Under the pieces are notes generated by a model. The model worked only from the letters and a program-made list of their open reading frames with translations, ran no database searches and was not told the DNA's origin. A stretch of 64,000 nucleotides of DNA from Escherichia phage FL38. The stretch lies in the sequence record PP400784; one strand, given 5' to 3'. The position numbers were made by a program, and so were the translations under genes. This document shows, in pieces, positions 1-64,000 of this stretch (positions within the stretch are counted from its first letter, which is position 1; the number at the start of each line of letters is the position of its first letter).

Positions 1-561
1 CTGGTGTATGCTGTTAAGGTTCCAGAAAACAGATTGAATTATGAAATGGACCGTAACCACAATGCGCCAAACATTCGAATTACCGGACGTGATTTTGATC
101 CGCTTGTGTTGAGCTTTAGAATGGACTCTAGCGCATCAAACTATAGAGCAATGCAGGATTGGGTTAACTCAGTAGAAGACCCCGTTACAGGGCTTCGTGC
201 GCTTCCTGTTGACGTTGAAGCAGATATTCAGGTCAACTTACATAACCGAATGGGAGTCCCTCACACGATCATGATGTTTAATGGTTGTGTTCCTGTTGGT
301 GTGAGTGCACCGGAATTAACCTATGAAAACAACAACGAAATTACAACATTCGATGTTACTTTTGCGTATAGGACTATGCAAACTGGTGCTGTAGGAGAGC
401 AAGCCGCGCGAGAATGGATTGAGGATAAGGCAATAAACGCAATAACAAACACTTTCGGCAATAATTTACTTGATAGTGGGTTATCTGCTGCTGGTAATGC
501 TTTATCTCGTCTAAATGGCGTTGGTGGGCGTGTGGTGAATACTGTCACTAACTGGTTCTGA
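1..561 (+). CDS. 54: Late structural protein, probably baseplate/tail-tube gp54-like, C-terminal part; gene starts upstream of window
   Basis: Open frame runs from window edge to stop at 559-561; position upstream of alt matches T4 order 48-54-alt. No direct motif recognised. Confidence 0.45.
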   Translation: MVYAVKVPENRLNYEMDRNHNAPNIRITGRDFDPLVLSFRMDSSASNYRAMQDWVNSVEDPVTGLRALPVDVEADIQVNLHNRMGVPHTIMMFNGCVPVGVSAPELTYENNNEITTFDVTFAYRTMQTGAVGEQAAREWIEDKAINAITNTFGNNLLDSGLSAAGNALSRLNGVGGRVVNTVTNWF

Positions 562-568
562 TAATCGA

Positions 569-599
569 AAGGCGGGGATAATCCCCGCCTTTTTATTTT
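569..599. terminator. Bidirectional rho-independent terminator between convergent genes
   Basis: GC hairpin GGCGGGG-ataat-CCCCGCC followed by T-run on plus strand; sits between gp54 stop and minus-strand lipoprotein stop. Confidence 0.7.
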
Positions 600-1078
600 G
601 CTAAATCATTGCAATATTTTAGTGCCTTAGTTTGAAATTCTGCGCTGTTAAGTTCTTCATAACGGTCATAATCACCGTTTAATGCTGCCTTTCTTGCTTC
701 TTGCTCTATCTGCATGTCAGACATGATAATACAGCGATCCCGCGCTTTCATCTTCTCAAGTTGTATAGACTCTTCTTTCTGCTTGCGCAATTCTTCTTGA
801 CGCTTCTTTTCTTCTTGTGCTTTCTCTTCCCGCGCTTCTTTGATTGCATCCTTGAACATCTGCGTTTGTGGTGCTAAGCCAACTTTAACGCGATCCACGT
901 CTCGACGTTCCATTTTAGAAATAAAGCATGATTCAATCTGATCATCACTTGCATATGCTGCTTTACATTCACGAAGCAAGAAAACCGGATCTGATTTAGC
1001 ATTCATCATAGCTTCCATGTTGGCACAACCAGTAAGCATGAATGCAGCCGCAAGACCAATCAGTTTAATCATTTTCAT
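593..1078 (-). CDS. Predicted lipoprotein with charged coiled-coil region
   Basis: N-terminal signal peptide with lipobox LTGC (MKMIKLIGLAAAFMLTGC); K/E-rich helical segment. Confidence 0.6.
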   Translation of the reverse strand: MKMIKLIGLAAAFMLTGCANMEAMMNAKSDPVFLLRECKAAYASDDQIESCFISKMERRDVDRVKVGLAPQTQMFKDAIKEAREEKAQEEKKRQEELRKQKEESIQLEKMKARDRCIIMSDMQIEQEARKAALNGDYDRYEELNSAEFQTKALKYCNDLAK

Positions 1079-1899
1079 TTAGTCACCTCACCGAAAATTG
1101 TAAATTGTCTACGATTCTCATCGCCGAAAGATTCTACTACGTCGTTTACCTTGACGCAAGTCCCGCGCGGTAAAATTACTTCACATTCGCAAGGATTCCA
1201 TGCAATGGACCCAACAACAAAACCTTTATGATCTTTTACGTCAATTACCCATGATACATTACAAGAATGTTGCATCTTTCCGGTCATTGATTCATATCGA
1301 TTCTCACAATAAAGGCTAGTGCTGTTTGATAGCCATCCTCCAAAGATGATCGGTGTCATGCTGGTAGATACAAAGTTTTTAAAGGTAAACTCCTTATCTT
1401 CAATGATACGCTCTATTGTCTGAATGTCAAGATGTTGACCGCGATAAAGAGTACCGTTTAACTTTTCGGTTTTATCCATGACACAATCCATCAAATCAAC
1501 AATCTCTGATATCTCATCGGTCATGTCTTCTTCCCCTAAGAGAGCACCATTTACCCATTCGTATTGCTCAGACACATAATCACAGATTGCATTATATTCT
1601 GCTGGTGTTATGTTGTTATGTTTGTAATGTTTGAATACATTATCTCCAAAGTCTTCGGAGTGTACTTCATACATCACATTAATGATTTTCTTGACAAATC
1701 CATAATCTTGTGTCTCACGCTCAAGGAAGCGGATAACCTTCACATAATCATCAAAGTTAATCTGATCGCTGATCATCTCAGTGATCATGTAGCCATTAAT
1801 CCCCTCAATGTCATATGTTTCGATGTAATTATCCATACGTTCCATCATTGATTCGCGTGATTCTTCCGAAAGACGAAAATCCTGTAATTTCTTGAACAT
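1075..1899 (-). CDS. Alt-like ADP-ribosyltransferase paralog
   Basis: R-S-E ART motifs (LYRGQ, FVSTSM, CECEVILPRG) closely parallel the C-terminal domain of the adjacent Alt ORF. Confidence 0.7.
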   Translation of the reverse strand: MFKKLQDFRLSEESRESMMERMDNYIETYDIEGINGYMITEMISDQINFDDYVKVIRFLERETQDYGFVKKIINVMYEVHSEDFGDNVFKHYKHNNITPAEYNAICDYVSEQYEWVNGALLGEEDMTDEISEIVDLMDCVMDKTEKLNGTLYRGQHLDIQTIERIIEDKEFTFKNFVSTSMTPIIFGGWLSNSTSLYCENRYESMTGKMQHSCNVSWVIDVKDHKGFVVGSIAWNPCECEVILPRGTCVKVNDVVESFGDENRRQFTIFGEVTK

Positions 1900-1924
1900 T
1901 TTAAACCTCCCATATAACAGAAAA

Positions 1925-1951
1925 CGGGGCTAGTATAAAACTAGTCCCCGT
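1925..1951 (-). terminator. Hairpin/terminator downstream of alt
   Basis: Stem GGGGCTAGT/ACTAGTCCCC with U-rich tract on minus strand. Confidence 0.5.
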
Positions 1952-1977
1952 TTGAGTCAACCATTATTTCTTAAAAA

Positions 1978-4029
1978 TTACATTTTAAATTTATCTGGCA
2001 TTGCGTCTACAGATACCAGATCAGCGATAAGCTGACGTAGAGTTGCCTTATCTGCTTTCTTACGTTCGGTTTTAGCTTCGCTAATGAAGCTGGAGAAAGA
2101 CAGGTCAGAAGCAGGTTTAACAACACCTTCACGGATGAATGCATCACCGTCCGCGATCATCTCGCCAGATTCTTGCAATGCTGCCAGTTCATTTTTGTTC
2201 ATAATATGTGCCTCAATGTAATAAGTTTCTTGTGAATCCGTCGATGCCGTAGCACGAGTTACCGTATCAAAGGATAACACAACACCGCGAGGAAGTAAAA
2301 TCTCGCATTCTTTGTAAGCAAATGCTTTGTTACCTACTGGCAAGACAGGGATGTTTTCCGCGCCAGCAATGGAGAAAGCAACATTAGCGCCACCTTCACC
2401 GCGAGAGCCAGCCATAGAATCAACACCAGCAACGGCACTAGCCACGTTTGCATTCCAGCCGCCAAAAATGTTAGGTGCAAGGGAAGTGCTCACATAGTTT
2501 TTAAAGTAAAACGCTTTTTGCTTACGTGCAGTTTCCCACATTTGCGACCGGAAGTCCATACCACGATACAGAATAGTACCCGGATCAAGTTTAACGCCAT
2601 AGTTGGAGAAGGCATTATCCAGTGCATCGCACATCTTGACCAATTCTTCTGGATCTGAGATGCCTTCAAACTCTTCCAGCTTACGGTCGGTTAGGAAGTT
2701 GTTCATATTGATGTATGCTGCATCGGCATATTCGCTCAACACAAAACCTTCCGCGCCTGGCAGATCAAGATCAATATCTGCCATCATTTCACCCATGTTG
2801 CTAGCAATTGCTTCAAACATACCGGAAGCAACATTACGTAGGGCATCGGTTTTGATCTGGGTGATATGACTACGCAGCATTTCAGCTTTTACATCTGCTG
2901 GCATAGACTGGTCTACTCGATCCATTGCCAGGGCGGTGATCTTGTTTTCGAATACTTCCTCGCTCATGATTTCTTTTAAGCGTTTGATTGATGCTGCGAT
3001 AACTTCCGCAGACAACGGATCATATTGATCCTGAACTTTTACCAGTTCGCTTACTGCGTATTTTGCATCGGCTTCGCTTTCAAAAATAGTACGCATGAAA
3101 CCATAGCGAGTGATAATATCACTTGTCCATTCATTCAGAGAACGGGCGGTTGAACGTTCTAAGGCTTGACGATCAATCAGAGTATTAAACTGTTTCTTAG
3201 GTTCGGCTTCGGTGATATCTTCTTCCGGTTTAAGATTAATTTTTTCTGGATGATTCACATAGTCGCTGTTATAGGTCGCTTGAGTTTTCAGCATTTCTTC
3301 TTTAGTCAAACGAGATTTAGCCGCTACGCGTTGTTCTGCTTCCGCGTTTCGTTCTTCTTCTGACACAAGACTGGCCGCATATGCCTCATCTTTAGTCAGA
3401 GATTCACCAGTAGCCTTAGATACCCAGCGATCACCTAAATCACTTTCTACTTTAGTGAACAAGGATTCATCAAGTTTAATCCCTTTAATCTTATCAATCG
3501 CCATCCCGCGACGCTTGACAACAACTAAAGCGATCTTTTTGCTGGTCATTACTTCCTGCTGGAATACTTCAAACTTCGGTGTACGACGCACCAAACGCTC
3601 TATAACGCGCTTAACCAGTTCGGTCTTACCTTTCATGCGGGATACGTTAAAACGGAACATAACAGCGTCTAATTGCGCTTTACGGGCTGTTTCCATAACC
3701 ACATCAAAAGCACTTGACATAACTGCAATCGGGTTATCGCCTAGACCATTTTTAAGCTGTACAATACGACCGCTTTTGTTCATTTCGCACAGTACAACAT
3801 GTGCGGTCTTGTCACCCATACGAATGATTTTAGGTGTTTTGTTGGTGAAGTTACAAAGACGGACAATCACATCTTTATCGCGTGTCTGTACTGCAAAAAG
3901 CTGTTTAGGATTCTGCTTAGGCTTTAAGCACTGTACCGGAGCAATACTGCCAAAGTTTTCTTCCTCTTCCGTCAACAGCCATTTCTCGAAAGATTCAATC
4001 ATTAGATCGTCGATTTCTAAGTTAAACAT
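1978..4029 (-). CDS. alt: Alt, packaged ADP-ribosyltransferase acting on host RNA polymerase
   Basis: 683 aa (T4 Alt 682 aa); ART motifs YRGMDF / YVSTSL / ECEILLPRG; position between gp54 and DNA ligase region. Confidence 0.85.
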   Translation of the reverse strand: MFNLEIDDLMIESFEKWLLTEEEENFGSIAPVQCLKPKQNPKQLFAVQTRDKDVIVRLCNFTNKTPKIIRMGDKTAHVVLCEMNKSGRIVQLKNGLGDNPIAVMSSAFDVVMETARKAQLDAVMFRFNVSRMKGKTELVKRVIERLVRRTPKFEVFQQEVMTSKKIALVVVKRRGMAIDKIKGIKLDESLFTKVESDLGDRWVSKATGESLTKDEAYAASLVSEEERNAEAEQRVAAKSRLTKEEMLKTQATYNSDYVNHPEKINLKPEEDITEAEPKKQFNTLIDRQALERSTARSLNEWTSDIITRYGFMRTIFESEADAKYAVSELVKVQDQYDPLSAEVIAASIKRLKEIMSEEVFENKITALAMDRVDQSMPADVKAEMLRSHITQIKTDALRNVASGMFEAIASNMGEMMADIDLDLPGAEGFVLSEYADAAYINMNNFLTDRKLEEFEGISDPEELVKMCDALDNAFSNYGVKLDPGTILYRGMDFRSQMWETARKQKAFYFKNYVSTSLAPNIFGGWNANVASAVAGVDSMAGSRGEGGANVAFSIAGAENIPVLPVGNKAFAYKECEILLPRGVVLSFDTVTRATASTDSQETYYIEAHIMNKNELAALQESGEMIADGDAFIREGVVKPASDLSFSSFISEAKTERKKADKATLRQLIADLVSVDAMPDKFKM

Positions 4030-4062
4030 TTTATATCCTCTAGTTGATAACCTATAAACCTA

Positions 4063-4070
4063 TATTTATG
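4063..4070 (-). promoter_or_regulatory. Possible T4-type late promoter for alt (CATAAATA, 7/8 match to TATAAATA)
   Basis: Minus-strand CATAAATA about 35 nt upstream of alt ATG, just downstream of a terminator hairpin. Confidence 0.3.
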
Positions 4071-4073
4071 AAA

Positions 4074-4097
4074 ACGGGGCTTAACGCCCCCTTTTTA
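4074..4097. terminator. Hairpin terminator upstream of alt
   Basis: GGGGC-ttaac-GCCCC stem-loop flanked by T/A-rich tracts on both strands. Confidence 0.55.
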
Positions 4098-4310
4098 TTA
4101 TAATGCACCATCGAGCAATTGCTCTAAGGTGTATCCTGAATAGTCTTTTTCAATCAGGATATATTTTCCTACTCGTTTAATACAACCGCGCATTTCAACG
4201 TATTCTGCGTAGTTGATGGTACGAGTTGTTCCATCTTCCAGTAATGCAGTACCGATTTCGTTAATGCGGTCATAAGTTACGTCGGTAATGATGATTTCGA
4301 TGTTAGCCAT
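4098..4310 (-). CDS. Hypothetical early protein (70 aa)
   Basis: ORF with SD AGGAG and upstream promoter cassette. Confidence 0.6.
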   Translation of the reverse strand: MANIEIIITDVTYDRINEIGTALLEDGTTRTINYAEYVEMRGCIKRVGKYILIEKDYSGYTLEQLLDGAL

Positions 4311-4346
4311 TTGATACTCCTTAGTAGTTCGTTTCGGTATGGGTGT

Positions 4347-4375
4347 ATTATGCTATACACCCTCTGTTATGTCAA
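4347..4375 (-). promoter_or_regulatory. Early sigma70-type promoter cassette (PeSL-like)
   Basis: Minus strand TTGACA-17 bp-CATAAT, A-tract upstream, conserved leader CCATACCGAAACGA then SD. Confidence 0.7.
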
Positions 4376-4381
4376 CAACTT

Positions 4382-4561
4382 TTAGAACATTTTTGAAATT
4401 AATTTTGCTTTGATTTCGCAGAGAACACCTAAAGATTTCTCGTCACCCGCTTTTGCTGCTTCTGATTGCATTTTTGAAATTGCTTCAATGTCAGTGCAAT
4501 TATAAGCCGCTTGAACTTTAGCGATTGCGATGATTGCCGATTCGATGGTTAAGTGTTTCAT
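4382..4561 (-). CDS. Hypothetical small protein (59 aa), not in ORF track
   Basis: ATG with SD AGGAGAA, flanked by promoter cassettes on both sides; translation MKHLTIESAIIAIAKVQAAYNCTD... Confidence 0.5.
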   Translation of the reverse strand: MKHLTIESAIIAIAKVQAAYNCTDIEAISKMQSEAAKAGDEKSLGVLCEIKAKLISKMF

Positions 4562-4593
4562 GTTTGATTCTCCTTTCGTTTCGGTATGTGTGC

Positions 4594-4622
4594 ATTATAG
4601 GGGATCACTGATCCCCTGTCAA
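4594..4622 (-). promoter_or_regulatory. Early promoter cassette with palindromic spacer
   Basis: TTGACA-GGGGATCAGTGATCCCC-TATAAT on minus strand; spacer is a perfect 17-bp palindrome. Confidence 0.7.
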
Positions 4623-4633
4623 CAACTTTTTAG

Positions 4634-5149
4634 TTATTTTTTTAATTGCTCATCTTGCAATAGGGCAATCACATGCTGGCGATGTTCTTCCGATTGAGGA
4701 ACACCGAAAAAGTTTGTTTTGTAGAAATACTCTAATCGGTCTTCTCGTGTGCTCTCTTCCATCATGATCGCGGGTAGTCCGAGATTTCGGAAACGTCGCT
4801 TTTCTGCTGGCGTAAAATCACTGTAATACAACATAGAATCATCATTACCAGCAATGCTAAACTCATCTTTCATGAAGGAGAATATTGCGTTTAAACGCTG
4901 TTTACCGTCCACGATTTCGATCTCATAGCGAGAGCCATCATCAATCTTAGCCATTGCGATAGCACCAACAGGAAAATCATTAATCATGTTTTCGATAAAC
5001 ATACGTTTGTTTTCGGTGTCCCATACCAAAGGACGCTGATAATCTGGGTTCATGTTGATAAAGCCATCTTCTAACCACGCCTCATAAACAGAGATGACAA
5101 AGTTTTTAGTATTGGTATAGTAACGGCGTTTAGGCGTTAAACGGTTCAT
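4634..5149 (-). CDS. DUF262 / ParB-like nuclease-domain protein (171 aa)
   Basis: Motifs DYQRPLVWD and IVDGKQRLNAI typical of DUF262 (GmrSD N-terminal, ParB/Srx fold); start trimmed to ATG with SD AGGAGA abutting upstream stop. Confidence 0.55.
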   Translation of the reverse strand: MNRLTPKRRYYTNTKNFVISVYEAWLEDGFINMNPDYQRPLVWDTENKRMFIENMINDFPVGAIAMAKIDDGSRYEIEIVDGKQRLNAIFSFMKDEFSIAGNDDSMLYYSDFTPAEKRRFRNLGLPAIMMEESTREDRLEYFYKTNFFGVPQSEEHRQHVIALLQDEQLKK

Positions 5150-5150
5150 G

Positions 5151-5480
5151 TTATAGTCTCCTGAATGGATCATCACGTAAATCAATATCTTTTAAGAACT
5201 CATCCCATGAATGGCGGATATTGTTCTCAATTCTCCAGATAAGCGCAGGGATTGAACGTTCTCCCATCTGGAAGTAAGGATCATATGATCCATATGCCCA
5301 ATATGCTACGACAATTCCACAATCAGCGCAATAATATTCTATTTCACTTGCTGGCGACCAAAGTCCATCAATATGATCAGTGATCTTGCTTTCGATGTTA
5401 TGGCTATGGCAATCAGGGCAACGGATGCAATGACCTTGTTTATCGTAATTTGACGTTAGAGAATACTTAAACAATCTCAT
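5151..5480 (-). CDS. Zinc-ribbon protein (109 aa)
   Basis: Cys clusters C-IRC-PDC and YCADCG; TAATG stop/start overlap with upstream gene. Confidence 0.5.
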   Translation of the reverse strand: MRLFKYSLTSNYDKQGHCIRCPDCHSHNIESKITDHIDGLWSPASEIEYYCADCGIVVAYWAYGSYDPYFQMGERSIPALIWRIENNIRHSWDEFLKDIDLRDDPFRRL

Positions 5481-6196
5481 TATAGATCCTTATTGGCTTC
5501 AAATACTGCCTTTGCGAATCCTCGCGGCGTAAGTGACCTGATAGTCTTTGTTTTCGTTCCTTTCCCGCCTAGCTTAGAATGCTGTTTACTGTACCCTTTA
5601 TTAATCTGCAAAGGTTTCTTTTCTGGCATTATAAAGCCTTGTCCGGTCCATAAGCAAGTCTTTTTCGGGTACATATCACGGGCGGCAATATACTCAGGAA
5701 ACGTAGGATGTTTGTCATCTTCCGGCAAATAACCGCCATATTCCCACGGATGGAACATGTAATCAGGCTTACGCCACATACTAGAGATAACGCTTACAGG
5801 ATTCTCTATCATGTAGGGAACTCCTAGCCATTCACCCAAATAAGCGGTTATTTTAGCTGCCCGTACATCATGAACTTGAATCAATGGTCCTTGTTCTCGT
5901 TTCTTTCGTTCAAAGTGCGCAGCGCCACTAACAGCTAAATTGGTGCACGGTGGGAATGCAAAGATAATATCCGGTTTCCCCCATTCAAGGTCCATTGCTC
6001 TTTCCAGCCAGTTCAAATCAATCCAGGTGTTTACATAGGTAATGTTTGGATGTTCAAATCTGGTATTATACTTTTTGTATGTACCGTGGTCGGCGTCATC
6101 CGCATTAAAGCAGACTACATTATGACCTGCTTTAGCCCATTCTAGCCCCATTATCCCCGATCCGTCAAAGTTGCAGAATATTAATTTTTGTTTCAT
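5480..6196 (-). CDS. SAM-dependent methyltransferase-like protein with C5-cytosine MTase-type motifs (238 aa)
   Basis: FCNFDGSG (motif I-like), FAFPPCTNLAVSGA (PC catalytic motif IV-like), VPYMIENP (ENV motif VI-like); no obvious target-recognition domain. Confidence 0.4.
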   Translation of the reverse strand: MKQKLIFCNFDGSGIMGLEWAKAGHNVVCFNADDADHGTYKKYNTRFEHPNITYVNTWIDLNWLERAMDLEWGKPDIIFAFPPCTNLAVSGAAHFERKKREQGPLIQVHDVRAAKITAYLGEWLGVPYMIENPVSVISSMWRKPDYMFHPWEYGGYLPEDDKHPTFPEYIAARDMYPKKTCLWTGQGFIMPEKKPLQINKGYSKQHSKLGGKGTKTKTIRSLTPRGFAKAVFEANKDL

Positions 6197-6438
6197 ATAC
6201 GACCCTTTAACCCAGTACAGATTTTAGTCGGTTCTTTACCGTGCCACATTAAGTAAAGTCCGTTAATGCGACCTTGTTTTGTGTGTGATTCTTTTCTGAT
6301 CTTCTTATAGTGTCGTGCTTCCTCAACCGATTGTTTAGAATACCAATCATAAAGGAATAGGCACAAAGGCCAACCATTAGCGGCCTTAATGCAGTTATTA
6401 AGAAATTCCTTATTGCGTTTAATTAATTTTCTTTTCAC
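6193..6438 (-). CDS. Hypothetical protein (81 aa), apparent GTG start
   Basis: ORF overlaps neighbours by 4 nt at both ends (GTGA / ATGA), suggesting translational coupling. Confidence 0.4.
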   Translation of the reverse strand: MKRKLIKRNKEFLNNCIKAANGWPLCLFLYDWYSKQSVEEARHYKKIRKESHTKQGRINGLYLMWHGKEPTKICTGLKGRI

Positions 6439-6686
6439 GCTGCCCCCATTGGTTTGATAGTAACAGAATCTAAAAGACCTTTGTTAGCCAGTTCGCGGCA
6501 AGTTTTCAGATCCGCAACTTCCCAGCCAGCCGCAATCAGGTTATCAATGAGGCTGTTAGCAACTTCTTCGCTCATGAAAGAGCACTGTTTGCCTATGGTG
6601 TAGCGTACACGCTGTAATTTCAGTTTACGGAAGCCTTTAACGTTCAGGTCTTTAGCGATTTTCTTTGCGGTTTCGATGTTAGCCAT
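6435..6686 (-). CDS. Hypothetical protein (83 aa), first gene of coupled cassette
   Basis: ATG with SD AGGAGAATCA directly downstream of promoter cassette. Confidence 0.6.
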   Translation of the reverse strand: MANIETAKKIAKDLNVKGFRKLKLQRVRYTIGKQCSFMSEEVANSLIDNLIAAGWEVADLKTCRELANKGLLDSVTIKPMGAA

Positions 6687-6726
6687 TGTTTGATTCTCCT
6701 AAGTGGTATCTCGTCTTGATGGTTGT

Positions 6727-6756
6727 ATTGTAGGGGATCTCCCGATCCCCTGTCAA
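6727..6756 (-). promoter_or_regulatory. Early promoter cassette
   Basis: TTGACA-18 bp (GGGGATCGGGAGATCCCC)-TACAAT on minus strand. Confidence 0.65.
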
Positions 6757-6770
6757 CACTTTTTATAAAA

Positions 6771-6938
6771 TTATTTGTTAATTTCTGGTGCGTTGCTAGG
6801 ATAGTAACCTTCTTTAACACCCAGGTATTTCGCAACCATCCCTACAATCTTCTGTGCTACTACAATGTCAAATTTCAGATAATCTTCGCCGTGGGTTTCA
6901 ATGATATATGCTTCACATGCTGCTTTAGTCTCGAACAT
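6771..6938 (-). CDS. Small protein (55 aa), copy A of duplicated gene
   Basis: MFETKAACEAYIIETHGEDYLKFDIVVAQKIVGMVAKYLGVKEGYYPSNAPEINK; near-identical second copy at 10581..10748. Confidence 0.65.
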   Translation of the reverse strand: MFETKAACEAYIIETHGEDYLKFDIVVAQKIVGMVAKYLGVKEGYYPSNAPEINK

Positions 6939-6971
6939 TTTGATTCTCCTATTTCGTTTCGTTATGTGTGT

Positions 6972-7000
6972 ATTATAGGGGATCTCCCGATCCCCGTCAA
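6972..7000 (-). promoter_or_regulatory. Early promoter cassette
   Basis: TTGACG-17 bp-TATAAT with GGGGATC...GATCCCC arms in spacer. Confidence 0.7.
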
Positions 7001-7013
7001 CAACTTTTTAAAA

Positions 7014-7487
7014 TTAGTTGCACCAAATTCGAATGATTTCGTCTCGTTCAAATTTTTGCCAGATTACTCGGTCGCCCGCTGCCATAATACTGACAAATCC
7101 AGTTATATTTCCGGTGTACTTGCTTTTAGTTTCTGCATCATATTCAAAGAATGGAGCTTTAAGATCGCTAAACTCATCTTTTCCCACAAACTTCATAACA
7201 TGACGGTGTGCGTAATATTCGCTTCTTAGTGTTGTTGTGATAGTTCCGTCATCATTTGATTTCAGATGCAATTCGGCATCTTCATAAAGACTTGCATCTC
7301 GTTGTTTACTTTCGATACCATCATTATATGTTGATTTGGTTGCACTCCAACATTGATATGTCTTATCTACATTTTCGATCTTTTCCTGTGTCATGTCAAA
7401 AAGCGGCGCAACCTTTTTCTTAGCCGCGTGCGCAACGTTGGTCATAGACAGTGCCGCAACAACCACAATCGCAATAATTTTCTTCAT
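7014..7487 (-). CDS. Predicted secreted/periplasmic protein (157 aa)
   Basis: N-terminal signal peptide MKKIIAIVVVAALSMTNVAHA with AHA-A cleavage site. Confidence 0.6.
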   Translation of the reverse strand: MKKIIAIVVVAALSMTNVAHAAKKKVAPLFDMTQEKIENVDKTYQCWSATKSTYNDGIESKQRDASLYEDAELHLKSNDDGTITTTLRSEYYAHRHVMKFVGKDEFSDLKAPFFEYDAETKSKYTGNITGFVSIMAAGDRVIWQKFERDEIIRIWCN

Positions 7488-7548
7488 AATATCATCTCCT
7501 TTGGTTTATATGGCGGGAGTATCTTAGCAATACTCCCTTAATACTATA

Positions 7549-7830
7549 TTATTCGTGATTAGTTTCGATGTTGTGCATTTTGCACCAGTTCAGCCAATCG
7601 CCCAGATCTTGATAGTTGATGCTTTTATCTGCTGCCATCGTTTTTGTCTTGATACCCATATGTGCGTTATGAGTAAGCATTTTTACAGTGAACTCAATTT
7701 TATCGCCTTTAGCTTTAACATCAACCAGTTTGGTCCACTGGCTACCAGCGCCGCGAATGTTCATGCCAACGATGTTTCCGATGTATGCTTCTTTGTTTTT
7801 CAGGATTTCGGTTGCTTTGATGAATTTCAT
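7549..7830 (-). CDS. Hypothetical protein (93 aa)
   Basis: ORF with SD and upstream promoter cassette. Confidence 0.55.
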   Translation of the reverse strand: MKFIKATEILKNKEAYIGNIVGMNIRGAGSQWTKLVDVKAKGDKIEFTVKMLTHNAHMGIKTKTMAADKSINYQDLGDWLNWCKMHNIETNHE

Positions 7831-7863
7831 TTTTGATTCTCCAGTTCGTTTCGGTATGGGTGT

Positions 7864-7892
7864 ATTATGCTATGTTCTTACTTTGGTGTCAA
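7864..7892 (-). promoter_or_regulatory. Early promoter cassette
   Basis: TTGACA-17 bp-CATAAT on minus strand with conserved leader. Confidence 0.7.
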
Positions 7893-7902
7893 CAACTTTT
7901 TT

Positions 7903-8172
7903 TTAGATATTTTCAGAAATAAATTTTAAAACTTGACGTAAATGTTTCTCATCTTTGATGGTCGCCGGAAGTTCTTCTTTTACTTCCTGTGCAAGATAGA
8001 TATTTCCGTTCCAAGTGAAAGATCCGTCTTCGTTTACGCGATAGCTGAACATCCACTCGCAATCATTTTCGATTTCATATACACACAGAAGGGTGTAATC
8101 GTTAAAGCTATTGATTTCAATGTCGAAGCCGTGACGTTTTGCAAAGTTGGTAGTGGTTTTAGTCAGTGCCAT
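7903..8172 (-). CDS. Hypothetical protein (89 aa)
   Basis: ORF with SD AGGAGAATCA and promoter cassette. Confidence 0.55.
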   Translation of the reverse strand: MALTKTTTNFAKRHGFDIEINSFNDYTLLCVYEIENDCEWMFSYRVNEDGSFTWNGNIYLAQEVKEELPATIKDEKHLRQVLKFISENI

Positions 8173-8212
8173 TGTTTGATTCTCCTAAGTGGTATCTCGT
8201 TTCGATGGGTGT

Positions 8213-8241
8213 ATTATGCTATAGGCGTGGTCTGGTGTCAA
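8213..8241 (-). promoter_or_regulatory. Early promoter cassette
   Basis: TTGACA-17 bp-CATAAT on minus strand. Confidence 0.7.
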
Positions 8242-8261
8242 TTCTTTTTTTAATTTTATGC

Positions 8262-8292
8262 AATAAAAAAAGCCGACGCTAAGGTCGGCTAA
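8262..8292 (-). terminator. Rho-independent terminator
   Basis: GCCGAC-gctaag-GTCGGC hairpin followed by U7 on minus strand, downstream of 8298..8606. Confidence 0.7.
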
Positions 8293-8297
8293 TAAAA

Positions 8298-8606
8298 TCA
8301 TTTAGACAAATAATCATTCAGTGCAATCCGGTCGGCGTATGCTGGTGTTACGTCAATCACAATCACTTTAACGCGTGCTTTCTTGCGACCTGGGTTTTCA
8401 CGTAACCAGTGCTCATGACCGTGAACATTTTTATACTGCGATGCTTCTTCGAAGGTACGGATCGGACCTGGGTAATCAGCGTAAAGGATCTCTAGATCTT
8501 CGGTGATGTAAAAATATACATCATAATTACTGTTCTCTAGTTTAAGCAGAGACTTTCGGAACATTGGGAGATTTTCGCGGGTAAATTCAAAGATATTATC
8601 TTTCAT
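8298..8606 (-). CDS. H-x-H-W family small protein, member 1 (102 aa)
   Basis: Shares Y-I-x-D ... H-x-H-W ... V-x-V-x-V pattern (VHGHEHW) with five paralogs nearby. Confidence 0.55.
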   Translation of the reverse strand: MKDNIFEFTRENLPMFRKSLLKLENSNYDVYFYITEDLEILYADYPGPIRTFEEASQYKNVHGHEHWLRENPGRKKARVKVIVIDVTPAYADRIALNDYLSK

Positions 8607-8656
8607 AGTATTATCCTCAATAGTTGGATGAAAAGGGGCGTTAACGCCCCCATATA

Positions 8657-8944
8657 TTAAAACAGTCCTTCCTGTACACCGTAGTAGAGTTCGTCGCTGA
8701 TAATTTCATTAATGCGACGGTGTGCATATTCCTGATTTGCGAAGTTGTCAGCAAGTTCTACTTTAGTTTCGCCGTCATGTGTCCATTTAGTGATAACTTT
8801 ACCATCTGCAAATTTGAAGTTGAACTCTTTAGCTACTGCATCGCGTACCAGACGTGCAAACTTATTGTTGCGGATTGCATTGTCGGTTTCGTGTGCAGCG
8901 TGAGCAAATTTGTTAACTTTCAGAGTGATAGTGATGTATGCCAT
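8657..8944 (-). CDS. Hypothetical protein (95 aa), paralog of 11984..12295
   Basis: Shared segment R..VR.A.AKEFN.K with 11984..12295 product. Confidence 0.55.
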   Translation of the reverse strand: MAYITITLKVNKFAHAAHETDNAIRNNKFARLVRDAVAKEFNFKFADGKVITKWTHDGETKVELADNFANQEYAHRRINEIISDELYYGVQEGLF

Positions 8945-8990
8945 AATTTGATTCTCCTAGTTAGAAAGTGTATCTCGTTTCGATGGGGAT

Positions 8991-9019
8991 ATTATGCTAT
9001 ATCCCCGATCCGGTGTCAA
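8991..9019 (-). promoter_or_regulatory. Early promoter cassette
   Basis: TTGACA-17 bp-CATAAT on minus strand. Confidence 0.7.
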
Positions 9020-9025
9020 CACTTT

Positions 9026-9304
9026 TTATAAAATAATTTTTTGATATTTTTCTATGATGTTCGTGTAAGTCACCTCAACCGCTAGCACCGTTGCTTCGAA
9101 TCCACCGTTTAGCCAATGGCTATGATCATGATCGTGAAAGAAACCAAGACCAGTACGAAGACCTTCTTTATATTCGGCGCGTACATTTAGATCATCATCG
9201 ATAAACAGATAAAACCATGAATTTTTACTAGGATTGATGATACAACCTTTCAGATTAGGGAGAATATCACGACTAAGAATAAACTTATCACCTACTTTGA
9301 ACAT
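9026..9304 (-). CDS. H-x-H-W family small protein, member 2 (92 aa)
   Basis: FHDHDHSHW motif; start trimmed to ATG (MFKVGDKF) preceded by SD GTGAGGA. Confidence 0.55.
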   Translation of the reverse strand: MFKVGDKFILSRDILPNLKGCIINPSKNSWFYLFIDDDLNVRAEYKEGLRTGLGFFHDHDHSHWLNGGFEATVLAVEVTYTNIIEKYQKIIL

Positions 9305-9308
9305 AATA

Positions 9309-9629
9309 TTAGTCCTCACTTATAAGGTCAAACCAATTGTTTTTCGCATAATGCTTAATGCGTGCTTGATCTGCTTCCGCTGGTGATAGATTCCATGCAA
9401 CCACTACAACTTCTGACGCATCGTCATCCGTTTCTGATACCCAGTGATTGTGATTCATACAGTTATTTGCTATCGAGTGAGCAAATGATTTCATCACTGG
9501 AGACGTATAATCATAGTAACGGATTTTCAGATTTTCATCAACATACAAATAGATCGTATAAGGTTTATATTCAGTAACCAGTAACAGACAGTTACGCAAT
9601 TCTGGGAAAATCTTTTTAGTTAATTTCAT
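9309..9629 (-). CDS. H-x-H-W family small protein, member 3 (106 aa)
   Basis: MNHNHW motif and family pattern. Confidence 0.55.
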   Translation of the reverse strand: MKLTKKIFPELRNCLLLVTEYKPYTIYLYVDENLKIRYYDYTSPVMKSFAHSIANNCMNHNHWVSETDDDASEVVVVAWNLSPAEADQARIKHYAKNNWFDLISED

Positions 9630-9843
9630 ATTCTAGTTCTCCGTAATACACGGTAATCCATTTTTCTTCATATTTTGTATCTTTCCAGCACACAATACCG
9701 TTTACTGTGCAATCTTTGGAATTGACGAATGATTCATATTGTTCCGCATCTTCCATCATTTCATGAGCGGTCTTTTCATCGAATATATCGCAGATCGCTT
9801 TATATGCTCGATAATCTTTAAATTTGCTCATAATTAACACCAC
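9616..9843 (-). CDS. Hypothetical protein (75 aa), tandem paralog of 9834..10043
   Basis: Both begin MSKFKDY(R/K)AY and share W(K/E)(D/E)T.Y motif. Confidence 0.5.
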   Translation of the reverse strand: MVLIMSKFKDYRAYKAICDIFDEKTAHEMMEDAEQYESFVNSKDCTVNGIVCWKDTKYEEKWITVYYGELEYEIN

Positions 9844-10043
9844 TCAAGAGTTTTTGAAAACACATCTATCCATTGTTGAGTATATGCGGTTTCTTTCCAT
9901 GATACAATACCAGTCGAATAATGGTTTTTGTTTCCAGAAAAGGACGGGCATTTTGATGCATCTTCCATCATCTTTTCGGCGAACTCTGGTGCGTATACTC
10001 GCAAAATCTGTTGATATGCTTTATAATCTTTAAACTTACTCAT
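9834..10043 (-). CDS. Hypothetical protein (69 aa), tandem paralog of 9616..9843
   Basis: N-terminal MSKFKDYKAY shared with neighbour. Confidence 0.5.
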   Translation of the reverse strand: MSKFKDYKAYQQILRVYAPEFAEKMMEDASKCPSFSGNKNHYSTGIVSWKETAYTQQWIDVFSKTLEWC

Positions 10044-10324
10044 AACAACACCACCGATACATCGTAATCATTCGCGGCCTTATCGGCTTCTTCAACCGAC
10101 ATAATACCTTCTGCGACAATTGGCATAGGGTGATCGTGATTCCACCAATGGTCATGTATATCAATTTCAGTTTTGCCGGAAAATGAATCATGTTTGACGT
10201 TTTTCACTTTATACCCGATGTGACCGTCGTGGTCAATAAAGATATAGTTTCCGAAAATCGGTGTCTGTAAAATCATACCGAAAAATTTTTCTTTGTTGTT
10301 CGGGTCGAGTGTAATCATTTTCAT
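10040..10324 (-). CDS. H-x-H-W family small protein, member 4 (94 aa)
   Basis: IFIDHDG ... IHDHWWNHDH motif. Confidence 0.55.
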   Translation of the reverse strand: MKMITLDPNNKEKFFGMILQTPIFGNYIFIDHDGHIGYKVKNVKHDSFSGKTEIDIHDHWWNHDHPMPIVAEGIMSVEEADKAANDYDVSVVLL

Positions 10325-10336
10325 AATATATTCCTC

Positions 10337-10516
10337 TTAGAAAGGGATGGTCATTTCTTGAGCTTGTACATTCTCATTAGGATTAAACTTAATCCAACCG
10401 ATATTGTCTACCAGCATATGCACATTTTTATCATATCCTACGTGAGTAGTCAACACTAAATGTGCTTTACCTTCAACGATGATTTCCATGTACTTCTGAA
10501 CTTCGATAGCTTTCAT
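10337..10516 (-). CDS. Hypothetical small protein (59 aa), not in ORF track
   Basis: ATG with SD GGAGAATCA directly downstream of promoter cassette; MKAIEVQKYMEIIVEGKAHLVL... Confidence 0.45.
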   Translation of the reverse strand: MKAIEVQKYMEIIVEGKAHLVLTTHVGYDKNVHMLVDNIGWIKFNPNENVQAQEMTIPF

Positions 10517-10548
10517 TTTGATTCTCCGTTTGTTGTCTTGATGGGAGT

Positions 10549-10577
10549 ATCTTACTACTCCCTTTAATCATTGTCAA
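10549..10577 (-). promoter_or_regulatory. Early promoter cassette
   Basis: TTGACA-17 bp-TAAGAT within GGGAGTAGTAAGATACTCCC inverted repeat. Confidence 0.6.
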
Positions 10578-10580
10578 CTA

Positions 10581-10748
10581 TTATTTGTTAATTTCCGGTG
10601 CGTTGCTTGGATAGTAACCTTCTTTAACACCCAGATATTTTGCAACCATTCCGGTGATCTTCTGTGCTACTACGATATCGAATTTCAGGTAGTCTTCACC
10701 GTGGTTTGCTACAATGTATGCTTCGCATTCTGCTTTAGTCTGGAACAT
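10581..10748 (-). CDS. Small protein (55 aa), copy B of duplicated gene
   Basis: MFQTKAECEAYIVANHGEDYLKFDIVVAQKITGMVAKYLGVKEGYYPSNAPEINK; ORF-track start 10814 is an extension through the promoter. Confidence 0.65.
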   Translation of the reverse strand: MFQTKAECEAYIVANHGEDYLKFDIVVAQKITGMVAKYLGVKEGYYPSNAPEINK

Positions 10749-10782
10749 TTTTGATTCTCCTATATCTCGTTGGTATGTGTGT

Positions 10783-10811
10783 AGTATAGGGGATCTCCCG
10801 ATCCCCGTCAA
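10783..10811 (-). promoter_or_regulatory. Early promoter cassette
   Basis: TTGACG-17 bp-TATACT; near-copy of cassette at 6972..7000. Confidence 0.6.
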
Positions 10812-10819
10812 CAACTTTT

Positions 10820-11128
10820 TTATTCTTCATCTTCATTTTTATCTTTATATGCGTACTTCATAAATTTGTCTGCTACTTTGTCCGCGTTTTCAGGTTCTAC
10901 GTCTGACGCTAGGACAACAGCTAGTTCGGTTTTGTCGTTTCCATCATACCAATGATTATGAGTGTCGTTTTCTTCGATATAAAACGAATCATTTGGAGTT
11001 GTGCGACAATATACGTCTAAATTCCCATCGATATAAAAGATCCAATCCGAATACAAAATGATTGCTTTAGCCAGATTTTTATTGTCTCTTACAAAAGGTT
11101 CCGCGACAAATAGCTTAGTTTGTTCCAT
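10820..11128 (-). CDS. H-x-H-W family small protein, member 5 (about 102 aa)
   Basis: WIFYIDGNLDVY ... THNHW motif; start trimmed to MEQTKLF with SD GAGGAAA. Confidence 0.5.
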   Translation of the reverse strand: MEQTKLFVAEPFVRDNKNLAKAIILYSDWIFYIDGNLDVYCRTTPNDSFYIEENDTHNHWYDGNDKTELAVVLASDVEPENADKVADKFMKYAYKDKNEDEE

Positions 11129-11144
11129 AATATTTTCCTCAAAA

Positions 11145-11336
11145 TTATACAGCTTCGTAAACTTCCCAATGTCCAACACCAGCACGCTTAACGAAAAGGT
11201 TTTCTTTGATGTTATTCATAAACGTCTGGATAGATTTAATGCGGTTTGAAGGTTTCCATTCTTCGTTGGCATTGCGTCGATACATCATAACATTACCAGT
11301 TCGCTTATATTCAGCAACCATTTTAAGACCACACAT
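11145..11336 (-). CDS. Hypothetical protein (63 aa)
   Basis: ORF with SD GAGGA upstream of ATG. Confidence 0.45.
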   Translation of the reverse strand: MCGLKMVAEYKRTGNVMMYRRNANEEWKPSNRIKSIQTFMNNIKENLFVKRAGVGHWEVYEAV

Positions 11337-11393
11337 AATATTATCCTCAATTTGTGGGAGAGTATTACCCCTCCCAATGATTGTTATGTTATA

Positions 11394-11714
11394 TCACACA
11401 AAATGGCGTGTCAATGCTTCTTTTGCGGTTCCGCTAAGACTTTCGATCTCGCCTGGCATAACATCAACCGCCAGAACTTCTACAACATCCTCGGACCCTA
11501 ACCAGTGAGTATGGCCTTTGTAGAACTTGATAACCAGACTACCTTCCTCATCCCATTTAACGCTATCGCTAGCCCACCACACATCACCGTCGATAAAGTT
11601 GATGTAAAGCACACTACGCCACATTGAATTAATTACTTTCAATACTGCGCCTTTCATCTCTTCCACGGTATGGTCTTCCATTTTGAAGACCTCACCTACC
11701 TGAACTTTTGCCAT
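11394..11714 (-). CDS. H-x-H-W family small protein, member 6 (106 aa)
   Basis: LYINFIDGDVWW ... KGHTHW ... VVEVLAVDV pattern. Confidence 0.55.
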   Translation of the reverse strand: MAKVQVGEVFKMEDHTVEEMKGAVLKVINSMWRSVLYINFIDGDVWWASDSVKWDEEGSLVIKFYKGHTHWLGSEDVVEVLAVDVMPGEIESLSGTAKEALTRHFV

Positions 11715-11731
11715 TTAGTCACCTCTCTTTA

Positions 11732-11911
11732 TTACATAACAATCACGCCAGCCGTTGAAAGTTGATGTTTCAACTGAGCATTTTCTGCTACCGTCAAATC
11801 AATGATTTCTTGTGACGCTGCAATCATATATCCATTGGTGATATTGTTTTGCATCAGTTCAATGGTTTCTTCGTTGTAGCGGATTTTAGCGATGATTTCG
11901 TTGAAGTTCAT
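11732..11911 (-). CDS. Hypothetical small protein (about 59 aa), not in ORF track
   Basis: ATG with SD AGGAGAATCA downstream of promoter cassette; boundaries approximate. Confidence 0.35.
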   Translation of the reverse strand: MNFNEIIAKIRYNEETIELMQNNITNGYMIAASQEIIDLTVAENAQLKHQLSTAGVIVM

Positions 11912-11945
11912 AATTGATTCTCCTAGTTCGTTTCGGTATGTGTGT

Positions 11946-11975
11946 ATTATAGGGGAGTTTAACCTCCCTTGTCAA
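11946..11975 (-). promoter_or_regulatory. Early promoter cassette
   Basis: TTGACA-18 bp-TATAAT on minus strand. Confidence 0.65.
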
Positions 11976-11983
11976 CAACTTTT

Positions 11984-12295
11984 TTAAAGTTTTTCCATGA
12001 TAACGGTCATAATTACATCTTCTGCGCGAGCGGTCAGATTATCAGCGTCAGCATGTGGGCGGTTGGTTGTTACAGAGATAACACCGTTGCGCACTGGTTT
12101 GATATTGATATCAAGATGATCCGCGAAACGTTCGCCAGTTACAGAATGAATTTTGGTGTTAAATTCTTTTGCCAGTGCCTTGCGAACTTCACGAATCAGG
12201 GTAGCGTTTTTCAGTTGGTTCTCCGCGCTCATGGTCTTCTGGGTGTTCATGGTTCCGTCGAAGTCAATCATTGGCAGCGTTACGATGTATTTCAT
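11984..12295 (-). CDS. Hypothetical protein (103 aa), paralog of 8657..8944
   Basis: Shared REVRKALAKEFNTK segment; SD and promoter cassette upstream. Confidence 0.55.
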   Translation of the reverse strand: MKYIVTLPMIDFDGTMNTQKTMSAENQLKNATLIREVRKALAKEFNTKIHSVTGERFADHLDINIKPVRNGVISVTTNRPHADADNLTARAEDVIMTVIMEKL

Positions 12296-12340
12296 TTTTG
12301 ATTCTCCGTTTAAGAAAGTGTGTTTCGTTTTGATGTGTGT

Positions 12341-12369
12341 AGTATAGGGGATACGTGATCCCCTGTCAA
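12341..12369 (-). promoter_or_regulatory. Early promoter cassette
   Basis: TTGACA-GGGGATCACGTATCCCC-TATACT on minus strand. Confidence 0.65.
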
Positions 12370-12382
12370 CAACTTTTTTGAA

Positions 12383-12859
12383 TTATTTTTCTTGATGCTC
12401 GCGCTCGTACTTTTCGAAATAAAATTCTACTGGCTGGTCATGAATTGACAGCAAGCCAAAGCGTTTAGCCGCTCGCAATCCCATATTGCGCTGAATGTAC
12501 TTCTGGAAGTTCTCGCGTATACACTTACGCCAGTATTCTAAGCCCATACAGCTTTTATAAAGGTTGCATTGCACACACGCCGGATTCATGTTATCAAGTA
12601 TATCATGTTCCGGTTTATGCATTCCTACAACCTTATACTTCCACGATCCATCATCATTACGGGCAATTCGTCCATTTTCATCATAGACTACCTTTGATCG
12701 TCGCAATACTGGTTTGATATGGTCTGCGTGCCAGCGATCCCCTAGTTCCTCGCCACAATAGGCACAACGTCCACCGTATTTCATTTTCAGGATCTGGCGT
12801 TGCTCTTTCTTTGACAATTTTTTAGGTTTAGGGGCTTTCGCCCCTTCATTATCACACAT
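12383..12859 (-). CDS. HNH endonuclease (158 aa)
   Basis: CAYCGEEL ... WHADHIKP ... NPACVQCN: HNH/zinc-finger signature; overlaps ligase stop by 8 nt. Confidence 0.7.
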   Translation of the reverse strand: MCDNEGAKAPKPKKLSKKEQRQILKMKYGGRCAYCGEELGDRWHADHIKPVLRRSKVVYDENGRIARNDDGSWKYKVVGMHKPEHDILDNMNPACVQCNLYKSCMGLEYWRKCIRENFQKYIQRNMGLRAAKRFGLLSIHDQPVEFYFEKYEREHQEK

Positions 12860-14354
12860 CGAATACCTCTTTTACTGTATTTGCAGTGGTCTTGTCGTAG
12901 CGAATACGTTTGATGATTGGGAGAAATAAAGAGAACTCCGGTTCATCTTCTTTACGTGATTTGCTGCGGATATACCCGTTGCATGTCATCTCAATAACTT
13001 TTCCAATCAGGTTATGACGGTCAGCCCATAACATTTCTCGGTCGAGTTCATTTCGACGATCGAACGGAATTACACGTTCAGTACCATCATCACCTTTTTC
13101 GGTTGTAGTGTCGGTTAATCCCGATCCGGTGTTAGTCATCATTCGTCCGCACGCACTACGGACAGTAAAACCGCCTACCTTATTGGGGTCTTTACTATGC
13201 GGATATACATCAACAATTTCCGCGTCGAAGTCAATCACTTCTTTAAATTTAACCTGATCTTTACTACGGCGATCTTCAAATACACCATGTAAATTTTTAA
13301 GGATAATACCTTCTAAGCCCATGTTGACATAACGATGATATACTTCGCGAGCTTCATCGATATTGTTAACTACAGTGTTTTCGATGATCTGAACACGAGG
13401 ATCGTTAAGTTCTTCAACAATCTGTTTTAGTTCTTCGAATCGATCTTTATATTGCTTCGTTGCTTTCTCGTTTCCGTAATACACATCACGGTCGATAACA
13501 TCCCAGACAGTGTAAACAATACATTGGGCTTCTTCTTTTGGAATAGTTCCTTTAAGTGATTTGTTGAGGATACCATTTCCGGTCTGACGATCTGCAACAA
13601 CGGATTCTTTCACTGCTTCCGCTACTGGCGTTAATGGCATTTCCTCTTCTTCAAATATCCATGACAGAGTACCATCATAAACGCTTTCAACGAAGTTCTG
13701 CGCTGGTGTTTGCGAAAGGGTAGGCATATATACCAATTCGCCATCTAGAACAATTCCACGGCCTCGTAGACGCTCTAAAACCGCAAACAAATCATCAAGC
13801 CCTTGATAGGTATTACCTGAGCGGGTATAGATTGCTAATGTTTCCCCGTCAATATCAGCCATACCACGAGCGCCATCGCTTTTAAGTTGTGCATACGCCG
13901 GATACTTGATATTAGCAATAGTCTTATCAGAACATGACGATGCAAGGTGGCACGGCTGCTGGGGGATCAGTTTCTTCCATACCTTGTTTGCAGTGGTAGC
14001 GGAACAACCACATTCCAGGTCACGATTCAGGACCATCATTGCAACTTTAGCATCATCCTCTGACAAGCAAGTCAGAGTATCGGTAACTAGCTGTAATGCT
14101 GCATTACCAGTTACTTGACGAGTGGCAAGTTTATTTTTAAAGACCTGTAATGCACCGGATAAAGACAATACAGACGAATAACGCGATGGTTTATCGTATT
14201 TCTTTACGCCAAACGTAACCTGTTTGCAATATGCCAGATAAAAGCATTCTTTCAGCGTTTCATTGCTCGCGGATTCTTTCAGAATCTTTTCTTTCAGCGA
14301 TGTTTTGTCTGTTGCTGCAAGCTGATTAATGATATTAAGAATTGACATTTTCAC
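12852..14354 (-). CDS. 30: ATP-dependent DNA ligase
   Basis: 500 aa; adenylation motif YAQLKSDGARG (KxDG), EGIILKN, GIANKSLKGTI closely parallel T4 gp30. Confidence 0.92.
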   Translation of the reverse strand: MKMSILNIINQLAATDKTSLKEKILKESASNETLKECFYLAYCKQVTFGVKKYDKPSRYSSVLSLSGALQVFKNKLATRQVTGNAALQLVTDTLTCLSEDDAKVAMMVLNRDLECGCSATTANKVWKKLIPQQPCHLASSCSDKTIANIKYPAYAQLKSDGARGMADIDGETLAIYTRSGNTYQGLDDLFAVLERLRGRGIVLDGELVYMPTLSQTPAQNFVESVYDGTLSWIFEEEEMPLTPVAEAVKESVVADRQTGNGILNKSLKGTIPKEEAQCIVYTVWDVIDRDVYYGNEKATKQYKDRFEELKQIVEELNDPRVQIIENTVVNNIDEAREVYHRYVNMGLEGIILKNLHGVFEDRRSKDQVKFKEVIDFDAEIVDVYPHSKDPNKVGGFTVRSACGRMMTNTGSGLTDTTTEKGDDGTERVIPFDRRNELDREMLWADRHNLIGKVIEMTCNGYIRSKSRKEDEPEFSLFLPIIKRIRYDKTTANTVKEVFDV

Positions 14355-14814
14355 CTCGTTTTGTTAAACGTTCACGAATATCATTGAGGATACTACAAAA
14401 TTCCGATTCAGTCAATATAGTCTTTAACGGATCAGTTCCACCTATGCTATGACGTAATTTCTTATTTCCGGTAGAGAGTAATGCTTTACAAAATTCTGGG
14501 TTATTCCGTGCCATCGTAACAAATGCCAGATGTACCAGTCTGTAATAATGCTCACTCATTCGATGAATCGGGCGACCCTGAAAATATAACATGTGATTCT
14601 CAATCTTTTCAGTTCTTCCGGTTCTTTTTGCTTTGCCACCGTGCATCAAAAAGATTTCTCTTTGTCTCTGAGGGTTCTTAAATCTTAGCCCCTGTAAAAA
14701 TCCTTCTGTGCTGTTAATATCGCAACCAAATAGACGGAATGGTCTTTTATTGAAATTACTCAATTCACCCGATGGATAAGGTCCACCCGCATAGATATCA
14801 ATTTCAGAAGTCAT
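14335..14814 (-). CDS. NADAR-like (YbiA/DUF1768) protein, putative ADP-ribose-processing enzyme
   Basis: IDIYAGGPY..GELSNF, EGFLQGLRF, AKRTGR, ALLSTGNKKLRHSIGGTDP resemble NADAR conserved blocks. Confidence 0.55.
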   Translation of the reverse strand: MTSEIDIYAGGPYPSGELSNFNKRPFRLFGCDINSTEGFLQGLRFKNPQRQREIFLMHGGKAKRTGRTEKIENHMLYFQGRPIHRMSEHYYRLVHLAFVTMARNNPEFCKALLSTGNKKLRHSIGGTDPLKTILTESEFCSILNDIRERLTKRGENVNS

Positions 14815-15019
14815 TGAAACTAATCTCGCTAATCAGAGAGAACGGATCATAATCGTCATTAGGAATATCGATAGTAATCGAATGAGGGTTTACCCATACA
14901 CCAAACTGGTCTTCTTCGGTGAATACTTCGGTATGGATTTCGTGGATGTTTACATTCATAGTTTTCATAATAAAATTTCCTTAATAATCAATAACTTACA
15001 AAATCATATAGCCAAAATA

Positions 15020-15042
15020 TAGGCGGGATTATTTCCCGCCGT
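15020..15042 (-). terminator. Rho-independent terminator downstream of gene 31
   Basis: GGCGGGA-ttatt-TCCCGCC hairpin followed by U-rich tract on minus strand. Confidence 0.65.
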
Positions 15043-15051
15043 TTAAAATCA

Positions 15052-15375
15052 TTAACCGTAAACTACCACAATATTCTGTTTGTGCGTTACAGTCCATTTC
15101 AGGTCGATCTCTTCTTCCTTCTTAACGCCGTTAATAACGTCTGGATGAGGAACTTTATTCATCTTGCCATGTGGCAGTAAAACAGTTTTACCCAGCAATT
15201 CTTTATCTACCGTTTCACCGATATCAATAATCTTACCTACCAGCGGAATCTCGCCCATAGTGCGCTTTTGCTCAATAATGATCCCCATAGAGCTTTTTAC
15301 TTCTGTCCCTGCGCTTTCTGCTTTAGCTTCAATAATCACATAGTCACCAAGTGCTTTAGGAGTTTTAACGGTCAT
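15052..15375 (-). CDS. 31: Co-chaperonin gp31 (GroES analogue)
   Basis: 107 aa; GDYVII, mobile-loop-like region, LPHGK, VPHP parallel T4 gp31; T4 position. Confidence 0.75.
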   Translation of the reverse strand: MTVKTPKALGDYVIIEAKAESAGTEVKSSMGIIIEQKRTMGEIPLVGKIIDIGETVDKELLGKTVLLPHGKMNKVPHPDVINGVKKEEEIDLKWTVTHKQNIVVVYG

Positions 15376-15416
15376 AATTTTATTACCTCTTCAAATCAAT
15401 ACAGTTTAATGATGAA

Positions 15417-15737
15417 TTATTTATAAATTTCGACGATCTGCGCTGGAGTCAGCCCGTCTACATTAATCAGACTATCAAGCCCAAAACTACGGAAACCTTC
15501 AACTGCAATTTCATATACTGGCAAAGATGTTTCTGATTCTTTACGCGGTTTTTCAACATTAGGAACTAACCACTTTTCGTATGTTTCGAAAGGCATCAGT
15601 GCCGGATCTCGCGTGGCGATCATCTCACGGACAGTACCATCTTTCTTAGTAAACTGCAAAGAGTGAGTACCGACCGAAAACATTTTCTTTAGTGCTTCAC
15701 GAAGTGCGATATTATCAACTTGTTCAGTCATTATCAA
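15417..15737 (-). CDS. Hypothetical protein (106 aa)
   Basis: ORF between gene 31 and cd (T4 31.x position). Confidence 0.5.
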   Translation of the reverse strand: MIMTEQVDNIALREALKKMFSVGTHSLQFTKKDGTVREMIATRDPALMPFETYEKWLVPNVEKPRKESETSLPVYEIAVEGFRSFGLDSLINVDGLTPAQIVEIYK

Positions 15738-16230
15738 TACCCTTCAAATCAGTCAATAATGCTTTTGGAATACGCGTGATTGTAATATCTGCATTATTCA
15801 GAATATCAGCCCAATCACGCCCACCATTTCGATCATATGTGTCGCAATAGTATAGATGTTTAATACCACTGTTTGCAATTGCTTTAGCGCAATCTGGACA
15901 CGGTGAAGCAGTACACCACATACTAGCGCCTTCAATCGATACACCGCTACGGGCAGCAAACAAAATAGCATTTAATTCAGCATGGATCTCGTTTTTCTGT
16001 GACCATGCACTATGCTCTGGTCGTTTTTCTGGGATCATTTTGCCGTCATCATCCAGCCAACCGTTTTTATGTGCATGACAGCTACAATTTACTTGCCCTG
16101 CTGGAGTTCCGTTAAATCCAGTAGAAATGATTCGCCCGTCTTTTTCGATCAGTGCGCCTACCTTCCACGAAACGCATTTAGAGTTCTTTGCGATTAGATA
16201 GGCGATCTGCATGTAAGTTTGTGACAACAT
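15724..16230 (-). CDS. cd: dCMP deaminase
   Basis: Zinc-binding cytidine/dCMP deaminase motifs HAELNAI and PCPDCAKAI; N-terminus parallels T4 Cd. Confidence 0.9.
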   Translation of the reverse strand: MLSQTYMQIAYLIAKNSKCVSWKVGALIEKDGRIISTGFNGTPAGQVNCSCHAHKNGWLDDDGKMIPEKRPEHSAWSQKNEIHAELNAILFAARSGVSIEGASMWCTASPCPDCAKAIANSGIKHLYYCDTYDRNGGRDWADILNNADITITRIPKALLTDLKGIDND

Positions 16231-16251
16231 AATATAATCCTCACATAGTAA

Positions 16252-16455
16252 TTAACCGTATACGCGAAAGTATTCTACTGATCCGTCGCTATACTGTTTT
16301 ACATTGAATGTATTCACACCATGATTATTTCTCATGATGACATATACACTGCGACGTTCATCGCTAAACGGCATAACTGGCGCTGGTTCAATATCAACAC
16401 TAAAACCACGTTTAGCAAGTGCTTCGCCTAATTGCTTGAGTTTATCGGTAAACAT
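16252..16455 (-). CDS. Hypothetical protein (67 aa)
   Basis: ORF between cd and pseT. Confidence 0.45.
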   Translation of the reverse strand: MFTDKLKQLGEALAKRGFSVDIEPAPVMPFSDERRSVYVIMRNNHGVNTFNVKQYSDGSVEYFRVYG

Positions 16456-17333
16456 TAAAAGTCTCCGTAGTTAACCTGAAAACATTCTACACCAATTGAG
16501 CGGTACATGTCAACCACTTGATCACGGTCATCTACCGCCAACACAACATGATAACGCGGTGCAATTTCAGAGAAGAAGATCTCTTTCTTCACTTCATGAT
16601 CAGGACGACGATCATTAGTTTCACGTTGAAAGTGATCACTAGGTTCAATACCCTGTTCACGCAGCCATTGCAGAGTATCTTCTTCGCAAACATCCTCACG
16701 CCCTGAGCATGTAATGATACGATAACCATTATCACGATACAGTTTAAGCATTTCGATCACTTGCGGACGCGGTTTATCTTCTTTGACCTTTGTCCAGTCA
16801 AACGGATGACGACCGCCCTTATCCGCTAATGTTCCATCAATATCAAAGATCACTGCCTTCGGCAGCATGGTATTCGGTTTGTATACTTCTTGACCCATAT
16901 ATTCCTGCATCAGATAAAATTGGTTGCGCAAATTAGAAAGTGGAATTGCTTTCTCTCCGCGATAGAAATTACGTTTCTTTAGTGTCTCAAATGATTCATT
17001 GAACACTTGTTCAGTATACACCGCGTTAAATTCTTTTGCAAGTTCTTTGTAGAATACACGATGTTTTTCTTTCAGGTTGGTATCGGAGATAATGATACTC
17101 AATCCGCGTGATAGAGTCTCACGAGCAATCATTCTCTGAATAGACTCTACCAGCTTTTCTTTTTCCTTAGTATACTTGTATTTCAAATGTGAGTCAACAC
17201 CAAACAACATAAGACGAAGATCATCACGATTCACATTACGATAATTACTAAACCGTTTACATGTTTCCATCGCCCATGTAGTTTTACCGGACCCAGAACA
17301 ACCAACGGTTAAAATCACTTCACATTTCGGCAT
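16455..17333 (-). CDS. pseT: Polynucleotide 5'-kinase/3'-phosphatase
   Basis: P-loop GCSGSGKTTWA and HAD phosphatase motif VIFDIDGTL; start trimmed to MPKCEVILTVG aligning with T4 Pnk N-terminus. Confidence 0.9.
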   Translation of the reverse strand: MPKCEVILTVGCSGSGKTTWAMETCKRFSNYRNVNRDDLRLMLFGVDSHLKYKYTKEKEKLVESIQRMIARETLSRGLSIIISDTNLKEKHRVFYKELAKEFNAVYTEQVFNESFETLKKRNFYRGEKAIPLSNLRNQFYLMQEYMGQEVYKPNTMLPKAVIFDIDGTLADKGGRHPFDWTKVKEDKPRPQVIEMLKLYRDNGYRIITCSGREDVCEEDTLQWLREQGIEPSDHFQRETNDRRPDHEVKKEIFFSEIAPRYHVVLAVDDRDQVVDMYRSIGVECFQVNYGDF

Positions 17334-17785
17334 TATTTCTCCTTCGGTTTGCACCGTTCCTCATTAAGTTCTTTTCGATAATAACACATGATCAACTTAC
17401 TTTCAAGTGTATATCTCTTAATATCCGCAAGCCAGACTCTGAATTTTTGGGAGTCCTCCCACGACATAGAAACTCTAGGTTTACCGTCTATTGTATCCAC
17501 TTTCAGGTCAATGTCAACTTTTTCTATTGGTGCTGGTAGTGGAGGATGTAATTTCGGTTCCTGTGAATAATGGTCCATTGTACACGAAGAAAGCGCAAAT
17601 ACAATAGGCAAAGCGAAGACATGGATTATGGAGGTCTGAAAATTCTTATGTGCTTTCTTAAACATCCAGTGTATCACGAAAATTGAAAACACCATCAGGA
17701 TAATAATGCTTGCACCTATCCACAGATAATCAACCAGATTAAAATTGCTTATCTGCTCTTGTGTAGGCAATATTTCTATGCTCAT
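17333..17785 (-). CDS. Predicted membrane protein (150 aa)
   Basis: Hydrophobic segments WIGASIIILMVFSIFVIHWMF and IIHVFALPIVFAL. Confidence 0.5.
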   Translation of the reverse strand: MSIEILPTQEQISNFNLVDYLWIGASIIILMVFSIFVIHWMFKKAHKNFQTSIIHVFALPIVFALSSCTMDHYSQEPKLHPPLPAPIEKVDIDLKVDTIDGKPRVSMSWEDSQKFRVWLADIKRYTLESKLIMCYYRKELNEERCKPKEK

Positions 17786-18108
17786 TTAGTAGCCTCCTTT
17801 AATTCTTCGGTAAACTCCTTAAATGAGTCATTAAGCTGTTTCTCTACCAACTTGGGTTTTTGTGCTACTACATAGCCTCGTGTAGCGTCTTTCATTGCTT
17901 TGTTTTGTTCTTCCGCAAACTTAGTTCTTATTCCATACATCTCCTTTTGTAGTGAGTCTACGACCTTCATCTTTTCATCGGTCTTTTTCTTATACTCTGT
18001 AAATTCCTGATTCAGTCGATCTACCTCCTTTTTATTTTCCCACCACATATTGCCACCTACCCCCAGCAACACAGATATGATAACAATGTATATCAGCTTT
18101 GACATATT
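17782..18108 (-). CDS. Predicted single-pass membrane protein with coiled coil (about 108 aa)
   Basis: TM segment LIYIVIISVLLGVGG; ORF-track start trimmed because the terminator hairpin lies in the extension. Confidence 0.5.
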   Translation of the reverse strand, partial: NMSKLIYIVIISVLLGVGGNMWWENKKEVDRLNQEFTEYKKKTDEKMKVVDSLQKEMYGIRTKFAEEQNKAMKDATRGYVVAQKPKLVEKQLNDSFKEFTEELKEATK

Positions 18109-18123
18109 ACCCCCAACGACAAA

Positions 18124-18145
18124 AGGCGGGGAACTAGCCCCGCTT
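18124..18145 (-). terminator. Rho-independent terminator after rnlA
   Basis: GCGGGG-aactag-CCCCGC hairpin with U-tract on minus strand. Confidence 0.65.
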
Positions 18146-18149
18146 ATTA

Positions 18150-19319
18150 TTACCAATCAATCTTATCAGCCGGAATAAGTTTCTTATAATTCCGTAGATA
18201 GTAAGTTTTCATTGAATCCAGAATACGGTCATAATCAAGACCATCAAATGCAATCATCAGACACATGAAAATATATGCTTGTGCATCACCATGTTTACGT
18301 GATTCGATAGTCGCATTGGATGCATATGTCTTTCTGTCTTCTCCTGCGTGTGCGTTATAAAATTCTGTTGCTGTCGTGAAGGCATTGCGAAGAATAGACC
18401 TGAATGCTTCCTCGAATAGCTCGATTCGTTCCAGTGCTTCCGGTTCGCCTTCATATGCAGCACGCAAATCATCGGTTTCGCTTTCTACGACATAGTAGAT
18501 CAGGTTATTAGGAAACATCGATGTGTTTTTAATGTTATGCACACCAATATACCATTCACTCTTCACTTTGAACATTTGACCGTCTTTAGTGCGTGCAACA
18601 ATTCCTTCGATACCTTCTGCGGTCCGAACTTCATCAAGAATATTGCTAAAACGCGCTGAATCAACCTGTAACGCATTTACCAGATGAGGACGTAGGATTG
18701 CGTCAGCAAATAGCATTTGATGCGGTACGTACTCTCCTGTGACGTTATGGCGTACATTCAGAAGTGTTAGCGACGGTTCAGAATATTCTACAACAATTCG
18801 GTTGCTGGGCGCTGTATATTCAAAGTTGAAAGTATAATCAGACCCAATATCAGCAATCTTAGCGCGTAGATCCGCATACTTCTCTGAATACAGAAGACCG
18901 TTTGCTCTCTCTGCCTGGCTTGAGTACAAGGCCGCTTTAGACTTCAACTGAACATAGCCGTTATCAATGTATGTGCTTACTAGACTACCGTCCATTTTGT
19001 CCATGACCATTTCCACATCTTCCGGCTTAAAGCGAGCGCGATCATTCTCACCCAAATTAAAAAACTTCTCCATAGGACGAGATGCGATGCGGACCGGACG
19101 ACCTTTATCGTCAATTTCAAACATGATCCCGCGACACTCTAACGCATCTGGTTTATTCCACATTTCCGGTTTGCTCAAGTACAGATAGCTAAAAATGCGC
19201 ATACGGGTTTGCATCGCCGTAATTTCATCTTTGTAATAGAACGTATCAGATCCGTCACATAGTGCCATCAGATTTTTGAACAATGCTAAAACTTTTTTGT
19301 TGTTTTCTTTTGTTAACAT
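18150..19319 (-). CDS. rnlA: RNA ligase 1
   Basis: RIFSYLYLS, PDALECRGIMFE, PVRIASRPMEKFFNL, ligase motif I KMDGSLV parallel T4 Rnl1; true start may be the ATG at about 19268, which removes the overlap with denA. Confidence 0.9.
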   Translation of the reverse strand: MLTKENNKKVLALFKNLMALCDGSDTFYYKDEITAMQTRMRIFSYLYLSKPEMWNKPDALECRGIMFEIDDKGRPVRIASRPMEKFFNLGENDRARFKPEDVEMVMDKMDGSLVSTYIDNGYVQLKSKAALYSSQAERANGLLYSEKYADLRAKIADIGSDYTFNFEYTAPSNRIVVEYSEPSLTLLNVRHNVTGEYVPHQMLFADAILRPHLVNALQVDSARFSNILDEVRTAEGIEGIVARTKDGQMFKVKSEWYIGVHNIKNTSMFPNNLIYYVVESETDDLRAAYEGEPEALERIELFEEAFRSILRNAFTTATEFYNAHAGEDRKTYASNATIESRKHGDAQAYIFMCLMIAFDGLDYDRILDSMKTYYLRNYKKLIPADKIDW

Positions 19320-19716
19320 AATTTGTGTTCCATTCTGGTTTAAATTTGGTGATCAAAACAGGTTCTTCGATATCGGCAGTGCTTATAATATCCTTACCCG
19401 TTGGATTCTCAATATATAACTCAAAGCACTGACGGTAATAGAATGTTACTGTCTTACCTTCCTCTAGCGCCTTATGAATATTCTTACTCTTGCGAGTATC
19501 CGCTGTTGGTGTTTGTCTGTTAATGCTAGTCCGGTAATAATTGATCCGCTTTCTGAGATTGACAGTCTGTCCAATATATACCAGTTCATCATCAACAACA
19601 ATAGCGTAAAGAACATTTAAACGGTTCTTCTGAGGCGGTAGAATCACATCACCATCTTTACACTCTAAACATGAATATTTAACGAATCCATAGTTTTCTA
19701 TTAGCTCATTAATCAT
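19255..19716 (-). CDS. denA: Endonuclease II (GIY-YIG family)
   Basis: NVLYAIVVDDELVYIGQTVNLRKRINYYRTSINR parallels T4 DenA GIY-YIG core. Confidence 0.85.
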   Translation of the reverse strand: MINELIENYGFVKYSCLECKDGDVILPPQKNRLNVLYAIVVDDELVYIGQTVNLRKRINYYRTSINRQTPTADTRKSKNIHKALEEGKTVTFYYRQCFELYIENPTGKDIISTADIEEPVLITKFKPEWNTNYVNKRKQQKSFSIVQKSDGTM

Positions 19717-19739
19717 TATCCTTTCCTCACGTCACAACA

Positions 19740-19762
19740 AAGGCGGGATTTCTCCCGCCCAC
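19740..19762 (-). terminator. Rho-independent terminator
   Basis: GGCGGGA-tttc-TCCCGCC hairpin downstream of 19767..20165. Confidence 0.6.
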
Positions 19763-19766
19763 CTTA

Positions 19767-20165
19767 TTAACTTTCCAGAATATCGCGAGCTTCGTTACGC
19801 TCCTTGATGATTTTCAGGACAAATTCCAGTTTTTCTTTGTTCAGCGTTCCATTTTCCATTGCTTCTTTGACGGTAAACACTCCGCCACCTTGCCCGTATA
19901 CAGTGACAGTGATTTCACCTAACATCGTGGTGTGAAAACCGCCAATTTTCGGTGATTCGAAAGAAACAATTACCTCGCGAACAGTATTACCGTCGTTGAT
20001 TTCTGAGAGGGTAATGTCGTTTTTGTAGGCGGTTGCTTTAACCATACGGATCAGCATAGTCTGATCTGGGGAGATGGTCATTTTGTCCATTGCATGTTGC
20101 AATGCAGCGTAACCGAAAACTTTAACGAAGTCCAGAACGTCTTTGCGAGTTTGAAATTTAATCAT
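19767..20165 (-). CDS. Hypothetical protein (132 aa)
   Basis: ORF with SD AGGAGTATCA and promoter cassette upstream. Confidence 0.55.
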   Translation of the reverse strand: MIKFQTRKDVLDFVKVFGYAALQHAMDKMTISPDQTMLIRMVKATAYKNDITLSEINDGNTVREVIVSFESPKIGGFHTTMLGEITVTVYGQGGGVFTVKEAMENGTLNKEKLEFVLKIIKERNEARDILES

Positions 20166-20198
20166 CTTGATACTCCTTAGTTGTTTTGGTATGGGAGT

Positions 20199-20228
20199 AT
20201 CTTACTACTCCCGTGATATGCTGTCAAC
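20199..20228 (-). promoter_or_regulatory. Early promoter cassette
   Basis: TTGACA-18 bp-TAAGAT within GGGAGTAGTAAGATACTCCC inverted repeat. Confidence 0.6.
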
Positions 20229-20235
20229 TGCTTTT

Positions 20236-20385
20236 TTATGCAACCGCAAACATCAACATTTGAACATTCTTGGCTGTCTGGCTTTCAAAGTTCTGACATT
20301 CTTTGATAATGTCCTCTACTTTCTCGCCGGAGATCTCCGCGTAAGTTTCGATTGCCATTTTCAGTACCGCGTCAAAGTTGTTCAT
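20236..20385 (-). CDS. Hypothetical small protein (49 aa), not in ORF track
   Basis: MNNFDAVLKMAIETYAEISGEKVEDIIKECQNFESQ...; SD AAGGAGAATCA; promoter cassettes both sides. Confidence 0.45.
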   Translation of the reverse strand: MNNFDAVLKMAIETYAEISGEKVEDIIKECQNFESQTAKNVQMLMFAVA

Positions 20386-20423
20386 TTGATTCTCCTTAAA
20401 GTTTATTTCGTTTCGATGGGGGT

Positions 20424-20452
20424 ATATTAATACCCCCGTTATTCAGTGTCAA
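20424..20452 (-). promoter_or_regulatory. Early promoter cassette
   Basis: TTGACA-17 bp-TAATAT inside GGGGGTATTAATATACCCCC palindrome. Confidence 0.65.
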
Positions 20453-20671
20453 CTACTTTTTAATGACAATTTCGAATTTTGCTACCTTGCGTCCTCGTTT
20501 ATTGAAAGCAACCCACGGACGGTTTTCAATATAGAACAATTCTTCGCCAATAATGAATACTGGCTGATTGTAAAGGCGACCCATCAGGTCACGCTGGCGA
20601 ATGGTAGTAGATTCGTATACTTCGCCTACTACAAAGTGTTTGCTGATAGAGTCGGTGCAAGTAAATTTCAT
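20453..20671 (-). CDS. Hypothetical protein (72 aa)
   Basis: ORF with SD AGGAGAATCA after promoter cassette. Confidence 0.55.
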   Translation of the reverse strand: MKFTCTDSISKHFVVGEVYESTTIRQRDLMGRLYNQPVFIIGEELFYIENRPWVAFNKRGRKVAKFEIVIKK

Positions 20672-20704
20672 TTTGATTCTCCTTTGTTTCGTTTCGATGG
20701 GAGT

Positions 20705-20733
20705 ATCTTACTACCCCCGTTATTCAGTGTCAA
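20705..20733 (-). promoter_or_regulatory. Early promoter cassette
   Basis: TTGACA-17 bp-TAAGAT. Confidence 0.6.
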
Positions 20734-20740
20734 CTACTTT

Positions 20741-20959
20741 TTACTTGTTGTATTCATTCCACCATTGGGTGAGCTTATCAATTATTTTTGTGTTTCTATC
20801 CAACTTATCCCACCGTTTTCTAGGGTTTATCAACCGGAATAGGTAAGGTGTACTTGTTAAGTGAACTCGGTCAATGTAGTGATTGATGTACTGCTTTTCG
20901 ATTCTAAGTTTCATCTTTTTACGATGAAAATATGCAATGACTTGTTCTTCTGTTTCCAT
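20741..20959 (-). CDS. Hypothetical protein (72 aa)
   Basis: ORF with SD GGAGGAACAT after promoter cassette. Confidence 0.55.
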   Translation of the reverse strand: METEEQVIAYFHRKKMKLRIEKQYINHYIDRVHLTSTPYLFRLINPRKRWDKLDRNTKIIDKLTQWWNEYNK

Positions 20960-20983
20960 ATGTTCCTCCGTTTCGATGGGTGC

Positions 20984-21012
20984 ATTATGTTATACCCCGA
21001 TCCGATTGTCAA
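20984..21012 (-). promoter_or_regulatory. Early promoter cassette
   Basis: TTGACA-17 bp-CATAAT. Confidence 0.65.
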
Positions 21013-21059
21013 CACCCAATAACAAAAAAGTCGCCACTATGGGCGACTTTGAACAAACA

Positions 21060-21536
21060 TTAATCATGACCGTGATTTGCAATATCCGCTCGCGTCTTAT
21101 CTTTGTGATTTCCTACGTCAAAGACACGATAACCATTTTCACGCAAAACTTTAATCACTTCTGGGTTATCCTCAAAGACTCCGACAACTTCATCTTTATC
21201 AAAGGATTTAATTACCTCTAATTTTATGTGATAGTCTTTACGGGAATCGGTACGGCCTCTCATAAAGATTTTATCAAAACACACCCCGTTAGAAATTAAC
21301 CAATCAATTGTTTCCATGTAAGCATGTGAACTTCGTCCGGTGAGGATGTAAATCAAATGCCCGTTGTCGGAAAGAGCATTAATAACACGAATTACATCGT
21401 AAATGGGGGAATCACCCCCACATGCCTTGTTATATTCGATCCATGACTCGACTTTATCAAGATTTTCAGTTGGCATCTTTGCTAGTCGATGCGTTGGATC
21501 TGTGATCGTAAAATCTAAATCGACAAAATATATCAT
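21060..21536 (-). CDS. HAD-superfamily phosphatase, probable nucleotidase (158 aa)
   Basis: HAD motif I FVDLDFTIT (DxDxT), motif II ILTGR, motif IV FEDNPE. Confidence 0.6.
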   Translation of the reverse strand: MIYFVDLDFTITDPTHRLAKMPTENLDKVESWIEYNKACGGDSPIYDVIRVINALSDNGHLIYILTGRSSHAYMETIDWLISNGVCFDKIFMRGRTDSRKDYHIKLEVIKSFDKDEVVGVFEDNPEVIKVLRENGYRVFDVGNHKDKTRADIANHGHD

Positions 21537-22693
21537 AGATATTTCCCGAATCGGTTGTAGTCATCGTCTGTTAAATCGGTATTAACCTGAGATACCAGAT
21601 ACATAATCTCTACTTCTTGCGCCGCGTTTTGAACTTCGTCAGAGTTCAACCATTTACGCATCCACGGTAACGGATGACGACGAACACTAAACGGGCTTTT
21701 CAGTCCGGCAGCGCGCATACGGGAATCTGCCAGGTATTCTACATAGGTTTTCAGAATTTCCGGTGACAGGTTAGGAATTGCCCCCATTGCGAATAGGTGG
21801 TCTACCCATTCTTTTTCTTGCTCGACAACATCCAGAAAGATTTTCGTTGCTTCGCCTTCAAGTTCTTCCGCAATCTGTTTCCACTCATCACCATCAACCC
21901 CCGTTTGCCATTGACGAATAATGTATTGTGTTCCTTTTAAGTGAAGTTGTTCATCACGCGCAATAAATTTCATGATCTTCGCGTTACCTTCCAGTAAACC
22001 ACGTTCGGCAAAGCTGAAAGTACATGCAAAGGACACATAAAAACGGATTGCTTCCAGTGCATTTACGCAGTGTGCACACAGATAAATCGAAGCCATCAGA
22101 TCTCGTTTTGTATCTTCAAAAAATCTTCTTGCATCATCTAATGCTGTCTGGTCGTCTCGTTCTTCCCAATAGCGGAGATCTTCTTTTGCATTCTCATACT
22201 TACGAATCCAATAAAGAACATCATCATAATATTTCCCGATAGATTCCGCTCGCTTCATGATAGCAGGGTTATCGATGATCTGGTCGAACTCACTAGCCGG
22301 ATCAATGAAACAGTTACGCATAATGTGTGTATAGCTTCGGCTATGAATCGTTTCGCTGAATGTCCATGTTTGCAACCATGTATCGAGAGTTGGATCAGAT
22401 ACAATTGGACCAAATGCTGCGGACGGTGCGCGACCTTGAATAGAATCAAGTAATGTCTGATACTTCAAGTTTTCAGTAAAGAAACGCTTTTCAACGTCAC
22501 CCATATTAAGATATTGAATGCGGTCGGTTGCAAGTGAAATTTCTTCTGGACGCCAGAAAAATGACAATTGCTTTTCGATCAGTTCTTCAAATACTTGATG
22601 ACGCTGAATATCATAGCGAGCGATACCCAACCCACTACCCAGAAACATTGGTTCGTTCATAATATCAACATGTTCGCGGTTAAATACGCTCAT
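21533..22693 (-). CDS. nrdB: Ribonucleotide reductase small subunit (class Ia, beta)
   Basis: 386 aa, uninterrupted; ferritin-like R2 features (FFWRPEEI ... ) and T4 position next to nrdA. Confidence 0.9.
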   Translation of the reverse strand: MSVFNREHVDIMNEPMFLGSGLGIARYDIQRHQVFEELIEKQLSFFWRPEEISLATDRIQYLNMGDVEKRFFTENLKYQTLLDSIQGRAPSAAFGPIVSDPTLDTWLQTWTFSETIHSRSYTHIMRNCFIDPASEFDQIIDNPAIMKRAESIGKYYDDVLYWIRKYENAKEDLRYWEERDDQTALDDARRFFEDTKRDLMASIYLCAHCVNALEAIRFYVSFACTFSFAERGLLEGNAKIMKFIARDEQLHLKGTQYIIRQWQTGVDGDEWKQIAEELEGEATKIFLDVVEQEKEWVDHLFAMGAIPNLSPEILKTYVEYLADSRMRAAGLKSPFSVRRHPLPWMRKWLNSDEVQNAAQEVEIMYLVSQVNTDLTDDDYNRFGKYL

Positions 22694-22708
22694 TAATTCA
22701 CCTCACTA

Positions 22709-22876
22709 TCACTTTTTAACACAAAAGAACTTAGTATTTCTGTTTATTTCGTTATCCTGTTGCAATTCCTGCACGGCTTCAAAACAGCTTTGATGTGATG
22801 AAAACTCCACGCTGGTAACAGTTCCTTTATTATATGAGCCTACGCTAACGGAAAGCAATAACCATAATGTAGCCAT
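22709..22876 (-). CDS. Small protein (55 aa), tandem paralog 1, hydrophobic N-terminus
   Basis: MATLWLLLSVSVGSYNKGTVTSVEFSSHQSCFEAVQELQQDNEINRNTKFFCVKK; SD AAGGTG; not in ORF track. Confidence 0.55.
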   Translation of the reverse strand: MATLWLLLSVSVGSYNKGTVTSVEFSSHQSCFEAVQELQQDNEINRNTKFFCVKK

Positions 22877-23049
22877 TAGTTCACCTTTTGTTTTTCAACG
22901 CAATATAGATTCATAAAGCGTTTATTGTCTTCGCGGATAATCTCGCGAGCTTTAACGCAATCCTGCTTTGTTGCAAATTCAATGCTTGACATATTTCCGT
23001 AATTATACATTGAATTGCTGATTGCAATCAATAACCATACAGTAGCCAT
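22876..23049 (-). CDS. Small protein (57 aa), tandem paralog 2
   Basis: MATVWLLIAISNSMYNYGNMSSIEFATKQDCVKAREIIREDNKRFMNLYCVEKQKVN; TAATG overlap with paralog 1; SD GAGGTTG. Confidence 0.55.
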   Translation of the reverse strand: MATVWLLIAISNSMYNYGNMSSIEFATKQDCVKAREIIREDNKRFMNLYCVEKQKVN

Positions 23050-23217
23050 TATCCGACAACCTCAAAACATTTATCATCAGGAAGAATCGCCCATTCTACA
23101 CCATATTCATCCTCGACGTAGTAGCAAGTCCCATCATGTCGAGCATCATATTCATCACCAACAACAAAGCTATCAGCTAGTTCAAAAATCTACAGCAACA
23201 CATTTTAATTTGGTCAT
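23049..23217 (-). pseudogene. Small ORF interrupted by a frameshift in an A5/T5 homopolymer (about 56 aa if one T removed)
   Basis: ATG with SD GTGAGGA after promoter gives MTKLKCVAVDF then stop; the +1 frame continues 45 codons and ends in a TAATG overlap with the next gene. Confidence 0.4.
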
Positions 23218-23248
23218 AATAAAATCCTCACTTGTTTTTGATGGTTGT

Positions 23249-23277
23249 ATTATAGCGGGGATTTCTCCCCGCGTCAA
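23249..23277 (-). promoter_or_regulatory. Early promoter cassette
   Basis: TTGACG-17 bp (CGGGGAGAAATCCCCGC)-TATAAT. Confidence 0.65.
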
Positions 23278-23285
23278 CACTTATT

Positions 23286-25529
23286 TTACAGCTTGCAAGA
23301 TGAGCACTCGCTAGCGTCTTCCGTACCATCTGCACCGTCGCGAACGTTCGCATAATACAGGGTTTTCAGACCGTAATATTGAGCAAACAGCATATCATCT
23401 AACACATCAGCAATATCGACTTTACCAGTCTTATAAGTGCTTGGATCGTATGATGTATTGGAACTAATCGCCTGATCCACAAACTTCTGCATGATCGCTG
23501 CCAGTGTCAGATAAGGCTTGTTACCTTTCTTGATCAGTGTCCAAAGCAGGTCAATAACATCAGCATTATTCTCTACGTTCGGAATAACCTGATTAAATTG
23601 CCCTTCTTTCGATCCTTTAACCGATACAATCCCGCGAGGCGGTTCAATACCATTTGTGCTGTTAGACACCTGAGAAGATGACTCACAAGGCATCAGCGCC
23701 GAAAGCGTACTGTTACGAATGCCATATTTTTTCAGGTCTTCGCGCAGTTCTTCCCAATCCATCTCATACACCGGATCAACCAGTTCATCTACTGTCTTTT
23801 TGTACCAGTCGATAGGCAGTTCACCGCGACCATAACGTGTTTCATGCATCAGTTCGCAAGCACCCTTCTCTTTAGCCAGTTGCACACTAGCCTTAATCAG
23901 AGCATATTGCAAGCGTTCAAACGTTTTATGCGTAAACTCGTTAGCATCTTCATATGTGAAGAAATTATCTGCTAGATATGATGCAAAGTTAGTAACACCA
24001 ACACCCAGAGAGCGACGTTTTTTGGCTGTCAGTGCTTGTTCTACAGGATAATCCTGATAATCTAACAGGTTGTCAAGTGCACGCACCATAACCATAGCAA
24101 TGCGTTCTACTTCTTCCATATTTTCGATATCGAAATTACCTAAAACATATGCTGCCAAAGTACATAGGCTAATTTCTGAATCATCACGACCCATCGGTTT
24201 TGTTGGCAGAGCAATTTCACAACACAGGTTAGATTGTTTAATCGGTGCTACATTACGAATAAACGCCCCGTGATTGTTCATGTTGTCTGTGAACGTTGGG
24301 TAGATTCGACCAGTGTTAAAACGTTCAATTGCCACCGCTAAAAACAGGTCTTCGGCTTTAACACGAGTTTTACGAACACTCGGATCTTTTTCCAGTTTTT
24401 CGTAAAGTTGGCGGAAACCTTCCTCGTCTCGGAAGTACAGATCCCACAACAAGCCACCCGCAACATCTGGACTAAACAGAGTAATGTAATCCCGTTTAAG
24501 GAATCGCTCTACCATCAGGTTATTAATCTGTACGCCGTAGTCAAGATGGCGAATGCGGTTATCTTCCACGCCCTTATTGTTCTTTAACACAATCAGACTT
24601 TCAAACTCTAAATGCCACATTGGGTAATAGAGTGTCGCTGCCCCGCCACGAATACCGCCTTGTGAGCATGACTTAACGGCAGTCTGAAAATGTTTCCAGA
24701 ATGGGATAACTCCAGTATGACGAACTTCACCATGCCCGATCTTAGATCCTTCCGCGCGAATCATGCCAGCGTTGATACCGATACCAGCACGCTTGCTAAT
24801 ATACTTGATGATTGCATTTGCGGTTTCATTAATACCCTGCAATGAGTCATCACTTTCAATCACCACACACGAACTAAATTGGCGTGTTGGGGTACGCACA
24901 CCTGCCATAATCGGAGTAGGCAGAGAGATTTGCTTATTCGCAACCGCATTATAAAAATCAATCACATGTTCAAGTCGATTTTCTGTCTCTTCTTGATGCA
25001 AGCACATACCGATCAGCATATACGCAAATTGCGGTGTTTCGATGATTTTCTTAGTGCTGCGATCTTGAACAAGATATTTCTCTTTTAACTGCATCGCACC
25101 AGCATAGGTCATTTTAAAATCAAGTTTATGGTCGATGAATTTCTCCAGATATTCCACTTCTTCACGGGAATACTTTTGCAGAATTTCGCGATCATATTTT
25201 CCGGTTGCAATATTACGCTCAATATGGCTGTAAAAATCAATTGGTTGGAATTGACCGTATACTGATTTGCGAAGCGCGAACATTGCAAGGTTACTTGCTA
25301 CATATTGATAATCGGGTGTTTCTACAGTAATGTTATCTGCTGCGACCTTAATCAATACTTTCTGGATATCGTTGGTAGACATACCTTCTGTCAGAAGTGG
25401 TTCAACCATATCAAACAATTCATATGGATCAACGTTATGACCTTCGGCTGCCGCTTCCAGAATTTTCATTACTTTTTCTTTTTCAAAAGGAACAGTCAGA
25501 CCGGAAGACTTAACAACATTTTTAATCAT
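23286..25529 (-). CDS. nrdA: Ribonucleotide reductase large subunit (class Ia, alpha)
   Basis: 747 aa; C-terminal redox tail ECSSCKL; size and position as in T4. Confidence 0.9.
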   Translation of the reverse strand: MIKNVVKSSGLTVPFEKEKVMKILEAAAEGHNVDPYELFDMVEPLLTEGMSTNDIQKVLIKVAADNITVETPDYQYVASNLAMFALRKSVYGQFQPIDFYSHIERNIATGKYDREILQKYSREEVEYLEKFIDHKLDFKMTYAGAMQLKEKYLVQDRSTKKIIETPQFAYMLIGMCLHQEETENRLEHVIDFYNAVANKQISLPTPIMAGVRTPTRQFSSCVVIESDDSLQGINETANAIIKYISKRAGIGINAGMIRAEGSKIGHGEVRHTGVIPFWKHFQTAVKSCSQGGIRGGAATLYYPMWHLEFESLIVLKNNKGVEDNRIRHLDYGVQINNLMVERFLKRDYITLFSPDVAGGLLWDLYFRDEEGFRQLYEKLEKDPSVRKTRVKAEDLFLAVAIERFNTGRIYPTFTDNMNNHGAFIRNVAPIKQSNLCCEIALPTKPMGRDDSEISLCTLAAYVLGNFDIENMEEVERIAMVMVRALDNLLDYQDYPVEQALTAKKRRSLGVGVTNFASYLADNFFTYEDANEFTHKTFERLQYALIKASVQLAKEKGACELMHETRYGRGELPIDWYKKTVDELVDPVYEMDWEELREDLKKYGIRNSTLSALMPCESSSQVSNSTNGIEPPRGIVSVKGSKEGQFNQVIPNVENNADVIDLLWTLIKKGNKPYLTLAAIMQKFVDQAISSNTSYDPSTYKTGKVDIADVLDDMLFAQYYGLKTLYYANVRDGADGTEDASECSSCKL

Positions 25530-25597
25530 ATTACCTCACTTCATATTTTAGCAGGAACAAGTTTATCCTCCATATTGGGGGCTTTCGCCCCCTTTGT

Positions 25598-26830
25598 TTA
25601 TACTGCCATTTGAGCGGTGATTGCTGGATGGCTTTGATAGTTGTGAATTTTAAAGTCTTTCGGAGTCTTTGTCAATACCTCATCTAAAGATTTAAATTCC
25701 GGCAACTCAATCGTTGGTTTATCAAACGGAACACGGCTTAACTGTTCCATAACTTGATCAAAATGGTTTTTGTAAATGTGAGTATCTCCACCAGAGAAAA
25801 TCAGTTCTCCTACCTCAAGATCACACATTTTCGCTATGATGTGAGTTAACAGCGCATAGCTGGCGACGTTAAAGGGCAAGCCTAAAAAGCTGTCTACGCT
25901 TCTCTGAAACCACATACAAGACAGTTTACCTTCATTGACGTAGAATTGCACGAAAGGATGACATACACCCAATACAGCATTATGTGTTCCTTGTACGTTC
26001 CATGAGTCAATAATGATCCGGCGATCCGTTGGATTGTTTTTAATTTGTTCAATCACGTTTTGTAACTGGTCTTCCCAAATCTTCGGGCGATAGACATATT
26101 CTTCATCGTCTTTAGTGCTCGATGTGTCTACGTCCATACTAGCAAAGATCGTGGTATCTGGTGCTAAAATATCCCCACCCAGATAATCACTATCAAGCAG
26201 ATAACCGAAATAACCATCATCTACCCATTCCTGGAATCCCCACAAGCAATATGCATCATTAACAAAATTAGATTGAGTCTTCCAGTGGTCTGCTACTAAG
26301 AATAGATTATACTCAGAATCAAACTCTTCATAACGCATACCACGCCAGATAGCACATAAACGGTCTTCTGTTTCATTGGTTGGCGTAAAGTCTTCTACCC
26401 ACGGGTGCTTAAATGTATGTGCATATTTGCTCTTAACGCGCTTAATTTTGATTTCACCGTGTGGATGGATCGGTTTGCGTCGCCATGCCATACCATACAT
26501 ATTGCCGACATTATAACCATTGAATCGCAAAGGATTCTTTTCTTTCATATCAAGGCAGTTGCCGCGCCAAATGTCGAAGGCTTCTTCGTCAAACTTACCG
26601 CGTGTAATTTCCTGTAAGCGACGGCGGTCAAGTGATCCCTCCATAAACCATAGCAACTCGCCAATTACAGAGGCTGTAGCCATCTTTTTAGTGGTCAGTA
26701 ATGGGAAACCCTTGCTTAAATCAATTCGCATCTCTGCGCCGAATTTAGATAGCGTACCTACCCCCGTGCGGTCTTCACGAGGCCAACCATTATCAAGAAC
26801 ATCACGCAACAGTTTCAAATATTCTTTCAT
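25598..26830 (-). CDS. td: Thymidylate synthase with about 125-aa internal insertion
   Basis: Conserved TS blocks DRTGVGT, RRIIIDSWN, CHPFVQFYV, FQRSVDSFLGLPFNVASYALL, SGGDTHIYKNH, C-terminal QMAV; 410 aa vs about 286 in T4. Confidence 0.85.
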   Translation of the reverse strand: MKEYLKLLRDVLDNGWPREDRTGVGTLSKFGAEMRIDLSKGFPLLTTKKMATASVIGELLWFMEGSLDRRRLQEITRGKFDEEAFDIWRGNCLDMKEKNPLRFNGYNVGNMYGMAWRRKPIHPHGEIKIKRVKSKYAHTFKHPWVEDFTPTNETEDRLCAIWRGMRYEEFDSEYNLFLVADHWKTQSNFVNDAYCLWGFQEWVDDGYFGYLLDSDYLGGDILAPDTTIFASMDVDTSSTKDDEEYVYRPKIWEDQLQNVIEQIKNNPTDRRIIIDSWNVQGTHNAVLGVCHPFVQFYVNEGKLSCMWFQRSVDSFLGLPFNVASYALLTHIIAKMCDLEVGELIFSGGDTHIYKNHFDQVMEQLSRVPFDKPTIELPEFKSLDEVLTKTPKDFKIHNYQSHPAITAQMAV

Positions 26831-27071
26831 CCCACATCACCTTTTTCTTGTTGATTGCTTTCTTACGCAGTTTTGCTACTGTCTCGTCAATATCGATAAA
26901 GACAACGCCACGGTCGAATATAGTAGCAGGTCTTGAGATATCGCTATTTTCTTGCACAGGAAGCCATGATGCGCTCGCTTCATCATAGAGATATTGTAAA
27001 CCGTAATAATCTACGGCTACTGCGTAGTTTTCACTGGTAGCCGTCCATAATTGAATAATACCGACTTTCAT
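26802..27071 (-). CDS. Hypothetical protein (about 89 aa)
   Basis: ORF overlapping td start; start trimmed to MKVGIIQLW. Confidence 0.4.
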   Translation of the reverse strand: MKVGIIQLWTATSENYAVAVDYYGLQYLYDEASASWLPVQENSDISRPATIFDRGVVFIDIDETVAKLRKKAINKKKVMWDERIFETVA

Positions 27072-27164
27072 TATTGTTCCCGTCCGCAATGTAAGCACCG
27101 ACTACCAGCAAACATCAAAGATTCACCACAATGTTTGCACTCATAATCTGTCAGAATTTTCATG

Positions 27165-27734
27165 TTACGCCTTCTTACGTTCTAAAATTTGTTCGCTGAT
27201 CAGGTAATCATCAAGGAAGTAATTATGTTCTTCTTTTGTTGCAAAGTCAAAATATAATTCCTGAATCATTTCCTTAGAGATACCAACATCATATTCGAAC
27301 GGATCATTAATTCCTGCTCGTTGAACATATGTTAACACAATACGATCCGCAAAGTCAACCGCTTTTTCAATCAGGGAAGGTCCACCGATAACACTTACCA
27401 AACCTTGCGTTTTCTCCAGGACTTTTAACAGATCCTTTAATTCAATTCCAGTATACACATTAGGCTGGTCGCCGTTTTTGGCTTTCGGTGTCGGCTTGCT
27501 GGCATCGGTACTAATAACCACATTAAGACGACCTTCCAGTGCTTTAGGCAGACTTTCAAAGGTATTACGTCCCATTACAACCGCCGCAAGTTCAACATCT
27601 CCCATAGTGCGCATTTTAAAGTTTTCCATGTCCTTTTTGATTGGACGACCCCACGGTAAACCGCCTTTAAAACCAAAAGCCCAATTTTCATCTGACATTT
27701 TAGTGTCACCAATCGCAAATACACATTGAATCAT
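27165..27734 (-). CDS. frd: Dihydrofolate reductase
   Basis: 189 aa; DHFR motifs GGLPWG, VVMGRNTFESLP; T4 position after td. Confidence 0.85.
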   Translation of the reverse strand: MIQCVFAIGDTKMSDENWAFGFKGGLPWGRPIKKDMENFKMRTMGDVELAAVVMGRNTFESLPKALEGRLNVVISTDASKPTPKAKNGDQPNVYTGIELKDLLKVLEKTQGLVSVIGGPSLIEKAVDFADRIVLTYVQRAGINDPFEYDVGISKEMIQELYFDFATKEEHNYFLDDYLISEQILERKKA

Positions 27735-27749
27735 AATATAAATCTCCCA

Positions 27750-28079
27750 TCAAATCAGTTTGAAATAGTTTTCGTTTACATTTTCTTCTGTGATTGCTGT
27801 CTTAAATTCAGTCCCATCATCAGGCGAAACATAATAGTGTTCGGAATAATCACGCCACTTTTTCAGTAAGCTGACACCAATATTAACACCATTTTCCCAG
27901 AAACGGAAGACAATTTTATCGGCAGTGTAACGATAATCACTTTGAATCAAGCTACTGTCACCGCGTCGTGTTTCGTAAATTGTAATACAATCGCGATTGG
28001 CTACTTTTAGGCATGTTTCAATAGTCCCACATGCGATAATTTCGAACGAATCGTTAACTTCTTTTTCTACGGTCCACAT
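27750..28079 (-). CDS. Hypothetical protein (about 109 aa)
   Basis: Start trimmed to MWTVEKEV with SD GAGAGGA; ORF-track start lies in the promoter -10. Confidence 0.5.
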   Translation of the reverse strand: MWTVEKEVNDSFEIIACGTIETCLKVANRDCITIYETRRGDSSLIQSDYRYTADKIVFRFWENGVNIGVSLLKKWRDYSEHYYVSPDDGTEFKTAITEENVNENYFKLI

Positions 28080-28112
28080 AATATAATCCTCTCTTTGTTT
28101 CGATGTATGTGT

Positions 28113-28140
28113 ATTATACACTACTGCGTTACACTGTCAA
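28113..28140 (-). promoter_or_regulatory. Early promoter cassette
   Basis: TTGACA-16 bp-TATAAT overlapping the 3' end of upstream gene. Confidence 0.6.
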
Positions 28141-29511
28141 CTCTTTTTCAAAAGATTTTACGATATACATGATAGTGCTCAATTCTGACGGCGCTACTGT
28201 CTCTGTGTAGCCATCCGGCATATCTTCTTTTGAGATATAGGAAGTTTTACCTTTCATCGCTTCCTTGATCGTGTTCTCTAATTCTAAGATCTTTTGACCG
28301 TCTTGTAAAGTCAATTCATAAAAGATCTCGTGGTCGAACTTAGAAACACGAGATTGGTTTTTCATTCGTTCTTGTGTTGTTAAATTGGTTATTCCAAACT
28401 TAACTGCCGTTAACGATTTATGTTTGTTTAGTTTCTGTACATAAAATGTTCCCGGTTTTATAGGTTGATAGCCCATTTTAGAACATTTTCTGCATCTTGT
28501 CCCAGATTGTACAAATTTACTATATGTTGGTGTATACTCATGACCCATTTCACATGTAATTTTTAATCTTGTTTCGACCCCAGAATAGCTACCTCCACAA
28601 AATCCGTGAAATTTATTATTACCCAACACGGAAATTATATTTTTTATTGCATCGTCTTCGTTCCTGCGACCACTACATACTCCACATCTATATCCACCAT
28701 GAAAAAAATCACTAAACGCAATATTGTACTCATGTCCATTATTACACGTCATATTAAGTCTCGTCCTTATATTTTCGTATTTTCCACCAACAAATCCATT
28801 GAAAATATGGTCTCCTTTGACCGAATTAATTCTATCTAACGCGGTAGTTTCTGTTAAACGCTTTGTCCCGCAGCATTCCGGGCATCTAGTTCCTTGAATA
28901 AAATGACCATACGTTGGTTGATATATGTGTCCATTATTACACTCTATTATTAACTTTGTTTTATGTGCACCAATGTAAGCACCACCAACAAATCCATGAA
29001 ATTTTTCATCGACCAGTGCGTTGATGATATTTTGTATAGCTTCATCATTCGATTTTTTGTGTTTATTATTGCAAATTGGACATGTATTGACACCACCAAT
29101 TATGCTGGAATAACATCTATGGTATTCGTGACCGTGTTCTTTACATTTTAATATAATTTTAGATGTCGATACATTTTTAAACTCTTCTGTCGTGAAACCC
29201 ATAAACTCGCTATCTGTTAATGAAGATTTTATATCATCAATAACTTGTTCGGTTGATTTCTTTGCATTGGGTGCGCATAAACCACATTTGGTTTTTCTTC
29301 CAACTAGTGTTTTAATAGTTTTTGTGTGTGTTGTGTGTCCTTTATCGCACATTATACATACCCTTGTATCACATCCTTTCCAATCATCAACAAACCCGAG
29401 AAATTTGTAATTTATAGAGTGACAATATTCGCGTACTGTATTCTCGTGAATTGTCGGTTGTTTTTGTCTCTTACCAACGCAAATGTCCTTAGCAAAGTAT
29501 GTTTTCAACAT
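28129..29511 (-). CDS. Multi-zinc-ribbon repeat protein with C-terminal GIY-YIG-like (T5orf172-type) domain
   Basis: Five repeats of about 65 aa (GF.GG.Y ... C..GHEY ... C..C); C-terminus GTFYVQKL ... KFGIT ... DGYTETV; start trimmed to MLKTYF with SD GGAGGA. Confidence 0.55.
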   Translation of the reverse strand: MLKTYFAKDICVGKRQKQPTIHENTVREYCHSINYKFLGFVDDWKGCDTRVCIMCDKGHTTHTKTIKTLVGRKTKCGLCAPNAKKSTEQVIDDIKSSLTDSEFMGFTTEEFKNVSTSKIILKCKEHGHEYHRCYSSIIGGVNTCPICNNKHKKSNDEAIQNIINALVDEKFHGFVGGAYIGAHKTKLIIECNNGHIYQPTYGHFIQGTRCPECCGTKRLTETTALDRINSVKGDHIFNGFVGGKYENIRTRLNMTCNNGHEYNIAFSDFFHGGYRCGVCSGRRNEDDAIKNIISVLGNNKFHGFCGGSYSGVETRLKITCEMGHEYTPTYSKFVQSGTRCRKCSKMGYQPIKPGTFYVQKLNKHKSLTAVKFGITNLTTQERMKNQSRVSKFDHEIFYELTLQDGQKILELENTIKEAMKGKTSYISKEDMPDGYTETVAPSELSTIMYIVKSFEKELTV

Positions 29512-29539
29512 TTTTATCCTCCGTTGTTTCGATGTGTGC

Positions 29540-29567
29540 ATTATACATTACCACATAAGCATGTCAA
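29540..29567 (-). promoter_or_regulatory. Early promoter cassette
   Basis: TTGACA-16 bp-TATAAT followed by conserved leader ACACATCGAAACAA. Confidence 0.65.
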
Positions 29568-29592
29568 CACCTTTTTTCATAAAATTTTAGAC

Positions 29593-29620
29593 AATAAAAA
29601 AGCCTCCCCGAAGGGAGGCT
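29593..29620 (-). terminator. Rho-independent terminator after gene 32
   Basis: GCCTCCC-cgaa-GGGAGGC hairpin followed by U6 on minus strand. Confidence 0.75.
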
Positions 29621-29630
29621 GTAAAATTCA

Positions 29631-30599
29631 TTACATCGCTAACAGAGAGTCCAGGTCATCCAGATCAGAAGCTGAGGAAGTACCGCCACCCAGATCCAGA
29701 GATGCCATCAGGTCATCAGCGGAAGAATCTAACGCCGTGCTAGCTGCGTTAATACCAACTACAGTGCTAGCTGTGGTAGTACCAGCGTCGAATGCATTCA
29801 TCTGTGCGTCAAAATCATCAAGCTGGCTGTTAATCGCTGCCGCAGCACTGGAAGCCGCAGCACCAGCTACCATAGAAACGCCCATAGTTTTCTTAAATTT
29901 GGTTTCCAGTTCATCGAACGGTTTAAACTGACTAGGCGCTACAATCTCACTCAGATCAACCATGTTTTCCATCAGATATTTCTGATATGCTTCGTCTTCA
30001 ATTTTCGGAAGCTGTGATTGCTGCATGAAACGAGAATCATCATAGTTCTGGTGTTTATCAACCTTCTTAGCTTTCAGGAGGAAGTTAGCACCGGAGAACA
30101 CACAAGTTACATCTACCGGAACTTCGCCCATGTCGGTATTCACGTTCACCATTGCAACGATCTTATCATAAATTTTCTGACCGAAGCGGAATTTGAATAC
30201 CTTACCTTCATTTTCTGGTGCTTGAGGATCTTTCAGTACCAGAATATTTGCGTAGTAAGACGCTTTACGCTTAATCAGTTGCCATTCGGTTTTATCGGTA
30301 TTGTATAGGTCTTTTTCGTTAATATATTTGCACACAGGGCAAGAATCAAAATCACCGTGGGTGCTTGAGCAGTTTTCCCAATACCATTTACCATTAACTT
30401 TGAAGGAATGGTTTACCAGTTTCACAATCGGCAGACCGTCTTCTGTCTTAGACGGCAGGAAGCGAATCAGGGCTTCACCGTTACCTGCTGCATCAGTCTT
30501 AATCTTCCACTCTTTCGGATCTTCTTTGGAGAAACCGTTGCCACCTTTCAGTGCGGCCAGTTGAGCTTGCAGTTTGGAAGAATCTTGGCGTTTAAACAT
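29631..30599 (-). CDS. 32: Single-stranded DNA-binding protein gp32
   Basis: [27 protein letters not shown], zinc-site [12 protein letters not shown], acidic C-terminal tail parallel T4 gp32; start set at ATG matching T4 N-terminus. Confidence 0.93.
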
Positions 30600-30635
30600 A
30601 TTCACTATTCCTTCTTTTGATTAATTTACTAGACT

Positions 30636-30663
30636 ATTATACAGATTTAAATTTACTTGTCAA
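30636..30663 (-). promoter_or_regulatory. Promoter for gene 32 with A/U-rich leader
   Basis: TTGACA-16 bp-TATAAT on minus strand overlapping gp59 stop; unstructured A/U-rich 5' UTR. Confidence 0.55.
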
Positions 30664-31340
30664 CTATTTGTTTCGGCTTTTAATTGAGATATTTCTTTAC
30701 ACTCTTTAACTACTTTAACAAATAATGCTCTTGCTTTTGCGGCGTCAATAACAAGTAGTTTCTTGTACGCCTTCATTTTAACACTATAAGTTTGCCAAAT
30801 CAAGTCTTTGGCTACCTTGTCGTGTTCGTCGATTATATTTAGAAAGCTATCTAACAACATAAACGACTCAAACGATATAATCCGATTTTGCAGTAGTTTA
30901 AATATACCGCTAGTTTCGGTTGCGGGATTGTATGTAATTAGCTCTTTAAGAGTAACCCCGCGTTTCTCGGAGAAGTATACCAGACTTTTAATGTCATCGT
31001 CAAATCGTGTTGCTGCATCGGTTATCTTTCCTATGTATTCCATATAAAAGCCGTATGCGTCAACATCAGTGATTTCACCTACCCATGCATCGGTATTAGC
31101 TACCAGATTGCTTAGGAATAGGAAGTATAATTCTCTTAGATTGTACTTTTCCGCTAATTTTGCGAAATAATACTTATCTCTGCGTTTATTGAATGCGGCA
31201 TCAGATAACCGCATCCTCCAATTGTATTTTACGCAATCATAACGCCCGTTCATGTGAGCTTTCATCATGCAATATAACATATACACAGATTTAGCATTAA
31301 TTCGCATATCTGGATCTGGAGGAAGACGGTTTCTGATCAT
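30660..31340 (-). CDS. 59: Helicase loader gp59
   Basis: 226 aa; GKSVYMLY, HMNGRYD..KYNW, LVANTDAW, NIIDEHD parallel T4 gp59. Confidence 0.9.
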   Translation of the reverse strand: MIRNRLPPDPDMRINAKSVYMLYCMMKAHMNGRYDCVKYNWRMRLSDAAFNKRRDKYYFAKLAEKYNLRELYFLFLSNLVANTDAWVGEITDVDAYGFYMEYIGKITDAATRFDDDIKSLVYFSEKRGVTLKELITYNPATETSGIFKLLQNRIISFESFMLLDSFLNIIDEHDKVAKDLIWQTYSVKMKAYKKLLVIDAAKARALFVKVVKECKEISQLKAETNS

Positions 31341-31349
31341 ACATACCCC

Positions 31350-31619
31350 TTAAATATCGAGAGTGTTGGTCGGTTCGTCGATCACTCCCTTCCTGAGCGT
31401 TCTATTTACTATACATTCTTGTGTGATCTTGTCAATAATGGACACCGGAATATACTTCTGATAGTGACCATATTCTATAGAGTTTTCCTCTACAAACTGA
31501 GTTGTCGCTTCAAGATAAGTCAATCCCTCTTCAACAACCAGTTTTTCGATTGCAAGACCGTTTGCTGTTTTATTCGCGGCTTTTACCGCATGTTCATTAA
31601 GCATTGAACACCCGATCAT
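31350..31619 (-). CDS. 33: Late transcription co-activator gp33
   Basis: EKLVVEEGLTYLEATTQFVEENSI parallels T4 gp33 core; true start uncertain. Confidence 0.75.
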   Translation of the reverse strand: MIGCSMLNEHAVKAANKTANGLAIEKLVVEEGLTYLEATTQFVEENSIEYGHYQKYIPVSIIDKITQECIVNRTLRKGVIDEPTNTLDI

Positions 31620-31872
31620 AGAGTTCTACCGCTTCATCGCGTTCTGCTTCGAAGGTTTCGCGCTGTTGCTGGTGATACAGTTTAAACAGAATGCCCCACA
31701 TTTTACCATCTACGCCTAATTCTTCTTTAGCACGCTGTTTGATCTCTTTGATCTTATCGCCATATGCTTCTTGAATGGTTTTCTGATCGCTGGCTTCTTT
31801 AATCAGTTGTGCCAGGGTATTTCCGTGCACTGCTTCGTCAAATACTACTTTTTCTTTTTTCTGTTCAGTCAT
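31597..31872 (-). CDS. dsbA: dsDNA-binding protein DsbA
   Basis: 91 aa; N-terminal MTEQKK and FEAERDEAVELYD pattern and T4 position. Confidence 0.65.
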   Translation of the reverse strand: MTEQKKEKVVFDEAVHGNTLAQLIKEASDQKTIQEAYGDKIKEIKQRAKEELGVDGKMWGILFKLYHQQQRETFEAERDEAVELYDRVFNA

Positions 31873-31876
31873 AATA

Positions 31877-32476
31877 TTAACCCTCTTTAGTCATTAATTG
31901 AAAACCACGTTCAGATTTTGAGATTTCGCTAGGACGTAAATCGTCACCAACATATTCTAGCATCATTTCTCGGATAATGTCAAGTGCTTTTTCATCACCT
32001 GATTTTAACTCGAACTCAAGTTCATAATGAGCAGTGTCGCCCAATCCTTCTCCTACTTTGCCATAATAGAAAGTGTCTTTGCACATTTCCACTATACCGC
32101 AACCCATATCTAGAGTCAATGACTTGCGATATGTCATTACTTGCATTATTGTAGTGATATAGTCGGAGTTTACCCCTAGACTATCAATAAAATGGACGAA
32201 CTCATCCCAATTTGAAAATGTCATTTCCTCGCGGTTGAATAGTCCAGATTCATTATCACCCATTTTGACCATGATCTCTGATTTTCTACAGTCAAGTCGT
32301 GCATAAATTCCTTTTTGACGTAGCGCATGATCTTCGGTATCATAATAAAATTCGTGTTTTAATATGTTATCTCGATCGACGATATTATAACCGTCATACA
32401 TTGCCACCCACAAATCACAGATGGTTTCGACGCCAATTTGTGAGTGTGCATAGTATTTTAACTCAAGTTCTTTCAT
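31877..32476 (-). CDS. CYTH-domain protein (triphosphate tunnel metalloenzyme family)
   Basis: N-terminal ELELKYY (ExExK), EFYYDTEDHALRQKGIYARL, YRKSLTLDMGCGIVEM, C-terminal HYELEFELK: CYTH signature blocks. Confidence 0.6.
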   Translation of the reverse strand: MKELELKYYAHSQIGVETICDLWVAMYDGYNIVDRDNILKHEFYYDTEDHALRQKGIYARLDCRKSEIMVKMGDNESGLFNREEMTFSNWDEFVHFIDSLGVNSDYITTIMQVMTYRKSLTLDMGCGIVEMCKDTFYYGKVGEGLGDTAHYELEFELKSGDEKALDIIREMMLEYVGDDLRPSEISKSERGFQLMTKEG

Positions 32477-32486
32477 GTGTCAACCC

Positions 32487-33434
32487 TTAGAACTCACCAA
32501 TTTTCTGCAACATTTTAACTAACGCATTTGTTACAAAATAGTTATAAATTTTACCGCGTGGTGCTGGTTTAGATTTCTCCCATGCTAACAAAATTTCATA
32601 TTCGATGTTATCAGGAATAAATTCAAAATCAATAAGTTCGCGGTTTTCGTCAAAGCGTCGTGCTTCTTCCTCTGTCATCAAAGACTTTGGATCTTCGGCA
32701 TCGAAAATTTGCTCTAACCATTTGGTTGCAATTGGTTTAGCTCGTTCTCCTTCCAGTCGTGAGATAATGAAATCACTACGGCACTTGATAGAAGCTACAC
32801 CGTCTTTTGCGTCACCCTTAACACATTTTACCATAAGGTCTTTGTAAGGGCTACCATATTTGCATTTCTTCCACGCTTTCTGTACTGGCGACCACTGTTT
32901 CACGTTTTTGTATTTGTGCAACTGTGTGTAGTCACCATCGCCTGAGTTGATCAGCACCTGGCGACCTTCGACAGAAAACTTTTTAGTTAACACAGCGATT
33001 ATATCATCCGCTTCAACTTTGTCAACCTTAATAACGTGATAAGGCATGTTCTCTTTAAACTCTTCGGTGATCTTATTGATCGCAGCAAAGATCATCTCCC
33101 AATCACGCGGATCTGCGTCTCGTTTTTCCTTACGGTTGCGTTTATAGTAAGGGGCGATATCACGTCGCCAGTAACCTTTACTTGAATCAAAGGCAAGTAC
33201 CGTAATTGGGTATTGCTCTTTGAATTTTGTCATATTATAACGCATGGTGTCAAGAATAAGATGACGAATCATGCCTTCATTAATAGGATCTTCCGGTTTA
33301 AAGGTATGCGAGATAGTAGCAATCATAAGCTGCGACATATCAATCAAATGCACACCTTCCGGCAGTTTATCTTCTGGATCATCGAAGAAATCATTAAGTG
33401 TAGCGGTAGTTTTTGTAAACGGGTTATACGTCAT
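32487..33434 (-). CDS. rnh: RNase H / FEN-family 5'-3' exonuclease
   Basis: 315 aa; N-terminal LIDMSQLMIATI block parallels T4 RNase H; position before gene 34. Confidence 0.8.
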   Translation of the reverse strand: MTYNPFTKTTATLNDFFDDPEDKLPEGVHLIDMSQLMIATISHTFKPEDPINEGMIRHLILDTMRYNMTKFKEQYPITVLAFDSSKGYWRRDIAPYYKRNRKEKRDADPRDWEMIFAAINKITEEFKENMPYHVIKVDKVEADDIIAVLTKKFSVEGRQVLINSGDGDYTQLHKYKNVKQWSPVQKAWKKCKYGSPYKDLMVKCVKGDAKDGVASIKCRSDFIISRLEGERAKPIATKWLEQIFDAEDPKSLMTEEEARRFDENRELIDFEFIPDNIEYEILLAWEKSKPAPRGKIYNYFVTNALVKMLQKIGEF

Positions 33435-33436
33435 AA

Positions 33437-33622
33437 TTAAGTTCTCTCCACTCTCACAACAACATATTCGCCAAACGAGTTAGATACTTCACGATCATAC
33501 CCGTACTTCTCCATAACTCGCAGAATTGCATTGTTTAATTCAGCACGGAAATAATTATAATCCTTATCAGGGATTCTGTCAACTACCCATTTTGCACCTT
33601 CTGACAAATCAACTTTAACCAT
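33437..33622 (-). CDS. Hypothetical protein (61 aa)
   Basis: ORF between rnh and gene 34 late promoter. Confidence 0.4.
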   Translation of the reverse strand: MVKVDLSEGAKWVVDRIPDKDYNYFRAELNNAILRVMEKYGYDREVSNSFGEYVVVRVERT

Positions 33623-33660
33623 AATATATCATCCTCTTTTGTTTCTATCAAGCCTCATTT

Positions 33661-33668
33661 TATAAATA
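33661..33668 (+). promoter_or_regulatory. T4-type late promoter (TATAAATA) for gene 34
   Basis: Exact TATAAATA about 30 nt upstream of gp34 ATG, followed by SD AAGGAG. Confidence 0.8.
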
Positions 33669-33696
33669 TGAACATACTATAAAAGGAGACCCAATA

Positions 33697-36600
33697 ATGG
33701 CAGATTTTTCTCAACATTTCAAGGCCACATTTGGCTTTGACGCTGGTAATGAAAAGGTCGTCAATGTAGCATTGGCTGATAAGAATGTCAACACCGATGC
33801 GATCAACGTTGAATTTTTCAATTACCATAATGGTATTACTCAGTATGACACAACTCGCGGTTATGATCAATACGGAACTACAATCTATCAAAACCGTCCG
33901 TATTATGCAAAAGAAGATATCACAAAACCAGCAGGTGATTTTGACCCGACTAAATGGCAAGCACTGCGCACGGACCCACGTTGGGATTATATTGCAGCAA
34001 CTTCCGGTGATACTCCTTTACAGTCTGGTGATTATATCGCAGCAGATGGTCAATTTGCAAACTTGACTTTCTCTATGCCAACTAAGCCAGCAGAGGGAGA
34101 CACTATAACAGTAAAAGATATCGGTGGCAAGTGTGGTGTTAACGAATTATCGTTCTTGAGTACAGGACATGAGTTTTACCATAACGGTAATGTGTATAAC
34201 CGAAAATGGTATTGCACTACCCCGTATGCAATGAACTATTTCATCTTTGTTCGTAATCGTTGGCATGTTTATCAGACAGGAACAGAGCCACGCGGTGTGT
34301 ACGCACAGCCAGCGATTGATGCTATTCAAATGCAGAATGGTGATCAGGTATTTCGTCGTAGTTCGTTGGGTAATATTACCTTAGTGCTTCCTAAGTTTGC
34401 CAACAATGGCGACATGATCCAGACTACAGACCTTGACGGATTAACCGCAACCAACCACGTTACGGTTAAAGTTCATGAGCACGCAGAAGAACAATCAATT
34501 GGCACGTCCGGTCTAAAAGAGATTATCGGTAAGCGTAGCGGTCATGGTGTATTCATCTTTGACAAGACGGAAAACTTATGGCGTTTGTGGGATGGTGATC
34601 AGTCTGTTCGTCTTAAACCGATCATCGATGACACTCGCTTGCAACCTAATAGCTATGTTGCTGTATTTGGTGATCGTGATGTTACTCTGACGCTGCCGAC
34701 CAATATCGAGCCGGGTGATCGTATTCAAGTTTCTATGCAGTATATGAACGGAAACCAGAATTGCCGTATTATCACCGCCACAGAGGATACAAAAATCCTT
34801 ATGCAGAAAAACATGGTTCAGTTTCCTAAGCGTAGCGAGTACCCATTCAATGGGACCGATACATGGACGGGAGTATCTGAATTGTCTTTCAACGCTGCAA
34901 ATGATTATGTACCTTATCTGGAGTTCTCTTATTCAGAAGGTGATGATGGTAAGAAATACTGGTTGGTGGCACATCCTCACCCGATTGTAGAACGAGTAGA
35001 TCCGACTCGTAAAGATCGTGTTGGTGTAATTGCACTGGCTACCCAAACTGAAACGAATAAAAACCATGAAGAGAATCCTAGCGACGAAGTTGCAGTAACA
35101 CCAAAAATGCTGGCTAATAAAACCGCCAACGAAACTCGACGCGGTATTGCTCGCATTGCGACTCAAGCGGAAACGCATCAAGATACTGGTTCCAACTTCC
35201 TGGATGATGTTATCGTTACGCCTAAAAAGTTAAATGACTGTGTTGCTACCGAAGCCCGTCGTGGTGTGATGGAAATTGCAACCCAGCACGAAACCAATGA
35301 AGGTTTAGACGATACCCGCGCTATTACTCCTAAGAAATTAGAAGAACGTCGCGCTTCCGAAGATCTCGCTGGTATTGCTGAAATTGTTCAGGCTGGCGGC
35401 AGTGCTGCCGCTCGACGTGGCGAAGCTGGTACAGGGATCTATAACATCAATGACCATGCTAAAATTGTTACGCCAAAAAACATCAACGAAGTCAAGGCGA
35501 CCGAAACTTCCCGTGGTGTTGGCTATCTGGCAACTGACGCGGAAGTGCAAGGGGCTACAGAATCAACCCCGCAAGATGCTTTACTCATCACGACTCGCAC
35601 GCTAACGAAACGTACTGCTACCGAATCGCGCACTGGTATCGCTGAAATTGCAACTCAGGAAGAAACAAACTTAGGTCAAAGTGATAACCATATCATCACG
35701 CCTAAAAAGTTGCATACTCGCCGCGCAACGGAAACTTTACACGGTTTAGCAGAAATTGCAACTCAGCCGGAGTTTGACGCAGGTCGTGACGATTCTCGCA
35801 TTTCTACCCCATTGAAGATTAAAACCTTCTTTGAGAATGCACAGCGTTTGAAAGTAGATCCGACTCAGGGGCTTAACCTTACTGGTGATTTGTGGCAAGG
35901 TATCATGATCAGCGGTCTGGATGCAACCGAAGACACAAAAGGTGTCGCTAAAGTTGCTACTACTCAGCTTACTGACGCTGGTCAAGATGATACTACAATC
36001 ATCACGCCTAAAAAGCTGCAAGGCAAAAAGGCCACCGAAGGTAAAGAAGGCATTATCCGAGTTGGTACTCAAGCCGAAACCGTGGCTGGTATTATGGACA
36101 ATGTAGCAATTTCTCCGAAGAACTTCAAATATGTTGTTCAGACAGAGGATACATGGAAAGCAACCGAAGCGCGTCGTGGCTTCTTGAAAGTTGCTACTCA
36201 GGAAAACTGTTTTGTTGGTGATAATCTGCAAGGTTCTACTCAAGAACTAGGAAACTACCAGCATGACGGAATTGCTGTTACTCCGAAAGGATTAAACTAC
36301 GCACTTGCTAATTTCTTACCTAAGATGGCAACCGCTCAGAATAGTTTGAAATTGGGTAACGTAGAGGCCGCTAAATGGGCGCGTAGAGACATTGACCAGA
36401 CCATAGAGAGCAATTACACGTTTAATAAAAAAGTTAACGTGAAGGGCGATTTAGAGTGCTTAAAATCAGGTTCCTTTGAAACTCTGTCTGTGACTAAGAA
36501 CTCGACCGATGTTCCGAGTAATGGTCATCTGGTGTTGGGTGAGCGTGGAGTTGACGGTCACACCGGAATTACTCTGCATGGCACAACCGCATCGGAAGGC

Positions 36601-37437
36601 ATGAAAAACTCTTGGTCTATTATCGTTGGTGGTACTGGAACAGCGCAAGTTGTTGATAGTGATGCTATCGCTTTCGGTAAAATCAATGATGGTGGAGTCG
36701 TTGAGCATTACGCCTTTGCTATGAAACACAATGGCGACGCGACAGCATATCGAGACTTTATTGCAGGTCGTAACCTGTATGCGAAACAAGGCGGTTTATA
36801 CATTGTTGACCAGTCTAATCCGGCAATGACTCGTTCCCCAGATGGTATGCTGAATATCGGTCACGGTGGAAGTGTTAACATCAAGGCAGGGCATCAAACG
36901 TTAACTACAGAGATCGCCGGACAGAAGTATCAGATCGTACATGCAGGAAACGCTGACGAAGTTCTTAACCGTCAGTTTGTTAAGAATGCTGGCGATACAA
37001 TGGTCGGTAAGCTGACTATGGATAATGCGCCTATTGTTTCTGTTAAGCATGAAGCTAGCGCGGCAACCGCTCCGGCAATCGGTAACATCGGTTTCTGGAA
37101 TATGCGAGTTACTACCCAGAACATCAAAGAAACTTATCCAGAGAAGAAAAACGGTACTCTGATGCAATGGGGTACTGACGCGGACGGGCTTACCCAGCTT
37201 TGGTCCCCTGATGGTACTCATAAACATTATATCCGTTCCGGTACTGGTGGTCAATGGACCGCATGGGGTGAAATTTACACCAAACAGAACAAGCCTACCG
37301 CTCAGGAAATTGGGGCAGTGGTTGCCGAAGGTGGTTTGATGAACTCTATGACGGTTCGTGATTGGATCAAAGTTGGTAATGTTAAAATCATCGCCAATAA
37401 TCTGACTCGTACCGTAGACTTTATCTGGGAAGACTAA
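33697..37437 (+). CDS. 34: Long tail fibre proximal subunit gp34
   Basis: 1246 aa; TETRRGIARIATQ, ISTPLKIKT, RISTPLK and repeat architecture parallel T4 gp34. Confidence 0.93.
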   Translation: MADFSQHFKATFGFDAGNEKVVNVALADKNVNTDAINVEFFNYHNGITQYDTTRGYDQYGTTIYQNRPYYAKEDITKPAGDFDPTKWQALRTDPRWDYIAATSGDTPLQSGDYIAADGQFANLTFSMPTKPAEGDTITVKDIGGKCGVNELSFLSTGHEFYHNGNVYNRKWYCTTPYAMNYFIFVRNRWHVYQTGTEPRGVYAQPAIDAIQMQNGDQVFRRSSLGNITLVLPKFANNGDMIQTTDLDGLTATNHVTVKVHEHAEEQSIGTSGLKEIIGKRSGHGVFIFDKTENLWRLWDGDQSVRLKPIIDDTRLQPNSYVAVFGDRDVTLTLPTNIEPGDRIQVSMQYMNGNQNCRIITATEDTKILMQKNMVQFPKRSEYPFNGTDTWTGVSELSFNAANDYVPYLEFSYSEGDDGKKYWLVAHPHPIVERVDPTRKDRVGVIALATQTETNKNHEENPSDEVAVTPKMLANKTANETRRGIARIATQAETHQDTGSNFLDDVIVTPKKLNDCVATEARRGVMEIATQHETNEGLDDTRAITPKKLEERRASEDLAGIAEIVQAGGSAAARRGEAGTGIYNINDHAKIVTPKNINEVKATETSRGVGYLATDAEVQGATESTPQDALLITTRTLTKRTATESRTGIAEIATQEETNLGQSDNHIITPKKLHTRRATETLHGLAEIATQPEFDAGRDDSRISTPLKIKTFFENAQRLKVDPTQGLNLTGDLWQGIMISGLDATEDTKGVAKVATTQLTDAGQDDTTIITPKKLQGKKATEGKEGIIRVGTQAETVAGIMDNVAISPKNFKYVVQTEDTWKATEARRGFLKVATQENCFVGDNLQGSTQELGNYQHDGIAVTPKGLNYALANFLPKMATAQNSLKLGNVEAAKWARRDIDQTIESNYTFNKKVNVKGDLECLKSGSFETLSVTKNSTDVPSNGHLVLGERGVDGHTGITLHGTTASEGMKNSWSIIVGGTGTAQVVDSDAIAFGKINDGGVVEHYAFAMKHNGDATAYRDFIAGRNLYAKQGGLYIVDQSNPAMTRSPDGMLNIGHGGSVNIKAGHQTLTTEIAGQKYQIVHAGNADEVLNRQFVKNAGDTMVGKLTMDNAPIVSVKHEASAATAPAIGNIGFWNMRVTTQNIKETYPEKKNGTLMQWGTDADGLTQLWSPDGTHKHYIRSGTGGQWTAWGEIYTKQNKPTAQEIGAVVAEGGLMNSMTVRDWIKVGNVKIIANNLTRTVDFIWED

Positions 37438-37442
37438 TTAAA

Positions 37443-37458
37443 GGGGGCGAAAGCCCCC
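37443..37458 (+). other. GNRA-loop GC hairpin between genes 34 and 35
   Basis: GGGGGC-GAAA-GCCCCC; the C-tract could alternatively pair with the GGGG Shine-Dalgarno of gene 35. Confidence 0.5.
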
Positions 37459-37470
37459 TATGGGGTTATT

Positions 37471-38610
37471 ATGACACAAGATATAGAATTACGCAATACT
37501 GGAATTAGGTTTGCGCATTTCGACGAAGACTCTGCGACATTTACCAGCATTTCAGAAAATAACTCTGTGATGTATAAGCTGGAAGTGCGCGGATCTAATG
37601 CGGATTCTACCAAACCAGCAAGGATTAGATTTAATGGAGTGGAGATCGTTGGCACTGGCTATGAAAATGGCCTAAATTTTAAAGTTCTTACTCCAACTGG
37701 ACAACTACACGAAGAAAAGGTATTCTATGGTCGCGGTGCTGTTTTGGCAATGCGTGATTATCTTTCTTTGCTGAAAGGTGACTATATCATTGCGATGGCA
37801 ACGCATGGAGAATTGTTTGCAGATCCGATCAGTGATGGTGTATTCTCTAAGCTGGGATCTGTATCATTCCCGAATCACATTTTGCTACAGCAAATGCCTC
37901 GTGTATCCTATGCAGCAATTTATTCTACTAAAATGGGTAAAATTGTGTGCGAAGGGATGCAAGCAACTCACGGGGAAGGACAAGATTCATCTATACAAAT
38001 TGAGAAAGTCTATGATACTATAGATGATCTTGCTATAACAGGAACACCACAACGATTTTTAGATTATCCGGTTGAGTATGTTAGCGAAGATTCCGAACAT
38101 TTCGAGCTAATACAATGGCCTCGTGATGAGACCAGCGCCCCACTTGAGGATTTTAACATAAAGGCAGGTGACAAACTATCAATATCCTTTGAATTGTTCC
38201 GTGATAGTGCCGCAGCCGCAGCCAACGTAACAGCGCGTTTCTATCACAACTACTTCACCGATGGACAATATCAAACTGGTGTTCGATACAATGCCAGCAA
38301 AAAAGACCAATGGGAAAAGTTTGAAGCCGTCTATACCGTACCGGAAGGAGTTGATAGTGTAGTAACTGGTTGTATCAGATATCCAACCAACTCCAATGAA
38401 GGTATTGTTAAAATTAGAAACATACTAATAACGCCGATCAGTGGAGTCGTCAAAACTACTGGTCCTACTTCATTTGGTGTTAATGGTGTTAGAACAACTC
38501 ATATTCAGGATAACGGTGATTTTACTAACCCTGTAATGAGTCTTCTTAAACTACCCAGAGATAATAAACACATCACATCCAACAACTTTAAAGAGTTCGA
38601 TGTTGATTAA
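37471..38610 (+). CDS. 35: Long tail fibre hinge connector gp35
   Basis: 379 aa (T4 372 aa); position between 34 and 36. Confidence 0.8.
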   Translation: MTQDIELRNTGIRFAHFDEDSATFTSISENNSVMYKLEVRGSNADSTKPARIRFNGVEIVGTGYENGLNFKVLTPTGQLHEEKVFYGRGAVLAMRDYLSLLKGDYIIAMATHGELFADPISDGVFSKLGSVSFPNHILLQQMPRVSYAAIYSTKMGKIVCEGMQATHGEGQDSSIQIEKVYDTIDDLAITGTPQRFLDYPVEYVSEDSEHFELIQWPRDETSAPLEDFNIKAGDKLSISFELFRDSAAAAANVTARFYHNYFTDGQYQTGVRYNASKKDQWEKFEAVYTVPEGVDSVVTGCIRYPTNSNEGIVKIRNILITPISGVVKTTGPTSFGVNGVRTTHIQDNGDFTNPVMSLLKLPRDNKHITSNNFKEFDVD

Positions 38611-38622
38611 CATTTTTTAACA

Positions 38623-38652
38623 AGCCGATCCATGTGGTCGGCTTTATTTTTA
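38623..38652 (+). terminator. Rho-independent terminator after gene 35
   Basis: AGCCGATCC-atg-GGTCGGCT hairpin followed by TTATTTTTAT. Confidence 0.7.
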
Positions 38653-38773
38653 TACAGTTGGTTAAAATGTAACCAAAACGAAGAAAGATCTTTAGAATAA
38701 TAGAAAATTTGTTTCGGTTAAAAATTAGTCAGTGCCTACGGCACGTCGCGAAGCGATATTTTTGTTAACATTC

Positions 38774-38781
38774 TATAAATA
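38774..38781 (+). promoter_or_regulatory. T4-type late promoter (TATAAATA) for gene 36
   Basis: Exact TATAAATA about 35 nt upstream of gp36 ATG. Confidence 0.8.
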
Positions 38782-38815
38782 CTCGGAACTATAACTAATT
38801 TTTTGAGGTTACTTT

Positions 38816-40306
38816 ATGGCAGATTTGAAATATGGATCTACTGTAGGTGGATCTCCCATTTGGACGCAAGGAAACTTGACGATCCAGCCAGCGGGGGATC
38901 AGCTTTTCTACAAAGGTCATAAAATCTATACCGCTTTTGATAGACCTTCGGCTACCGATTTTGATGCTGTTAGTGCATCCGAAGGTGGCACATTTCAAAA
39001 GCAAGTTCATTTCGAGGAAGGTTTAAGCGTAGGTAGCGCATCGGCTGGAGAAACCAAAAAGAATGGTATCTTTAAAGGTCAGAGCGACGCTGCTAATTTT
39101 GACGGCGTAAGCTGGGGTTTGCATTCATGGAAGTCAATCGGCTTTGTTAATGCCCGTGATGGCGTTATTATGGCGTATATTGACACCACAACGGGCGAAT
39201 TTAAGTCTAAAGGGACTATCGAAGGGACAACCATTAAAGACACAGGTCAACGCGTCTATAGCCCTGTTAATAAACCAACGAATAATGATTTAGATTTGGT
39301 GTCTCGTCGCGGTGATACCCTCACAGGAACATATAATTTAAACACTGTCACTGTTAAACTATCGGTTGATTCGAAATTAATTGCAAGGGAACGTGATTTA
39401 ATTAATTTTGATGCGACTAAGATCTATTATGGTAACGTTCTTGACACGTTGGTCTTCCGAAGTAAAGATGAGCCTACCATTTTTGTTAATGACAGAGAAG
39501 GTCGTTTTTATCACACCAACAATAAACCAACTAAAGCCGATGTTGGACTAGGCAATGTCACCAATGATGCACAGGTTAAACGTGCTGGTGATATTATGGA
39601 AGGTAACTTGCAAGCGCCTAGAATGTTGGCGACAAACGATCCTGCTGGTCCTAATGAATTGGTTCGTTTGAGCTACTTTGAGAGAAAATCAATGGTAGCA
39701 AATCCAACCATCATTGGAAACGTTGATTGGAACACTCTTATTAATCGCGGTATCTATCGTGTGGAAAATGCTGGATCAGGTACTAATAAACCGTCTGATA
39801 GCTATTATAACGGCGTTTTGATGGTATATCGCCCAGAAGATGCTGTTGGTACTCGTCGAATTGTTCAGGTGTATTATCCTGAATCTATTGACCATCCGAT
39901 GTGCTGGCGTTCGTGTTCTAATGAATCATGGACTGCATGGAACTATGTAGATCACCGTAAATTGGCTGATATTCTCTATGTTAACGTCACTGGCGATACC
40001 ATGACAGGACCGTTAACTGTTCCGGCTGCAAACGGTGTTAGAACAGCTAAAACTAACTATAACGGGGATAACTGTTATGCGGCGTTAAGCGGTGCTGATG
40101 GTACTGCTATGATTCACCGCATTAGTGATATTAAAGGGACCGAAAAGCTGGGGATCACCCACGACTCAAAGGTCGTGTTTTTCCGTTCTCGAAACAATAC
40201 TCAAACCGTGGACCGCTATCAGCTTTATCATGAAGGTAATAAACCTACTCCGGCTGATGTTGGAGCGGTTCCACTTAATGCGGTGATTGATTTTGGTACT
40301 TTCTAA
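38816..40306 (+). CDS. 36: Long tail fibre distal connector gp36 (extended, 496 aa)
   Basis: N-terminus MADLKYGSTVGGSPIWTQGN parallels T4 gp36 MADLKVGSTTGGSVIWHQGN. Confidence 0.8.
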   Translation: MADLKYGSTVGGSPIWTQGNLTIQPAGDQLFYKGHKIYTAFDRPSATDFDAVSASEGGTFQKQVHFEEGLSVGSASAGETKKNGIFKGQSDAANFDGVSWGLHSWKSIGFVNARDGVIMAYIDTTTGEFKSKGTIEGTTIKDTGQRVYSPVNKPTNNDLDLVSRRGDTLTGTYNLNTVTVKLSVDSKLIARERDLINFDATKIYYGNVLDTLVFRSKDEPTIFVNDREGRFYHTNNKPTKADVGLGNVTNDAQVKRAGDIMEGNLQAPRMLATNDPAGPNELVRLSYFERKSMVANPTIIGNVDWNTLINRGIYRVENAGSGTNKPSDSYYNGVLMVYRPEDAVGTRRIVQVYYPESIDHPMCWRSCSNESWTAWNYVDHRKLADILYVNVTGDTMTGPLTVPAANGVRTAKTNYNGDNCYAALSGADGTAMIHRISDIKGTEKLGITHDSKVVFFRSRNNTQTVDRYQLYHEGNKPTPADVGAVPLNAVIDFGTF

Positions 40307-40310
40307 TTTT

Positions 40311-40336
40311 AGCGGGGATTATCTCCCCGCTTTTCT
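40311..40336 (+). terminator. Hairpin/terminator after gene 36
   Basis: GCGGGGA-ttatc-TCCCCGC followed by TTTTCT. Confidence 0.6.
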
Positions 40337-40376
40337 AAATAATATTATTCTAATAACCGTTTAAGGATTTTATAAA

Positions 40377-43166
40377 ATGGCAGATTTAAGCAGAATCCAA
40401 TTTAAACGCACTAGCACTAAAGGTCGTAAACCTGATGCTAGTACGATGAATCCGGGGGAATTGGCAATCAACCTTGCGGATCAATATCTTCTTACTAAAA
40501 ATGATTCCGGTGCTATTATCAATTTAAGTTGTCCTCCTGTTTATGACCGCGATGTTACAATGGCGGGTAAGGTTAAAGGTAATAATTATATCTTAAGTAA
40601 AACCGCTAACTATCTGGAAGATCAGACCGCACGAGATCTTAATTACTTTGGTGCTTTCCGAACTAATGGACAAGATGGTCTTTTAGATCTAACTCTTAAT
40701 GTTCCTCATTCTGCTGGCATTAATCATGGTCGAGGATTTACTTTCCGTTATGCGACTGGCGGATCTCGTGTTGAAACCTATGGGTATAATGCACAGGGAC
40801 AAAAAGCATTTAGCTATAAAATGTATCACGAAGGTGATAAACCAACTCCAGGAGAATTGAACGTCTATAGCAAACAAGAAATTGACCGGATGTTTGTTAA
40901 GAACGTTAAAATGGTTGTTCCTTCTGGTGGTACAAACCGTGGTTATTTTAAAATTGCATCCGCAATGATCCCGCAGAGTGGTCGGATGGCGTTTCTGCGA
41001 ATCTATGGTGGTAATGGATATAATGTAAACTCATATGACCAAGTTGATTTTCTTGAAATTGTTATTCGTAGTGGTAATAATAACCCTAAAGGCGTTAGTA
41101 TTGCTGCATATCGTCGAAATTCTTTGAACGTCCATGAAGTATTTGCAATTAATACTTCCGGTGATAGCTATGACATTTATGTTAACTATGGTCGTTACAC
41201 TGATAACGTTATTGTAGAGTTTGGAAAAACTGTTGACGTCGCATTGACTGTTCATGATGTTCCTGAATTTTCGGCGACTAAACCAGAAACCGGAACTAAA
41301 TTTGATGCTCGTGTTATTACGATGTTCAACACCGAAAACAAAGCCGGAACATTGATGTTTGATAATAACAATCAGTTAACCTATGATATTGTTAGCCTTA
41401 GCAATGGTCCTGATGATGTTAGAAATTATCTGCGTAAATTCCGAAGTAAAGCGGGTGAAATGATTTGGCATGAAACCGTTCAGGGTGCTGTATATCGTCT
41501 TGCTACTGGAACTACTGATTCTACGGAAGTTCTTAGAGTTGATTCTAACAGTGCTCTCCCGGGTAGCTATAAAGGATATGTAATTACTGGTAAAATGGAA
41601 TTGCACGGTAGCGGTAGTGCGATGAATTTACACCGCCAGACTGGTCAAGCTGCATATATGGCGTGGTGGGATCGTCGTGATGGTAAAAACCAACGTAGTG
41701 GTTATATCGGCCATGCGGATGGTACTACTGATGGTTTTGTGTGGCGTAATGATGTTGGTGCGAACTCATTTGATTTGGAAAGTAGTGGACAAGTAAATTT
41801 GACTACAGGAAAAACAAAAATTGTATATACCAACGGACAATATTATTCCGCTAACTCTGATGCATTCCGTATGATTTACGGCAATTATGGCGCATTCTGG
41901 CGTAATGACGGCACTAAAGTTTATCTTCTTTCTACTGCCGAAAATGATCGTTTTGGTGGATGGAACGGCAACCGACCATTCATTTACGATTTGACTTCCG
42001 GTAACGTTCAATTAGGCGGTGACGGTAACGAAGCTGCATTAACGTTAGAACGTGCAAGCAAAGCCGCTCGTTTTACGGGTGATGTTTATGTAGAAAAAGG
42101 TTTCCTTCATTTCTCTAGTGGACGATTAGGATCTCGTGATTTCTTTAAAATCAACCATTGGGGTGATAGCAATAACGGTCGTGATAACATTTTGCAGTTT
42201 GAAGACAATAGCGGTGCACACTTCACAACTGAACGTAAAATGGCAACCGGTGAAATTACTGCGCGATTTAAAGGATTTGTGCGTGTAGAATCTGGCGAAA
42301 TTACATTCCATGCTAACCGTGGTTCTTCTTCGCAATTTAGTCTCAATACATGGGGTAATGAATCACGAAAACAAGTTTTTGAATGTAAGGATGCAACAAG
42401 TTATCATTGGTATACCGAACGTACTGCGGGTGGAACTGGTCCGGTTAAGTTCTCTGTTGCAGGTTCTTTCTATAGCGGAAGCGATGCTAACGTAGGCGGT
42501 AGTCTGAATTTTGGTAATGCTATTCAACGCGGCGCTAGCGTCATTACTATAGATTCTGGTTCTGCGGGTGCTGGTTCTTTTGCATCTCAACATGATGATA
42601 ACGTCAAAGCACCTATTTTCCAACGTTTAGACCGTGGTGATGCGTCTACATATGTTCCTTTGATCAAGCAACGTTATGTTCAAGGTGCAGTAACATTCTC
42701 GTTGGGTATGCTTCTTAATGAAGGTTCATGGCGAGTTCATGTTAAAGGTTCTGGTGTTGAATCTAATACTACCTTCTATAAAAACGGCGATTTCCAAGCT
42801 GGACGCAATGGTAACTTTAACGACGTTTACATTCGCTCTGATGCTCGCCTTAAAATCAACAAGGAAGAGTATAAGGAGAATGCCACTGATAAAGTTAATC
42901 GCTTGACGGTATACACCTATGACAAGGTTAAATCTTTAACCGACCGTACTGTCATTGCTCATGAAGTTGGTATTATTGCTCAGGATCTTGAAAAAGAATT
43001 ACCGGAAGCAGTAACAACTTCTAACATCGGCGATCCCGATAAGCCAGAAGAGATCTTAACAATTTCTAACTCTGCTGTCAACGCTCTTTTAATTAAGGCG
43101 TTTCAGGAAATGAGCGAAGAATTGAATGCCGTTAAAGCTGAACTAGCGGAACTTAAAAAGAATTAA
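40377..43166 (+). CDS. 37: Long tail fibre distal subunit gp37 with C-terminal intramolecular chaperone-like domain
   Basis: N-terminus MADLSRIQFKRTSTKGRKPDAS, AGAGSFASQ, YVPLIKQRYVQGA parallel T4 gp37; C-terminus SDARLKINKEEY ... AHEVGIIAQDLEKELPEAV resembles S74-type autocleaving chaperone. Confidence 0.88.
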   Translation: MADLSRIQFKRTSTKGRKPDASTMNPGELAINLADQYLLTKNDSGAIINLSCPPVYDRDVTMAGKVKGNNYILSKTANYLEDQTARDLNYFGAFRTNGQDGLLDLTLNVPHSAGINHGRGFTFRYATGGSRVETYGYNAQGQKAFSYKMYHEGDKPTPGELNVYSKQEIDRMFVKNVKMVVPSGGTNRGYFKIASAMIPQSGRMAFLRIYGGNGYNVNSYDQVDFLEIVIRSGNNNPKGVSIAAYRRNSLNVHEVFAINTSGDSYDIYVNYGRYTDNVIVEFGKTVDVALTVHDVPEFSATKPETGTKFDARVITMFNTENKAGTLMFDNNNQLTYDIVSLSNGPDDVRNYLRKFRSKAGEMIWHETVQGAVYRLATGTTDSTEVLRVDSNSALPGSYKGYVITGKMELHGSGSAMNLHRQTGQAAYMAWWDRRDGKNQRSGYIGHADGTTDGFVWRNDVGANSFDLESSGQVNLTTGKTKIVYTNGQYYSANSDAFRMIYGNYGAFWRNDGTKVYLLSTAENDRFGGWNGNRPFIYDLTSGNVQLGGDGNEAALTLERASKAARFTGDVYVEKGFLHFSSGRLGSRDFFKINHWGDSNNGRDNILQFEDNSGAHFTTERKMATGEITARFKGFVRVESGEITFHANRGSSSQFSLNTWGNESRKQVFECKDATSYHWYTERTAGGTGPVKFSVAGSFYSGSDANVGGSLNFGNAIQRGASVITIDSGSAGAGSFASQHDDNVKAPIFQRLDRGDASTYVPLIKQRYVQGAVTFSLGMLLNEGSWRVHVKGSGVESNTTFYKNGDFQAGRNGNFNDVYIRSDARLKINKEEYKENATDKVNRLTVYTYDKVKSLTDRTVIAHEVGIIAQDLEKELPEAVTTSNIGDPDKPEEILTISNSAVNALLIKAFQEMSEELNAVKAELAELKKN

Positions 43167-43206
43167 GGAAACTCCCAGGGAAGGGAACTACTAAGGAGAA
43201 ACGGCT

Positions 43207-43446
43207 ATGGTCTATAATATCGTCATTGGTGCTTTGTCTAATTTCGGAATGAAATTATTGTCAAAGTTAATTAGTGAAAAGATGCTCACTAAAATTTTCT
43301 TCTATTGCGCTCGTCGTCTTGCGGATTATACCAATACGCCAATTGATGATCGTTTTGTGGAAGAACTTTATAAGGAGTTTAATAAAGATCAGTCAGAAGA
43401 TAGTAACGAGCAAGATAAACCTAGTGATAGTCAACTACCTAAATAA
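43207..43446 (+). CDS. Small protein with N-terminal hydrophobic segment and acidic tail (79 aa)
   Basis: Occupies the gene-38 position but is not gp38-like; SD AAGGAG. Confidence 0.5.
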   Translation: MVYNIVIGALSNFGMKLLSKLISEKMLTKIFFYCARRLADYTNTPIDDRFVEELYKEFNKDQSEDSNEQDKPSDSQLPK

Positions 43447-43479
43447 GAGTACACTGTCATAGTTATCTTAGGGCATTAT

Positions 43480-44136
43480 ATGCAAGTTTCTGAAAAAGGG
43501 AAAGACTTTGCTATCTCAAATGTCCTGCGCGCTATTTTCACAACTAAAAGCACGGAGTTGCTCGTACTTCGTGTTTTTGCTGCCGTCGTGTTGTCCATAT
43601 TAGCATTTGTCGTTTATAGTAAAAACGAGTTATTTGCGCTTTATAAAGAGACTCGTTATGAGACTTATGCTCACATTCTCCAGGTAGAGAAAGACCGCAA
43701 TTTTGATAATGCAGCACAGGAGCAGTTACAGATAGTTCATGTGTCGGCTGATGCCGATTTTTCTGCTGTTTTTAGTTTTCGTCCGAAAAACCTAAACTAT
43801 TTTGTTGATTTGGTGGCATATGAAGGAAAGCTACCGCATACAATCGATGAAAAAAATTTAGGTGGATTCCCTATCAATAAAACGAGTGAAGAATATCGTA
43901 GGCATCTTTTAGGTAAATCCTATTTTACCGATAAAGATTTCCAGTATATTCCATCAAGAGAAAAGAAATTAGAGAATATCGATATAGGTTTCATGTATTC
44001 TTGTCCTATATTCAATCTCGATAATGTCTATTCTGGTAGTATCGCCATTTCATGGAAGAATAAACCGGATATTGACATTGAGAATTTAGATACTCTTTGC
44101 AATCAATCTGCCAGAATCCTCGGAAGGATTAGATAA
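43480..44136 (+). CDS. t: Holin T
   Basis: 218 aa; QLQIVHVSADADFSAVFSFRPKNLNYFVDLVAYEGKLP and YSCPIFNLDNVYSG closely parallel T4 holin. Confidence 0.93.
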   Translation: MQVSEKGKDFAISNVLRAIFTTKSTELLVLRVFAAVVLSILAFVVYSKNELFALYKETRYETYAHILQVEKDRNFDNAAQEQLQIVHVSADADFSAVFSFRPKNLNYFVDLVAYEGKLPHTIDEKNLGGFPINKTSEEYRRHLLGKSYFTDKDFQYIPSREKKLENIDIGFMYSCPIFNLDNVYSGSIAISWKNKPDIDIENLDTLCNQSARILGRIR

Positions 44137-44140
44137 CTTA

Positions 44141-44172
44141 AAGGGGAAGCCTTTCGGCCTCCCCTTCTTTTT
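44141..44172. terminator. Bidirectional terminator between t and convergent minus-strand genes
   Basis: GGGGAAGCC-tttc-GGCCTCCCC hairpin followed by TTCTTTTTATT. Confidence 0.7.
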
Positions 44173-44419
44173 ATTGGCGCATAGACGCGCCTGAATCGCA
44201 TTTTGACGCTGTATGATGAAAACAGGTAGCGTACCAGTCATCGGCTTGTTTGTCTTCGTCAGAAAACGCGTAATTGCGTTGTATGCCGTTTTCTACTTTG
44301 ACCAGTGCAATAGCTGTTTCTGGAAGATCAATCAATCGGACAAAATCGCCATCTTCCCATTCTACACGAGCAATATCATAACCCATCTCAAAATAAACAA
44401 TCACTTGCTCTAATCTCAT
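44171..44419 (-). CDS. Hypothetical protein (82 aa)
   Basis: ORF in the region where T4 carries asiA/arn/motA; no similarity recognised. Confidence 0.45.
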   Translation of the reverse strand: MRLEQVIVYFEMGYDIARVEWEDGDFVRLIDLPETAIALVKVENGIQRNYAFSDEDKQADDWYATCFHHTASKCDSGASMRQ

Positions 44420-44763
44420 TCTGGAAACTTCCCGTAAACATTCTCTGCCAACTTACGTGCATCGCTAATAATATCTTTCATGTGATGGTCGTATTGCTTT
44501 GCCATAATAAGAATACAATCAATGAAGAATGAATAACGTCTAGAATTTACTAAAAAGTTTTTACCTAGTGAATCAAACGGATCTGGATCATCAAGTTCGA
44601 TAGATTCTCTAACTTTAGACAATTCTTTCATTACAAGGTTTACATCGTTTATAATATCTTTTGATTTATATGCGCCTTTCTTTAACAATATGGCGGTCAA
44701 TTCTGACGCAGTTTCTTGAAATTCTTTCTGATAAGCTGAGTTTACATCATCGATATTAAACAT
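44416..44763 (-). CDS. Hypothetical protein (115 aa), tandem paralog
   Basis: N-terminus MFNIDDVNSAYQKEF resembles neighbour MFNFDQYESWKATEL. Confidence 0.5.
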   Translation of the reverse strand: MFNIDDVNSAYQKEFQETASELTAILLKKGAYKSKDIINDVNLVMKELSKVRESIELDDPDPFDSLGKNFLVNSRRYSFFIDCILIMAKQYDHHMKDIISDARKLAENVYGKFPE

Positions 44764-44772
44764 AATCGCCTC

Positions 44773-45105
44773 TCAAATATTGCCGTAAATGTTTTCAGTC
44801 ATGGTTCTTGCTTCTTCCAGCATTTTGGTCATGCTCATGGTGTAGTTGTTATCTCGTACAGACTTAATAACGACAAGCAAGGAATCTAGGAAAACTTTAT
44901 ATACTCTCCATTTTACGCTATTGTTGAATAGTTTTATATCTTCTACTTTATCGATCAGATAACCTAAAACAGATAGCGCCTCGTTCACTTCTTCCGTTAC
45001 TTTACTGCCACTAAACCAGATGGGGTAAAGCTGGATTGACAGCGACCGTGCTGCCTCTTTCAGTTCGGTCGCCTTCCATGATTCATATTGATCAAAGTTA
45101 AACAT
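44773..45105 (-). CDS. Hypothetical protein (110 aa), tandem paralog
   Basis: Paralogous to 44416..44763. Confidence 0.5.
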   Translation of the reverse strand: MFNFDQYESWKATELKEAARSLSIQLYPIWFSGSKVTEEVNEALSVLGYLIDKVEDIKLFNNSVKWRVYKVFLDSLLVVIKSVRDNNYTMSMTKMLEEARTMTENIYGNI

Positions 45106-45117
45106 TATAGAATACCA

Positions 45118-45450
45118 TTACAGATGAAAACCTGTTACGATCACCGCATCGATCATACCGCTAGGAATAAACGGTTCGCCCTCTTTTATTTCAACTTTGA
45201 ATTGATGCCATTTCGCTAATACTTCTTCCGGTACACCCAGCGATTTGGCGTCTGCTTTAGTTTCATCCATAATCCAACTAGGCTGCATGAGAGCATAGTT
45301 TACATAGTCCATTTCTGGGGTCATGTCATCAATGTTAATATATTTGCAGTTGACGCGTTTCAGAATTTCAAATTCTTTATTGTCAACCTGTACCATGTAT
45401 AATTCAGTAGTTTCTGGAATCAGTTCCCACACAACCAGTACATTTTTCAT
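45118..45450 (-). CDS. Hypothetical protein (110 aa)
   Basis: ORF in early small-gene block. Confidence 0.45.
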   Translation of the reverse strand: MKNVLVVWELIPETTELYMVQVDNKEFEILKRVNCKYINIDDMTPEMDYVNYALMQPSWIMDETKADAKSLGVPEEVLAKWHQFKVEIKEGEPFIPSGMIDAVIVTGFHL

Positions 45451-45458
45451 AGTTCACC

Positions 45459-45827
45459 TCACTTAACAAAGATTTTCTTTAATGCTTTCAGGATCGTTGC
45501 TTCCGGTGCTTCTTCCGGTGGAGGAAGCAATTCTACCACTTCCTCTTCCAACTCGATATAGTCTACCAGATATTCTACATAGAATGCAAGTGCTTCCATG
45601 AAATTAGATGCTACATCCGATTCACCACAAGCGCCTACATGCATTGTATAAACATCACTGCGATCAAGTTTGTGGATGCTTCCCAGATAGTTTCGGTTAT
45701 ACCAGACTTCCCACACTTTCAGCTTTCCGGTTTTGGTTGCTGTTTTATAATCGGTTTCGTAATGATGCAATTGACGTTGCAGATCATTGATAATAACACA
45801 TTTTTCGTAATTGTTTTGAATTTCCAT
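45459..45827 (-). CDS. Hypothetical protein (122 aa)
   Basis: ORF in early small-gene block. Confidence 0.45.
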   Translation of the reverse strand: MEIQNNYEKCVIINDLQRQLHHYETDYKTATKTGKLKVWEVWYNRNYLGSIHKLDRSDVYTMHVGACGESDVASNFMEALAFYVEYLVDYIELEEEVVELLPPPEEAPEATILKALKKIFVK

Positions 45828-45837
45828 GATGTAATCC

Positions 45838-46029
45838 TCACTTATCGTTAAGAAGTTCTAAAACTTTCTGTCGTACTTTGTCAATATTAGTTGATTCAAA
45901 AACTGTACGGTATCCCCAGCTTTGACCGTATGAGCGCGAGCAATCCCCATATCCCCATTGTTCAACCTGATAGTATTCAAGGAATGGGTGCTGCCGAACT
46001 ATGATACCATCGCGATTAAAAATTACCAT
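45838..46029 (-). CDS. Hypothetical protein (63 aa)
   Basis: ORF in early small-gene block. Confidence 0.4.
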   Translation of the reverse strand: MVIFNRDGIIVRQHPFLEYYQVEQWGYGDCSRSYGQSWGYRTVFESTNIDKVRQKVLELLNDK

Positions 46030-46052
46030 AATATAATCCTCACGTCAAAAAC

Positions 46053-46340
46053 TTATTTTCGGTTGTGGTCACGATATGTTTTAAAATATCCCTCGTACCA
46101 CGGTAAAATATCTGGATTTTTACCACTATACAGACATTTAACCATCATGTCAATAAGGCCATCTGGTGTTTGATAGTTTCCAGCTTTTATAAGCTCTTTG
46201 ATTAAAATCTCTCTGTATATGTCTTTCGGATCTTCGTAATCAACTTGTATTGTGGTTGTGGTCTCATTCAATTTGGTTTCTGGAGTATCTCGCATTGCAT
46301 CCCACCAATCTTTTGTGACCTTCATGTTATTGAATTGCAT
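46053..46340 (-). CDS. Hypothetical protein (95 aa)
   Basis: ORF in early small-gene block. Confidence 0.45.
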   Translation of the reverse strand: MQFNNMKVTKDWWDAMRDTPETKLNETTTTIQVDYEDPKDIYREILIKELIKAGNYQTPDGLIDMMVKCLYSGKNPDILPWYEGYFKTYRDHNRK

Positions 46341-46351
46341 AATTTAACCTC

Positions 46352-47110
46352 TTACTTGCAAACGTATTGATCTACATCAATTGCGCCACCGAATGTAGGG
46401 TGACGTTTTTCAAATCGAATAGTTCCGTCGTTTGGTTCGAAAACGGAGTATTCATATAGATCTTTCTTGCCAACATTCTTATAAAACCCGCCTTTAGTCA
46501 TAACGGTTTCTTGTACGTTTGCTTTGTGTACGTTGTATTCGTCAATGTATACAAAATCAACCATCTTCCCATTTTTAATGGTTACTTTAAGATCTCCTGG
46601 CTGGTTTCCATATTTTGCATACAGTGGAGCTTCTTTAATTTTGGTGGAAATTCCATCTTTAATACTCCACTCATAACGAACGGTGCATTGATAGGTAAAA
46701 GTTTCGACCTTCGGTTCTTCCACCATTTTTTCTTCCTGTTTCGGTTGTTCTTCTTCAACCTTCGCAGAAGTCTCTGAATCGCTTTCTGACGCGGTTTCTT
46801 CTTTAGGTAATACATTCATCAAGTTTTGGATTTGAGCGTTGTATACAGCCTCCAGTGGCTGAATCTGCCCGATATTGATCATTGTATCACGAACAGTTTT
46901 ATTCCAGTTGAGTTGCTCTTGTTTAAGAGACGGATCAATCTTAACAGCCTTAACATATACTTCATGAAGTTTCGAATCCAGTGCGGAGATTGACTCATTA
47001 GCACAAATAAACTTCTCTGATTTGGTAGTGGCTTTAGCGCAATCAAAGGACGCAGCATTAGCACCGAAAGCAGTAGCGGAAAGAACGATAGCAGCGATAA
47101 TGTTTTTCAT
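46352..47110 (-). CDS. Secreted protein with LprI-like (DUF1311-type) N-terminal domain (252 aa)
   Basis: Signal peptide MKNIIAAIVLSATAFGANA; then C...E.IC...L..LD..L..Y pattern; acidic linker; C-terminal beta-rich domain. Confidence 0.5.
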   Translation of the reverse strand: MKNIIAAIVLSATAFGANAASFDCAKATTKSEKFICANESISALDSKLHEVYVKAVKIDPSLKQEQLNWNKTVRDTMINIGQIQPLEAVYNAQIQNLMNVLPKEETASESDSETSAKVEEEQPKQEEKMVEEPKVETFTYQCTVRYEWSIKDGISTKIKEAPLYAKYGNQPGDLKVTIKNGKMVDFVYIDEYNVHKANVQETVMTKGGFYKNVGKKDLYEYSVFEPNDGTIRFEKRHPTFGGAIDVDQYVCK

Positions 47111-47144
47111 AATATATTCCTCAATGTTTTGTCTTGATGGGAGT

Positions 47145-47173
47145 ATCTTACTACTCCCTTAATCCGGTGTCAA
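47145..47173 (-). promoter_or_regulatory. Early promoter cassette
   Basis: TTGACA-17 bp-TAAGAT. Confidence 0.6.
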
Positions 47174-47179
47174 CTATTT

Positions 47180-47335
47180 TTAAATTTCTTCTACAGTAAA
47201 GTCTTCAATGTTATTGTGCTCGGAGAACGTTGCCAGACCAGCATTCCATGCATCATCCTCAGAGAAGAATACACCGTAACGTTCATATCCTTTAGCGCCT
47301 TCAAATTTAACCATTAATTTGTGAGTATGTTTCAT
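47180..47335 (-). CDS. Hypothetical small protein (about 51 aa)
   Basis: Start trimmed to MKHTHKLMVKF with SD AGGAGAATCA; ORF-track start lies in the promoter -35. Confidence 0.45.
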   Translation of the reverse strand: MKHTHKLMVKFEGAKGYERYGVFFSEDDAWNAGLATFSEHNNIEDFTVEEI

Positions 47336-47366
47336 TTTGATTCTCCTTCGTTGTCTTGATGAGTTC

Positions 47367-47395
47367 ATTGTAGGGGATCGGCGATCCCCTGTCAA
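47367..47395 (-). promoter_or_regulatory. Early promoter cassette with palindromic spacer
   Basis: TTGACA-GGGGATCGCCGATCCCC-TACAAT. Confidence 0.65.
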
Positions 47396-47405
47396 CAACT
47401 ATTTT

Positions 47406-47618
47406 TTAATTTTTACCCGCTCGTGCATTAATACGCATTTTCTGAATAGCCATGATCTGGCTTACTGCTTCTTCTTTACGTTCTTGCGTGATAACGTGAC
47501 CAGATTCCGCAAACTCTCCCGCAACTTCTTCTACGATCTCGCGAACTTGAGAACGTCCAAAGATGCGGTTTCCTTCGTAGCTCATAAACTCGGTTACTAC
47601 TTGCTCGATAGATTTCAT
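47406..47618 (-). CDS. Hypothetical protein (70 aa)
   Basis: ORF with SD AGGAGAATCA after promoter cassette. Confidence 0.5.
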   Translation of the reverse strand: MKSIEQVVTEFMSYEGNRIFGRSQVREIVEEVAGEFAESGHVITQERKEEAVSQIMAIQKMRINARAGKN

Positions 47619-47648
47619 GTGATTCTCCTTTCGTTTCGGTGTGGGAGT

Positions 47649-47677
47649 ATGTTAATACTCCCATTTCTTTACGTCAA
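47649..47677 (-). promoter_or_regulatory. Early promoter cassette
   Basis: TTGACG-17 bp-TAACAT within GGGAGTATTAACATACTCCC inverted repeat. Confidence 0.55.
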
Positions 47678-47684
47678 CCAGTTT

Positions 47685-47927
47685 TTAGAAATTTTTCGCT
47701 TCTTCTTCGGTCATCATCACCGCGCATTCGTGCATAACTTTGAAAACCGGATCAATCATATCGAATGCTTCGCGGGACAGTTTACGAGAAGCGATTTTGA
47801 TTGCTTCTACGTCTTCTACTACAGGAACAAAAACAGTTTTCAGTTCATCGAGAACGGCAGCTTCTTTTTCATTCAGGAAGATACCAGCGTCATACAGTGC
47901 AACTTCGATAACATTAACTTTAACCAT
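47685..47927 (-). CDS. Hypothetical protein (80 aa)
   Basis: ORF with SD GGAGGAAT after promoter cassette. Confidence 0.5.
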   Translation of the reverse strand: MVKVNVIEVALYDAGIFLNEKEAAVLDELKTVFVPVVEDVEAIKIASRKLSREAFDMIDPVFKVMHECAVMMTEEEAKNF

Positions 47928-47960
47928 TTTAATTCCTCCAGTTCGTTTAGGTATGGGAGT

Positions 47961-47989
47961 ATAATACTACCGATGACCTTTGGCGTCAA
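47961..47989 (-). promoter_or_regulatory. Early promoter cassette
   Basis: TTGACG-17 bp-TATTAT; overlaps the 3' end of upstream ORF 47967..48191. Confidence 0.55.
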
Positions 47990-48191
47990 CTGCTTTTTTA
48001 TTATTTTCGTGAAAATTTTTCGTCGCCTCATGTGCTTTTCGCTGGGCTTCTTGTTGTGCTTGCTGGCGTGCTGCCTCTTGTGAAGCCATAACGGAAGCAT
48101 TTGCAGCAGTTACAGCCGCTACCATCGCTGCGGTATTAGCATTTACAGTACATGCACTAGCCAGCAAAGCAATTGCAATCATTTTCTTCAT
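47967..48191 (-). CDS. Small secreted protein (74 aa)
   Basis: Signal peptide MKKMIAIALLASACTVNA; Q/A-rich helical region; C-terminus encoded across downstream promoter. Confidence 0.5.
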   Translation of the reverse strand: MKKMIAIALLASACTVNANTAAMVAAVTAANASVMASQEAARQQAQQEAQRKAHEATKNFHENNKKAVDAKGHR

Positions 48192-48358
48192 AGTTTCCCC
48201 TTTAGGTTATCTTCGACCTTCACCCATTCCGCGTATTCTTGCGCGGCTACTTTCGGATTTAGTCCGTCTTCGTACATTGCTTCAAGTAATGCTTCGTCGG
48301 TGGGCTTATACCCTAGATAAGCCTCCACCTGATTTTTCCAAATTTTATACCAGTTCAT
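48188..48358 (-). CDS. Hypothetical small protein (about 56 aa)
   Basis: Start trimmed to MNWYKIW, 4 nt after upstream stop. Confidence 0.4.
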   Translation of the reverse strand: MNWYKIWKNQVEAYLGYKPTDEALLEAMYEDGLNPKVAAQEYAEWVKVEDNLKGKL

Positions 48359-48362
48359 ATTA

Positions 48363-48635
48363 TCACCAGTCAAGAGCGCGTGTCTCTGCGTCTTCCCATG
48401 CTTGATCCATAACAGCCTTGAAAACATATTCTAAAGTATCATCTTTAGAGAATCCGAAGACCTTAGACGGAATATCTTCAATTGCTACTCCCGCGACTTC
48501 TGCATTACGCGCTTGGCAATAATGCAACTCTAAGTTATCGAGATAGCGACCGCCTAATTTCTCCATATCATCCCAGCATTTCCAGTAACCTACTTTATTT
48601 GCAATCGCTAACACCTTGCTGTTTTCGTTGTTCAT
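48363..48635 (-). CDS. Hypothetical protein (about 90 aa)
   Basis: Start trimmed to MNNENSKVL with SD AAGGAGAATCA; ORF-track start lies in the promoter -35. Confidence 0.5.
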   Translation of the reverse strand: MNNENSKVLAIANKVGYWKCWDDMEKLGGRYLDNLELHYCQARNAEVAGVAIEDIPSKVFGFSKDDTLEYVFKAVMDQAWEDAETRALDW

Positions 48636-48666
48636 CTTTGATTCTCCTTTTGTTTGGTATGTGTGT

Positions 48667-48695
48667 ATTATGCAATGATGGATTTGTGAAGTCAA
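48667..48695 (-). promoter_or_regulatory. Early promoter cassette
   Basis: TTGACT-17 bp-CATAAT. Confidence 0.6.
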
Positions 48696-48707
48696 CAACT
48701 TTTTAAA

Positions 48708-48737
48708 ATAAAAAAGCCGACCACACGGATCGGCTTA
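48708..48737 (-). terminator. Rho-independent terminator
   Basis: GCCGA-ccacacgga-TCGGC hairpin followed by U6AU4 on minus strand. Confidence 0.7.
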
Positions 48738-48745
48738 ATAATCAG

Positions 48746-49141
48746 TTACTTACTAAATTTCTTTTTGGCTTCGTCTACCGCATGAGATGCCAGTACCGCA
48801 GCCGCATGTGCACTTTTATCTGTGTTGCAGAGAACGCCCAGATAAACATCACGCCAAAGTTTAATCATCTCGTAGATCATATCAATATCATTTTCTTGTT
48901 TGTTGGCGATGCTATTCGTCGTTATCTGGTAAGATAACGGCTTGATCTGTACTGGTTCCGCCATCGGGCTAATCGGTTTCGGATCAGTCATAATAGGTGC
49001 TGTTGTGGGTGGTGTTTTCCATACGTCATTATTCCACGGTTTAATCGTTGTATCGTAAAGTTTATAAGGATTTTTGTCTGGATTAACCATCCAGGCATGA
49101 TGAGTACCCAAACCATTTGAAGTGATGCGTCGTTCAGTCAT
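48746..49141 (-). CDS. Hypothetical protein (131 aa)
   Basis: ORF upstream of terminator; no similarity recognised. Confidence 0.45.
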   Translation of the reverse strand: MTERRITSNGLGTHHAWMVNPDKNPYKLYDTTIKPWNNDVWKTPPTTAPIMTDPKPISPMAEPVQIKPLSYQITTNSIANKQENDIDMIYEMIKLWRDVYLGVLCNTDKSAHAAAVLASHAVDEAKKKFSK

Positions 49142-49343
49142 ACTTTCCCTCCAAAAATTCTTTCATCAAATAGTCTATCGTTGCTCTGTGTTCTGGTGTG
49201 TTTGTTATCTCTGCTAACTTATTCAGAGATTCAATAGTGATCCGGTTGGATTCTTCCAGTGTTTCAACGACAATTGGAACAATCTTTTTATTGTTGTACA
49301 CAAATGCAATATAACCGCCTTCTGGATATTCTTTCATAATCAA
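49134..49343 (-). CDS. Hypothetical protein (69 aa)
   Basis: ORF immediately downstream of gene 52, overlapping both neighbours by a few nt. Confidence 0.45.
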   Translation of the reverse strand: MIMKEYPEGGYIAFVYNNKKIVPIVVETLEESNRITIESLNKLAEITNTPEHRATIDYLMKEFLEGKYD

Positions 49344-50701
49344 CCCTTCTTAAGTTCTTTAAGATCTTTCTTATATTCCTTCATTGCGGTCGTCTTTGTC
49401 CAATACTCATATTCACTATGATGTTTATCGGCATCTTTGACCAGTCGATCATACTCTTCTTGAGTAACGCTATACAATGGCATAGAAACTAGCTTATCGG
49501 CGTATGGACGCAGTTTTTCATGTCCATTGATGGATTGCATTACCTCGGCCTTTTTCTTGCCCTGTAGCTCGATTTCGCCCTTAATTACGCGGTCGATAAA
49601 TTCAGCTTTAGCCATTGCATAATTGTATGCTTCCAGTGTTTCCGCTTGCATCAATTCAATGCGTTTATCGACATACCCTAATCGGATTTCGACGAATCGA
49701 CGGATCAGATCGCTCGCTTTCTCGAATACTTCTACTAAACCACGTTCATTAACCACTACGATATTCTGGGCTACTAACTGTGTTAGTTTAAAATCCTTCA
49801 TGATTTGCTCATGTCGAGCGGATTCATCTTCGCTTTTGAAATAATCGCGTTTCAGTGTTACTTCAAATCTGAATCCATCCTTAGAGCAACGGTCATTATA
49901 TGAGACAATCAGATCTTTTTCTTCCAGTGCATCCAGTACCGCTACATATTCTTCACGGTCGAACTTATAAGGAACTTCTGATATTGTCAGTTTAGTCTTG
50001 CCGTTTAGTTCATATGTACCCTCAAGAATCACACCATCGCGATCATCTCGCGGGATAACTTTACCCGTGAATTTCGGGAATTGAACATTAGGTTCTTTAT
50101 CCAGTTTTCCGGCAAGTGCTAGCTCTGTGCATTCAATGAGGCTTTCCAGTGAATGCGGTAAAATGTCAGTTTTATACCCTGAAGCAATACCACTAATACC
50201 ATTAGCCAATACCATTGGCACAACTGGCAAGTAGAACGCTGGCGGGATGTGTTCCAGATCTTCGTGCTTAGGTGCGCAATTCATATCTTTATAGATTTTA
50301 AAGAAGTTTTCATGCACACGAGCAAAGATATAACGTGCCGCTCCTGCTTTCTGGACTAAACGCGATCCGAAGTTACCTTGACCGTCAAGCAGTGGAGTAT
50401 TATTGCTCCATGTATTCGCCATGAGTGATCCGGCTTCTACGGCATTAGTTTCGCCGTGGTGATACCCCAACTCAGCGACACCAGATCCAATATCTGCCAT
50501 CTTACGGAATTTCTTACGGTCGCCTTTACTCTTTTGCAAAGCACATTCCATAACAAAGCGTTGCACTGGTTTAAGCCCATCCACTAATTGAGGAATCCCG
50601 CGTTCCTCGGCAGAATAGATCGCATATTCCTTAGCTTCATTATGTACAATGCTTTCAAGGCTGCGGTAAGTAACTGATTTATTCATCTTCACCTCATACA
50701 C
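49340..50701 (-). CDS. 52: DNA topoisomerase II medium subunit gp52
   Basis: 453 aa; LKPVQRFVM, LGYHHGE, LMANTWSNNTPLLDGQGNFGSR, HIPPAFYLP parallel T4 gp52. Confidence 0.93.
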   Translation of the reverse strand: MYEVKMNKSVTYRSLESIVHNEAKEYAIYSAEERGIPQLVDGLKPVQRFVMECALQKSKGDRKKFRKMADIGSGVAELGYHHGETNAVEAGSLMANTWSNNTPLLDGQGNFGSRLVQKAGAARYIFARVHENFFKIYKDMNCAPKHEDLEHIPPAFYLPVVPMVLANGISGIASGYKTDILPHSLESLIECTELALAGKLDKEPNVQFPKFTGKVIPRDDRDGVILEGTYELNGKTKLTISEVPYKFDREEYVAVLDALEEKDLIVSYNDRCSKDGFRFEVTLKRDYFKSEDESARHEQIMKDFKLTQLVAQNIVVVNERGLVEVFEKASDLIRRFVEIRLGYVDKRIELMQAETLEAYNYAMAKAEFIDRVIKGEIELQGKKKAEVMQSINGHEKLRPYADKLVSMPLYSVTQEEYDRLVKDADKHHSEYEYWTKTTAMKEYKKDLKELKKG

Positions 50702-51056
50702 GCTTACAAATCACATTCTTTACTTTATCAGATTTATCAGCCCAATCCAATAGCCATTTTAACGGAAGGATTGACACAATAAACGGGGCAGCAATCAAAG
50801 CAAACATGATACACCTGATAATCAGGAAAACGCAAGTGACAAAACTAGCGATAGTGATCCCGACAAAACAAAATACCATAGAAAACAGAGTAATGATATA
50901 TAAAGGCCAGAATACCCACTCCCGCATCTTAACGCCTTTGTATTCTCTGAATTGCTTAAAATCTACAAACAACTCTCGGATAGACGCGTACAGGACCGAA
51001 AAATCATCTTTCATTGCTCTGAATGAGCAATCTTCTATTTTAGAATGACCTAGCAT
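50694..51056 (-). CDS. Predicted multi-pass membrane protein (120 aa)
   Basis: Hydrophobic stretches WVFWPLYIITLFSMVFCFVGITIASFVTCVFLII and ALIAAPFIVSILPL. Confidence 0.5.
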   Translation of the reverse strand: MLGHSKIEDCSFRAMKDDFSVLYASIRELFVDFKQFREYKGVKMREWVFWPLYIITLFSMVFCFVGITIASFVTCVFLIIRCIMFALIAAPFIVSILPLKWLLDWADKSDKVKNVICKRV

Positions 51057-51058
51057 TA

Positions 51059-51352
51059 TTAACCGCCTTTAACCATTGATACAGGAATTGTTTTCTGATT
51101 TGTGTATAAGTGGCCTACTTCAATTTTTTCTTGAATCACCACGACGTTACAATATCCACTGTCTTTAAGTTTTCTGATAATGACTCGCTTTTGTTCGTCG
51201 GTGATAGGATTGACTGTTCTCACCAATTCACCGCAAATAATAGCACCATCTTTACAATTACCAGTAACTTTCATGCTACGACCGTGAACAACAACCACGT
51301 CACCGTAAATCACATTTTCGTCGTCGTATTTGGTAATAACCGTGACCGTCAT
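51059..51352 (-). CDS. Hypothetical protein (97 aa)
   Basis: ORF between rIIB and gene 52. Confidence 0.45.
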   Translation of the reverse strand: MTVTVITKYDDENVIYGDVVVVHGRSMKVTGNCKDGAIICGELVRTVNPITDEQKRVIIRKLKDSGYCNVVVIQEKIEVGHLYTNQKTIPVSMVKGG

Positions 51353-51397
51353 AATGTATTCCCTCTAAGAAAGGCCGCGCAAAGCGGCCTATGTTGA

Positions 51398-51724
51398 TTA
51401 TTGTTCTACAGTATAACCGTTGTTTTCAAGCCATGCAATAACAATCTTTTCGCCAATTTCATCGAGCATTTCATCAGCGCCATATTCTTTAATGAAAGTC
51501 GATGGATCATTATTGCTTACTACGTGCTGGATCACAACATGTTCAGGAATTGCGTCTAGTAGTTCGCTATGATCATACTCATTAACGATATCTTCAACAC
51601 TAACATTATTAACCAAATCAACATCATCCATAGTCACAGTAACGCGACCGGACGGACGCAATGAATATTGGCTACTTTCAACTTCAACATGTGCACTTTC
51701 GCAAGTAACTTTCATATCAACCAT
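51398..51724 (-). CDS. Highly acidic small protein (108 aa)
   Basis: D/E-rich throughout (EVESSQYS ... DDVDLVNN ... EDIVNEYDHSELLD ... DEMLDEIGE). Confidence 0.5.
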   Translation of the reverse strand: MVDMKVTCESAHVEVESSQYSLRPSGRVTVTMDDVDLVNNVSVEDIVNEYDHSELLDAIPEHVVIQHVVSNNDPSTFIKEYGADEMLDEIGEKIVIAWLENNGYTVEQ

Positions 51725-51738
51725 AATTAATTCCTCTG

Positions 51739-52740
51739 TTAGTAATGGCTAAAACCTTCGGTTACATCTTCAACCACATAGTAACGATGACAGCGCATTT
51801 TGGCATTCGCATAATCTTTCGGGATACTTACAACGTGACGCGGATCAACTTTACATTTAATGATTCGGCCTCGTCCACCGCCATAGTGCGGAATATAGTG
51901 TTTAGCTGCAACGTGGAGGCCATTAGAGCAAGTGCGATCATCATCTGGGTCCACGTCTTTACGCTTCATTTTAACCGTGCGACCTGGGCTATTATCAAAC
52001 GTATGCGTAAAGAAATCTTTATAATCAACATCAACACGTTTCCATGCATAGAAACAACCATCTTCCACGATCTCAATGTCGTTGTGCTCTAAGAAGTCAA
52101 ATAGACGATCTACGGCCTTACGGCTAGGGTTTTTCTTGCACTTCTCAAAGAAGTTCAGATAGTGCGTATATGGCTTATTCTCTTTAATCGACTCCACAAC
52201 TCGACGAGTCAGATTATTATCAAGAACAATATTATGATAATACACAATACCATTTTCGATACGGAAAGCGCCGTGATAATATACTTCAACCGCTTTCTTA
52301 ATGTCAATCAGCGTAATAGCTTTGATGAAATCATTATGTTTAATCGCTTCCAGTGCTTCATTAAAGTTAACATGCGATGGATCAGCAGTATAAACAATGT
52401 CACCACATGTAATAGTAATAAACTTAGTTGAGGCTATTGCTACGATTTTTGAGGAAGTAGTCACGGGCTTTTTTGCGCGTTCACCGCCTTTTCCTTTACT
52501 GGTTTTACGGCGTGCTTTACGTTTTTCTAGTGCCTTGCGACCTTCCGCTACTGCGTCTTTCTGAATCAGTAATACACGGGAGGCAGTACGACGAGATACC
52601 CCAAATGCTGACGCAAGTGCTTCGCGGGTAGTAAACTTACCTTCGCCCCACTGTTTAGCCAGTTTGATTTGTTTCGCAGAATCCAGGCATTGAACGTTAC
52701 GGTCAGAGCCGGTGATTTTTGCTTTAGTCATAGTATTCAT
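51739..52740 (-). CDS. rIIB: rIIB protein
   Basis: 333 aa; N-terminal HTH-like REALASAFGVSRRTASRVL; conserved C-terminal region; T4 position next to rIIA. Confidence 0.7.
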   Translation of the reverse strand: MNTMTKAKITGSDRNVQCLDSAKQIKLAKQWGEGKFTTREALASAFGVSRRTASRVLLIQKDAVAEGRKALEKRKARRKTSKGKGGERAKKPVTTSSKIVAIASTKFITITCGDIVYTADPSHVNFNEALEAIKHNDFIKAITLIDIKKAVEVYYHGAFRIENGIVYYHNIVLDNNLTRRVVESIKENKPYTHYLNFFEKCKKNPSRKAVDRLFDFLEHNDIEIVEDGCFYAWKRVDVDYKDFFTHTFDNSPGRTVKMKRKDVDPDDDRTCSNGLHVAAKHYIPHYGGGRGRIIKCKVDPRHVVSIPKDYANAKMRCHRYYVVEDVTEGFSHY

Positions 52741-52793
52741 TCCTCTATTAGTTGGGCGACTCTCGCCGCCCGATTCACATCATTATACCAGAA

Positions 52794-52925
52794 TTATTTT
52801 GCTTCTACAACCTTGCGGATTGTGCGGTCTGATACATTATAGATTCGTGCCAGTTCGCCTTTAGTCAAGCCGCGAGCGTATTGTTTACGGATTGTTTCTT
52901 TCTGGATAGCGGTCAGTTTAGTCAT
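52794..52925 (-). CDS. Small HTH protein (43 aa) resembling the rIIB N-terminal domain
   Basis: MTKLTAIQKETIRKQYARGLTKGELARIYNVSDRTIRKVVEAK; SD GAGGTGA; not in ORF track. Confidence 0.4.
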   Translation of the reverse strand: MTKLTAIQKETIRKQYARGLTKGELARIYNVSDRTIRKVVEAK

Positions 52926-52936
52926 AATATCACCTC

Positions 52937-55045
52937 TTAAAATTTAACATTCTTAACCAGTTTCATAAAGTCTTGTGCGCGTTTGTCATTATGCAGAATA
53001 CGATACCAGTTATCTACAATATCATACAGTAACGGGCTATTCTCTTTAAACTTCGCACAAACTGCTTTAATTCGTTCGTTTGCTACCGTGAATTTTTCAT
53101 CACAAATCTTTTTAGTTTCTTCGTCCATAATCCAACGAGTACGAAGGAGTAACTTGGAAACCTCTTTATTATAATGACGACCGTACAGTCTGTCAATAAA
53201 TTCTGGAACACAGCGTTCTAGTTCATCGTCATGAAACAACATAGTGATCACACCCAGATATTCGCCATACCCCAGATGATTGGTCTTAACCTTCTTAGCC
53301 AGACCAGCCAGCTTACCGCGAACAAATTCTAGCGCACATTCCAATTGTTCGTCAACGAGATATTTTTGTGTCTCGTTTCGAGTAATAATATACTTTGTTA
53401 CCCCGAAGTAGTCAAGCGCCGTGTGTAATGTATTTTCACTATGGATCGATTTACGACTACGGCTTTCGAATGAATCACCTACGCGGAACATGTGCAAGCC
53501 TGATAACTCGCGAATCTCTGCCGCTTTCATGTGATGGCTGGTTTTATTCCAACTGTCACCAATCTTTTCCATGATATACACGTTAGGCAGCTTAGGAGTC
53601 GCTTCACGTTGTGTACGCTCGGTCTTCTCCGGTTTAACTGCTTTAGCACGCAGATCATCGGCCTCAGAAACTTTAATCACGGTCATTTCAGAATCATCAT
53701 AATACTGTTTGATGTACTCGAAAGTTTCCATATGTTTTTCGTTGCGCTGACGGAACACCAATACCTTTTTATTGATTCCGTATTCCTGGACCATGCCGTT
53801 AAGAGTCAGTGCACGCAGTTTCGGTTTATCGGTATCATCAATAAGACACGTAATATCTTCTTTATGCATCCATACAAAATGCGTAATGTTGTATTGACTG
53901 CTAACGAAAGCAGGGCGCAATTTACTGATTGTGTTACGAGTACGATATAGAGTATACACCTGACCTTCTACGTCATTTGGCGAATCTTTACCCGCATTCA
54001 CAAACTTATTATAGATTGCTACCGGATCATCCCACTGCCCGATCTTACCCATCTTGCTAATAATATTGCGTTGAGTCGATGAATACTCGCTCATAAATTG
54101 CGCAAGTTTACGCTCTGTTTTAATGTTGGCGATCTTCTCTTTAACCTTTTCCAACATCATTTCATTGATTTCTGCAATACGTTTTTCGATGTTCGCTTTA
54201 GTCTCAATTGACAAGTGAACTTCTTCACGCGATGGCATCAGGTCCAGATCACCCAACTCAAAATTAATGTAAATGGTCTGGTGCTGGCGGTTTACAGCTT
54301 CTAACCATGTTCCGCGAACATATTCATACGGGATCGGATACTGGATCTTACCCATGATTGCATATACTACATAGGAATCGTTATCACGCCCATTACAAAC
54401 ATAATAATTATCAAAGCTAGGGAAATAATTAATTTCGATTGCATTGATATTAGGTTTGTGTTCCCCAAAATGACGCAGTACAAATTGCGCTTCTCGATGC
54501 CATGTCTGAATGTCTTTTTCTTTCACTGGAATAGTGATTTTCAGACCATTGTCTTCATAGGTCGGTTCGTCGAAAATCTGCACCATTTTCGGCATAGAGT
54601 TTTGCACAAATGCCGTAAAGCCATAAGCGCGACCATTGTAATAGTTTACGATTGTAAAGGTGTCAGTGTAGCTATAAGCAGATTTCGCACCTAAACCAAA
54701 AGACCCGATATAGTCATTAGTCTGGTCTTTTGTTGATTCAAAGTAAACCGTAAACAGTTGTTCTAATTCTTTCTTAGACGGAATACCAGTACCATAATCA
54801 CGCACAGAAAAATACGGTTCGATTGCAGTCGGTAAATGAATATCAAACGGACGATCTAAGGTTCCGGCTTCTTTGTGAGTGTCGGTAGCATTGCACGAAT
54901 ACTCACGGACGCAAGCACGCTCACAATATTGATAAGTGTTCTTAGAAAGCACCATAAAAGCCTTGCTACTTGCTTTCAGTGAAAAATCAACCGCACCGCT
55001 CAGGTCACTGCCAAATACTTCTTCATTATCAATATGCATTTTCAT
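52937..55045 (-). CDS. rIIA: rIIA protein (GHKL-type ATPase domain)
   Basis: 702 aa (T4 725 aa); GHKL boxes RDYGTGIP and GSFGLGAKSA; T4 position. Confidence 0.8.
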   Translation of the reverse strand: MKMHIDNEEVFGSDLSGAVDFSLKASSKAFMVLSKNTYQYCERACVREYSCNATDTHKEAGTLDRPFDIHLPTAIEPYFSVRDYGTGIPSKKELEQLFTVYFESTKDQTNDYIGSFGLGAKSAYSYTDTFTIVNYYNGRAYGFTAFVQNSMPKMVQIFDEPTYEDNGLKITIPVKEKDIQTWHREAQFVLRHFGEHKPNINAIEINYFPSFDNYYVCNGRDNDSYVVYAIMGKIQYPIPYEYVRGTWLEAVNRQHQTIYINFELGDLDLMPSREEVHLSIETKANIEKRIAEINEMMLEKVKEKIANIKTERKLAQFMSEYSSTQRNIISKMGKIGQWDDPVAIYNKFVNAGKDSPNDVEGQVYTLYRTRNTISKLRPAFVSSQYNITHFVWMHKEDITCLIDDTDKPKLRALTLNGMVQEYGINKKVLVFRQRNEKHMETFEYIKQYYDDSEMTVIKVSEADDLRAKAVKPEKTERTQREATPKLPNVYIMEKIGDSWNKTSHHMKAAEIRELSGLHMFRVGDSFESRSRKSIHSENTLHTALDYFGVTKYIITRNETQKYLVDEQLECALEFVRGKLAGLAKKVKTNHLGYGEYLGVITMLFHDDELERCVPEFIDRLYGRHYNKEVSKLLLRTRWIMDEETKKICDEKFTVANERIKAVCAKFKENSPLLYDIVDNWYRILHNDKRAQDFMKLVKNVKF

Positions 55046-55059
55046 AATATAATCCTCAC

Positions 55060-55317
55060 TTAATTAAAATCTTCTTTGTCCATCTCTGCGTAGATTACAT
55101 CCCACGCCCATAAATCAATAAACGCATTATATGTCACGGTGCAATCGTTGTCAATCACTTCTTTCGCATATTTCTTGATGTTTTCGTAGGAAACTTGCGG
55201 GTCAATTTTGTGTTTACGAAGGTGCGCATATTCATATCTCAGACATTTCATAAACAGGTCCATCGATTTCTTTTCTCGATGACACTTGGCGATCATAAAA
55301 TCAAAACTTCGACTCAT
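55060..55317 (-). CDS. Hypothetical protein (85 aa)
   Basis: ORF between rIIA and gene 39. Confidence 0.45.
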   Translation of the reverse strand: MSRSFDFMIAKCHREKKSMDLFMKCLRYEYAHLRKHKIDPQVSYENIKKYAKEVIDNDCTVTYNAFIDLWAWDVIYAEMDKEDFN

Positions 55318-55328
55318 TTTTCTACTCC

Positions 55329-55523
55329 TTATACATTTTCAATTACCCATTGCAGATGGGCTTCTGCGTCAACCAGTTCAGCGCGGCTTTTCTCTAAGCA
55401 CTTGCTGTATTCTTTACGTTCCCACTCGGCAATTTCGTTTTTCAGGACTTCTTCATAGTAAGCAATTACGCCTTTCAGGTCTGAAACTTTACGGCTTGCC
55501 AATTCGATGTAATGGTTACGCAT
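55329..55523 (-). CDS. Hypothetical protein (64 aa)
   Basis: Helical/charged small ORF. Confidence 0.4.
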   Translation of the reverse strand: MRNHYIELASRKVSDLKGVIAYYEEVLKNEIAEWERKEYSKCLEKSRAELVDAEAHLQWVIENV

Positions 55524-55710
55524 TTTGATTCTCCTTTGTTACTAGATAACGAATTTGGTCTTGCATTGCGATCAGTTCCCAGCGTGCTACTTTCATCATG
55601 GAAACTGACTCTTTGAACATAATATTAGCTTTTTCCTTCTCCCCTGTCAAGTAGATTTCTGCAATTTTTTCACAAAATTTTTGAGTTTCTTCATTCTTAA
55701 ACGGTTTCAT
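55516..55710 (-). CDS. Hypothetical protein (about 64 aa)
   Basis: Start trimmed to MKPFKNEETQKF; ORF-track start is a TTG in the leader. Confidence 0.4.
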   Translation of the reverse strand: MKPFKNEETQKFCEKIAEIYLTGEKEKANIMFKESVSMMKVARWELIAMQDQIRYLVTKENQNA

Positions 55711-55740
55711 ATAAGTCAACCTTTTGTTTTCGATGGGGAC

Positions 55741-55769
55741 ATTATGATATATCCCCGATCCAGTGTCAA
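55741..55769 (-). promoter_or_regulatory. Early promoter cassette
   Basis: TTGACA-17 bp-CATAAT followed by leader GTCCCCATCGAAAAC. Confidence 0.65.
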
Positions 55770-55776
55770 CAGATTT

Positions 55777-56079
55777 TTAATCTTTTTTCAATGCATCCAT
55801 TACTCGCTCTGCGATCAGTTCTCGTAAGCACTGATAACCATGATATTTGATGGCAATGTCACGCAGATCATTAACCAGTTCCCGTACTTCATGGTCTTTC
55901 AGATCGTCTCTGTATTTCGATTTAACCGTGTCTTTAGGTGGATTGTGGATAACCTGAAAACCTTGTTCTGCAATCACTGCGGCTTCTCGCTGGCGTTCAT
56001 GTTGTACTGTATTTTTGATCAGGTCTACTTCCATGAACTTTGTCATGCTCATCATCATGTTATTCTTTTTGCTCATTAT
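55777..56079 (-). CDS. Hypothetical protein (about 100 aa)
   Basis: Start trimmed to MSKKNNMMMS downstream of promoter at 56111..56138. Confidence 0.45.
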   Translation of the reverse strand: MMSKKNNMMMSMTKFMEVDLIKNTVQHERQREAAVIAEQGFQVIHNPPKDTVKSKYRDDLKDHEVRELVNDLRDIAIKYHGYQCLRELIAERVMDALKKD

Positions 56080-56110
56080 TAAATCCTCATAAACGAAAAG
56101 GGAGACTCCC

Positions 56111-56138
56111 ATTATAGAGAATCTCCCTTGTATGTCAA
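56111..56138 (-). promoter_or_regulatory. Early promoter immediately downstream of gene 39
   Basis: TTGACA-16 bp-TATAAT followed by GGGAGTCTCCC hairpin. Confidence 0.6.
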
Positions 56139-56141
56139 GTG

Positions 56142-57965
56142 TTATGATTGCATCCAAATTTTGCGGCGGTCTGAATCTTCGCTATAGAGCAAATCGAATA
56201 GCTCTTTATAGTTTTCCGGTAACGTGATGATTTCCATTACAGGATCGTTGATCACGCGATGATAATCTGATTCTGTAAGAGATGCTAACCCTTTGATATA
56301 TCGAATGCTATAACCTTTGATATTATCTCGGTCGTTCTCGAAATCTTCTAGGTCATAATACCATCGAACATCATCACCTTTCTTTGGTTCCGCAATGATA
56401 ATAGGTGTTTTGATAAACCGGATTCGTCCATCTTCGAACAATTCAGGCCAACGTGCAAAGAAAGAGATCAGACTAGGTTTAATAGACCCGATCCCGTCAG
56501 TATCAGCGTCTGTCATAATCGCAATATTTTTGTATTGCATAACTTCCAATGCATCAACACCAAATTGCAAACCAGTGATCGCCATGATGTTAAAAATTTC
56601 GGCGTTCTTAACGATCTTTGCCTCCGGTTGTTCCCACGTTGTAAGAGTTTTGCCTCGCAACGGGAAACCTCCATGTAAATCTGGATCACGTACAGAGACC
56701 AGATAGTTGATCGCGGAATCACCTTCCGTCAAAAACAGGGTAGTTTCTGCGTCAGTTCCAATAAGGTTAGCTTTAACGTGTTTTGCTACCTTAGCCCGTT
56801 TCGCTGCTTTGGCTGCCTTAGTCGCTGCCGCTTTATCTGCTGCCTCTTTGCGTGCCAGGACTACAGCAATAATAGGCATGATAATGTTTTCTTTCTTCGC
56901 AATGACTTTAGCCAGCTTTTTAAAATCAAGATCAATATGACGCTTGATATCACCAGTTGGATTAGTCAATCGTTCTTTTGTCTGTGAATCAAAACGAAGG
57001 TTAGGCAATTCACGAACAATAAGAATACAGGTCAATCCAGACTTAACCGCAGCTTTAGTAACATCAACCTTATGTTCTTTCTTGATTCGTTTTACAATCT
57101 CTTCACAAAGATCATCTGTCACGTAGTCTACGTGTGTTCCCCCGTTTTTGGTAAACAGACCATTAGCAAAGGATACTGATTTAAAACCTTCTCCCTCGAC
57201 CGCAGGAACTAGGGCAAGTGAAAAGTTTTTATCTTCAATGACAAACGGATCATCATTGTATAGTTTAGCATAATCCTTGAACTTACTAACAATACGTTTA
57301 CCATTAAACTTAAACGTGATCTTAGGAAAGATTACGCTCAATGATTGCAGACGATCATGAACAATATCTAAAACAGAGTTGTCCATCATATAACCTTCGA
57401 AGTGGTCGAAGTCTGGACAAAATGTAACCTTCGTTCCCTTCAATTTTGATGGTTTTGATGACCATGTGATATTTTCAGCCCCGTTTGTGCATTGAACGGT
57501 CATTTCTGTTTCACCATCACAGGTCACACCAGTAAACCAATCGCTAAAGAAATTTGACAACGACGACCCCACACCGTTCATCCCTTGCGTTAATCGATTG
57601 GTATCATCAAAGTTAGACCCTGCTTTTGTTCGTGTCCATGCGGCTACAGGTTGCGGAATCTGCGTACCCTCTGGGGTAGTAACCATATGTTGAGGAATAC
57701 CGCGACCATTGTCTGTTACCGTAACAATATTGTTTTGGATATCGACGCTAATCACATTGGCAAATTCAAAGTTAGTGCGGATCGCCTCGTCTACAGAGTT
57801 GTCGATGATCTCATCAATGATTTTAACCAGTCCAGGAACATATGAAATTTTTGTCCACTTACCGAACAGGAAACGTTGATGTTCTTCGTAAGTTGTTGAT
57901 CCTATATACATTCCTGCACGCTTAAGGACATGTTCACGATCAGATAAAATGCGAAACTCACTCAT
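56142..57965 (-). CDS. 39: DNA topoisomerase II large subunit (GyrB-like ATPase plus TOPRIM), single uninterrupted gene
   Basis: 607 aa; GHKL/ATPase N-terminus, TOPRIM TLFLTEGDSA, and C-terminal region equivalent to T4 gp60 in one frame. Confidence 0.92.
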   Translation of the reverse strand: MSEFRILSDREHVLKRAGMYIGSTTYEEHQRFLFGKWTKISYVPGLVKIIDEIIDNSVDEAIRTNFEFANVISVDIQNNIVTVTDNGRGIPQHMVTTPEGTQIPQPVAAWTRTKAGSNFDDTNRLTQGMNGVGSSLSNFFSDWFTGVTCDGETEMTVQCTNGAENITWSSKPSKLKGTKVTFCPDFDHFEGYMMDNSVLDIVHDRLQSLSVIFPKITFKFNGKRIVSKFKDYAKLYNDDPFVIEDKNFSLALVPAVEGEGFKSVSFANGLFTKNGGTHVDYVTDDLCEEIVKRIKKEHKVDVTKAAVKSGLTCILIVRELPNLRFDSQTKERLTNPTGDIKRHIDLDFKKLAKVIAKKENIIMPIIAVVLARKEAADKAAATKAAKAAKRAKVAKHVKANLIGTDAETTLFLTEGDSAINYLVSVRDPDLHGGFPLRGKTLTTWEQPEAKIVKNAEIFNIMAITGLQFGVDALEVMQYKNIAIMTDADTDGIGSIKPSLISFFARWPELFEDGRIRFIKTPIIIAEPKKGDDVRWYYDLEDFENDRDNIKGYSIRYIKGLASLTESDYHRVINDPVMEIITLPENYKELFDLLYSEDSDRRKIWMQS

Positions 57966-58064
57966 TATTAAACCTCTTCATAACATAACCATAACTTACT
58001 GCAACCGCCACAAAGACGGCTGCAACAATCATATTAAAAATTGAGTGATTGTCAAGTATATGAC

Positions 58065-58238
58065 TCATGACACGCGCACATTTTTATCATAGTACCCGCC
58101 ATTAATCCCGCGCGGGGCAGTTAATCCCTGTTTGCATTCTTTACCACATTCAGGGCATTCTGCCTTTTCACGTTCGGAAATTTTGCGGATTTTCTGAAAT
58201 TGACCGTGTTCTTCACAAGAATAATCATATAATGGCAT
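58065..58238 (-). CDS. Zinc-ribbon protein (FmdB-like CxxC ... CxxC), about 57 aa
   Basis: MPLYDYSCEEHGQF ... CPECG; start trimmed to MPLYDY. Confidence 0.45.
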   Translation of the reverse strand: MPLYDYSCEEHGQFQKIRKISEREKAECPECGKECKQGLTAPRGINGGYYDKNVRVS

Positions 58239-58239
58239 A

Positions 58240-58908
58240 TTATCCCCTTTGTTTCTTAACTGAATTTGGATCTGGATTTTCTGGTAGGTCTTCCAGACCC
58301 ATAGCATAACGTTGTGCATAGATTAGCATAAGAATATCGCGAGCGCAATCATGAATTGCATCATGTGCGATAAAACCATCTAGCGTACCCATTGGTAACG
58401 GACACTCACACATCCCGCGATGCATCAATGTACGCTCAATGGCGGTGCGAACATCTCGGATATTCCAGAATCGCACAGGTTCAAGGCTGAACGTCTCTCG
58501 TGTATTGTGTGCACGTCGAATCATATCAACTAGTAATGGAATATCAAACGCATTACCGCGTGACCACATTACGGATTTAACCGGATCTACCCCTACGGAT
58601 TCACAGAATGCGTTAAAACGCGCTAAACCTTCTTTAGTTGATACTTCCGTACCATTTGTGATTAATTGCTTTCTCATGCCTTCTGAGGCGGTATTCTTCC
58701 ACCATTCAACCACACCATGATCAAACACCCTTACACCTTTCTGGGAAGGAATATCAAATTTTACCAGAAAGGAATTGTCAACCAGTTCTTTAAATGTAGG
58801 TGGATTGTGCGGATCTTCTTTAAATCCGATTGCCGCCATATTGATAACCGCCCCATCAGGCGGATAACCTAAACTTTCAAAGTCAATCATTAAATCCACT
58901 GGAAGCAT
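58240..58908 (-). CDS. dexA: Exonuclease A (DEDD-family 3'-5' exonuclease)
   Basis: Exo motif I MLPVDLMIDFESLG; size about 222 aa as T4 DexA; start trimmed to MLPVDLM. Confidence 0.75.
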   Translation of the reverse strand: MLPVDLMIDFESLGYPPDGAVINMAAIGFKEDPHNPPTFKELVDNSFLVKFDIPSQKGVRVFDHGVVEWWKNTASEGMRKQLITNGTEVSTKEGLARFNAFCESVGVDPVKSVMWSRGNAFDIPLLVDMIRRAHNTRETFSLEPVRFWNIRDVRTAIERTLMHRGMCECPLPMGTLDGFIAHDAIHDCARDILMLIYAQRYAMGLEDLPENPDPNSVKKQRG

Positions 58909-58909
58909 G

Positions 58910-59152
58910 TTAAATATCCTCCGCGATGTGCCGGAACAACTCCAGATCGTTTTTATCCAGAATGAAACCGCTACAATCAATAATCCCGTTACCGTAATTA
59001 TCGGTTAACAGTCGTTCCGTTGCCATGTATGCGCGTACTTTGTTGTTAAAATTCATTACATGTTGTGCATAGTCACAATGAATCTTTTGACGGTTCCACG
59101 CGACAATTGATTGTAGATGTATTACATTAGCCACATTATTAATAACAACCAT
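58910..59152 (-). CDS. Hypothetical protein (80 aa)
   Basis: Start trimmed to ATG (MVVINNVANV) 1 nt after upstream stop; ORF-track start is GTG. Confidence 0.45.
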   Translation of the reverse strand: MVVINNVANVIHLQSIVAWNRQKIHCDYAQHVMNFNNKVRAYMATERLLTDNYGNGIIDCSGFILDKNDLELFRHIAEDI

Positions 59153-59153
59153 A

Positions 59154-59330
59154 TCAAAACCCTCGCTTAGTGGAATGTTCTGGCATTTTATTGATACATT
59201 CAGCTTGGTAGTCACGAGATTTTTTTGACGAATTAAGAGCTACAGCCAAAAAATCCTGTAACTGTTCGTTTGTCATTTTTGGCTTACACCGCGTATCTAA
59301 ACCCTTCGTTCTTCTAGCTTCATTAGCCAT
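59154..59330 (-). CDS. Small protein (58 aa), tandem paralog
   Basis: Ends YQAECINKMPEHSTKRGF, matching C-terminus of 59332..59499 product; not in ORF track. Confidence 0.45.
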   Translation of the reverse strand: MANEARRTKGLDTRCKPKMTNEQLQDFLAVALNSSKKSRDYQAECINKMPEHSTKRGF

Positions 59331-59331
59331 A

Positions 59332-59499
59332 TCAAAAACCTCGCTTAGTGAAATGCTCGATCATTTTATTGATACATGCAGCTTCACTATCGCCGGACAC
59401 GTTCCAGCCGTATAGACCCCATCTAAAGCACATGGTAACAGTTCCATTGTGACGGCTTACCGTCACATCATTAAATTCTGGGATACTTCGCATAATCAT
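59332..59499 (-). CDS. Small protein (55 aa), tandem paralog
   Basis: Ends EAACINKMIEHFTKRGF; SD GAGGAA; directly downstream of dda. Confidence 0.45.
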   Translation of the reverse strand: MIMRSIPEFNDVTVSRHNGTVTMCFRWGLYGWNVSGDSEAACINKMIEHFTKRGF

Positions 59500-59509
59500 A
59501 ATAATTTCC

Positions 59510-60901
59510 TCAAATATAGTCTACTCGATACCTCGCACGGGTAACACCCACATATAATAACTGCATTGCCAATTCAAAGTCAACATTGTCTGTACACATG
59601 CAAGGAGTATACAGGAACACGCGGTCTACGCTGATCCCTTGTGACTTATGAATGGTGCAAGCTGGTAATGCTTTTACATTCAAGAACATACGCTTCATCG
59701 TCCAGAAGGAATCCCAATCTGGTTTAAATTTTGGATTCTCTTTCTTCATTTCGCGATATTGTCCGGCGACCGTATTCAGATAGATAGAGAAAATGTTCTT
59801 CTGACGTTGTTCTGTCAGAATGTTGATTTCTACTAAATCTGGTTTATCTGTAGTGATTCCGACTGCATCTAAACCGACTTTCTGATTTAGGATTTCTTTG
59901 TCTTCGTCATCATCGACGCTTTCCACTTTCAGAGTATATCCTAAAACTGGTTGCGGATCTACCCCCGTGCAACGTAATGTAAATTCACGCGGGATGACCT
60001 CTTTAACTCGGATCATCTCACCATTGTTAAAAATAACATTGGGAATCTTCTTCCCGCGTTCATCTCGCAGATATTCGATCAATGGTTCCTGAGTAACCAG
60101 AATTTCATCTACAATCACTGGTTCATCGGTGTTATAAACGCGCTTACGTACAATTTCATTGAGTTTTTCGACGCTCTTGTTAGTGTAGGCCAGAATACGG
60201 TTTTCTAGAAGGTCTTCCGGCGTTTTAACGGTTTCGAAATAATGCTTCATAAACTCCGGCAGAGTTGAGCTATGGAATACACCCTCGTTACCGCACTGCT
60301 TTTCGAATACCCATTTACCATTACGGACAGCGGTCGCCACATCAATTATTGGAGCATTAGATCGTTTAATCTCTGTAAGTTCTACATTCTGAAACCTTTC
60401 ATCGGTGAAGAAAGGAGAGATCGACGTTGCACCGCTCGGATCAACTGGTCGTAACTGGTTCAGATCACCCACGGCAATAATAACAATTCGACCGTTGATA
60501 CTCTTCATGAGAATATCAAATAGTTTCTTATCGACCATACTCGCTTCATCAACAATGATGATCTGAACATCATCTAGCTTAGGAGTATCTTTTTGCTCAA
60601 ATACTTGAGTATCTTCATAGTTGGTCGGGTTTAGTCGCAGTAGTGCATGTAAAGTAAATGCTTGACGACCTACCGCTTTACTCAAAACTTTTTTAGCCTG
60701 GTGGGTAGGCGTTGCCAAAACCACACCAGTTACCCCACGACGGACCATTTCCTGAACAATGAATTTCATCATTGCGGTTTTACCAGTACCCGCCGCACCA
60801 CGGACAGTTGTATGCTTCTTTTGTTCAATACGTTTCATTAGAACATCAAAAGCATGTTTTTGCCCGTCTGTTAACATATCGAAAGTTAATACTCTGCTCA
60901 T
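59510..60901 (-). CDS. dda: Dda DNA helicase (SF1B)
   Basis: 463 aa; Walker A GAAGTGKT, LATPTHQAKK, IIVDEASM, HKSQGISVDRVF, YVGVTRAR parallel T4 Dda. Confidence 0.93.
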   Translation of the reverse strand: MSRVLTFDMLTDGQKHAFDVLMKRIEQKKHTTVRGAAGTGKTAMMKFIVQEMVRRGVTGVVLATPTHQAKKVLSKAVGRQAFTLHALLRLNPTNYEDTQVFEQKDTPKLDDVQIIIVDEASMVDKKLFDILMKSINGRIVIIAVGDLNQLRPVDPSGATSISPFFTDERFQNVELTEIKRSNAPIIDVATAVRNGKWVFEKQCGNEGVFHSSTLPEFMKHYFETVKTPEDLLENRILAYTNKSVEKLNEIVRKRVYNTDEPVIVDEILVTQEPLIEYLRDERGKKIPNVIFNNGEMIRVKEVIPREFTLRCTGVDPQPVLGYTLKVESVDDDEDKEILNQKVGLDAVGITTDKPDLVEINILTEQRQKNIFSIYLNTVAGQYREMKKENPKFKPDWDSFWTMKRMFLNVKALPACTIHKSQGISVDRVFLYTPCMCTDNVDFELAMQLLYVGVTRARYRVDYI

Positions 60902-61215
60902 TATCCTAAAATCCTCACCTTGCGAACACAGATAGTATTGAGTTCTCGCCGTACCCGTTCTTTTTCATATTCAGGAATTTTATATTCGATACCATCCCGA
61001 ACAATTTCAGAAGACCGGATTATGCCAAATTTTCGTTTAGGTACAACCTTGTATTTCGGTTCACCCGCCAATAGACTCTCACAATAATCTATCTGATCAC
61101 ACATTGACGCTAACGCAGCATCATGTGTTTCGCAAGTTAGGACGCGACCCTTCGCGTCCACTGAGTATTGAAAGAATCCGTCTTTATCACGATAACATAC
61201 AGCAAATACATGCAT
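60901..61215 (-). CDS. Hypothetical protein (104 aa)
   Basis: ORF with ATGA overlap to dda start. Confidence 0.45.
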   Translation of the reverse strand: MHVFAVCYRDKDGFFQYSVDAKGRVLTCETHDAALASMCDQIDYCESLLAGEPKYKVVPKRKFGIIRSSEIVRDGIEYKIPEYEKERVRRELNTICVRKVRILG

Positions 61216-61970
61216 TATAAACCTACCTTCGCTTTCATCAATTCAATCCACGACGCATCAATCGGAAGCCCGTATTTCACGCGTTCTTTTTGTGCTGGCG
61301 TTAAGTTCTCATACTTAGAAAGAGATTCAATCAAAACGCTGGTATATTTTAGCACGATTTCGGTATTGTTTGCAATAGCCTTAAGTTTTTCTTCTTTCTT
61401 GTTGATTTCGCTAAGTGCTTGCTTGAGATCTGCAATTTTCTGATAACGTTCTTCCATACGGAAGAGAGTATTTTTAATCGCTCGCTCGGCTGCCTCTGCT
61501 TTCTCCGGTTCGTTGTGCTTTTTATGGCGCTCGATTGCTAATTTCTTTTCTTCGATTGCCATTTCCTGATTTTTGATGCGATTCTCGTTAAGTTCGATCC
61601 ACTCGATGTACTTCGCACGTAGGGCAATTTCATCATCAGAAAGTTTACCGTTAGTTCCTAGTTCCTGGATCTCTTTAAGAGATTCGATAGTGTGATTGCC
61701 ACGGAAAGAATTGTATTTCAGTTTAACCGGAATTACATTGCCATCAACATATCCCAGATTGCAATCAATGCGCTCTAAGGAGAGTCCGTCATCACCTTCA
61801 CCGAAAGCCTCACCTGAATAGGCACAATGAGTCTGACGGTAAATGTTACGAACAGTGACTAAGCTCATAGAGAAGTCTTTGTTGCGACGTGAAGCACCAG
61901 CCATGATAGAGTTCAGCCGGAAAACAACCAGCGCCAATTCTTCGTTAGATTTAAAAGCAAACAGTTTCAT
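61215..61970 (-). CDS. Hypothetical protein with possible degenerate HNH-like N-terminus and coiled-coil C-terminus (251 aa)
   Basis: CAYSGEAF ... RIDCNLGYVDGNVIPV then K/E-rich heptad-like region. Confidence 0.4.
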   Translation of the reverse strand: MKLFAFKSNEELALVVFRLNSIMAGASRRNKDFSMSLVTVRNIYRQTHCAYSGEAFGEGDDGLSLERIDCNLGYVDGNVIPVKLKYNSFRGNHTIESLKEIQELGTNGKLSDDEIALRAKYIEWIELNENRIKNQEMAIEEKKLAIERHKKHNEPEKAEAAERAIKNTLFRMEERYQKIADLKQALSEINKKEEKLKAIANNTEIVLKYTSVLIESLSKYENLTPAQKERVKYGLPIDASWIELMKAKVGL

Positions 61971-61999
61971 AATTGATTCTCCTTAGTTGGTATGTGTGT

Positions 62000-62028
62000 A
62001 TTATTGTCTATCTGGTTTGTGCTGTCAA
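62000..62028 (-). promoter_or_regulatory. Early promoter cassette
   Basis: TTGACA-17 bp-AATAAT. Confidence 0.5.
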
Positions 62029-62031
62029 CAC

Positions 62032-62535
62032 TTAAATTAAAGAAAATTTGTAAATCTCTATCCGATCGCCATTACACGCGTAAACTTCCTCGATCTCATC
62101 AAGGATCATGGTCGTCCCTGTCTTGTATATGCACTCGCGCTCATCTGCCAACATAGCATACAAAGACAGTCGAGTAGTCGGATTGTCATACTCTTTAGAC
62201 ACCACTCGGTCAATAGCATGTTCGTAATAATTCATGCAAGGCTTGGTAGGTTTTATTGCAATAATCTTTCCTGTTGCATAAACATCGGTCGCAAAGTCCT
62301 CTGCTGTTGATTGCAGTGGCGTAAAGCTCATAGGACGCTCTACAACGAAAGAATCGCCTACAATTAAGGTATCCAGCTTACGACCTTCTCTTTTGCTCAC
62401 ACCGCGATACAAGGCTTCATGATGCACTAACCGCTCAGTCTTTTCGATCAATCCATTAAGGATCGACATATCGATATTTTCTTTAGAGTTCATCACTTCA
62501 TCAATGATGTTAAGTTCTTCTGGTGTAAATTGCAT
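62032..62535 (-). CDS. Possible Mod-like ADP-ribosyltransferase (167 aa)
   Basis: Candidate R-S-E triad: EALYRGV, MSFTP, ADERECI; T4 position of modA/modB. Confidence 0.35.
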   Translation of the reverse strand: MQFTPEELNIIDEVMNSKENIDMSILNGLIEKTERLVHHEALYRGVSKREGRKLDTLIVGDSFVVERPMSFTPLQSTAEDFATDVYATGKIIAIKPTKPCMNYYEHAIDRVVSKEYDNPTTRLSLYAMLADERECIYKTGTTMILDEIEEVYACNGDRIEIYKFSLI

Positions 62536-62568
62536 AATAAAAAAGCCTCCAATCTTTCGACGGGAGGC

Positions 62569-62597
62569 ATAATAAAACCATTATAGAGTAGTGTCAA
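62569..62597 (-). promoter_or_regulatory. Early promoter cassette with leader hairpin
   Basis: TTGACA-17 bp-TATTAT followed by GCCTCC...GGAGGC hairpin and U-run before ATG. Confidence 0.55.
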
Positions 62598-62604
62598 CTA
62601 ATTT

Positions 62605-63129
62605 TTAGTAGCCGCGTTCTTGACGGGCGAAGTTTTCAGCATTTTTCAGATAGTACAGAATAAAGAGTTCTTGAGCGTCAATACCCAGCGGGATCATCTT
62701 TGACAGAATGAAGTGGATCGCGTCCACAAATTCAAATTTCACTTCAAGCTGATCTTCCGGTGACAGTTCAGAGAATTTACGCGCTCGCGCTTCTCCGTGG
62801 TTCTTTTTCCACATTTTCCAGATTGCACTTGCATCTTTACCATTGGACATTCCACCCAGCGATGTGTAAAGCTCTCGTGTTTCGTCTGCGATAGCGTCAT
62901 CCATCCGTTGCATCCAATCCAGCATTTCACCGCAAGTCTCTAGCTTAGTTGGATTTGGGACCCAATCAAATTTTTCGGATAATGCAACCTGCAAACCAGT
63001 TTGCATTTCGAGCATCACCTGAAACGGATCTTTACCTTCTGCAATAGCGTGATGATATGCGGCGATAGCCGCGTTAATATCTTTTTCGTTAACCAGACCA
63101 GCACAAGAATTAAATTCTGACATATTCAC
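62605..63129 (-). CDS. 56: dCTPase/dUTPase gp56 (MazG-like all-alpha NTP pyrophosphatase)
   Basis: 174 aa; DPFQVMLEMQ, SPEDQLEVKFEFVDAIHFIL, LYYLKNAENFARQERGY parallel T4 gp56. Confidence 0.8.
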   Translation of the reverse strand: MNMSEFNSCAGLVNEKDINAAIAAYHHAIAEGKDPFQVMLEMQTGLQVALSEKFDWVPNPTKLETCGEMLDWMQRMDDAIADETRELYTSLGGMSNGKDASAIWKMWKKNHGEARARKFSELSPEDQLEVKFEFVDAIHFILSKMIPLGIDAQELFILYYLKNAENFARQERGY

Positions 63130-63137
63130 CTCATTAA

Positions 63138-64000
63138 TTAAAATTTACAATATTTCATAAACCGCATTTTAGCCATCAGACCTTGTACGGTGTTCTCTTT
63201 GATGTATTCCATGATCTGGTCGCGTGTAGCGCCCTCGTCCTGAATCATGGCGTTAACGTCTTTAGAATGCCACGGGCAACGATCCCACAATACAATCTTT
63301 TCCCCTGCATTGATAAACTTTTCCAGTCGGTGCATTGTATCGGCAGACCGTGGTTCCGCATCAAGTACAAACACTCGCTGGTCTGGGAAAGGGATTTCAT
63401 CTAATCCCAAAGTACCGCCAGTAATTGCACACCCGTTATCAATAAACAATGAATCGATCGGACCTTCTAAGAAATACACTGGTTTACTCGGATCGGCGCG
63501 TTCAAGACCATAGACCTTACTCGCTAACTCGTGAGTTTTAATCGTCATATATTTGGTCTTTCCGTAATCCTTTCTCAATGCTCGCCCCTGAATGGATTCT
63601 ATCTTGTTCTCGCGGTTAAAGATAGGAATCACTAAACGCGGTTCAGGTTGTGGATTCTTGAAAGTATCAGCCTTAATGTGATTTGCTACCTTTTGCCATT
63701 CTCTCGTGAAATACAGAAGATCCCATTTATCGTGAGGAATACAGCGATCACTGACATACTTTATTATAGGATGATTAGCCGGAAGAGTATCTAATCTCTC
63801 GCAGAAAGGCAATGTTTGCACTTTCTTAATCTCCGGCTTTTCTACCTTTTTCAGTGGCTTGAACGTGGTGTTCTTGTGGTCGCCTTGTTCCTTCCGTCGT
63901 TCCATAAGCCATTCCCTGAATAGGTCCGGCTTATACTGTTTGAGAAATTCACCTAACGGCTGATTGTAGTTACAGTTGAAACAGCCGCAACGCAAACTAT
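63138..64000 (-). CDS. 61: DNA primase gp61, C-terminal about 285 aa; gene start lies beyond window end
   Basis: CFNCNYN zinc-site remnant, DHPIIKYV, EPRLVIPI, TOPRIM YFLEGPIDSLFIDNG and VLDAEPR parallel T4 gp61. Confidence 0.9.
   Translation of the reverse strand, partial: SLRCGCFNCNYNQPLGEFLKQYKPDLFREWLMERRKEQGDHKNTTFKPLKKVEKPEIKKVQTLPFCERLDTLPANHPIIKYVSDRCIPHDKWDLLYFTREWQKVANHIKADTFKNPQPEPRLVIPIFNRENKIESIQGRALRKDYGKTKYMTIKTHELASKVYGLERADPSKPVYFLEGPIDSLFIDNGCAITGGTLGLDEIPFPDQRVFVLDAEPRSADTMHRLEKFINAGEKIVLWDRCPWHSKDVNAMIQDEGATRDQIMEYIKENTVQGLMAKMRFMKYCKF

Follow-up and report, generated by a model that had tools for sequence, protein, structure and literature searches.

Distal tail-fibre end of Escherichia phage FL38: an S74-bearing gp37 followed by a small gene of the PM2 P18 family

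Introduction

In phage T2, gene 38 is located directly between genes 37 and t, whereas Escherichia phage FL38 (PP400784) carries an unrelated gene for a 79-aa protein at this position. The question is whether the FL38 fibre tip dispenses with the gp38 adhesin. A previous sequence-only reading had suggested that gene 38 is replaced, that the fibre tip folds by self-chaperoning of gp37 and that receptor specificity resides in gp37 itself. We followed up this suggestion in a stretch of 64,000 nucleotides, hereafter referred to as the window. It belongs to a Krischvirus, an RB49-like T4-type coliphage, with kaaroe as the closest relative (95%).

The locus is very probably an ordinary RB49-like (Krischvirus) distal fibre end, comprising an S74-bearing gp37, a distant gp38 and a P18-type small gene. 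These three points have already been published. Desplats 2002 is reportedly a prior publication on the RB49 fibre locus, and Krupovic 2007 is likewise said to be among the prior publications on these points. The fibre layout of RB49-like phages with a displaced gene 38 is described in two publications (Trojet 2011, PMC3157838; Efimov 2022, PMC9569957). The relevance of the locus lies in annotation and host-range prediction for RB49-like phages.

Gene order and transcription

All features described here are encoded on the plus strand. A gp36-like distal tail fibre connector of 496 aa (38816..40306) matches phrog_16472 over its full length (E=0) and Pfam Phage_T4_gp36 weakly; the gene is also present in RB49 and kaaroe. 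It is followed by gene 37 (40377..43166, 929 aa), the 79-aa ORF (43207..43446) and the gene of holin t (43480..44136, 218 aa; Pfam Phage_holin_T, E=4.5e-61). RB49 and other Krischvirus members show the same order of 34, 35, 36, 37, small ORF and t and the same S74 domain on gp37.

A T4-type late promoter motif, TATAAATA, was found at 38774..38781 upstream of gene 36. On the plus strand of the tail-fibre region this motif matches only twice, at 33661 (before gene 34) and at 38774. Since its count across the whole window is not above chance, the assignment of a promoter at 38774 is based on the position before late genes. A scan of 40000-44600 for promoters and terminators yielded counts at chance level, and no terminator-like site was found there between gene 37, the 79-aa ORF and t. 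A late transcript covering 36, 37, the 79-aa ORF and t likely starts at the 38774 motif.

The C-terminal domain of gp37

The part of gp37 predicted to remain in the mature fibre, residues 1-820 (40377..42836), was identified as the distal subunit of the long tail fibre (phrog_1699, E=6.6e-153; Pfam Gp34_trimer at residues 426-537). With 929 aa, the protein is intermediate in length between its counterparts in kaaroe (920 aa) and RB49 (979 aa). The approximately 40 residues preceding the conserved tip AGRNG.FNDVYIR are the same as in kaaroe and differ from RB49, which is ordinary fibre mosaicism.

The last 109 residues (821-929; 42837..43166 including the stop codon) constitute the C-terminal intramolecular chaperone. 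Residues 821-880 match Pfam Peptidase_S74 (PF13884) with E=1.4e-11 and 45 bits, well above the Pfam cut-off of 22 bits. This HMM search had been proposed as a check of the earlier assignment of the last approximately 110 residues to the S74 type, which is hereby confirmed. The domain start had been placed at 42820, 17 nt before the position of the SDARLK motif (42837) found here.

Further support was obtained from solved structures, three of which were matched by a profile of the gp37 C-terminal region: the S16 gp37 tip construct (6f45_A, E=1.7e-9), the autoprocessing domain of MYRF (7dc3_A, E=2.3e-5) and a tail fibre (8jov_1). The C-terminal stretch SAVNALLIKAFQEMSEELNAVKAELAELKKN is heptad-like and putatively helical, and it can be aligned to the helical part of the S16 and MYRF domains.

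The scissile-type Ser821 is encoded at 42837-42839 and Lys826, at +5, at 42852-42854. Sequence comparison showed the serine and lysine of SDARLK to be invariant in RB49 and T2. Their spacing matches that of the catalytic residues Ser1264 and Lys1269 of T5 pb1, as judged from the sequences. The chaperones of T5 pb1 and the K1F endosialidase belong to the same Pfam family and likewise possess a serine with a lysine at +5 and a subsequent coiled-coil helix (PMC4690869). In T2 gp37, the chaperone domain is the same and the cleavage junction, VYIR followed by SD.RLK, is identical to that of FL38.

The presence of an S74-type intramolecular chaperone makes self-chaperoned folding and C-terminal processing of gp37 likely, in line with the folding route suggested earlier. 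In the proposed model, the gp37 trimer would fold with the aid of its own C-terminal domain. After correct trimerisation, Lys826 would activate Ser821 to cleave the bond that joins Arg820 to Ser821, and the chaperone of 109 aa would be released. Autocleavage of FL38 gp37 is thus predicted from homology, and the position of the S74 motif suggests that the mature protein ends in ...NGNFNDVYIR.

Probable location of gene 38

A gp38 adhesin of the T2/T6/S16 type is defined by a Gp38_N attachment region and a glycine-rich GP38 receptor-binding domain and has a length of about 260 aa. A tblastn search of the 64-kb window with RB49 gp38 gave a chance match only (E=4.3). Ten mid-sized ORFs of the window (189-315 aa) were considered as candidates and rejected, as none gave a corresponding Pfam match; they include an Alt-like ADP-ribosyltransferase, gp59, RNase H and DHFR, among others.

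The closest relatives encode a full gp38 at a distant locus (PMC3157838; PMC9569957). In RB49, the gene is RB49p079 (258 aa, RB49 45367-46143). The neighbourhood of kaaroe_95 (261 aa) corresponds to that of RB49p079, with rI and tk on one side and dam, nrdC and gene 49 on the other. Both proteins match Pfam Gp38_N and GP38 with E values of about 1e-70. RB49 gp38 is covered to at least 80% in 93 phage records; the matches listed include many Krischvirus members and some other T4-like phages. Another RB49 protein considered as the displaced gp38, RB49p143 (279 aa, encoded between genes 8 and 9), turned out to be a methyltransferase.

Read against the RB49 gene order, the FL38 window ends inside gene 61. 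By the map of RB49, the locus of gene 38 would be located about 35 kb past the end of the window and about 55 kb from the fibre locus, and hence beyond the view of the earlier reading. Given its presence in RB49 and kaaroe, we infer that FL38 carries gene 38 in its own genome. The gene is hence probably displaced to a distant locus, as in other RB49-like phages, and not replaced as previously suggested.

A fibre without gp38, in which the mature tip of the self-chaperoned gp37 binds the receptor as in T5 pb1, would fit the S74 domain and the lack of a gp38 gene beside gene 37 or elsewhere in the window, and T5 pb1 demonstrates that S74-chaperoned fibres can bind receptors directly (PMC4690869). 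We nevertheless regard this reading as highly improbable. Apart from the displaced gp38 of the closest relatives, FL38 gp37 shares its last 150 aa at 100% identity with kaaroe, a phage that does possess gp38. The S74 domain does not argue against a gp38 adhesin, because T2 and S16 have both. The N-terminal attachment region of kaaroe gp38 is 64% identical to that of T2. Host-range mutants of RB49 map to gp38 (E230K, Y231S; PMC9569957), which speaks against the earlier placement of receptor specificity in gp37.

In the favoured RB49-like arrangement, the gp37 tip exposed after cleavage would be capped by a separate adhesin of the T2/S16 type, and this gp38, encoded about 55 kb away outside the window, would carry the receptor specificity. 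In this respect FL38 is expected to differ from T5, whose mature fibre tip is itself receptor-binding. For RB49-like phages, an S74 domain on gp37 combined with the absence of an adjacent gene 38 does not imply that the receptor-binding site is in gp37. As the adhesin gene lies elsewhere in the genome, the receptor-binding protein will be misassigned by tools that consider only the fibre locus.

Identity of the 79-aa ORF

The small ORF after gene 37 was found where it had been noted before and is preceded by a Shine-Dalgarno sequence, AAGGAG (43193-43198), located 8 nt before its ATG. It is the same gene as RB49p252 (96% identical); the RB49 annotation 'Dc5' (RB49p253) denotes the same reading frame with an alternative start that makes it shorter. 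The protein is kept at 95-99% identity across 51 phage records. As stated previously, it is not gp38-like: no match to GP38 or Gp38_N was obtained in Pfam (E<=0.1) and glycine-rich motifs are absent.

Instead, the protein matches phrog_402 (E=1.1e-19) and is linked to Phage_PM2_Gpl (PF26925). It showed no match in NCBIfam or in the Pfam copy scanned, from which the PF26925 model is probably absent. Its assignment is based on the precomputed annotation of close homologues and on one hhalign result. That annotation gives PF26925 for each of the 15 close homologues (59-96% identity) and for 75 members of the family, and hhalign against PM2 gp l gave a probability of 90.6% (E=1.3e-6, 43 columns). 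In a family alignment of 32 sequences F31, T44, D47 and D48 are invariant and F13, E24, F32, A35 and T42 are conserved in at least 90%. The protein also fits the core F..KL...E...FF..A....T.T..DD of Phage_PM2_Gpl proteins (about 60 aa). Judged from these comparisons, the 79-aa ORF is a member of Phage_PM2_Gpl, the family of the PM2 lysis factor P18.

Like the 79-aa protein, PM2 P18 (gp l) is small and helical, and its gene is located at the end of the late operon adjoining a holin-type gene. However, PM2 gp l is shorter (51 aa), the acidic tail of 20 residues found in the FL38 protein being absent, and the motif T-x-T-P-x-D-D reads S-E-N-T-L-D-N in PM2. The gp l gene follows the holin-like gene k, whereas the 79-aa ORF precedes t.

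The N-terminus had been described as hydrophobic, which holds to a moderate degree: the Kyte-Doolittle mean over 19 residues peaks at 1.31, short of the 1.6 commonly required for a transmembrane helix, and does not permit a confident call of such a helix. The structure prediction proposed earlier as a check returned an AlphaFold model with three helices, albeit at low confidence (pLDDT 65).

Gene neighbourhoods and putative role in lysis

Homologues of P18 occur in RB49 and Felix O1 (PMC1950889), and in PM2 the protein is needed for disruption of the outer membrane (PMC9502842; PMC6356626). A holin or lysozyme gene adjoins the family gene in the FL38 window and in PM2; of nine further contexts inspected, six show such a neighbour. 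The order in Ounavirinae is fibre, Gpl and putative holin. Lysozyme is followed by Gpl in a Vibrio phage, a Shewanella genome and the metagenomic contig L016. In the metagenomic phage L018, an S74-bearing fibre is followed by gp38, a Gp38_N protein and Gpl, so that the Gpl gene co-occurs with gp38 genes rather than substituting for them. In the remaining three contexts (Salmonella phage 7-11, Cronobacter phage A24 and Aeromonas phage LAh_6) Gpl is found among capsid and tail genes, without a lysis gene among its annotated neighbours; the link to lysis is therefore not universal.

The position among structural genes in these three phages and behind a tail-fibre gene in Krischvirus and Ounavirinae would also suit a tail-fibre accessory, acting as a chaperone in assembly or belonging to the virion as a small component, in place of a lysis protein. 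Chaperone or adhesin roles were considered by Trojet et al. for small ORFs following gene 37 in other T4-like phages (PMC3157838). Such a function appears quite unlikely for the 79-aa protein, since in the Vibrio phage, the Shewanella genome and L016 the gene is preceded by lysozyme and has no annotated fibre neighbour, and the family is named for the lysis factor of a tailless phage, PM2. The co-occurrence with gp38-type genes in L018 and the gp57A-type fibre chaperone encoded by RB49 itself point in the same direction.

A holin or antiholin-like regulator acting with T at the inner membrane, as opposed to an outer-membrane factor, is an unlikely alternative. It would agree with the holin gene that follows directly in two phage groups unrelated to each other, with the occurrence as the sole small ORF directly after the endolysin in the Vibrio phage and with a small, helical protein whose N-terminal helix is moderately hydrophobic and whose C-terminus is charged. 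This hydrophobicity is under the usual transmembrane threshold in FL38, however, the holin-like role in PM2 belongs to P17 (gp k) and not to P18 (PMC6356626; PMC9502842), and RB49 has an rI antiholin homologue elsewhere.

Based on gene neighbourhood and family membership, a role of the 79-aa protein in lysis is the preferred reading. As a homologue of the PM2 lysis factor P18 (gp l), it would have no place in the fibre. Late transcription of its gene along with the neighbouring holin gene t is probable, and the protein may act in lysis, possibly at the cell envelope. The role of the P18-like protein has been shown in PM2 only. RB49 has annotated Rz-like spanins (pseT.2 and pseT.3), and thus an additional outer-membrane disruptor is not obviously needed.

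Tentatively, a P18-like gene may, with a downstream holin gene, constitute a small mobile module for lysis that was repeatedly inserted at the ends of tail-fibre operons, a possibility to which we attach limited confidence. If so, the P18-like protein may disrupt the envelope independently of spanins or modulate the holin, and may remain relevant in phages already encoding spanins.

The holin next to the P18-like gene is T in Krischvirus, and an unrelated putative holin of 114-124 aa occupies this place in Ounavirinae and in the metagenomic phage L017/L018.

Phage identity and gene order

In a megablast search, the stretch 40377-44136 matched 84 phage records, most of them named as Escherichia or Shigella phages; the matched records that were checked are members of the genus Krischvirus. 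Escherichia phage kaaroe matched best, with 95.3% identity; the identity to RB49 is 91%. The locus comprises gp34 (33697-37437), gp35 (37471-38610), gp36 (38816-40306), gp37 (40377-43166, 929 aa), a 79-aa ORF (43207-43446) and holin t (43480-44136), an order shared with the long tail fibre locus of RB49. By comparison with the RB49 map, the window starts at the end of gene 54 and stops within gene 61.

Two of the upstream fibre proteins have features of their own. With 496 aa, gp36 is more than twice as long as the approximately 220 aa given for this protein by Trojet et al. 2011 (PMC3157838). Over the first 40-80 residues it matches several PHROG families of gp37 type at their N-termini, a sequence likeness which suggests that joint modules are shared between gp36 and gp37-type fibres. 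Residues 66-133 of gp35 showed a sub-threshold Pfam match to ILEI (interleukin-like EMT inducer; E=6e-4, 20.7 bits, cut-off 27), which probably reflects a common beta-rich fold or chance.

C-terminal chaperone of gp37

The resemblance of the last c. 110 residues of gp37 to S74-type chaperone domains, noticed in the sequence-only reading, was confirmed by HMM search: residues 821-880 match Pfam Peptidase_S74 with E=1.4e-11 and 45 bits, above the curated cut-off of 22. The domain opens at residue 821 (nt 42837) with the motif SDARLK, and the C-terminal module is 109 residues long with a helical stretch at its end. The serine of this motif and the lysine five residues on are the counterparts of Ser1264 (scissile) and Lys1269 (activating) in pb1, the L-shaped fibre of T5 (PMC4690869). 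Both the domain and its motifs are shown for this gp37. The junction VYIR/SD.RLK is invariant across the gp37 proteins of FL38, RB49 and T2.

Among solved structures, a profile of the C-terminal region matched 6f45_A, a construct of the gp37 tip of phage S16 (E=1.7e-9), 7dc3_A, the autoprocessing domain from myelin regulatory factor (E=2.3e-5), and the tail fibre 8jov_1. The last 150 residues matched 1462 phage records by tblastn, including T4-like distal fibres, T5-like L-shaped fibres and streptococcal PblB proteins; a module found in so many and such varied fibres is very common.

Location of gene 38

Replacement of gene 38, with receptor specificity residing in gp37 itself, had been proposed from the presence of this domain and the small ORF. 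This is not supported, since both the literature (Trojet et al. 2011; Efimov et al., PMC9569957) and the relatives place the gp38 adhesin at another locus. The presence of an S74 domain on gp37 does not speak against such an adhesin, because T2 and S16 have both; in T2, gene 38 lies directly 3' of gene 37. In RB49, gp38 is encoded by RB49p079 (45367-46143, minus strand; 258 aa, glycine-rich), and in kaaroe by kaaroe_95 (60853-61638). The two genes lie in matching surroundings, flanked by rI and tk to one side and by dam, nrdC and gene 49 to the opposite side, and both match Pfam Gp38_N and GP38 (E ~1e-70). At a coverage of at least 80%, RB49 gp38 matched 93 records by tblastn, and those listed include many Krischvirus and some other T4-like phages. 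Host-range mutants of RB49 carry the gp38 substitutions E230K and Y231S, and OmpA or certain O antigens have been reported as its receptors (Efimov et al., PMC9569957).

Within the 64-kb window, tblastn with RB49 gp38 gave a chance match alone (E=4.3). As the window ends inside gene 61, the gene 38 locus is expected approximately 35 kb past its end. The last 150 residues of gp37 are 100% identical between FL38 and kaaroe, and the gp38 attachment regions of kaaroe and T2 are 64% identical. Judged from these sequences, FL38 very likely has a kaaroe-like gp38 partner.

The length of gp37 varies from 920 aa in kaaroe and 929 aa in FL38 to 979 aa in RB49 (compared with the sequence L001, 6001-8940). 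The c. 40 residues ahead of the conserved tip AGRNG.FNDVYIR are identical in FL38 and kaaroe, but wholly different in RB49, a case of mosaic exchange immediately upstream of the tip at which gp38 docks.

Identity of the small ORF

The 79-aa ORF is preceded by a strong Shine-Dalgarno sequence 8 nt upstream and is kept in 51 records at 95-99% identity; on present evidence it is a real gene. The family alignment favours this start over the shorter one that RB49 also carries as the annotation 'Dc5', since the first helix is aligned throughout the family. The AlphaFold model (pLDDT 65) consists of three helices (2-20, 24-41 and 45-65) and a disordered acidic tail. The N-terminus, previously described as hydrophobic, is moderately so and no more, its highest Kyte-Doolittle mean over 19 residues being 1.31. 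That the protein is not gp38-like was rightly recognised, as the Pfam scan found no GP38 signature.

The protein matches phrog_402, a family of unknown function. The local Pfam-A scan (E<=0.1) gave no match, the PF26925 model being apparently absent from that copy. A homology search gave 15 close relatives, with identities of 59-96%, and each of them has a precomputed assignment to PF26925 (PF26925.1). When a profile built from diverse family members was used as query, 75 proteins were found, each of them unnamed and assigned to PF26925. The family is named Phage_PM2_Gpl according to a gene-context look-up. In PM2, gp l has 51 aa and is encoded at the end of the late operon, directly after gp k; it matched the family profile with 90.6% probability over 43 columns. 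Of these two PM2 proteins, gp k is the holin-like factor P17 and gp l is P18, which is needed for outer membrane disruption (PMC9502842; PMC6356626). The identity of the small ORF as a P18 homologue is already published, in a paper that names RB49 and Felix O1 as phages with P18 homologues (PMC1950889).

The neighbourhoods of Gpl genes mostly favour a link to lysis. In Ounavirinae (mistaenkt, Moogle) a tail fibre gene is followed by Gpl and a putative holin gene; Gpl lies directly 3' of a GH108 lysozyme gene in Vibrio phage 1.090.B and of a Phage_lysozyme gene in a Shewanella baltica genome, and it follows a 1112-aa lysozyme-domain protein on a 59-kb metagenomic contig. Exceptions are Salmonella phage 7-11, Cronobacter phage A24 and Aeromonas phage LAh_6, where Gpl is located among capsid and tail genes. 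On the metagenomic contigs L017 and L018, a gp37-like fibre gene with S74 is followed by one or more gp38-family genes, Gpl and a 114-aa protein. The arrangement in L018 shows that Gpl accompanies gp38 and does not replace it.

In the phage behind both contigs (each 1-4566; Logan SRR5149862 and SRR34828512), the genes for thymidylate synthase and DHFR are positioned as in Felix O1-like phages. The fibre has 1355 aa with Gp34_trimer and Peptidase_S74. A full Gp38_N+GP38 gene (255 aa) stands 3' of it in L018, but not in L017; a 160-aa Gp38_N-only gene, the P18-like gene and the 114-aa ORF are present in both.

Transcription and proposed mechanism

On the plus strand of the tail-fibre region, the T4-type late promoter motif TATAAATA has two matches only, one ahead of gene 34 (33661) and one ahead of gene 36 (38774). 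No terminator-like site was detected in a scan of the intervals separating gene 37, the small ORF and t. It is plausible that genes 36, 37 and t are transcribed together with the small ORF.

By homology, gp37 would trimerise on its own C-terminal chaperone, after which Ser821 would cleave the Arg820-Ser821 bond and the chaperone would depart. Relatives and published genetics suggest that a gp38 adhesin from a distant gene then caps the gp37 tip and binds the receptor. The small ORF may act in lysis with or beside holin T, as its family membership and neighbourhood would suggest. Besides its P18-like protein, RB49 encodes spanins (pseT.2 and pseT.3). As each of the three elements has been published before, the locus is an ordinary one that was rightly observed but over-interpreted.

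Approximately 2.2 kb downstream of holin t, a 252-aa ORF on the minus strand (46352-47110) is the same gene as RB49p262, which is annotated as hypothetical. It showed a borderline Pfam match to the lysozyme inhibitor LprI domain (E=1.4e-4, 22.6 bits, cut-off 22) and could be a periplasmic lysozyme-inhibitor-like protein.

Follow-up and report, generated by a model that had tools for sequence, protein, structure and literature searches.

A predicted secreted LprI-domain protein of the Krischvirus FL38 carries a sharply bounded, hypervariable C-terminal beta-barrel

Introduction

What would a T4-type coliphage do with an early gene whose product appears to be exported and opens with a domain named after a lysozyme inhibitor? 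The question is raised by the gene at 46352..47110 of Escherichia phage FL38 (PP400784), which lies in a 64,000-nucleotide stretch of DNA that we refer to as the window. An original prediction, made from the letters alone, had described a secreted LprI-like protein of 252 aa and had proposed, by analogy with phage T4, that it acts in superinfection exclusion or in the timing of lysis. In the literature we found no experimental study of this phage protein. Here we show that its main feature, which the earlier description missed, is a hypervariable C-terminal cassette, and we weigh what this anatomy suggests about function.

Results

An early gene of an RB49-like phage with its own PeSL-type promoter. 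The open reading frame and its 252-aa product were described correctly and lie on the minus strand (Table 1). The framing around phage T4 does not hold, as the source genome is that of a Krischvirus, a T4-type coliphage related to RB49 and ~97% identical to it, and the 1.9 kb surrounding the gene are 97-98% identical to the corresponding DNA of phages W115, FL20, and RB49. The coding sequence is assigned to PHROG 14799 (E=2.5e-154), a family with no assigned function, and RB49p262 is annotated as "hypothetical protein". The gene sits in the leftward-transcribed early hyperplastic region that runs from holin t to topoisomerase gene 52, ~2.3 kb away from t, and its immediate neighbors are small hypothetical early genes.

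Directly 5' of the gene we found a sigma-70-like early promoter together with a stem-loop, the arrangement that characterizes PeSL-associated genes of the hyperplastic region. Because the -10 is embedded in the stem-loop, we identify the element as a promoter-early stem-loop (PeSL), the kind of regulatory cassette known from RB49/phi1 (Arbiol et al. 2010, PMC2839356). The published RB49 early-promoter prediction Pe:158760, with a score of 38.9, is the counterpart of the promoter at 47173..47145, and this strong promoter of its own supports the placement of the gene among the early genes. Promoter matches of this kind number 36 in the window against 5.4 expected, with 35 of the 36 on the minus strand. 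The presence of the gene in ~58 Krischvirus records, its Shine-Dalgarno sequence, the near-consensus promoter, and the published Pe:158760 together argue that it is a real gene.

Table 1. Features of the locus and its relatives in the window, with the allelic barrel types of the genus
Feature	Position	Strand	Description
Complete coding sequence	46352..47110	minus	252 aa; ortholog of RB49p262 / RB49ORF260c (UniProt Q7Y3G7)
Shine-Dalgarno GAGGAA	47117..47122	minus	6 nt 5' of the ATG; read from the sequence
PeSL-type early promoter	47139..47173	minus	-35 TTGACA at 47168-47173; -10 TAAGAT at 47145-47150; 17-nt spacing; near-consensus sigma-70
Stem-loop GGGAGTA-N6-TACTCCC	47139-47158	minus	overlaps the -10
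Sec (SPase I) signal peptide	47054..47110	minus	residues 1-19; cleavage between ANA and AS
LprI/DUF1311 helical domain	46802..47053	minus	residues 20-103 (model ~24-100); C24 and C36; near-invariant across homologs
Acidic low-complexity linker	46706..46801	minus	residues 104-135; 11 E, 4 S, and 4 K in 32 residues
Hypervariable C-terminal beta-barrel	46355..46705	minus	residues ~136-252; 8-9 strands; allelic type A in FL38
Barrel type A			FL38, RB49; ~44 records
Barrel type B			UPWr_E1
Barrel type C			Phi1, GEC-3S, MIZ2/3/6, E26, ELT3, AV108, PHB13; 11 records in all
Barrel type D			JSE
Downstream 95-aa gene	46053..46340	minus	RB49p261 homolog; no signal peptide; PHROG 15915, no assigned function
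Stand-alone secreted barrel paralog	7014..7487	minus	157 aa; homolog of RB49 ORF192

A cleavable signal peptide followed by an LprI/DUF1311 domain. The N-terminus of the protein, MKNIIAAIVLSATAFGANA followed by AS, combines an n-region Lys, a 13-residue hydrophobic core (Kyte-Doolittle 9-mer maximum of 2.9), and an A-x-A site, in agreement with the cleavable signal peptide of the original prediction. For ORF260c, the RB49 ortholog, SignalP 3.0 had likewise placed a signal peptide at residues 1-20 and predicted no TM segment (Nolan et al. 2006). The D at position -1 of C24 indicates that the signal peptide has no lipobox. We infer a periplasmic location for the protein, as well as the disulfides within it.

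The structure model of the 252-aa protein (mean pLDDT of 71.6) falls into four segments, starting with the signal peptide (pLDDT <50) and a helical domain whose fold agrees with solved DUF1311 structures. Residues 24-76 match positions 1-71 of the 106 in the Pfam profile PF07007 (LprI, formerly DUF1311) with 22.6 bits (E=1.4e-4), which for this sequence alone is a marginal pass of the gathering cut-off of 22.0 bits. All nine diverse phage homologs that we searched also match PF07007, the best at E=2.3e-6; these distant homologs come from Klebsiella Marfavirus, Aeromonas T4-likes, a jumbo phage, the lambdoid phage ev099, and the phage-plasmid SSU5. The distant phage homologs have in common the invariant motif AASFDC...E..IC...S.LD....Y....Q.W, of which C24, C36, Y52, Q66, and W69 are present and invariant, while the FL38 allele carries L67 in place of the family-conserved R67 of QRxW. 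A phmmer search with the full protein against PDB sequences found no match, the best PDB match to a profile of the N-domain reached only E=0.032, and searches of NCBIfam and PADLOC gave nothing meaningful.

The DUF1311/LprI-like block with its N-terminal cysteines thus stands as originally described, in a narrower form: it is limited to residues ~20-103 and is succeeded by a linker and a separate barrel. Neither this assignment nor the signal peptide is new. RB49ORF260c was already listed against DUF1311 at E=0.2 (Nolan et al. 2006), UniProt names Q7Y3G7 [quoted passage not shown], and PGAP calls the Escherichia coli homologs "lysozyme inhibitor LprI family protein".

A predicted disordered linker and an orphan beta-barrel. 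Beyond the LprI domain the model predicts a disordered linker (pLDDT 30-42) and then a confident all-beta domain (pLDDT 88-92 over residues 135-251), whose first strand carries C142 and whose last strand carries C251. When the barrel was searched exhaustively with phmmer against 1.84 billion cluster representatives, only its own family and three repeat-protein artifacts (P0021-23) came back, and by this sequence comparison it is an orphan. Its Foldseek matches in the PDB were all weak and calycin-like (NHBA, FABP, TbpB, and fHbp, at E of 0.008 or above). Invariant positions in the barrel are few, namely, the two Cys and a Gly, with the addition of a D in the family alignment.

We considered whether the barrel is an MliC domain (PF09864) and rejected this identification. 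There was no Pfam match at E<=10 for any of 10 barrel variants, hhalign gave a probability of 0.7% against E. coli MliC and of ~1% against an MliC/PliC alignment, and the family alignment shows no conservation of SxSGAxY or YxxxTKG, with type D alone having a loose resemblance in SAKHGAKF. Since all of the sequence-level checks for MliC failed and the functional motifs are absent, an "LprI-like architecture" describes a resemblance and not membership.

Discrete barrel alleles exchanged at the linker junction. The anatomy of this protein, a conserved signal peptide, LprI domain, and linker joined to a sharply bounded hypervariable barrel, is new. Across the aligned homologs residues 1 to ~125 are near-invariant, and the C-terminal domain splits into discrete and very different types, of which there are at least four within the genus Krischvirus (Table 1). 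Pairwise identity among types A to C is 27-40%. Homology between type D and types A to C could not be demonstrated (hhalign probability of 3.8%), and since type D has nothing in common with the others beyond the framework Cys pair and a DG/NG motif, it may be a non-homologous replacement.

Sliding identity against Phi1, JSE, and UPWr_E1 is 91-100% down to position 46709 and 13-57% from 46708 on, which is the linker/barrel junction, so that the 5' recombination boundary of the variable cassette falls at the 3' end of the linker-coding region. Across the step between 46709 and 46708 itself, identity drops from 91-97% to 13-20%. On the far side, identity recovers at the end of the gene in UPWr_E1 and only past the downstream 95-aa gene in Phi1 and JSE. 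Two alleles of this downstream gene exist, and they follow the barrel types; in Phi1 and JSE the gene begins right next to, or overlapping, the stop codon of the gene before it.

The LprI module is under purifying selection, with dN/dS of 0.03-0.11 over codons 1-103 and a dS of 0.10-0.26 that is at the genomic background level. Within types the barrel is also conserved: the type A barrels of FL38 and RB49 differ by 4 synonymous changes and 1 non-synonymous change, and the type C barrels of 11 phages are 99-100% identical. Every barrel allele is intact and keeps the framework cysteines. The variation of the barrel is cassette exchange between old, maintained alleles and not decay.

A free-standing barrel paralog elsewhere in the window. 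The original prediction had listed two further exported candidates, and both have the signals expected of them. The first, at 7014..7487, has a signal peptide with cleavage between ...NVAHA and AKKK, consistent with the published SignalP result of a signal peptide at 1-22 for RB49 ORF192c. It is a paralog of the barrel domain: BLASTP aligns the two at 2e-5, hhalign against types A to C gives a probability of 93.7% (E=1.9e-7), and its model is all-beta (pLDDT of 80.8 overall and ~90 in the barrel) with the same strand order and with a Cys pair likewise placed in the first and last strands. The paralog repeats the pattern of conservation as well, its signal peptide and N-terminus being conserved and its barrel part hypervariable, with 42-62% nucleotide identity to RB49 between flanks of 97-100%. 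It is flanked by PeSL-type elements, with a hairpin upstream of it that is of the type found upstream of 46352..47110, and ORF192, an ORFan that is absent from phi1, was shown experimentally to be excised as PeSL-mediated mini-circles (Arbiol et al. 2010, PMC2839356). The second candidate, at 47967..48191, carries a lipoprotein-type signal (cleavage between LLASA and C) and is an accessory gene that is full length in only ~11 phage records.

Copies of the 5' module in E. coli prophages. The part of the gene that encodes the signal peptide, LprI domain, and linker (~370 nt) is present in 26 of 5426 complete E. coli genomes at 95-97% DNA identity, as a single copy in every carrier genome. The identity between phage and E. 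coli starts at the ATG and ends inside the linker. In strain E275 the copy is the outermost gene of a prophage (with terminase gpA and Rha) inserted in hicB. Two prophage lineages combine the same N-module with different barrels, one C-like (P0013) and one D-like (P0019). Behind one prophage copy lies a 25-codon 5' stub of the 95-aa gene found downstream in Krischvirus, and at the level of sequence this remnant suggests that a T4-like phage was the donor to the temperate pool. The neighbors of the prophage copies are prophage genes and hicAB, with no lysis genes adjacent, and no gene for a peptidoglycan-hydrolase effector is found next to either the phage or the prophage copy.

Spackle, lysis genes, and co-variation. 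No Spackle homolog is annotated in Krischvirus, and tblastn over ~133 of 164 kb, the part outside the structural module at 80-111 kb of RB49 (~31 kb), found none; with Marfavirus spackle and T4 Sp as queries, nothing scored below E 0.05 in the window or the RB49 loci. Imm is likewise neither annotated nor detectable in Krischvirus. Klebsiella Marfavirus has both a spackle gene and an LprI-domain protein, which implies that the LprI-domain protein is not simply a substitute for spackle.

The phages' own gp5 tail lysozyme is at least 98.8% identical across Krischvirus with all barrel types, and the lack of co-variation indicates that the variable module is not tuned to the self gp5. The tip of gp37 is also uncoupled from barrel type, as FL38 and RB49 are both type A and have unrelated gp37 C-termini. 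Holin T is 100% identical between type A and type C phages, and RB49 has an rI of its own; the role in lysis timing that had been proposed for the protein thus finds no support from co-variation. RB49 has a gp5 tail lysozyme; its endolysin is annotated separately as "putative endolysin" and not as a lysozyme, and it matched a D-Ala-D-Ala carboxypeptidase profile (Nolan et al. 2006), from which it follows that a muramidase inhibitor need not block the phage's own lysis.

Discussion

Candidate function and its alternatives. The swappable barrel suggests a role in defending the envelope of the infected cell, and a reading as a lysozyme inhibitor or superinfection-exclusion factor is plausible on our analysis. 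In the mechanism that we favor, an early-expressed, Sec-exported, soluble periplasmic protein would carry two modules on a flexible acidic tether, a conserved, disulfide-containing LprI/DUF1311 helical domain and a polymorphic 8-strand beta-barrel closed by a disulfide. It would serve as a periplasmic binder or inhibitor that shields the infected cell, or a prophage-bearing lysogen, from something external. The likeliest target would be a peptidoglycan-cleaving enzyme, for instance the lysozyme at the tail tip of a superinfecting phage or a toxin with muramidase activity, and the function would be Spackle-like, providing superinfection exclusion or "resistance to lysis from without". The conserved LprI module would then engage a conserved partner, and the swappable barrel would give specificity to a variable and probably foreign one. 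Any binding partner, like any exclusion or inhibition phenotype, is deduced here from these properties of the protein, and we put the mechanism forward tentatively, as a candidate that could well prove wrong.

Several lines of evidence lead us to favor action against a peptidoglycan hydrolase. The protein has a signal peptide, a strong PeSL-type early promoter of its own, and a PF07007 domain. Signal-peptide-bearing LprI-domain proteins have repeatedly been reported as the cognate immunity proteins of peptidoglycan-hydrolyzing T6SS effectors (LysM/transglycosylase, pesticin, and Etse4), and SDE5 of Liberibacter, which consists of LprI only, inhibits hen lysozyme (HEWL) in vitro. Spackle and Imm are neither annotated nor detectable in Krischvirus, the order of LprI and then a small barrel mirrors that in Mycobacterium tuberculosis LprI (LprI plus MliC), and the outermost cargo of a prophage in hicB is a typical position for genes of lysogenic conversion or exclusion. 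Discrete barrel types that are conserved within type form the pattern expected of an arms-race specificity module. Other observations weaken the same reading. The LprI-domain protein ScwA gives no protection from lysozyme, the MliC domain of M. tuberculosis LprI was reported to be sufficient for inhibition and is credited with it, and the Pfam name LprI overstates the case for a lysozyme inhibitor. The phage barrel is not MliC, its type does not track gp5, spackle and an LprI-domain protein occur together in Marfavirus, and FL38 has L67 for R67. A broader proposal is more doubtful still: that LprI plus a swappable barrel, together with the free barrel paralog, make up an as yet unrecognized family of polymorphic periplasmic exclusion proteins that pit phage against phage or phage against toxin, in which the barrel cassette is the arms-race specificity determinant, alleles are exchanged intragenically among virulent Krischvirus and with temperate lambdoid E. 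coli prophages, and the whole functionally replaces the missing Imm/Sp.

Exclusion or defense might also be achieved by a barrel that binds something other than an enzyme, such as a variable envelope component or a protein of the incoming phage (an outer-membrane receptor at its periplasmic face, an ejection or tape-measure protein, or an LPS or lipoprotein intermediate), with LprI as a scaffold, dimerization, or localization unit. This would fit a hypervariability limited to the barrel while the N-module is invariant, the existence of a secreted stand-alone paralog without LprI that is itself hypervariable and mobile, the structurally similar small barrels of other phages, some of them annotated as lipoproteins (Erwinia phage Kwan), and the ligand- and protein-binding barrels among the structural neighbors (TbpB, fHbp, NHBA, and lipocalins). 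It leaves the strong conservation of LprI unexplained, however, and barrel type is uncoupled from the gp37 tip, so that we consider it somewhat improbable. Remodeling of the host's own peptidoglycan, in which the protein would bind or stabilize endogenous lytic transglycosylases or other peptidoglycan enzymes, and not foreign ones, to condition the sacculus during infection or in lysogens, has a precedent in Salmonella ScwA, which controls MltD levels, needs its disulfides, and lyses cells if overproduced. ScwA is built differently, though, with LprI at its C-terminus and no barrel; conserved host enzymes would not drive barrel polymorphism, and the gene is dispensable in many T4-like lineages, which makes such a role unlikely. 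A shield of the infected cell or lysogen against interbacterial weapons (T6SS muramidase or amidase effectors or pesticin-like bacteriocins), with barrel alleles matched to different toxins, draws on the LprI-domain proteins predicted or validated as T6SS immunity proteins and on a prophage cargo position suited to a trait that benefits lysogens. Against it, the phage and prophage loci have no adjacent effector gene and do not have the context of an orphan-immunity island, and a lytic infection of 20-30 minutes would gain little from T6SS immunity; we judge it slightly less probable again than host remodeling.

Two further readings carry the least weight. A factor in lysis timing that binds the periplasmic domain of holin T or antiholin RI, or inhibits the endolysin, would be expected to be a periplasmic early protein, as this one is predicted to be, and t lies only ~2.3 kb from the gene. 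Yet the identity of holin T between types A and C, an rI proper to RB49, an endolysin not annotated as a lysozyme, and prophage copies that do not sit beside lysis genes make this role very improbable. The lowest probability goes to a selfish ORFan cassette that has no function and is swept along in PeSL-mediated shuffling. The hyperplastic region is indeed rich in PeSLs, and mobility as a mini-circle cassette is documented for the paralog ORF192, but both the N-module and the barrel within each type are under strong purifying selection, the alleles are all intact with their framework cysteines kept, and the gene is retained in ~58 phage records and 26 E. coli genomes, which makes this reading scarcely credible.

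Implications. RB49-type phages are used in phage-therapy cocktails and appear to be without the T4 exclusion genes Imm and Sp, and the gene at 46352..47110 offers a concrete, expressible candidate for how Krischvirus handles superinfection or lysis from without. It is also a natural probe of what the widespread DUF1311/"LprI" domain does, given that the name rests on a protein whose activity is credited to another domain, and its discrete barrel alleles could serve directly as a panel for specificity. That virulent phages and prophages have a near-identical 5' module documents recent gene flow between lifestyles. Should there be no exclusion or inhibition phenotype, the gene would be an ordinary accessory gene of a hyperplastic region. 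New in this work are the architecture, which is modular and polymorphic, the mobile paralog that stands on its own, the flow of genes between virulent phages and temperate ones, and the negative results on co-variation.

Comparison with known systems. A close parallel in architecture is M. tuberculosis LprI (Rv1541c; PF07007 + PF09864), which is likewise exported and places an N-terminal LprI domain before a small beta-barrel, with cysteines. It is a lipoprotein, whereas the phage protein is predicted to be soluble from its SPase I site, and the phage barrel is polymorphic, is not MliC, and is separated from the LprI domain by an acidic linker of ~30 aa. The T6SS immunity proteins Etsi4 of EHEC, SED_RS06230 of Salmonella Dublin, and Psi15 of Pantoea, which are proposed or shown to neutralize peptidoglycan-targeting enzymes, have in common with the phage protein a Sec signal and PF07007. 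They are single-domain proteins of ~146 aa encoded beside their effector; the phage protein has the additional barrel, is phage-borne, and has no effector adjacent. Salmonella ScwA is also a soluble, disulfide-dependent periplasmic protein with an LprI domain, and it differs in being chromosomal and all-helical, with 275 aa, a C-terminal LprI domain, and no barrel, and in not being a lysozyme inhibitor. T4 Spackle (gp61.3), the periplasmic inhibitor of the gp5 tail lysozyme, is like the phage protein early, signal-peptide-bearing, and disulfide-containing, and it serves as a functional model only, the two having no sequence similarity. Spackle is a single helical domain of ~75 aa.

For the barrel by itself, counterparts of similar size are the MliC/PliC/PhiA/ACP proteins, which inhibit lysozymes and peptidoglycan hydrolases and are small 8-strand periplasmic barrels. 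The Y-Q-C in strand 1 and the C-terminal Cys of E. coli MliC (...EYQC...NNC) recur in the phage barrel, which is set apart from MliC/PliC by the absence of a Pfam match, an hhalign probability of ~1%, and the absence of SxSGAxY and YxxxTKG. As a mobile element, the locus resembles the PeSL-flanked ORFan cassettes of RB49/phi1 (PMC2839356), for which the paralog ORF192 is the model and whose type of promoter and stem-loop also stands upstream of 46352..47110. In those cassettes the unit of exchange is the whole gene between PeSLs; here it is an intragenic barrel segment, with or without the downstream gene, and its 5' breakpoint lies in the linker-coding region. Set beside these systems, the 252-aa protein is a member of the LprI family with a swappable, orphan barrel fused to it.

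A secreted barrel paralog and the elements around it

The 157-aa secreted product homologous to RB49 ORF192 is a distant paralog of the C-terminal β-barrel of the LprI-domain protein (46352..47110). Its barrel-encoding part shares 42-62% nucleotide identity with RB49, and the surrounding flanks share 97-100%. RB49 ORF192 was published as an "ORFan" and is excised as mini-circles of the promoter-early stem-loop (PeSL) type (PMC2839356); its fold and its kinship to the barrel of the LprI-domain protein are apparently new, without earlier mention. Two hairpin classes recur among the PeSL-type elements of the window: GGGAGTA..TACTCCC, whose -10 is TAAGAT, and GGGGATC..GATCCCC, whose -10 is TAyAAT. 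The pattern TTGACA-N15-19-TANNNT occurs 36 times in the window against 5.4 expected, with 35 of these matches on the minus strand.

Locations of the features discussed
Feature	Location	Strand	Remark
Secreted protein, 157 aa	7014..7487	-	RB49 ORF192
74-aa ORF, lipoprotein-type signal	47967..48191, inside 47698..48201	-	signal MKKMIAIALLASA|C
161-aa ORF with lipobox	593..1078	-	clear lipobox FMLTG|C; RB49 ORF182c
Neighbouring small ORFs, 115 and 110 aa	44416..44763 and 44773..45105	-
PeSL-type elements	47139..47173, 47367..47395, 47641..47664, 6727..6756, 6972..7001, 7511..7536 and others		hairpin with promoter -10
gp37 distal long-tail-fibre tip	~42258..42798; RB49 gp37 C-terminus, L001 224..915		compared by blastn
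Prophage loci with LprI-family gene	L018 (E. coli E275 chromosome) 9001..10296; L004 8790..8870
RB49 endolysin, RB49p102	L014 9719..10108 (outside window)

Variation and probable transfer of the LprI-family gene

Codon 67 of the gene (46910..46912) specifies Leu in the LprI domain, where all other homologs except that of phage FL20 have Arg, the residue found at the matching position of the Q-R-x-W motif in the wider DUF1311 family. FL20 has Leu67 in common with the window because the two proteins are 100% identical over the first 105 residues of the query. In E. coli E275, the prophage bearing an LprI-family gene is inserted into hicB at its 3' end, and the annotation gives hicB as truncated. 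One prophage variant retains a 25-codon stub of the gene that lies downstream in Krischvirus, a remnant that points to transfer out of a virulent phage into a temperate one.

Other exported proteins and neighboring loci

The 74-aa ORF, one of the original candidates for export, encodes an Ala/Gln-rich tail after its signal; the ~500-bp segment that holds it is missing from RB49, the full-length ORF occurs in only ~11 phage records, and it had no PHROG or PADLOC match. We note a third protein, absent from the original candidates, whose lipobox predicts export: the 161-aa product, with a Lys/Glu-rich, helical-looking body, is encoded next to Alt-like ADP-ribosyltransferase genes, and its RB49 counterpart was SignalP-positive in the 2006 supplement. 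The two neighbouring small ORFs form a tandem pair of paralogs, with 28% identity at E=2e-10.

The gp37 tip has no blastn-level similarity to that of RB49 and lies between flanks of 70% and 96% identity, which indicates replacement of the receptor-binding tip. The RB49 endolysin probably acts as a peptidase rather than as a T4-e-type lysozyme, since it is annotated only as a "putative endolysin" and its profile match in 2006 was to D-alanyl-D-alanine carboxypeptidase; this likely peptidase nature is relevant to any lysozyme-inhibitor hypothesis.
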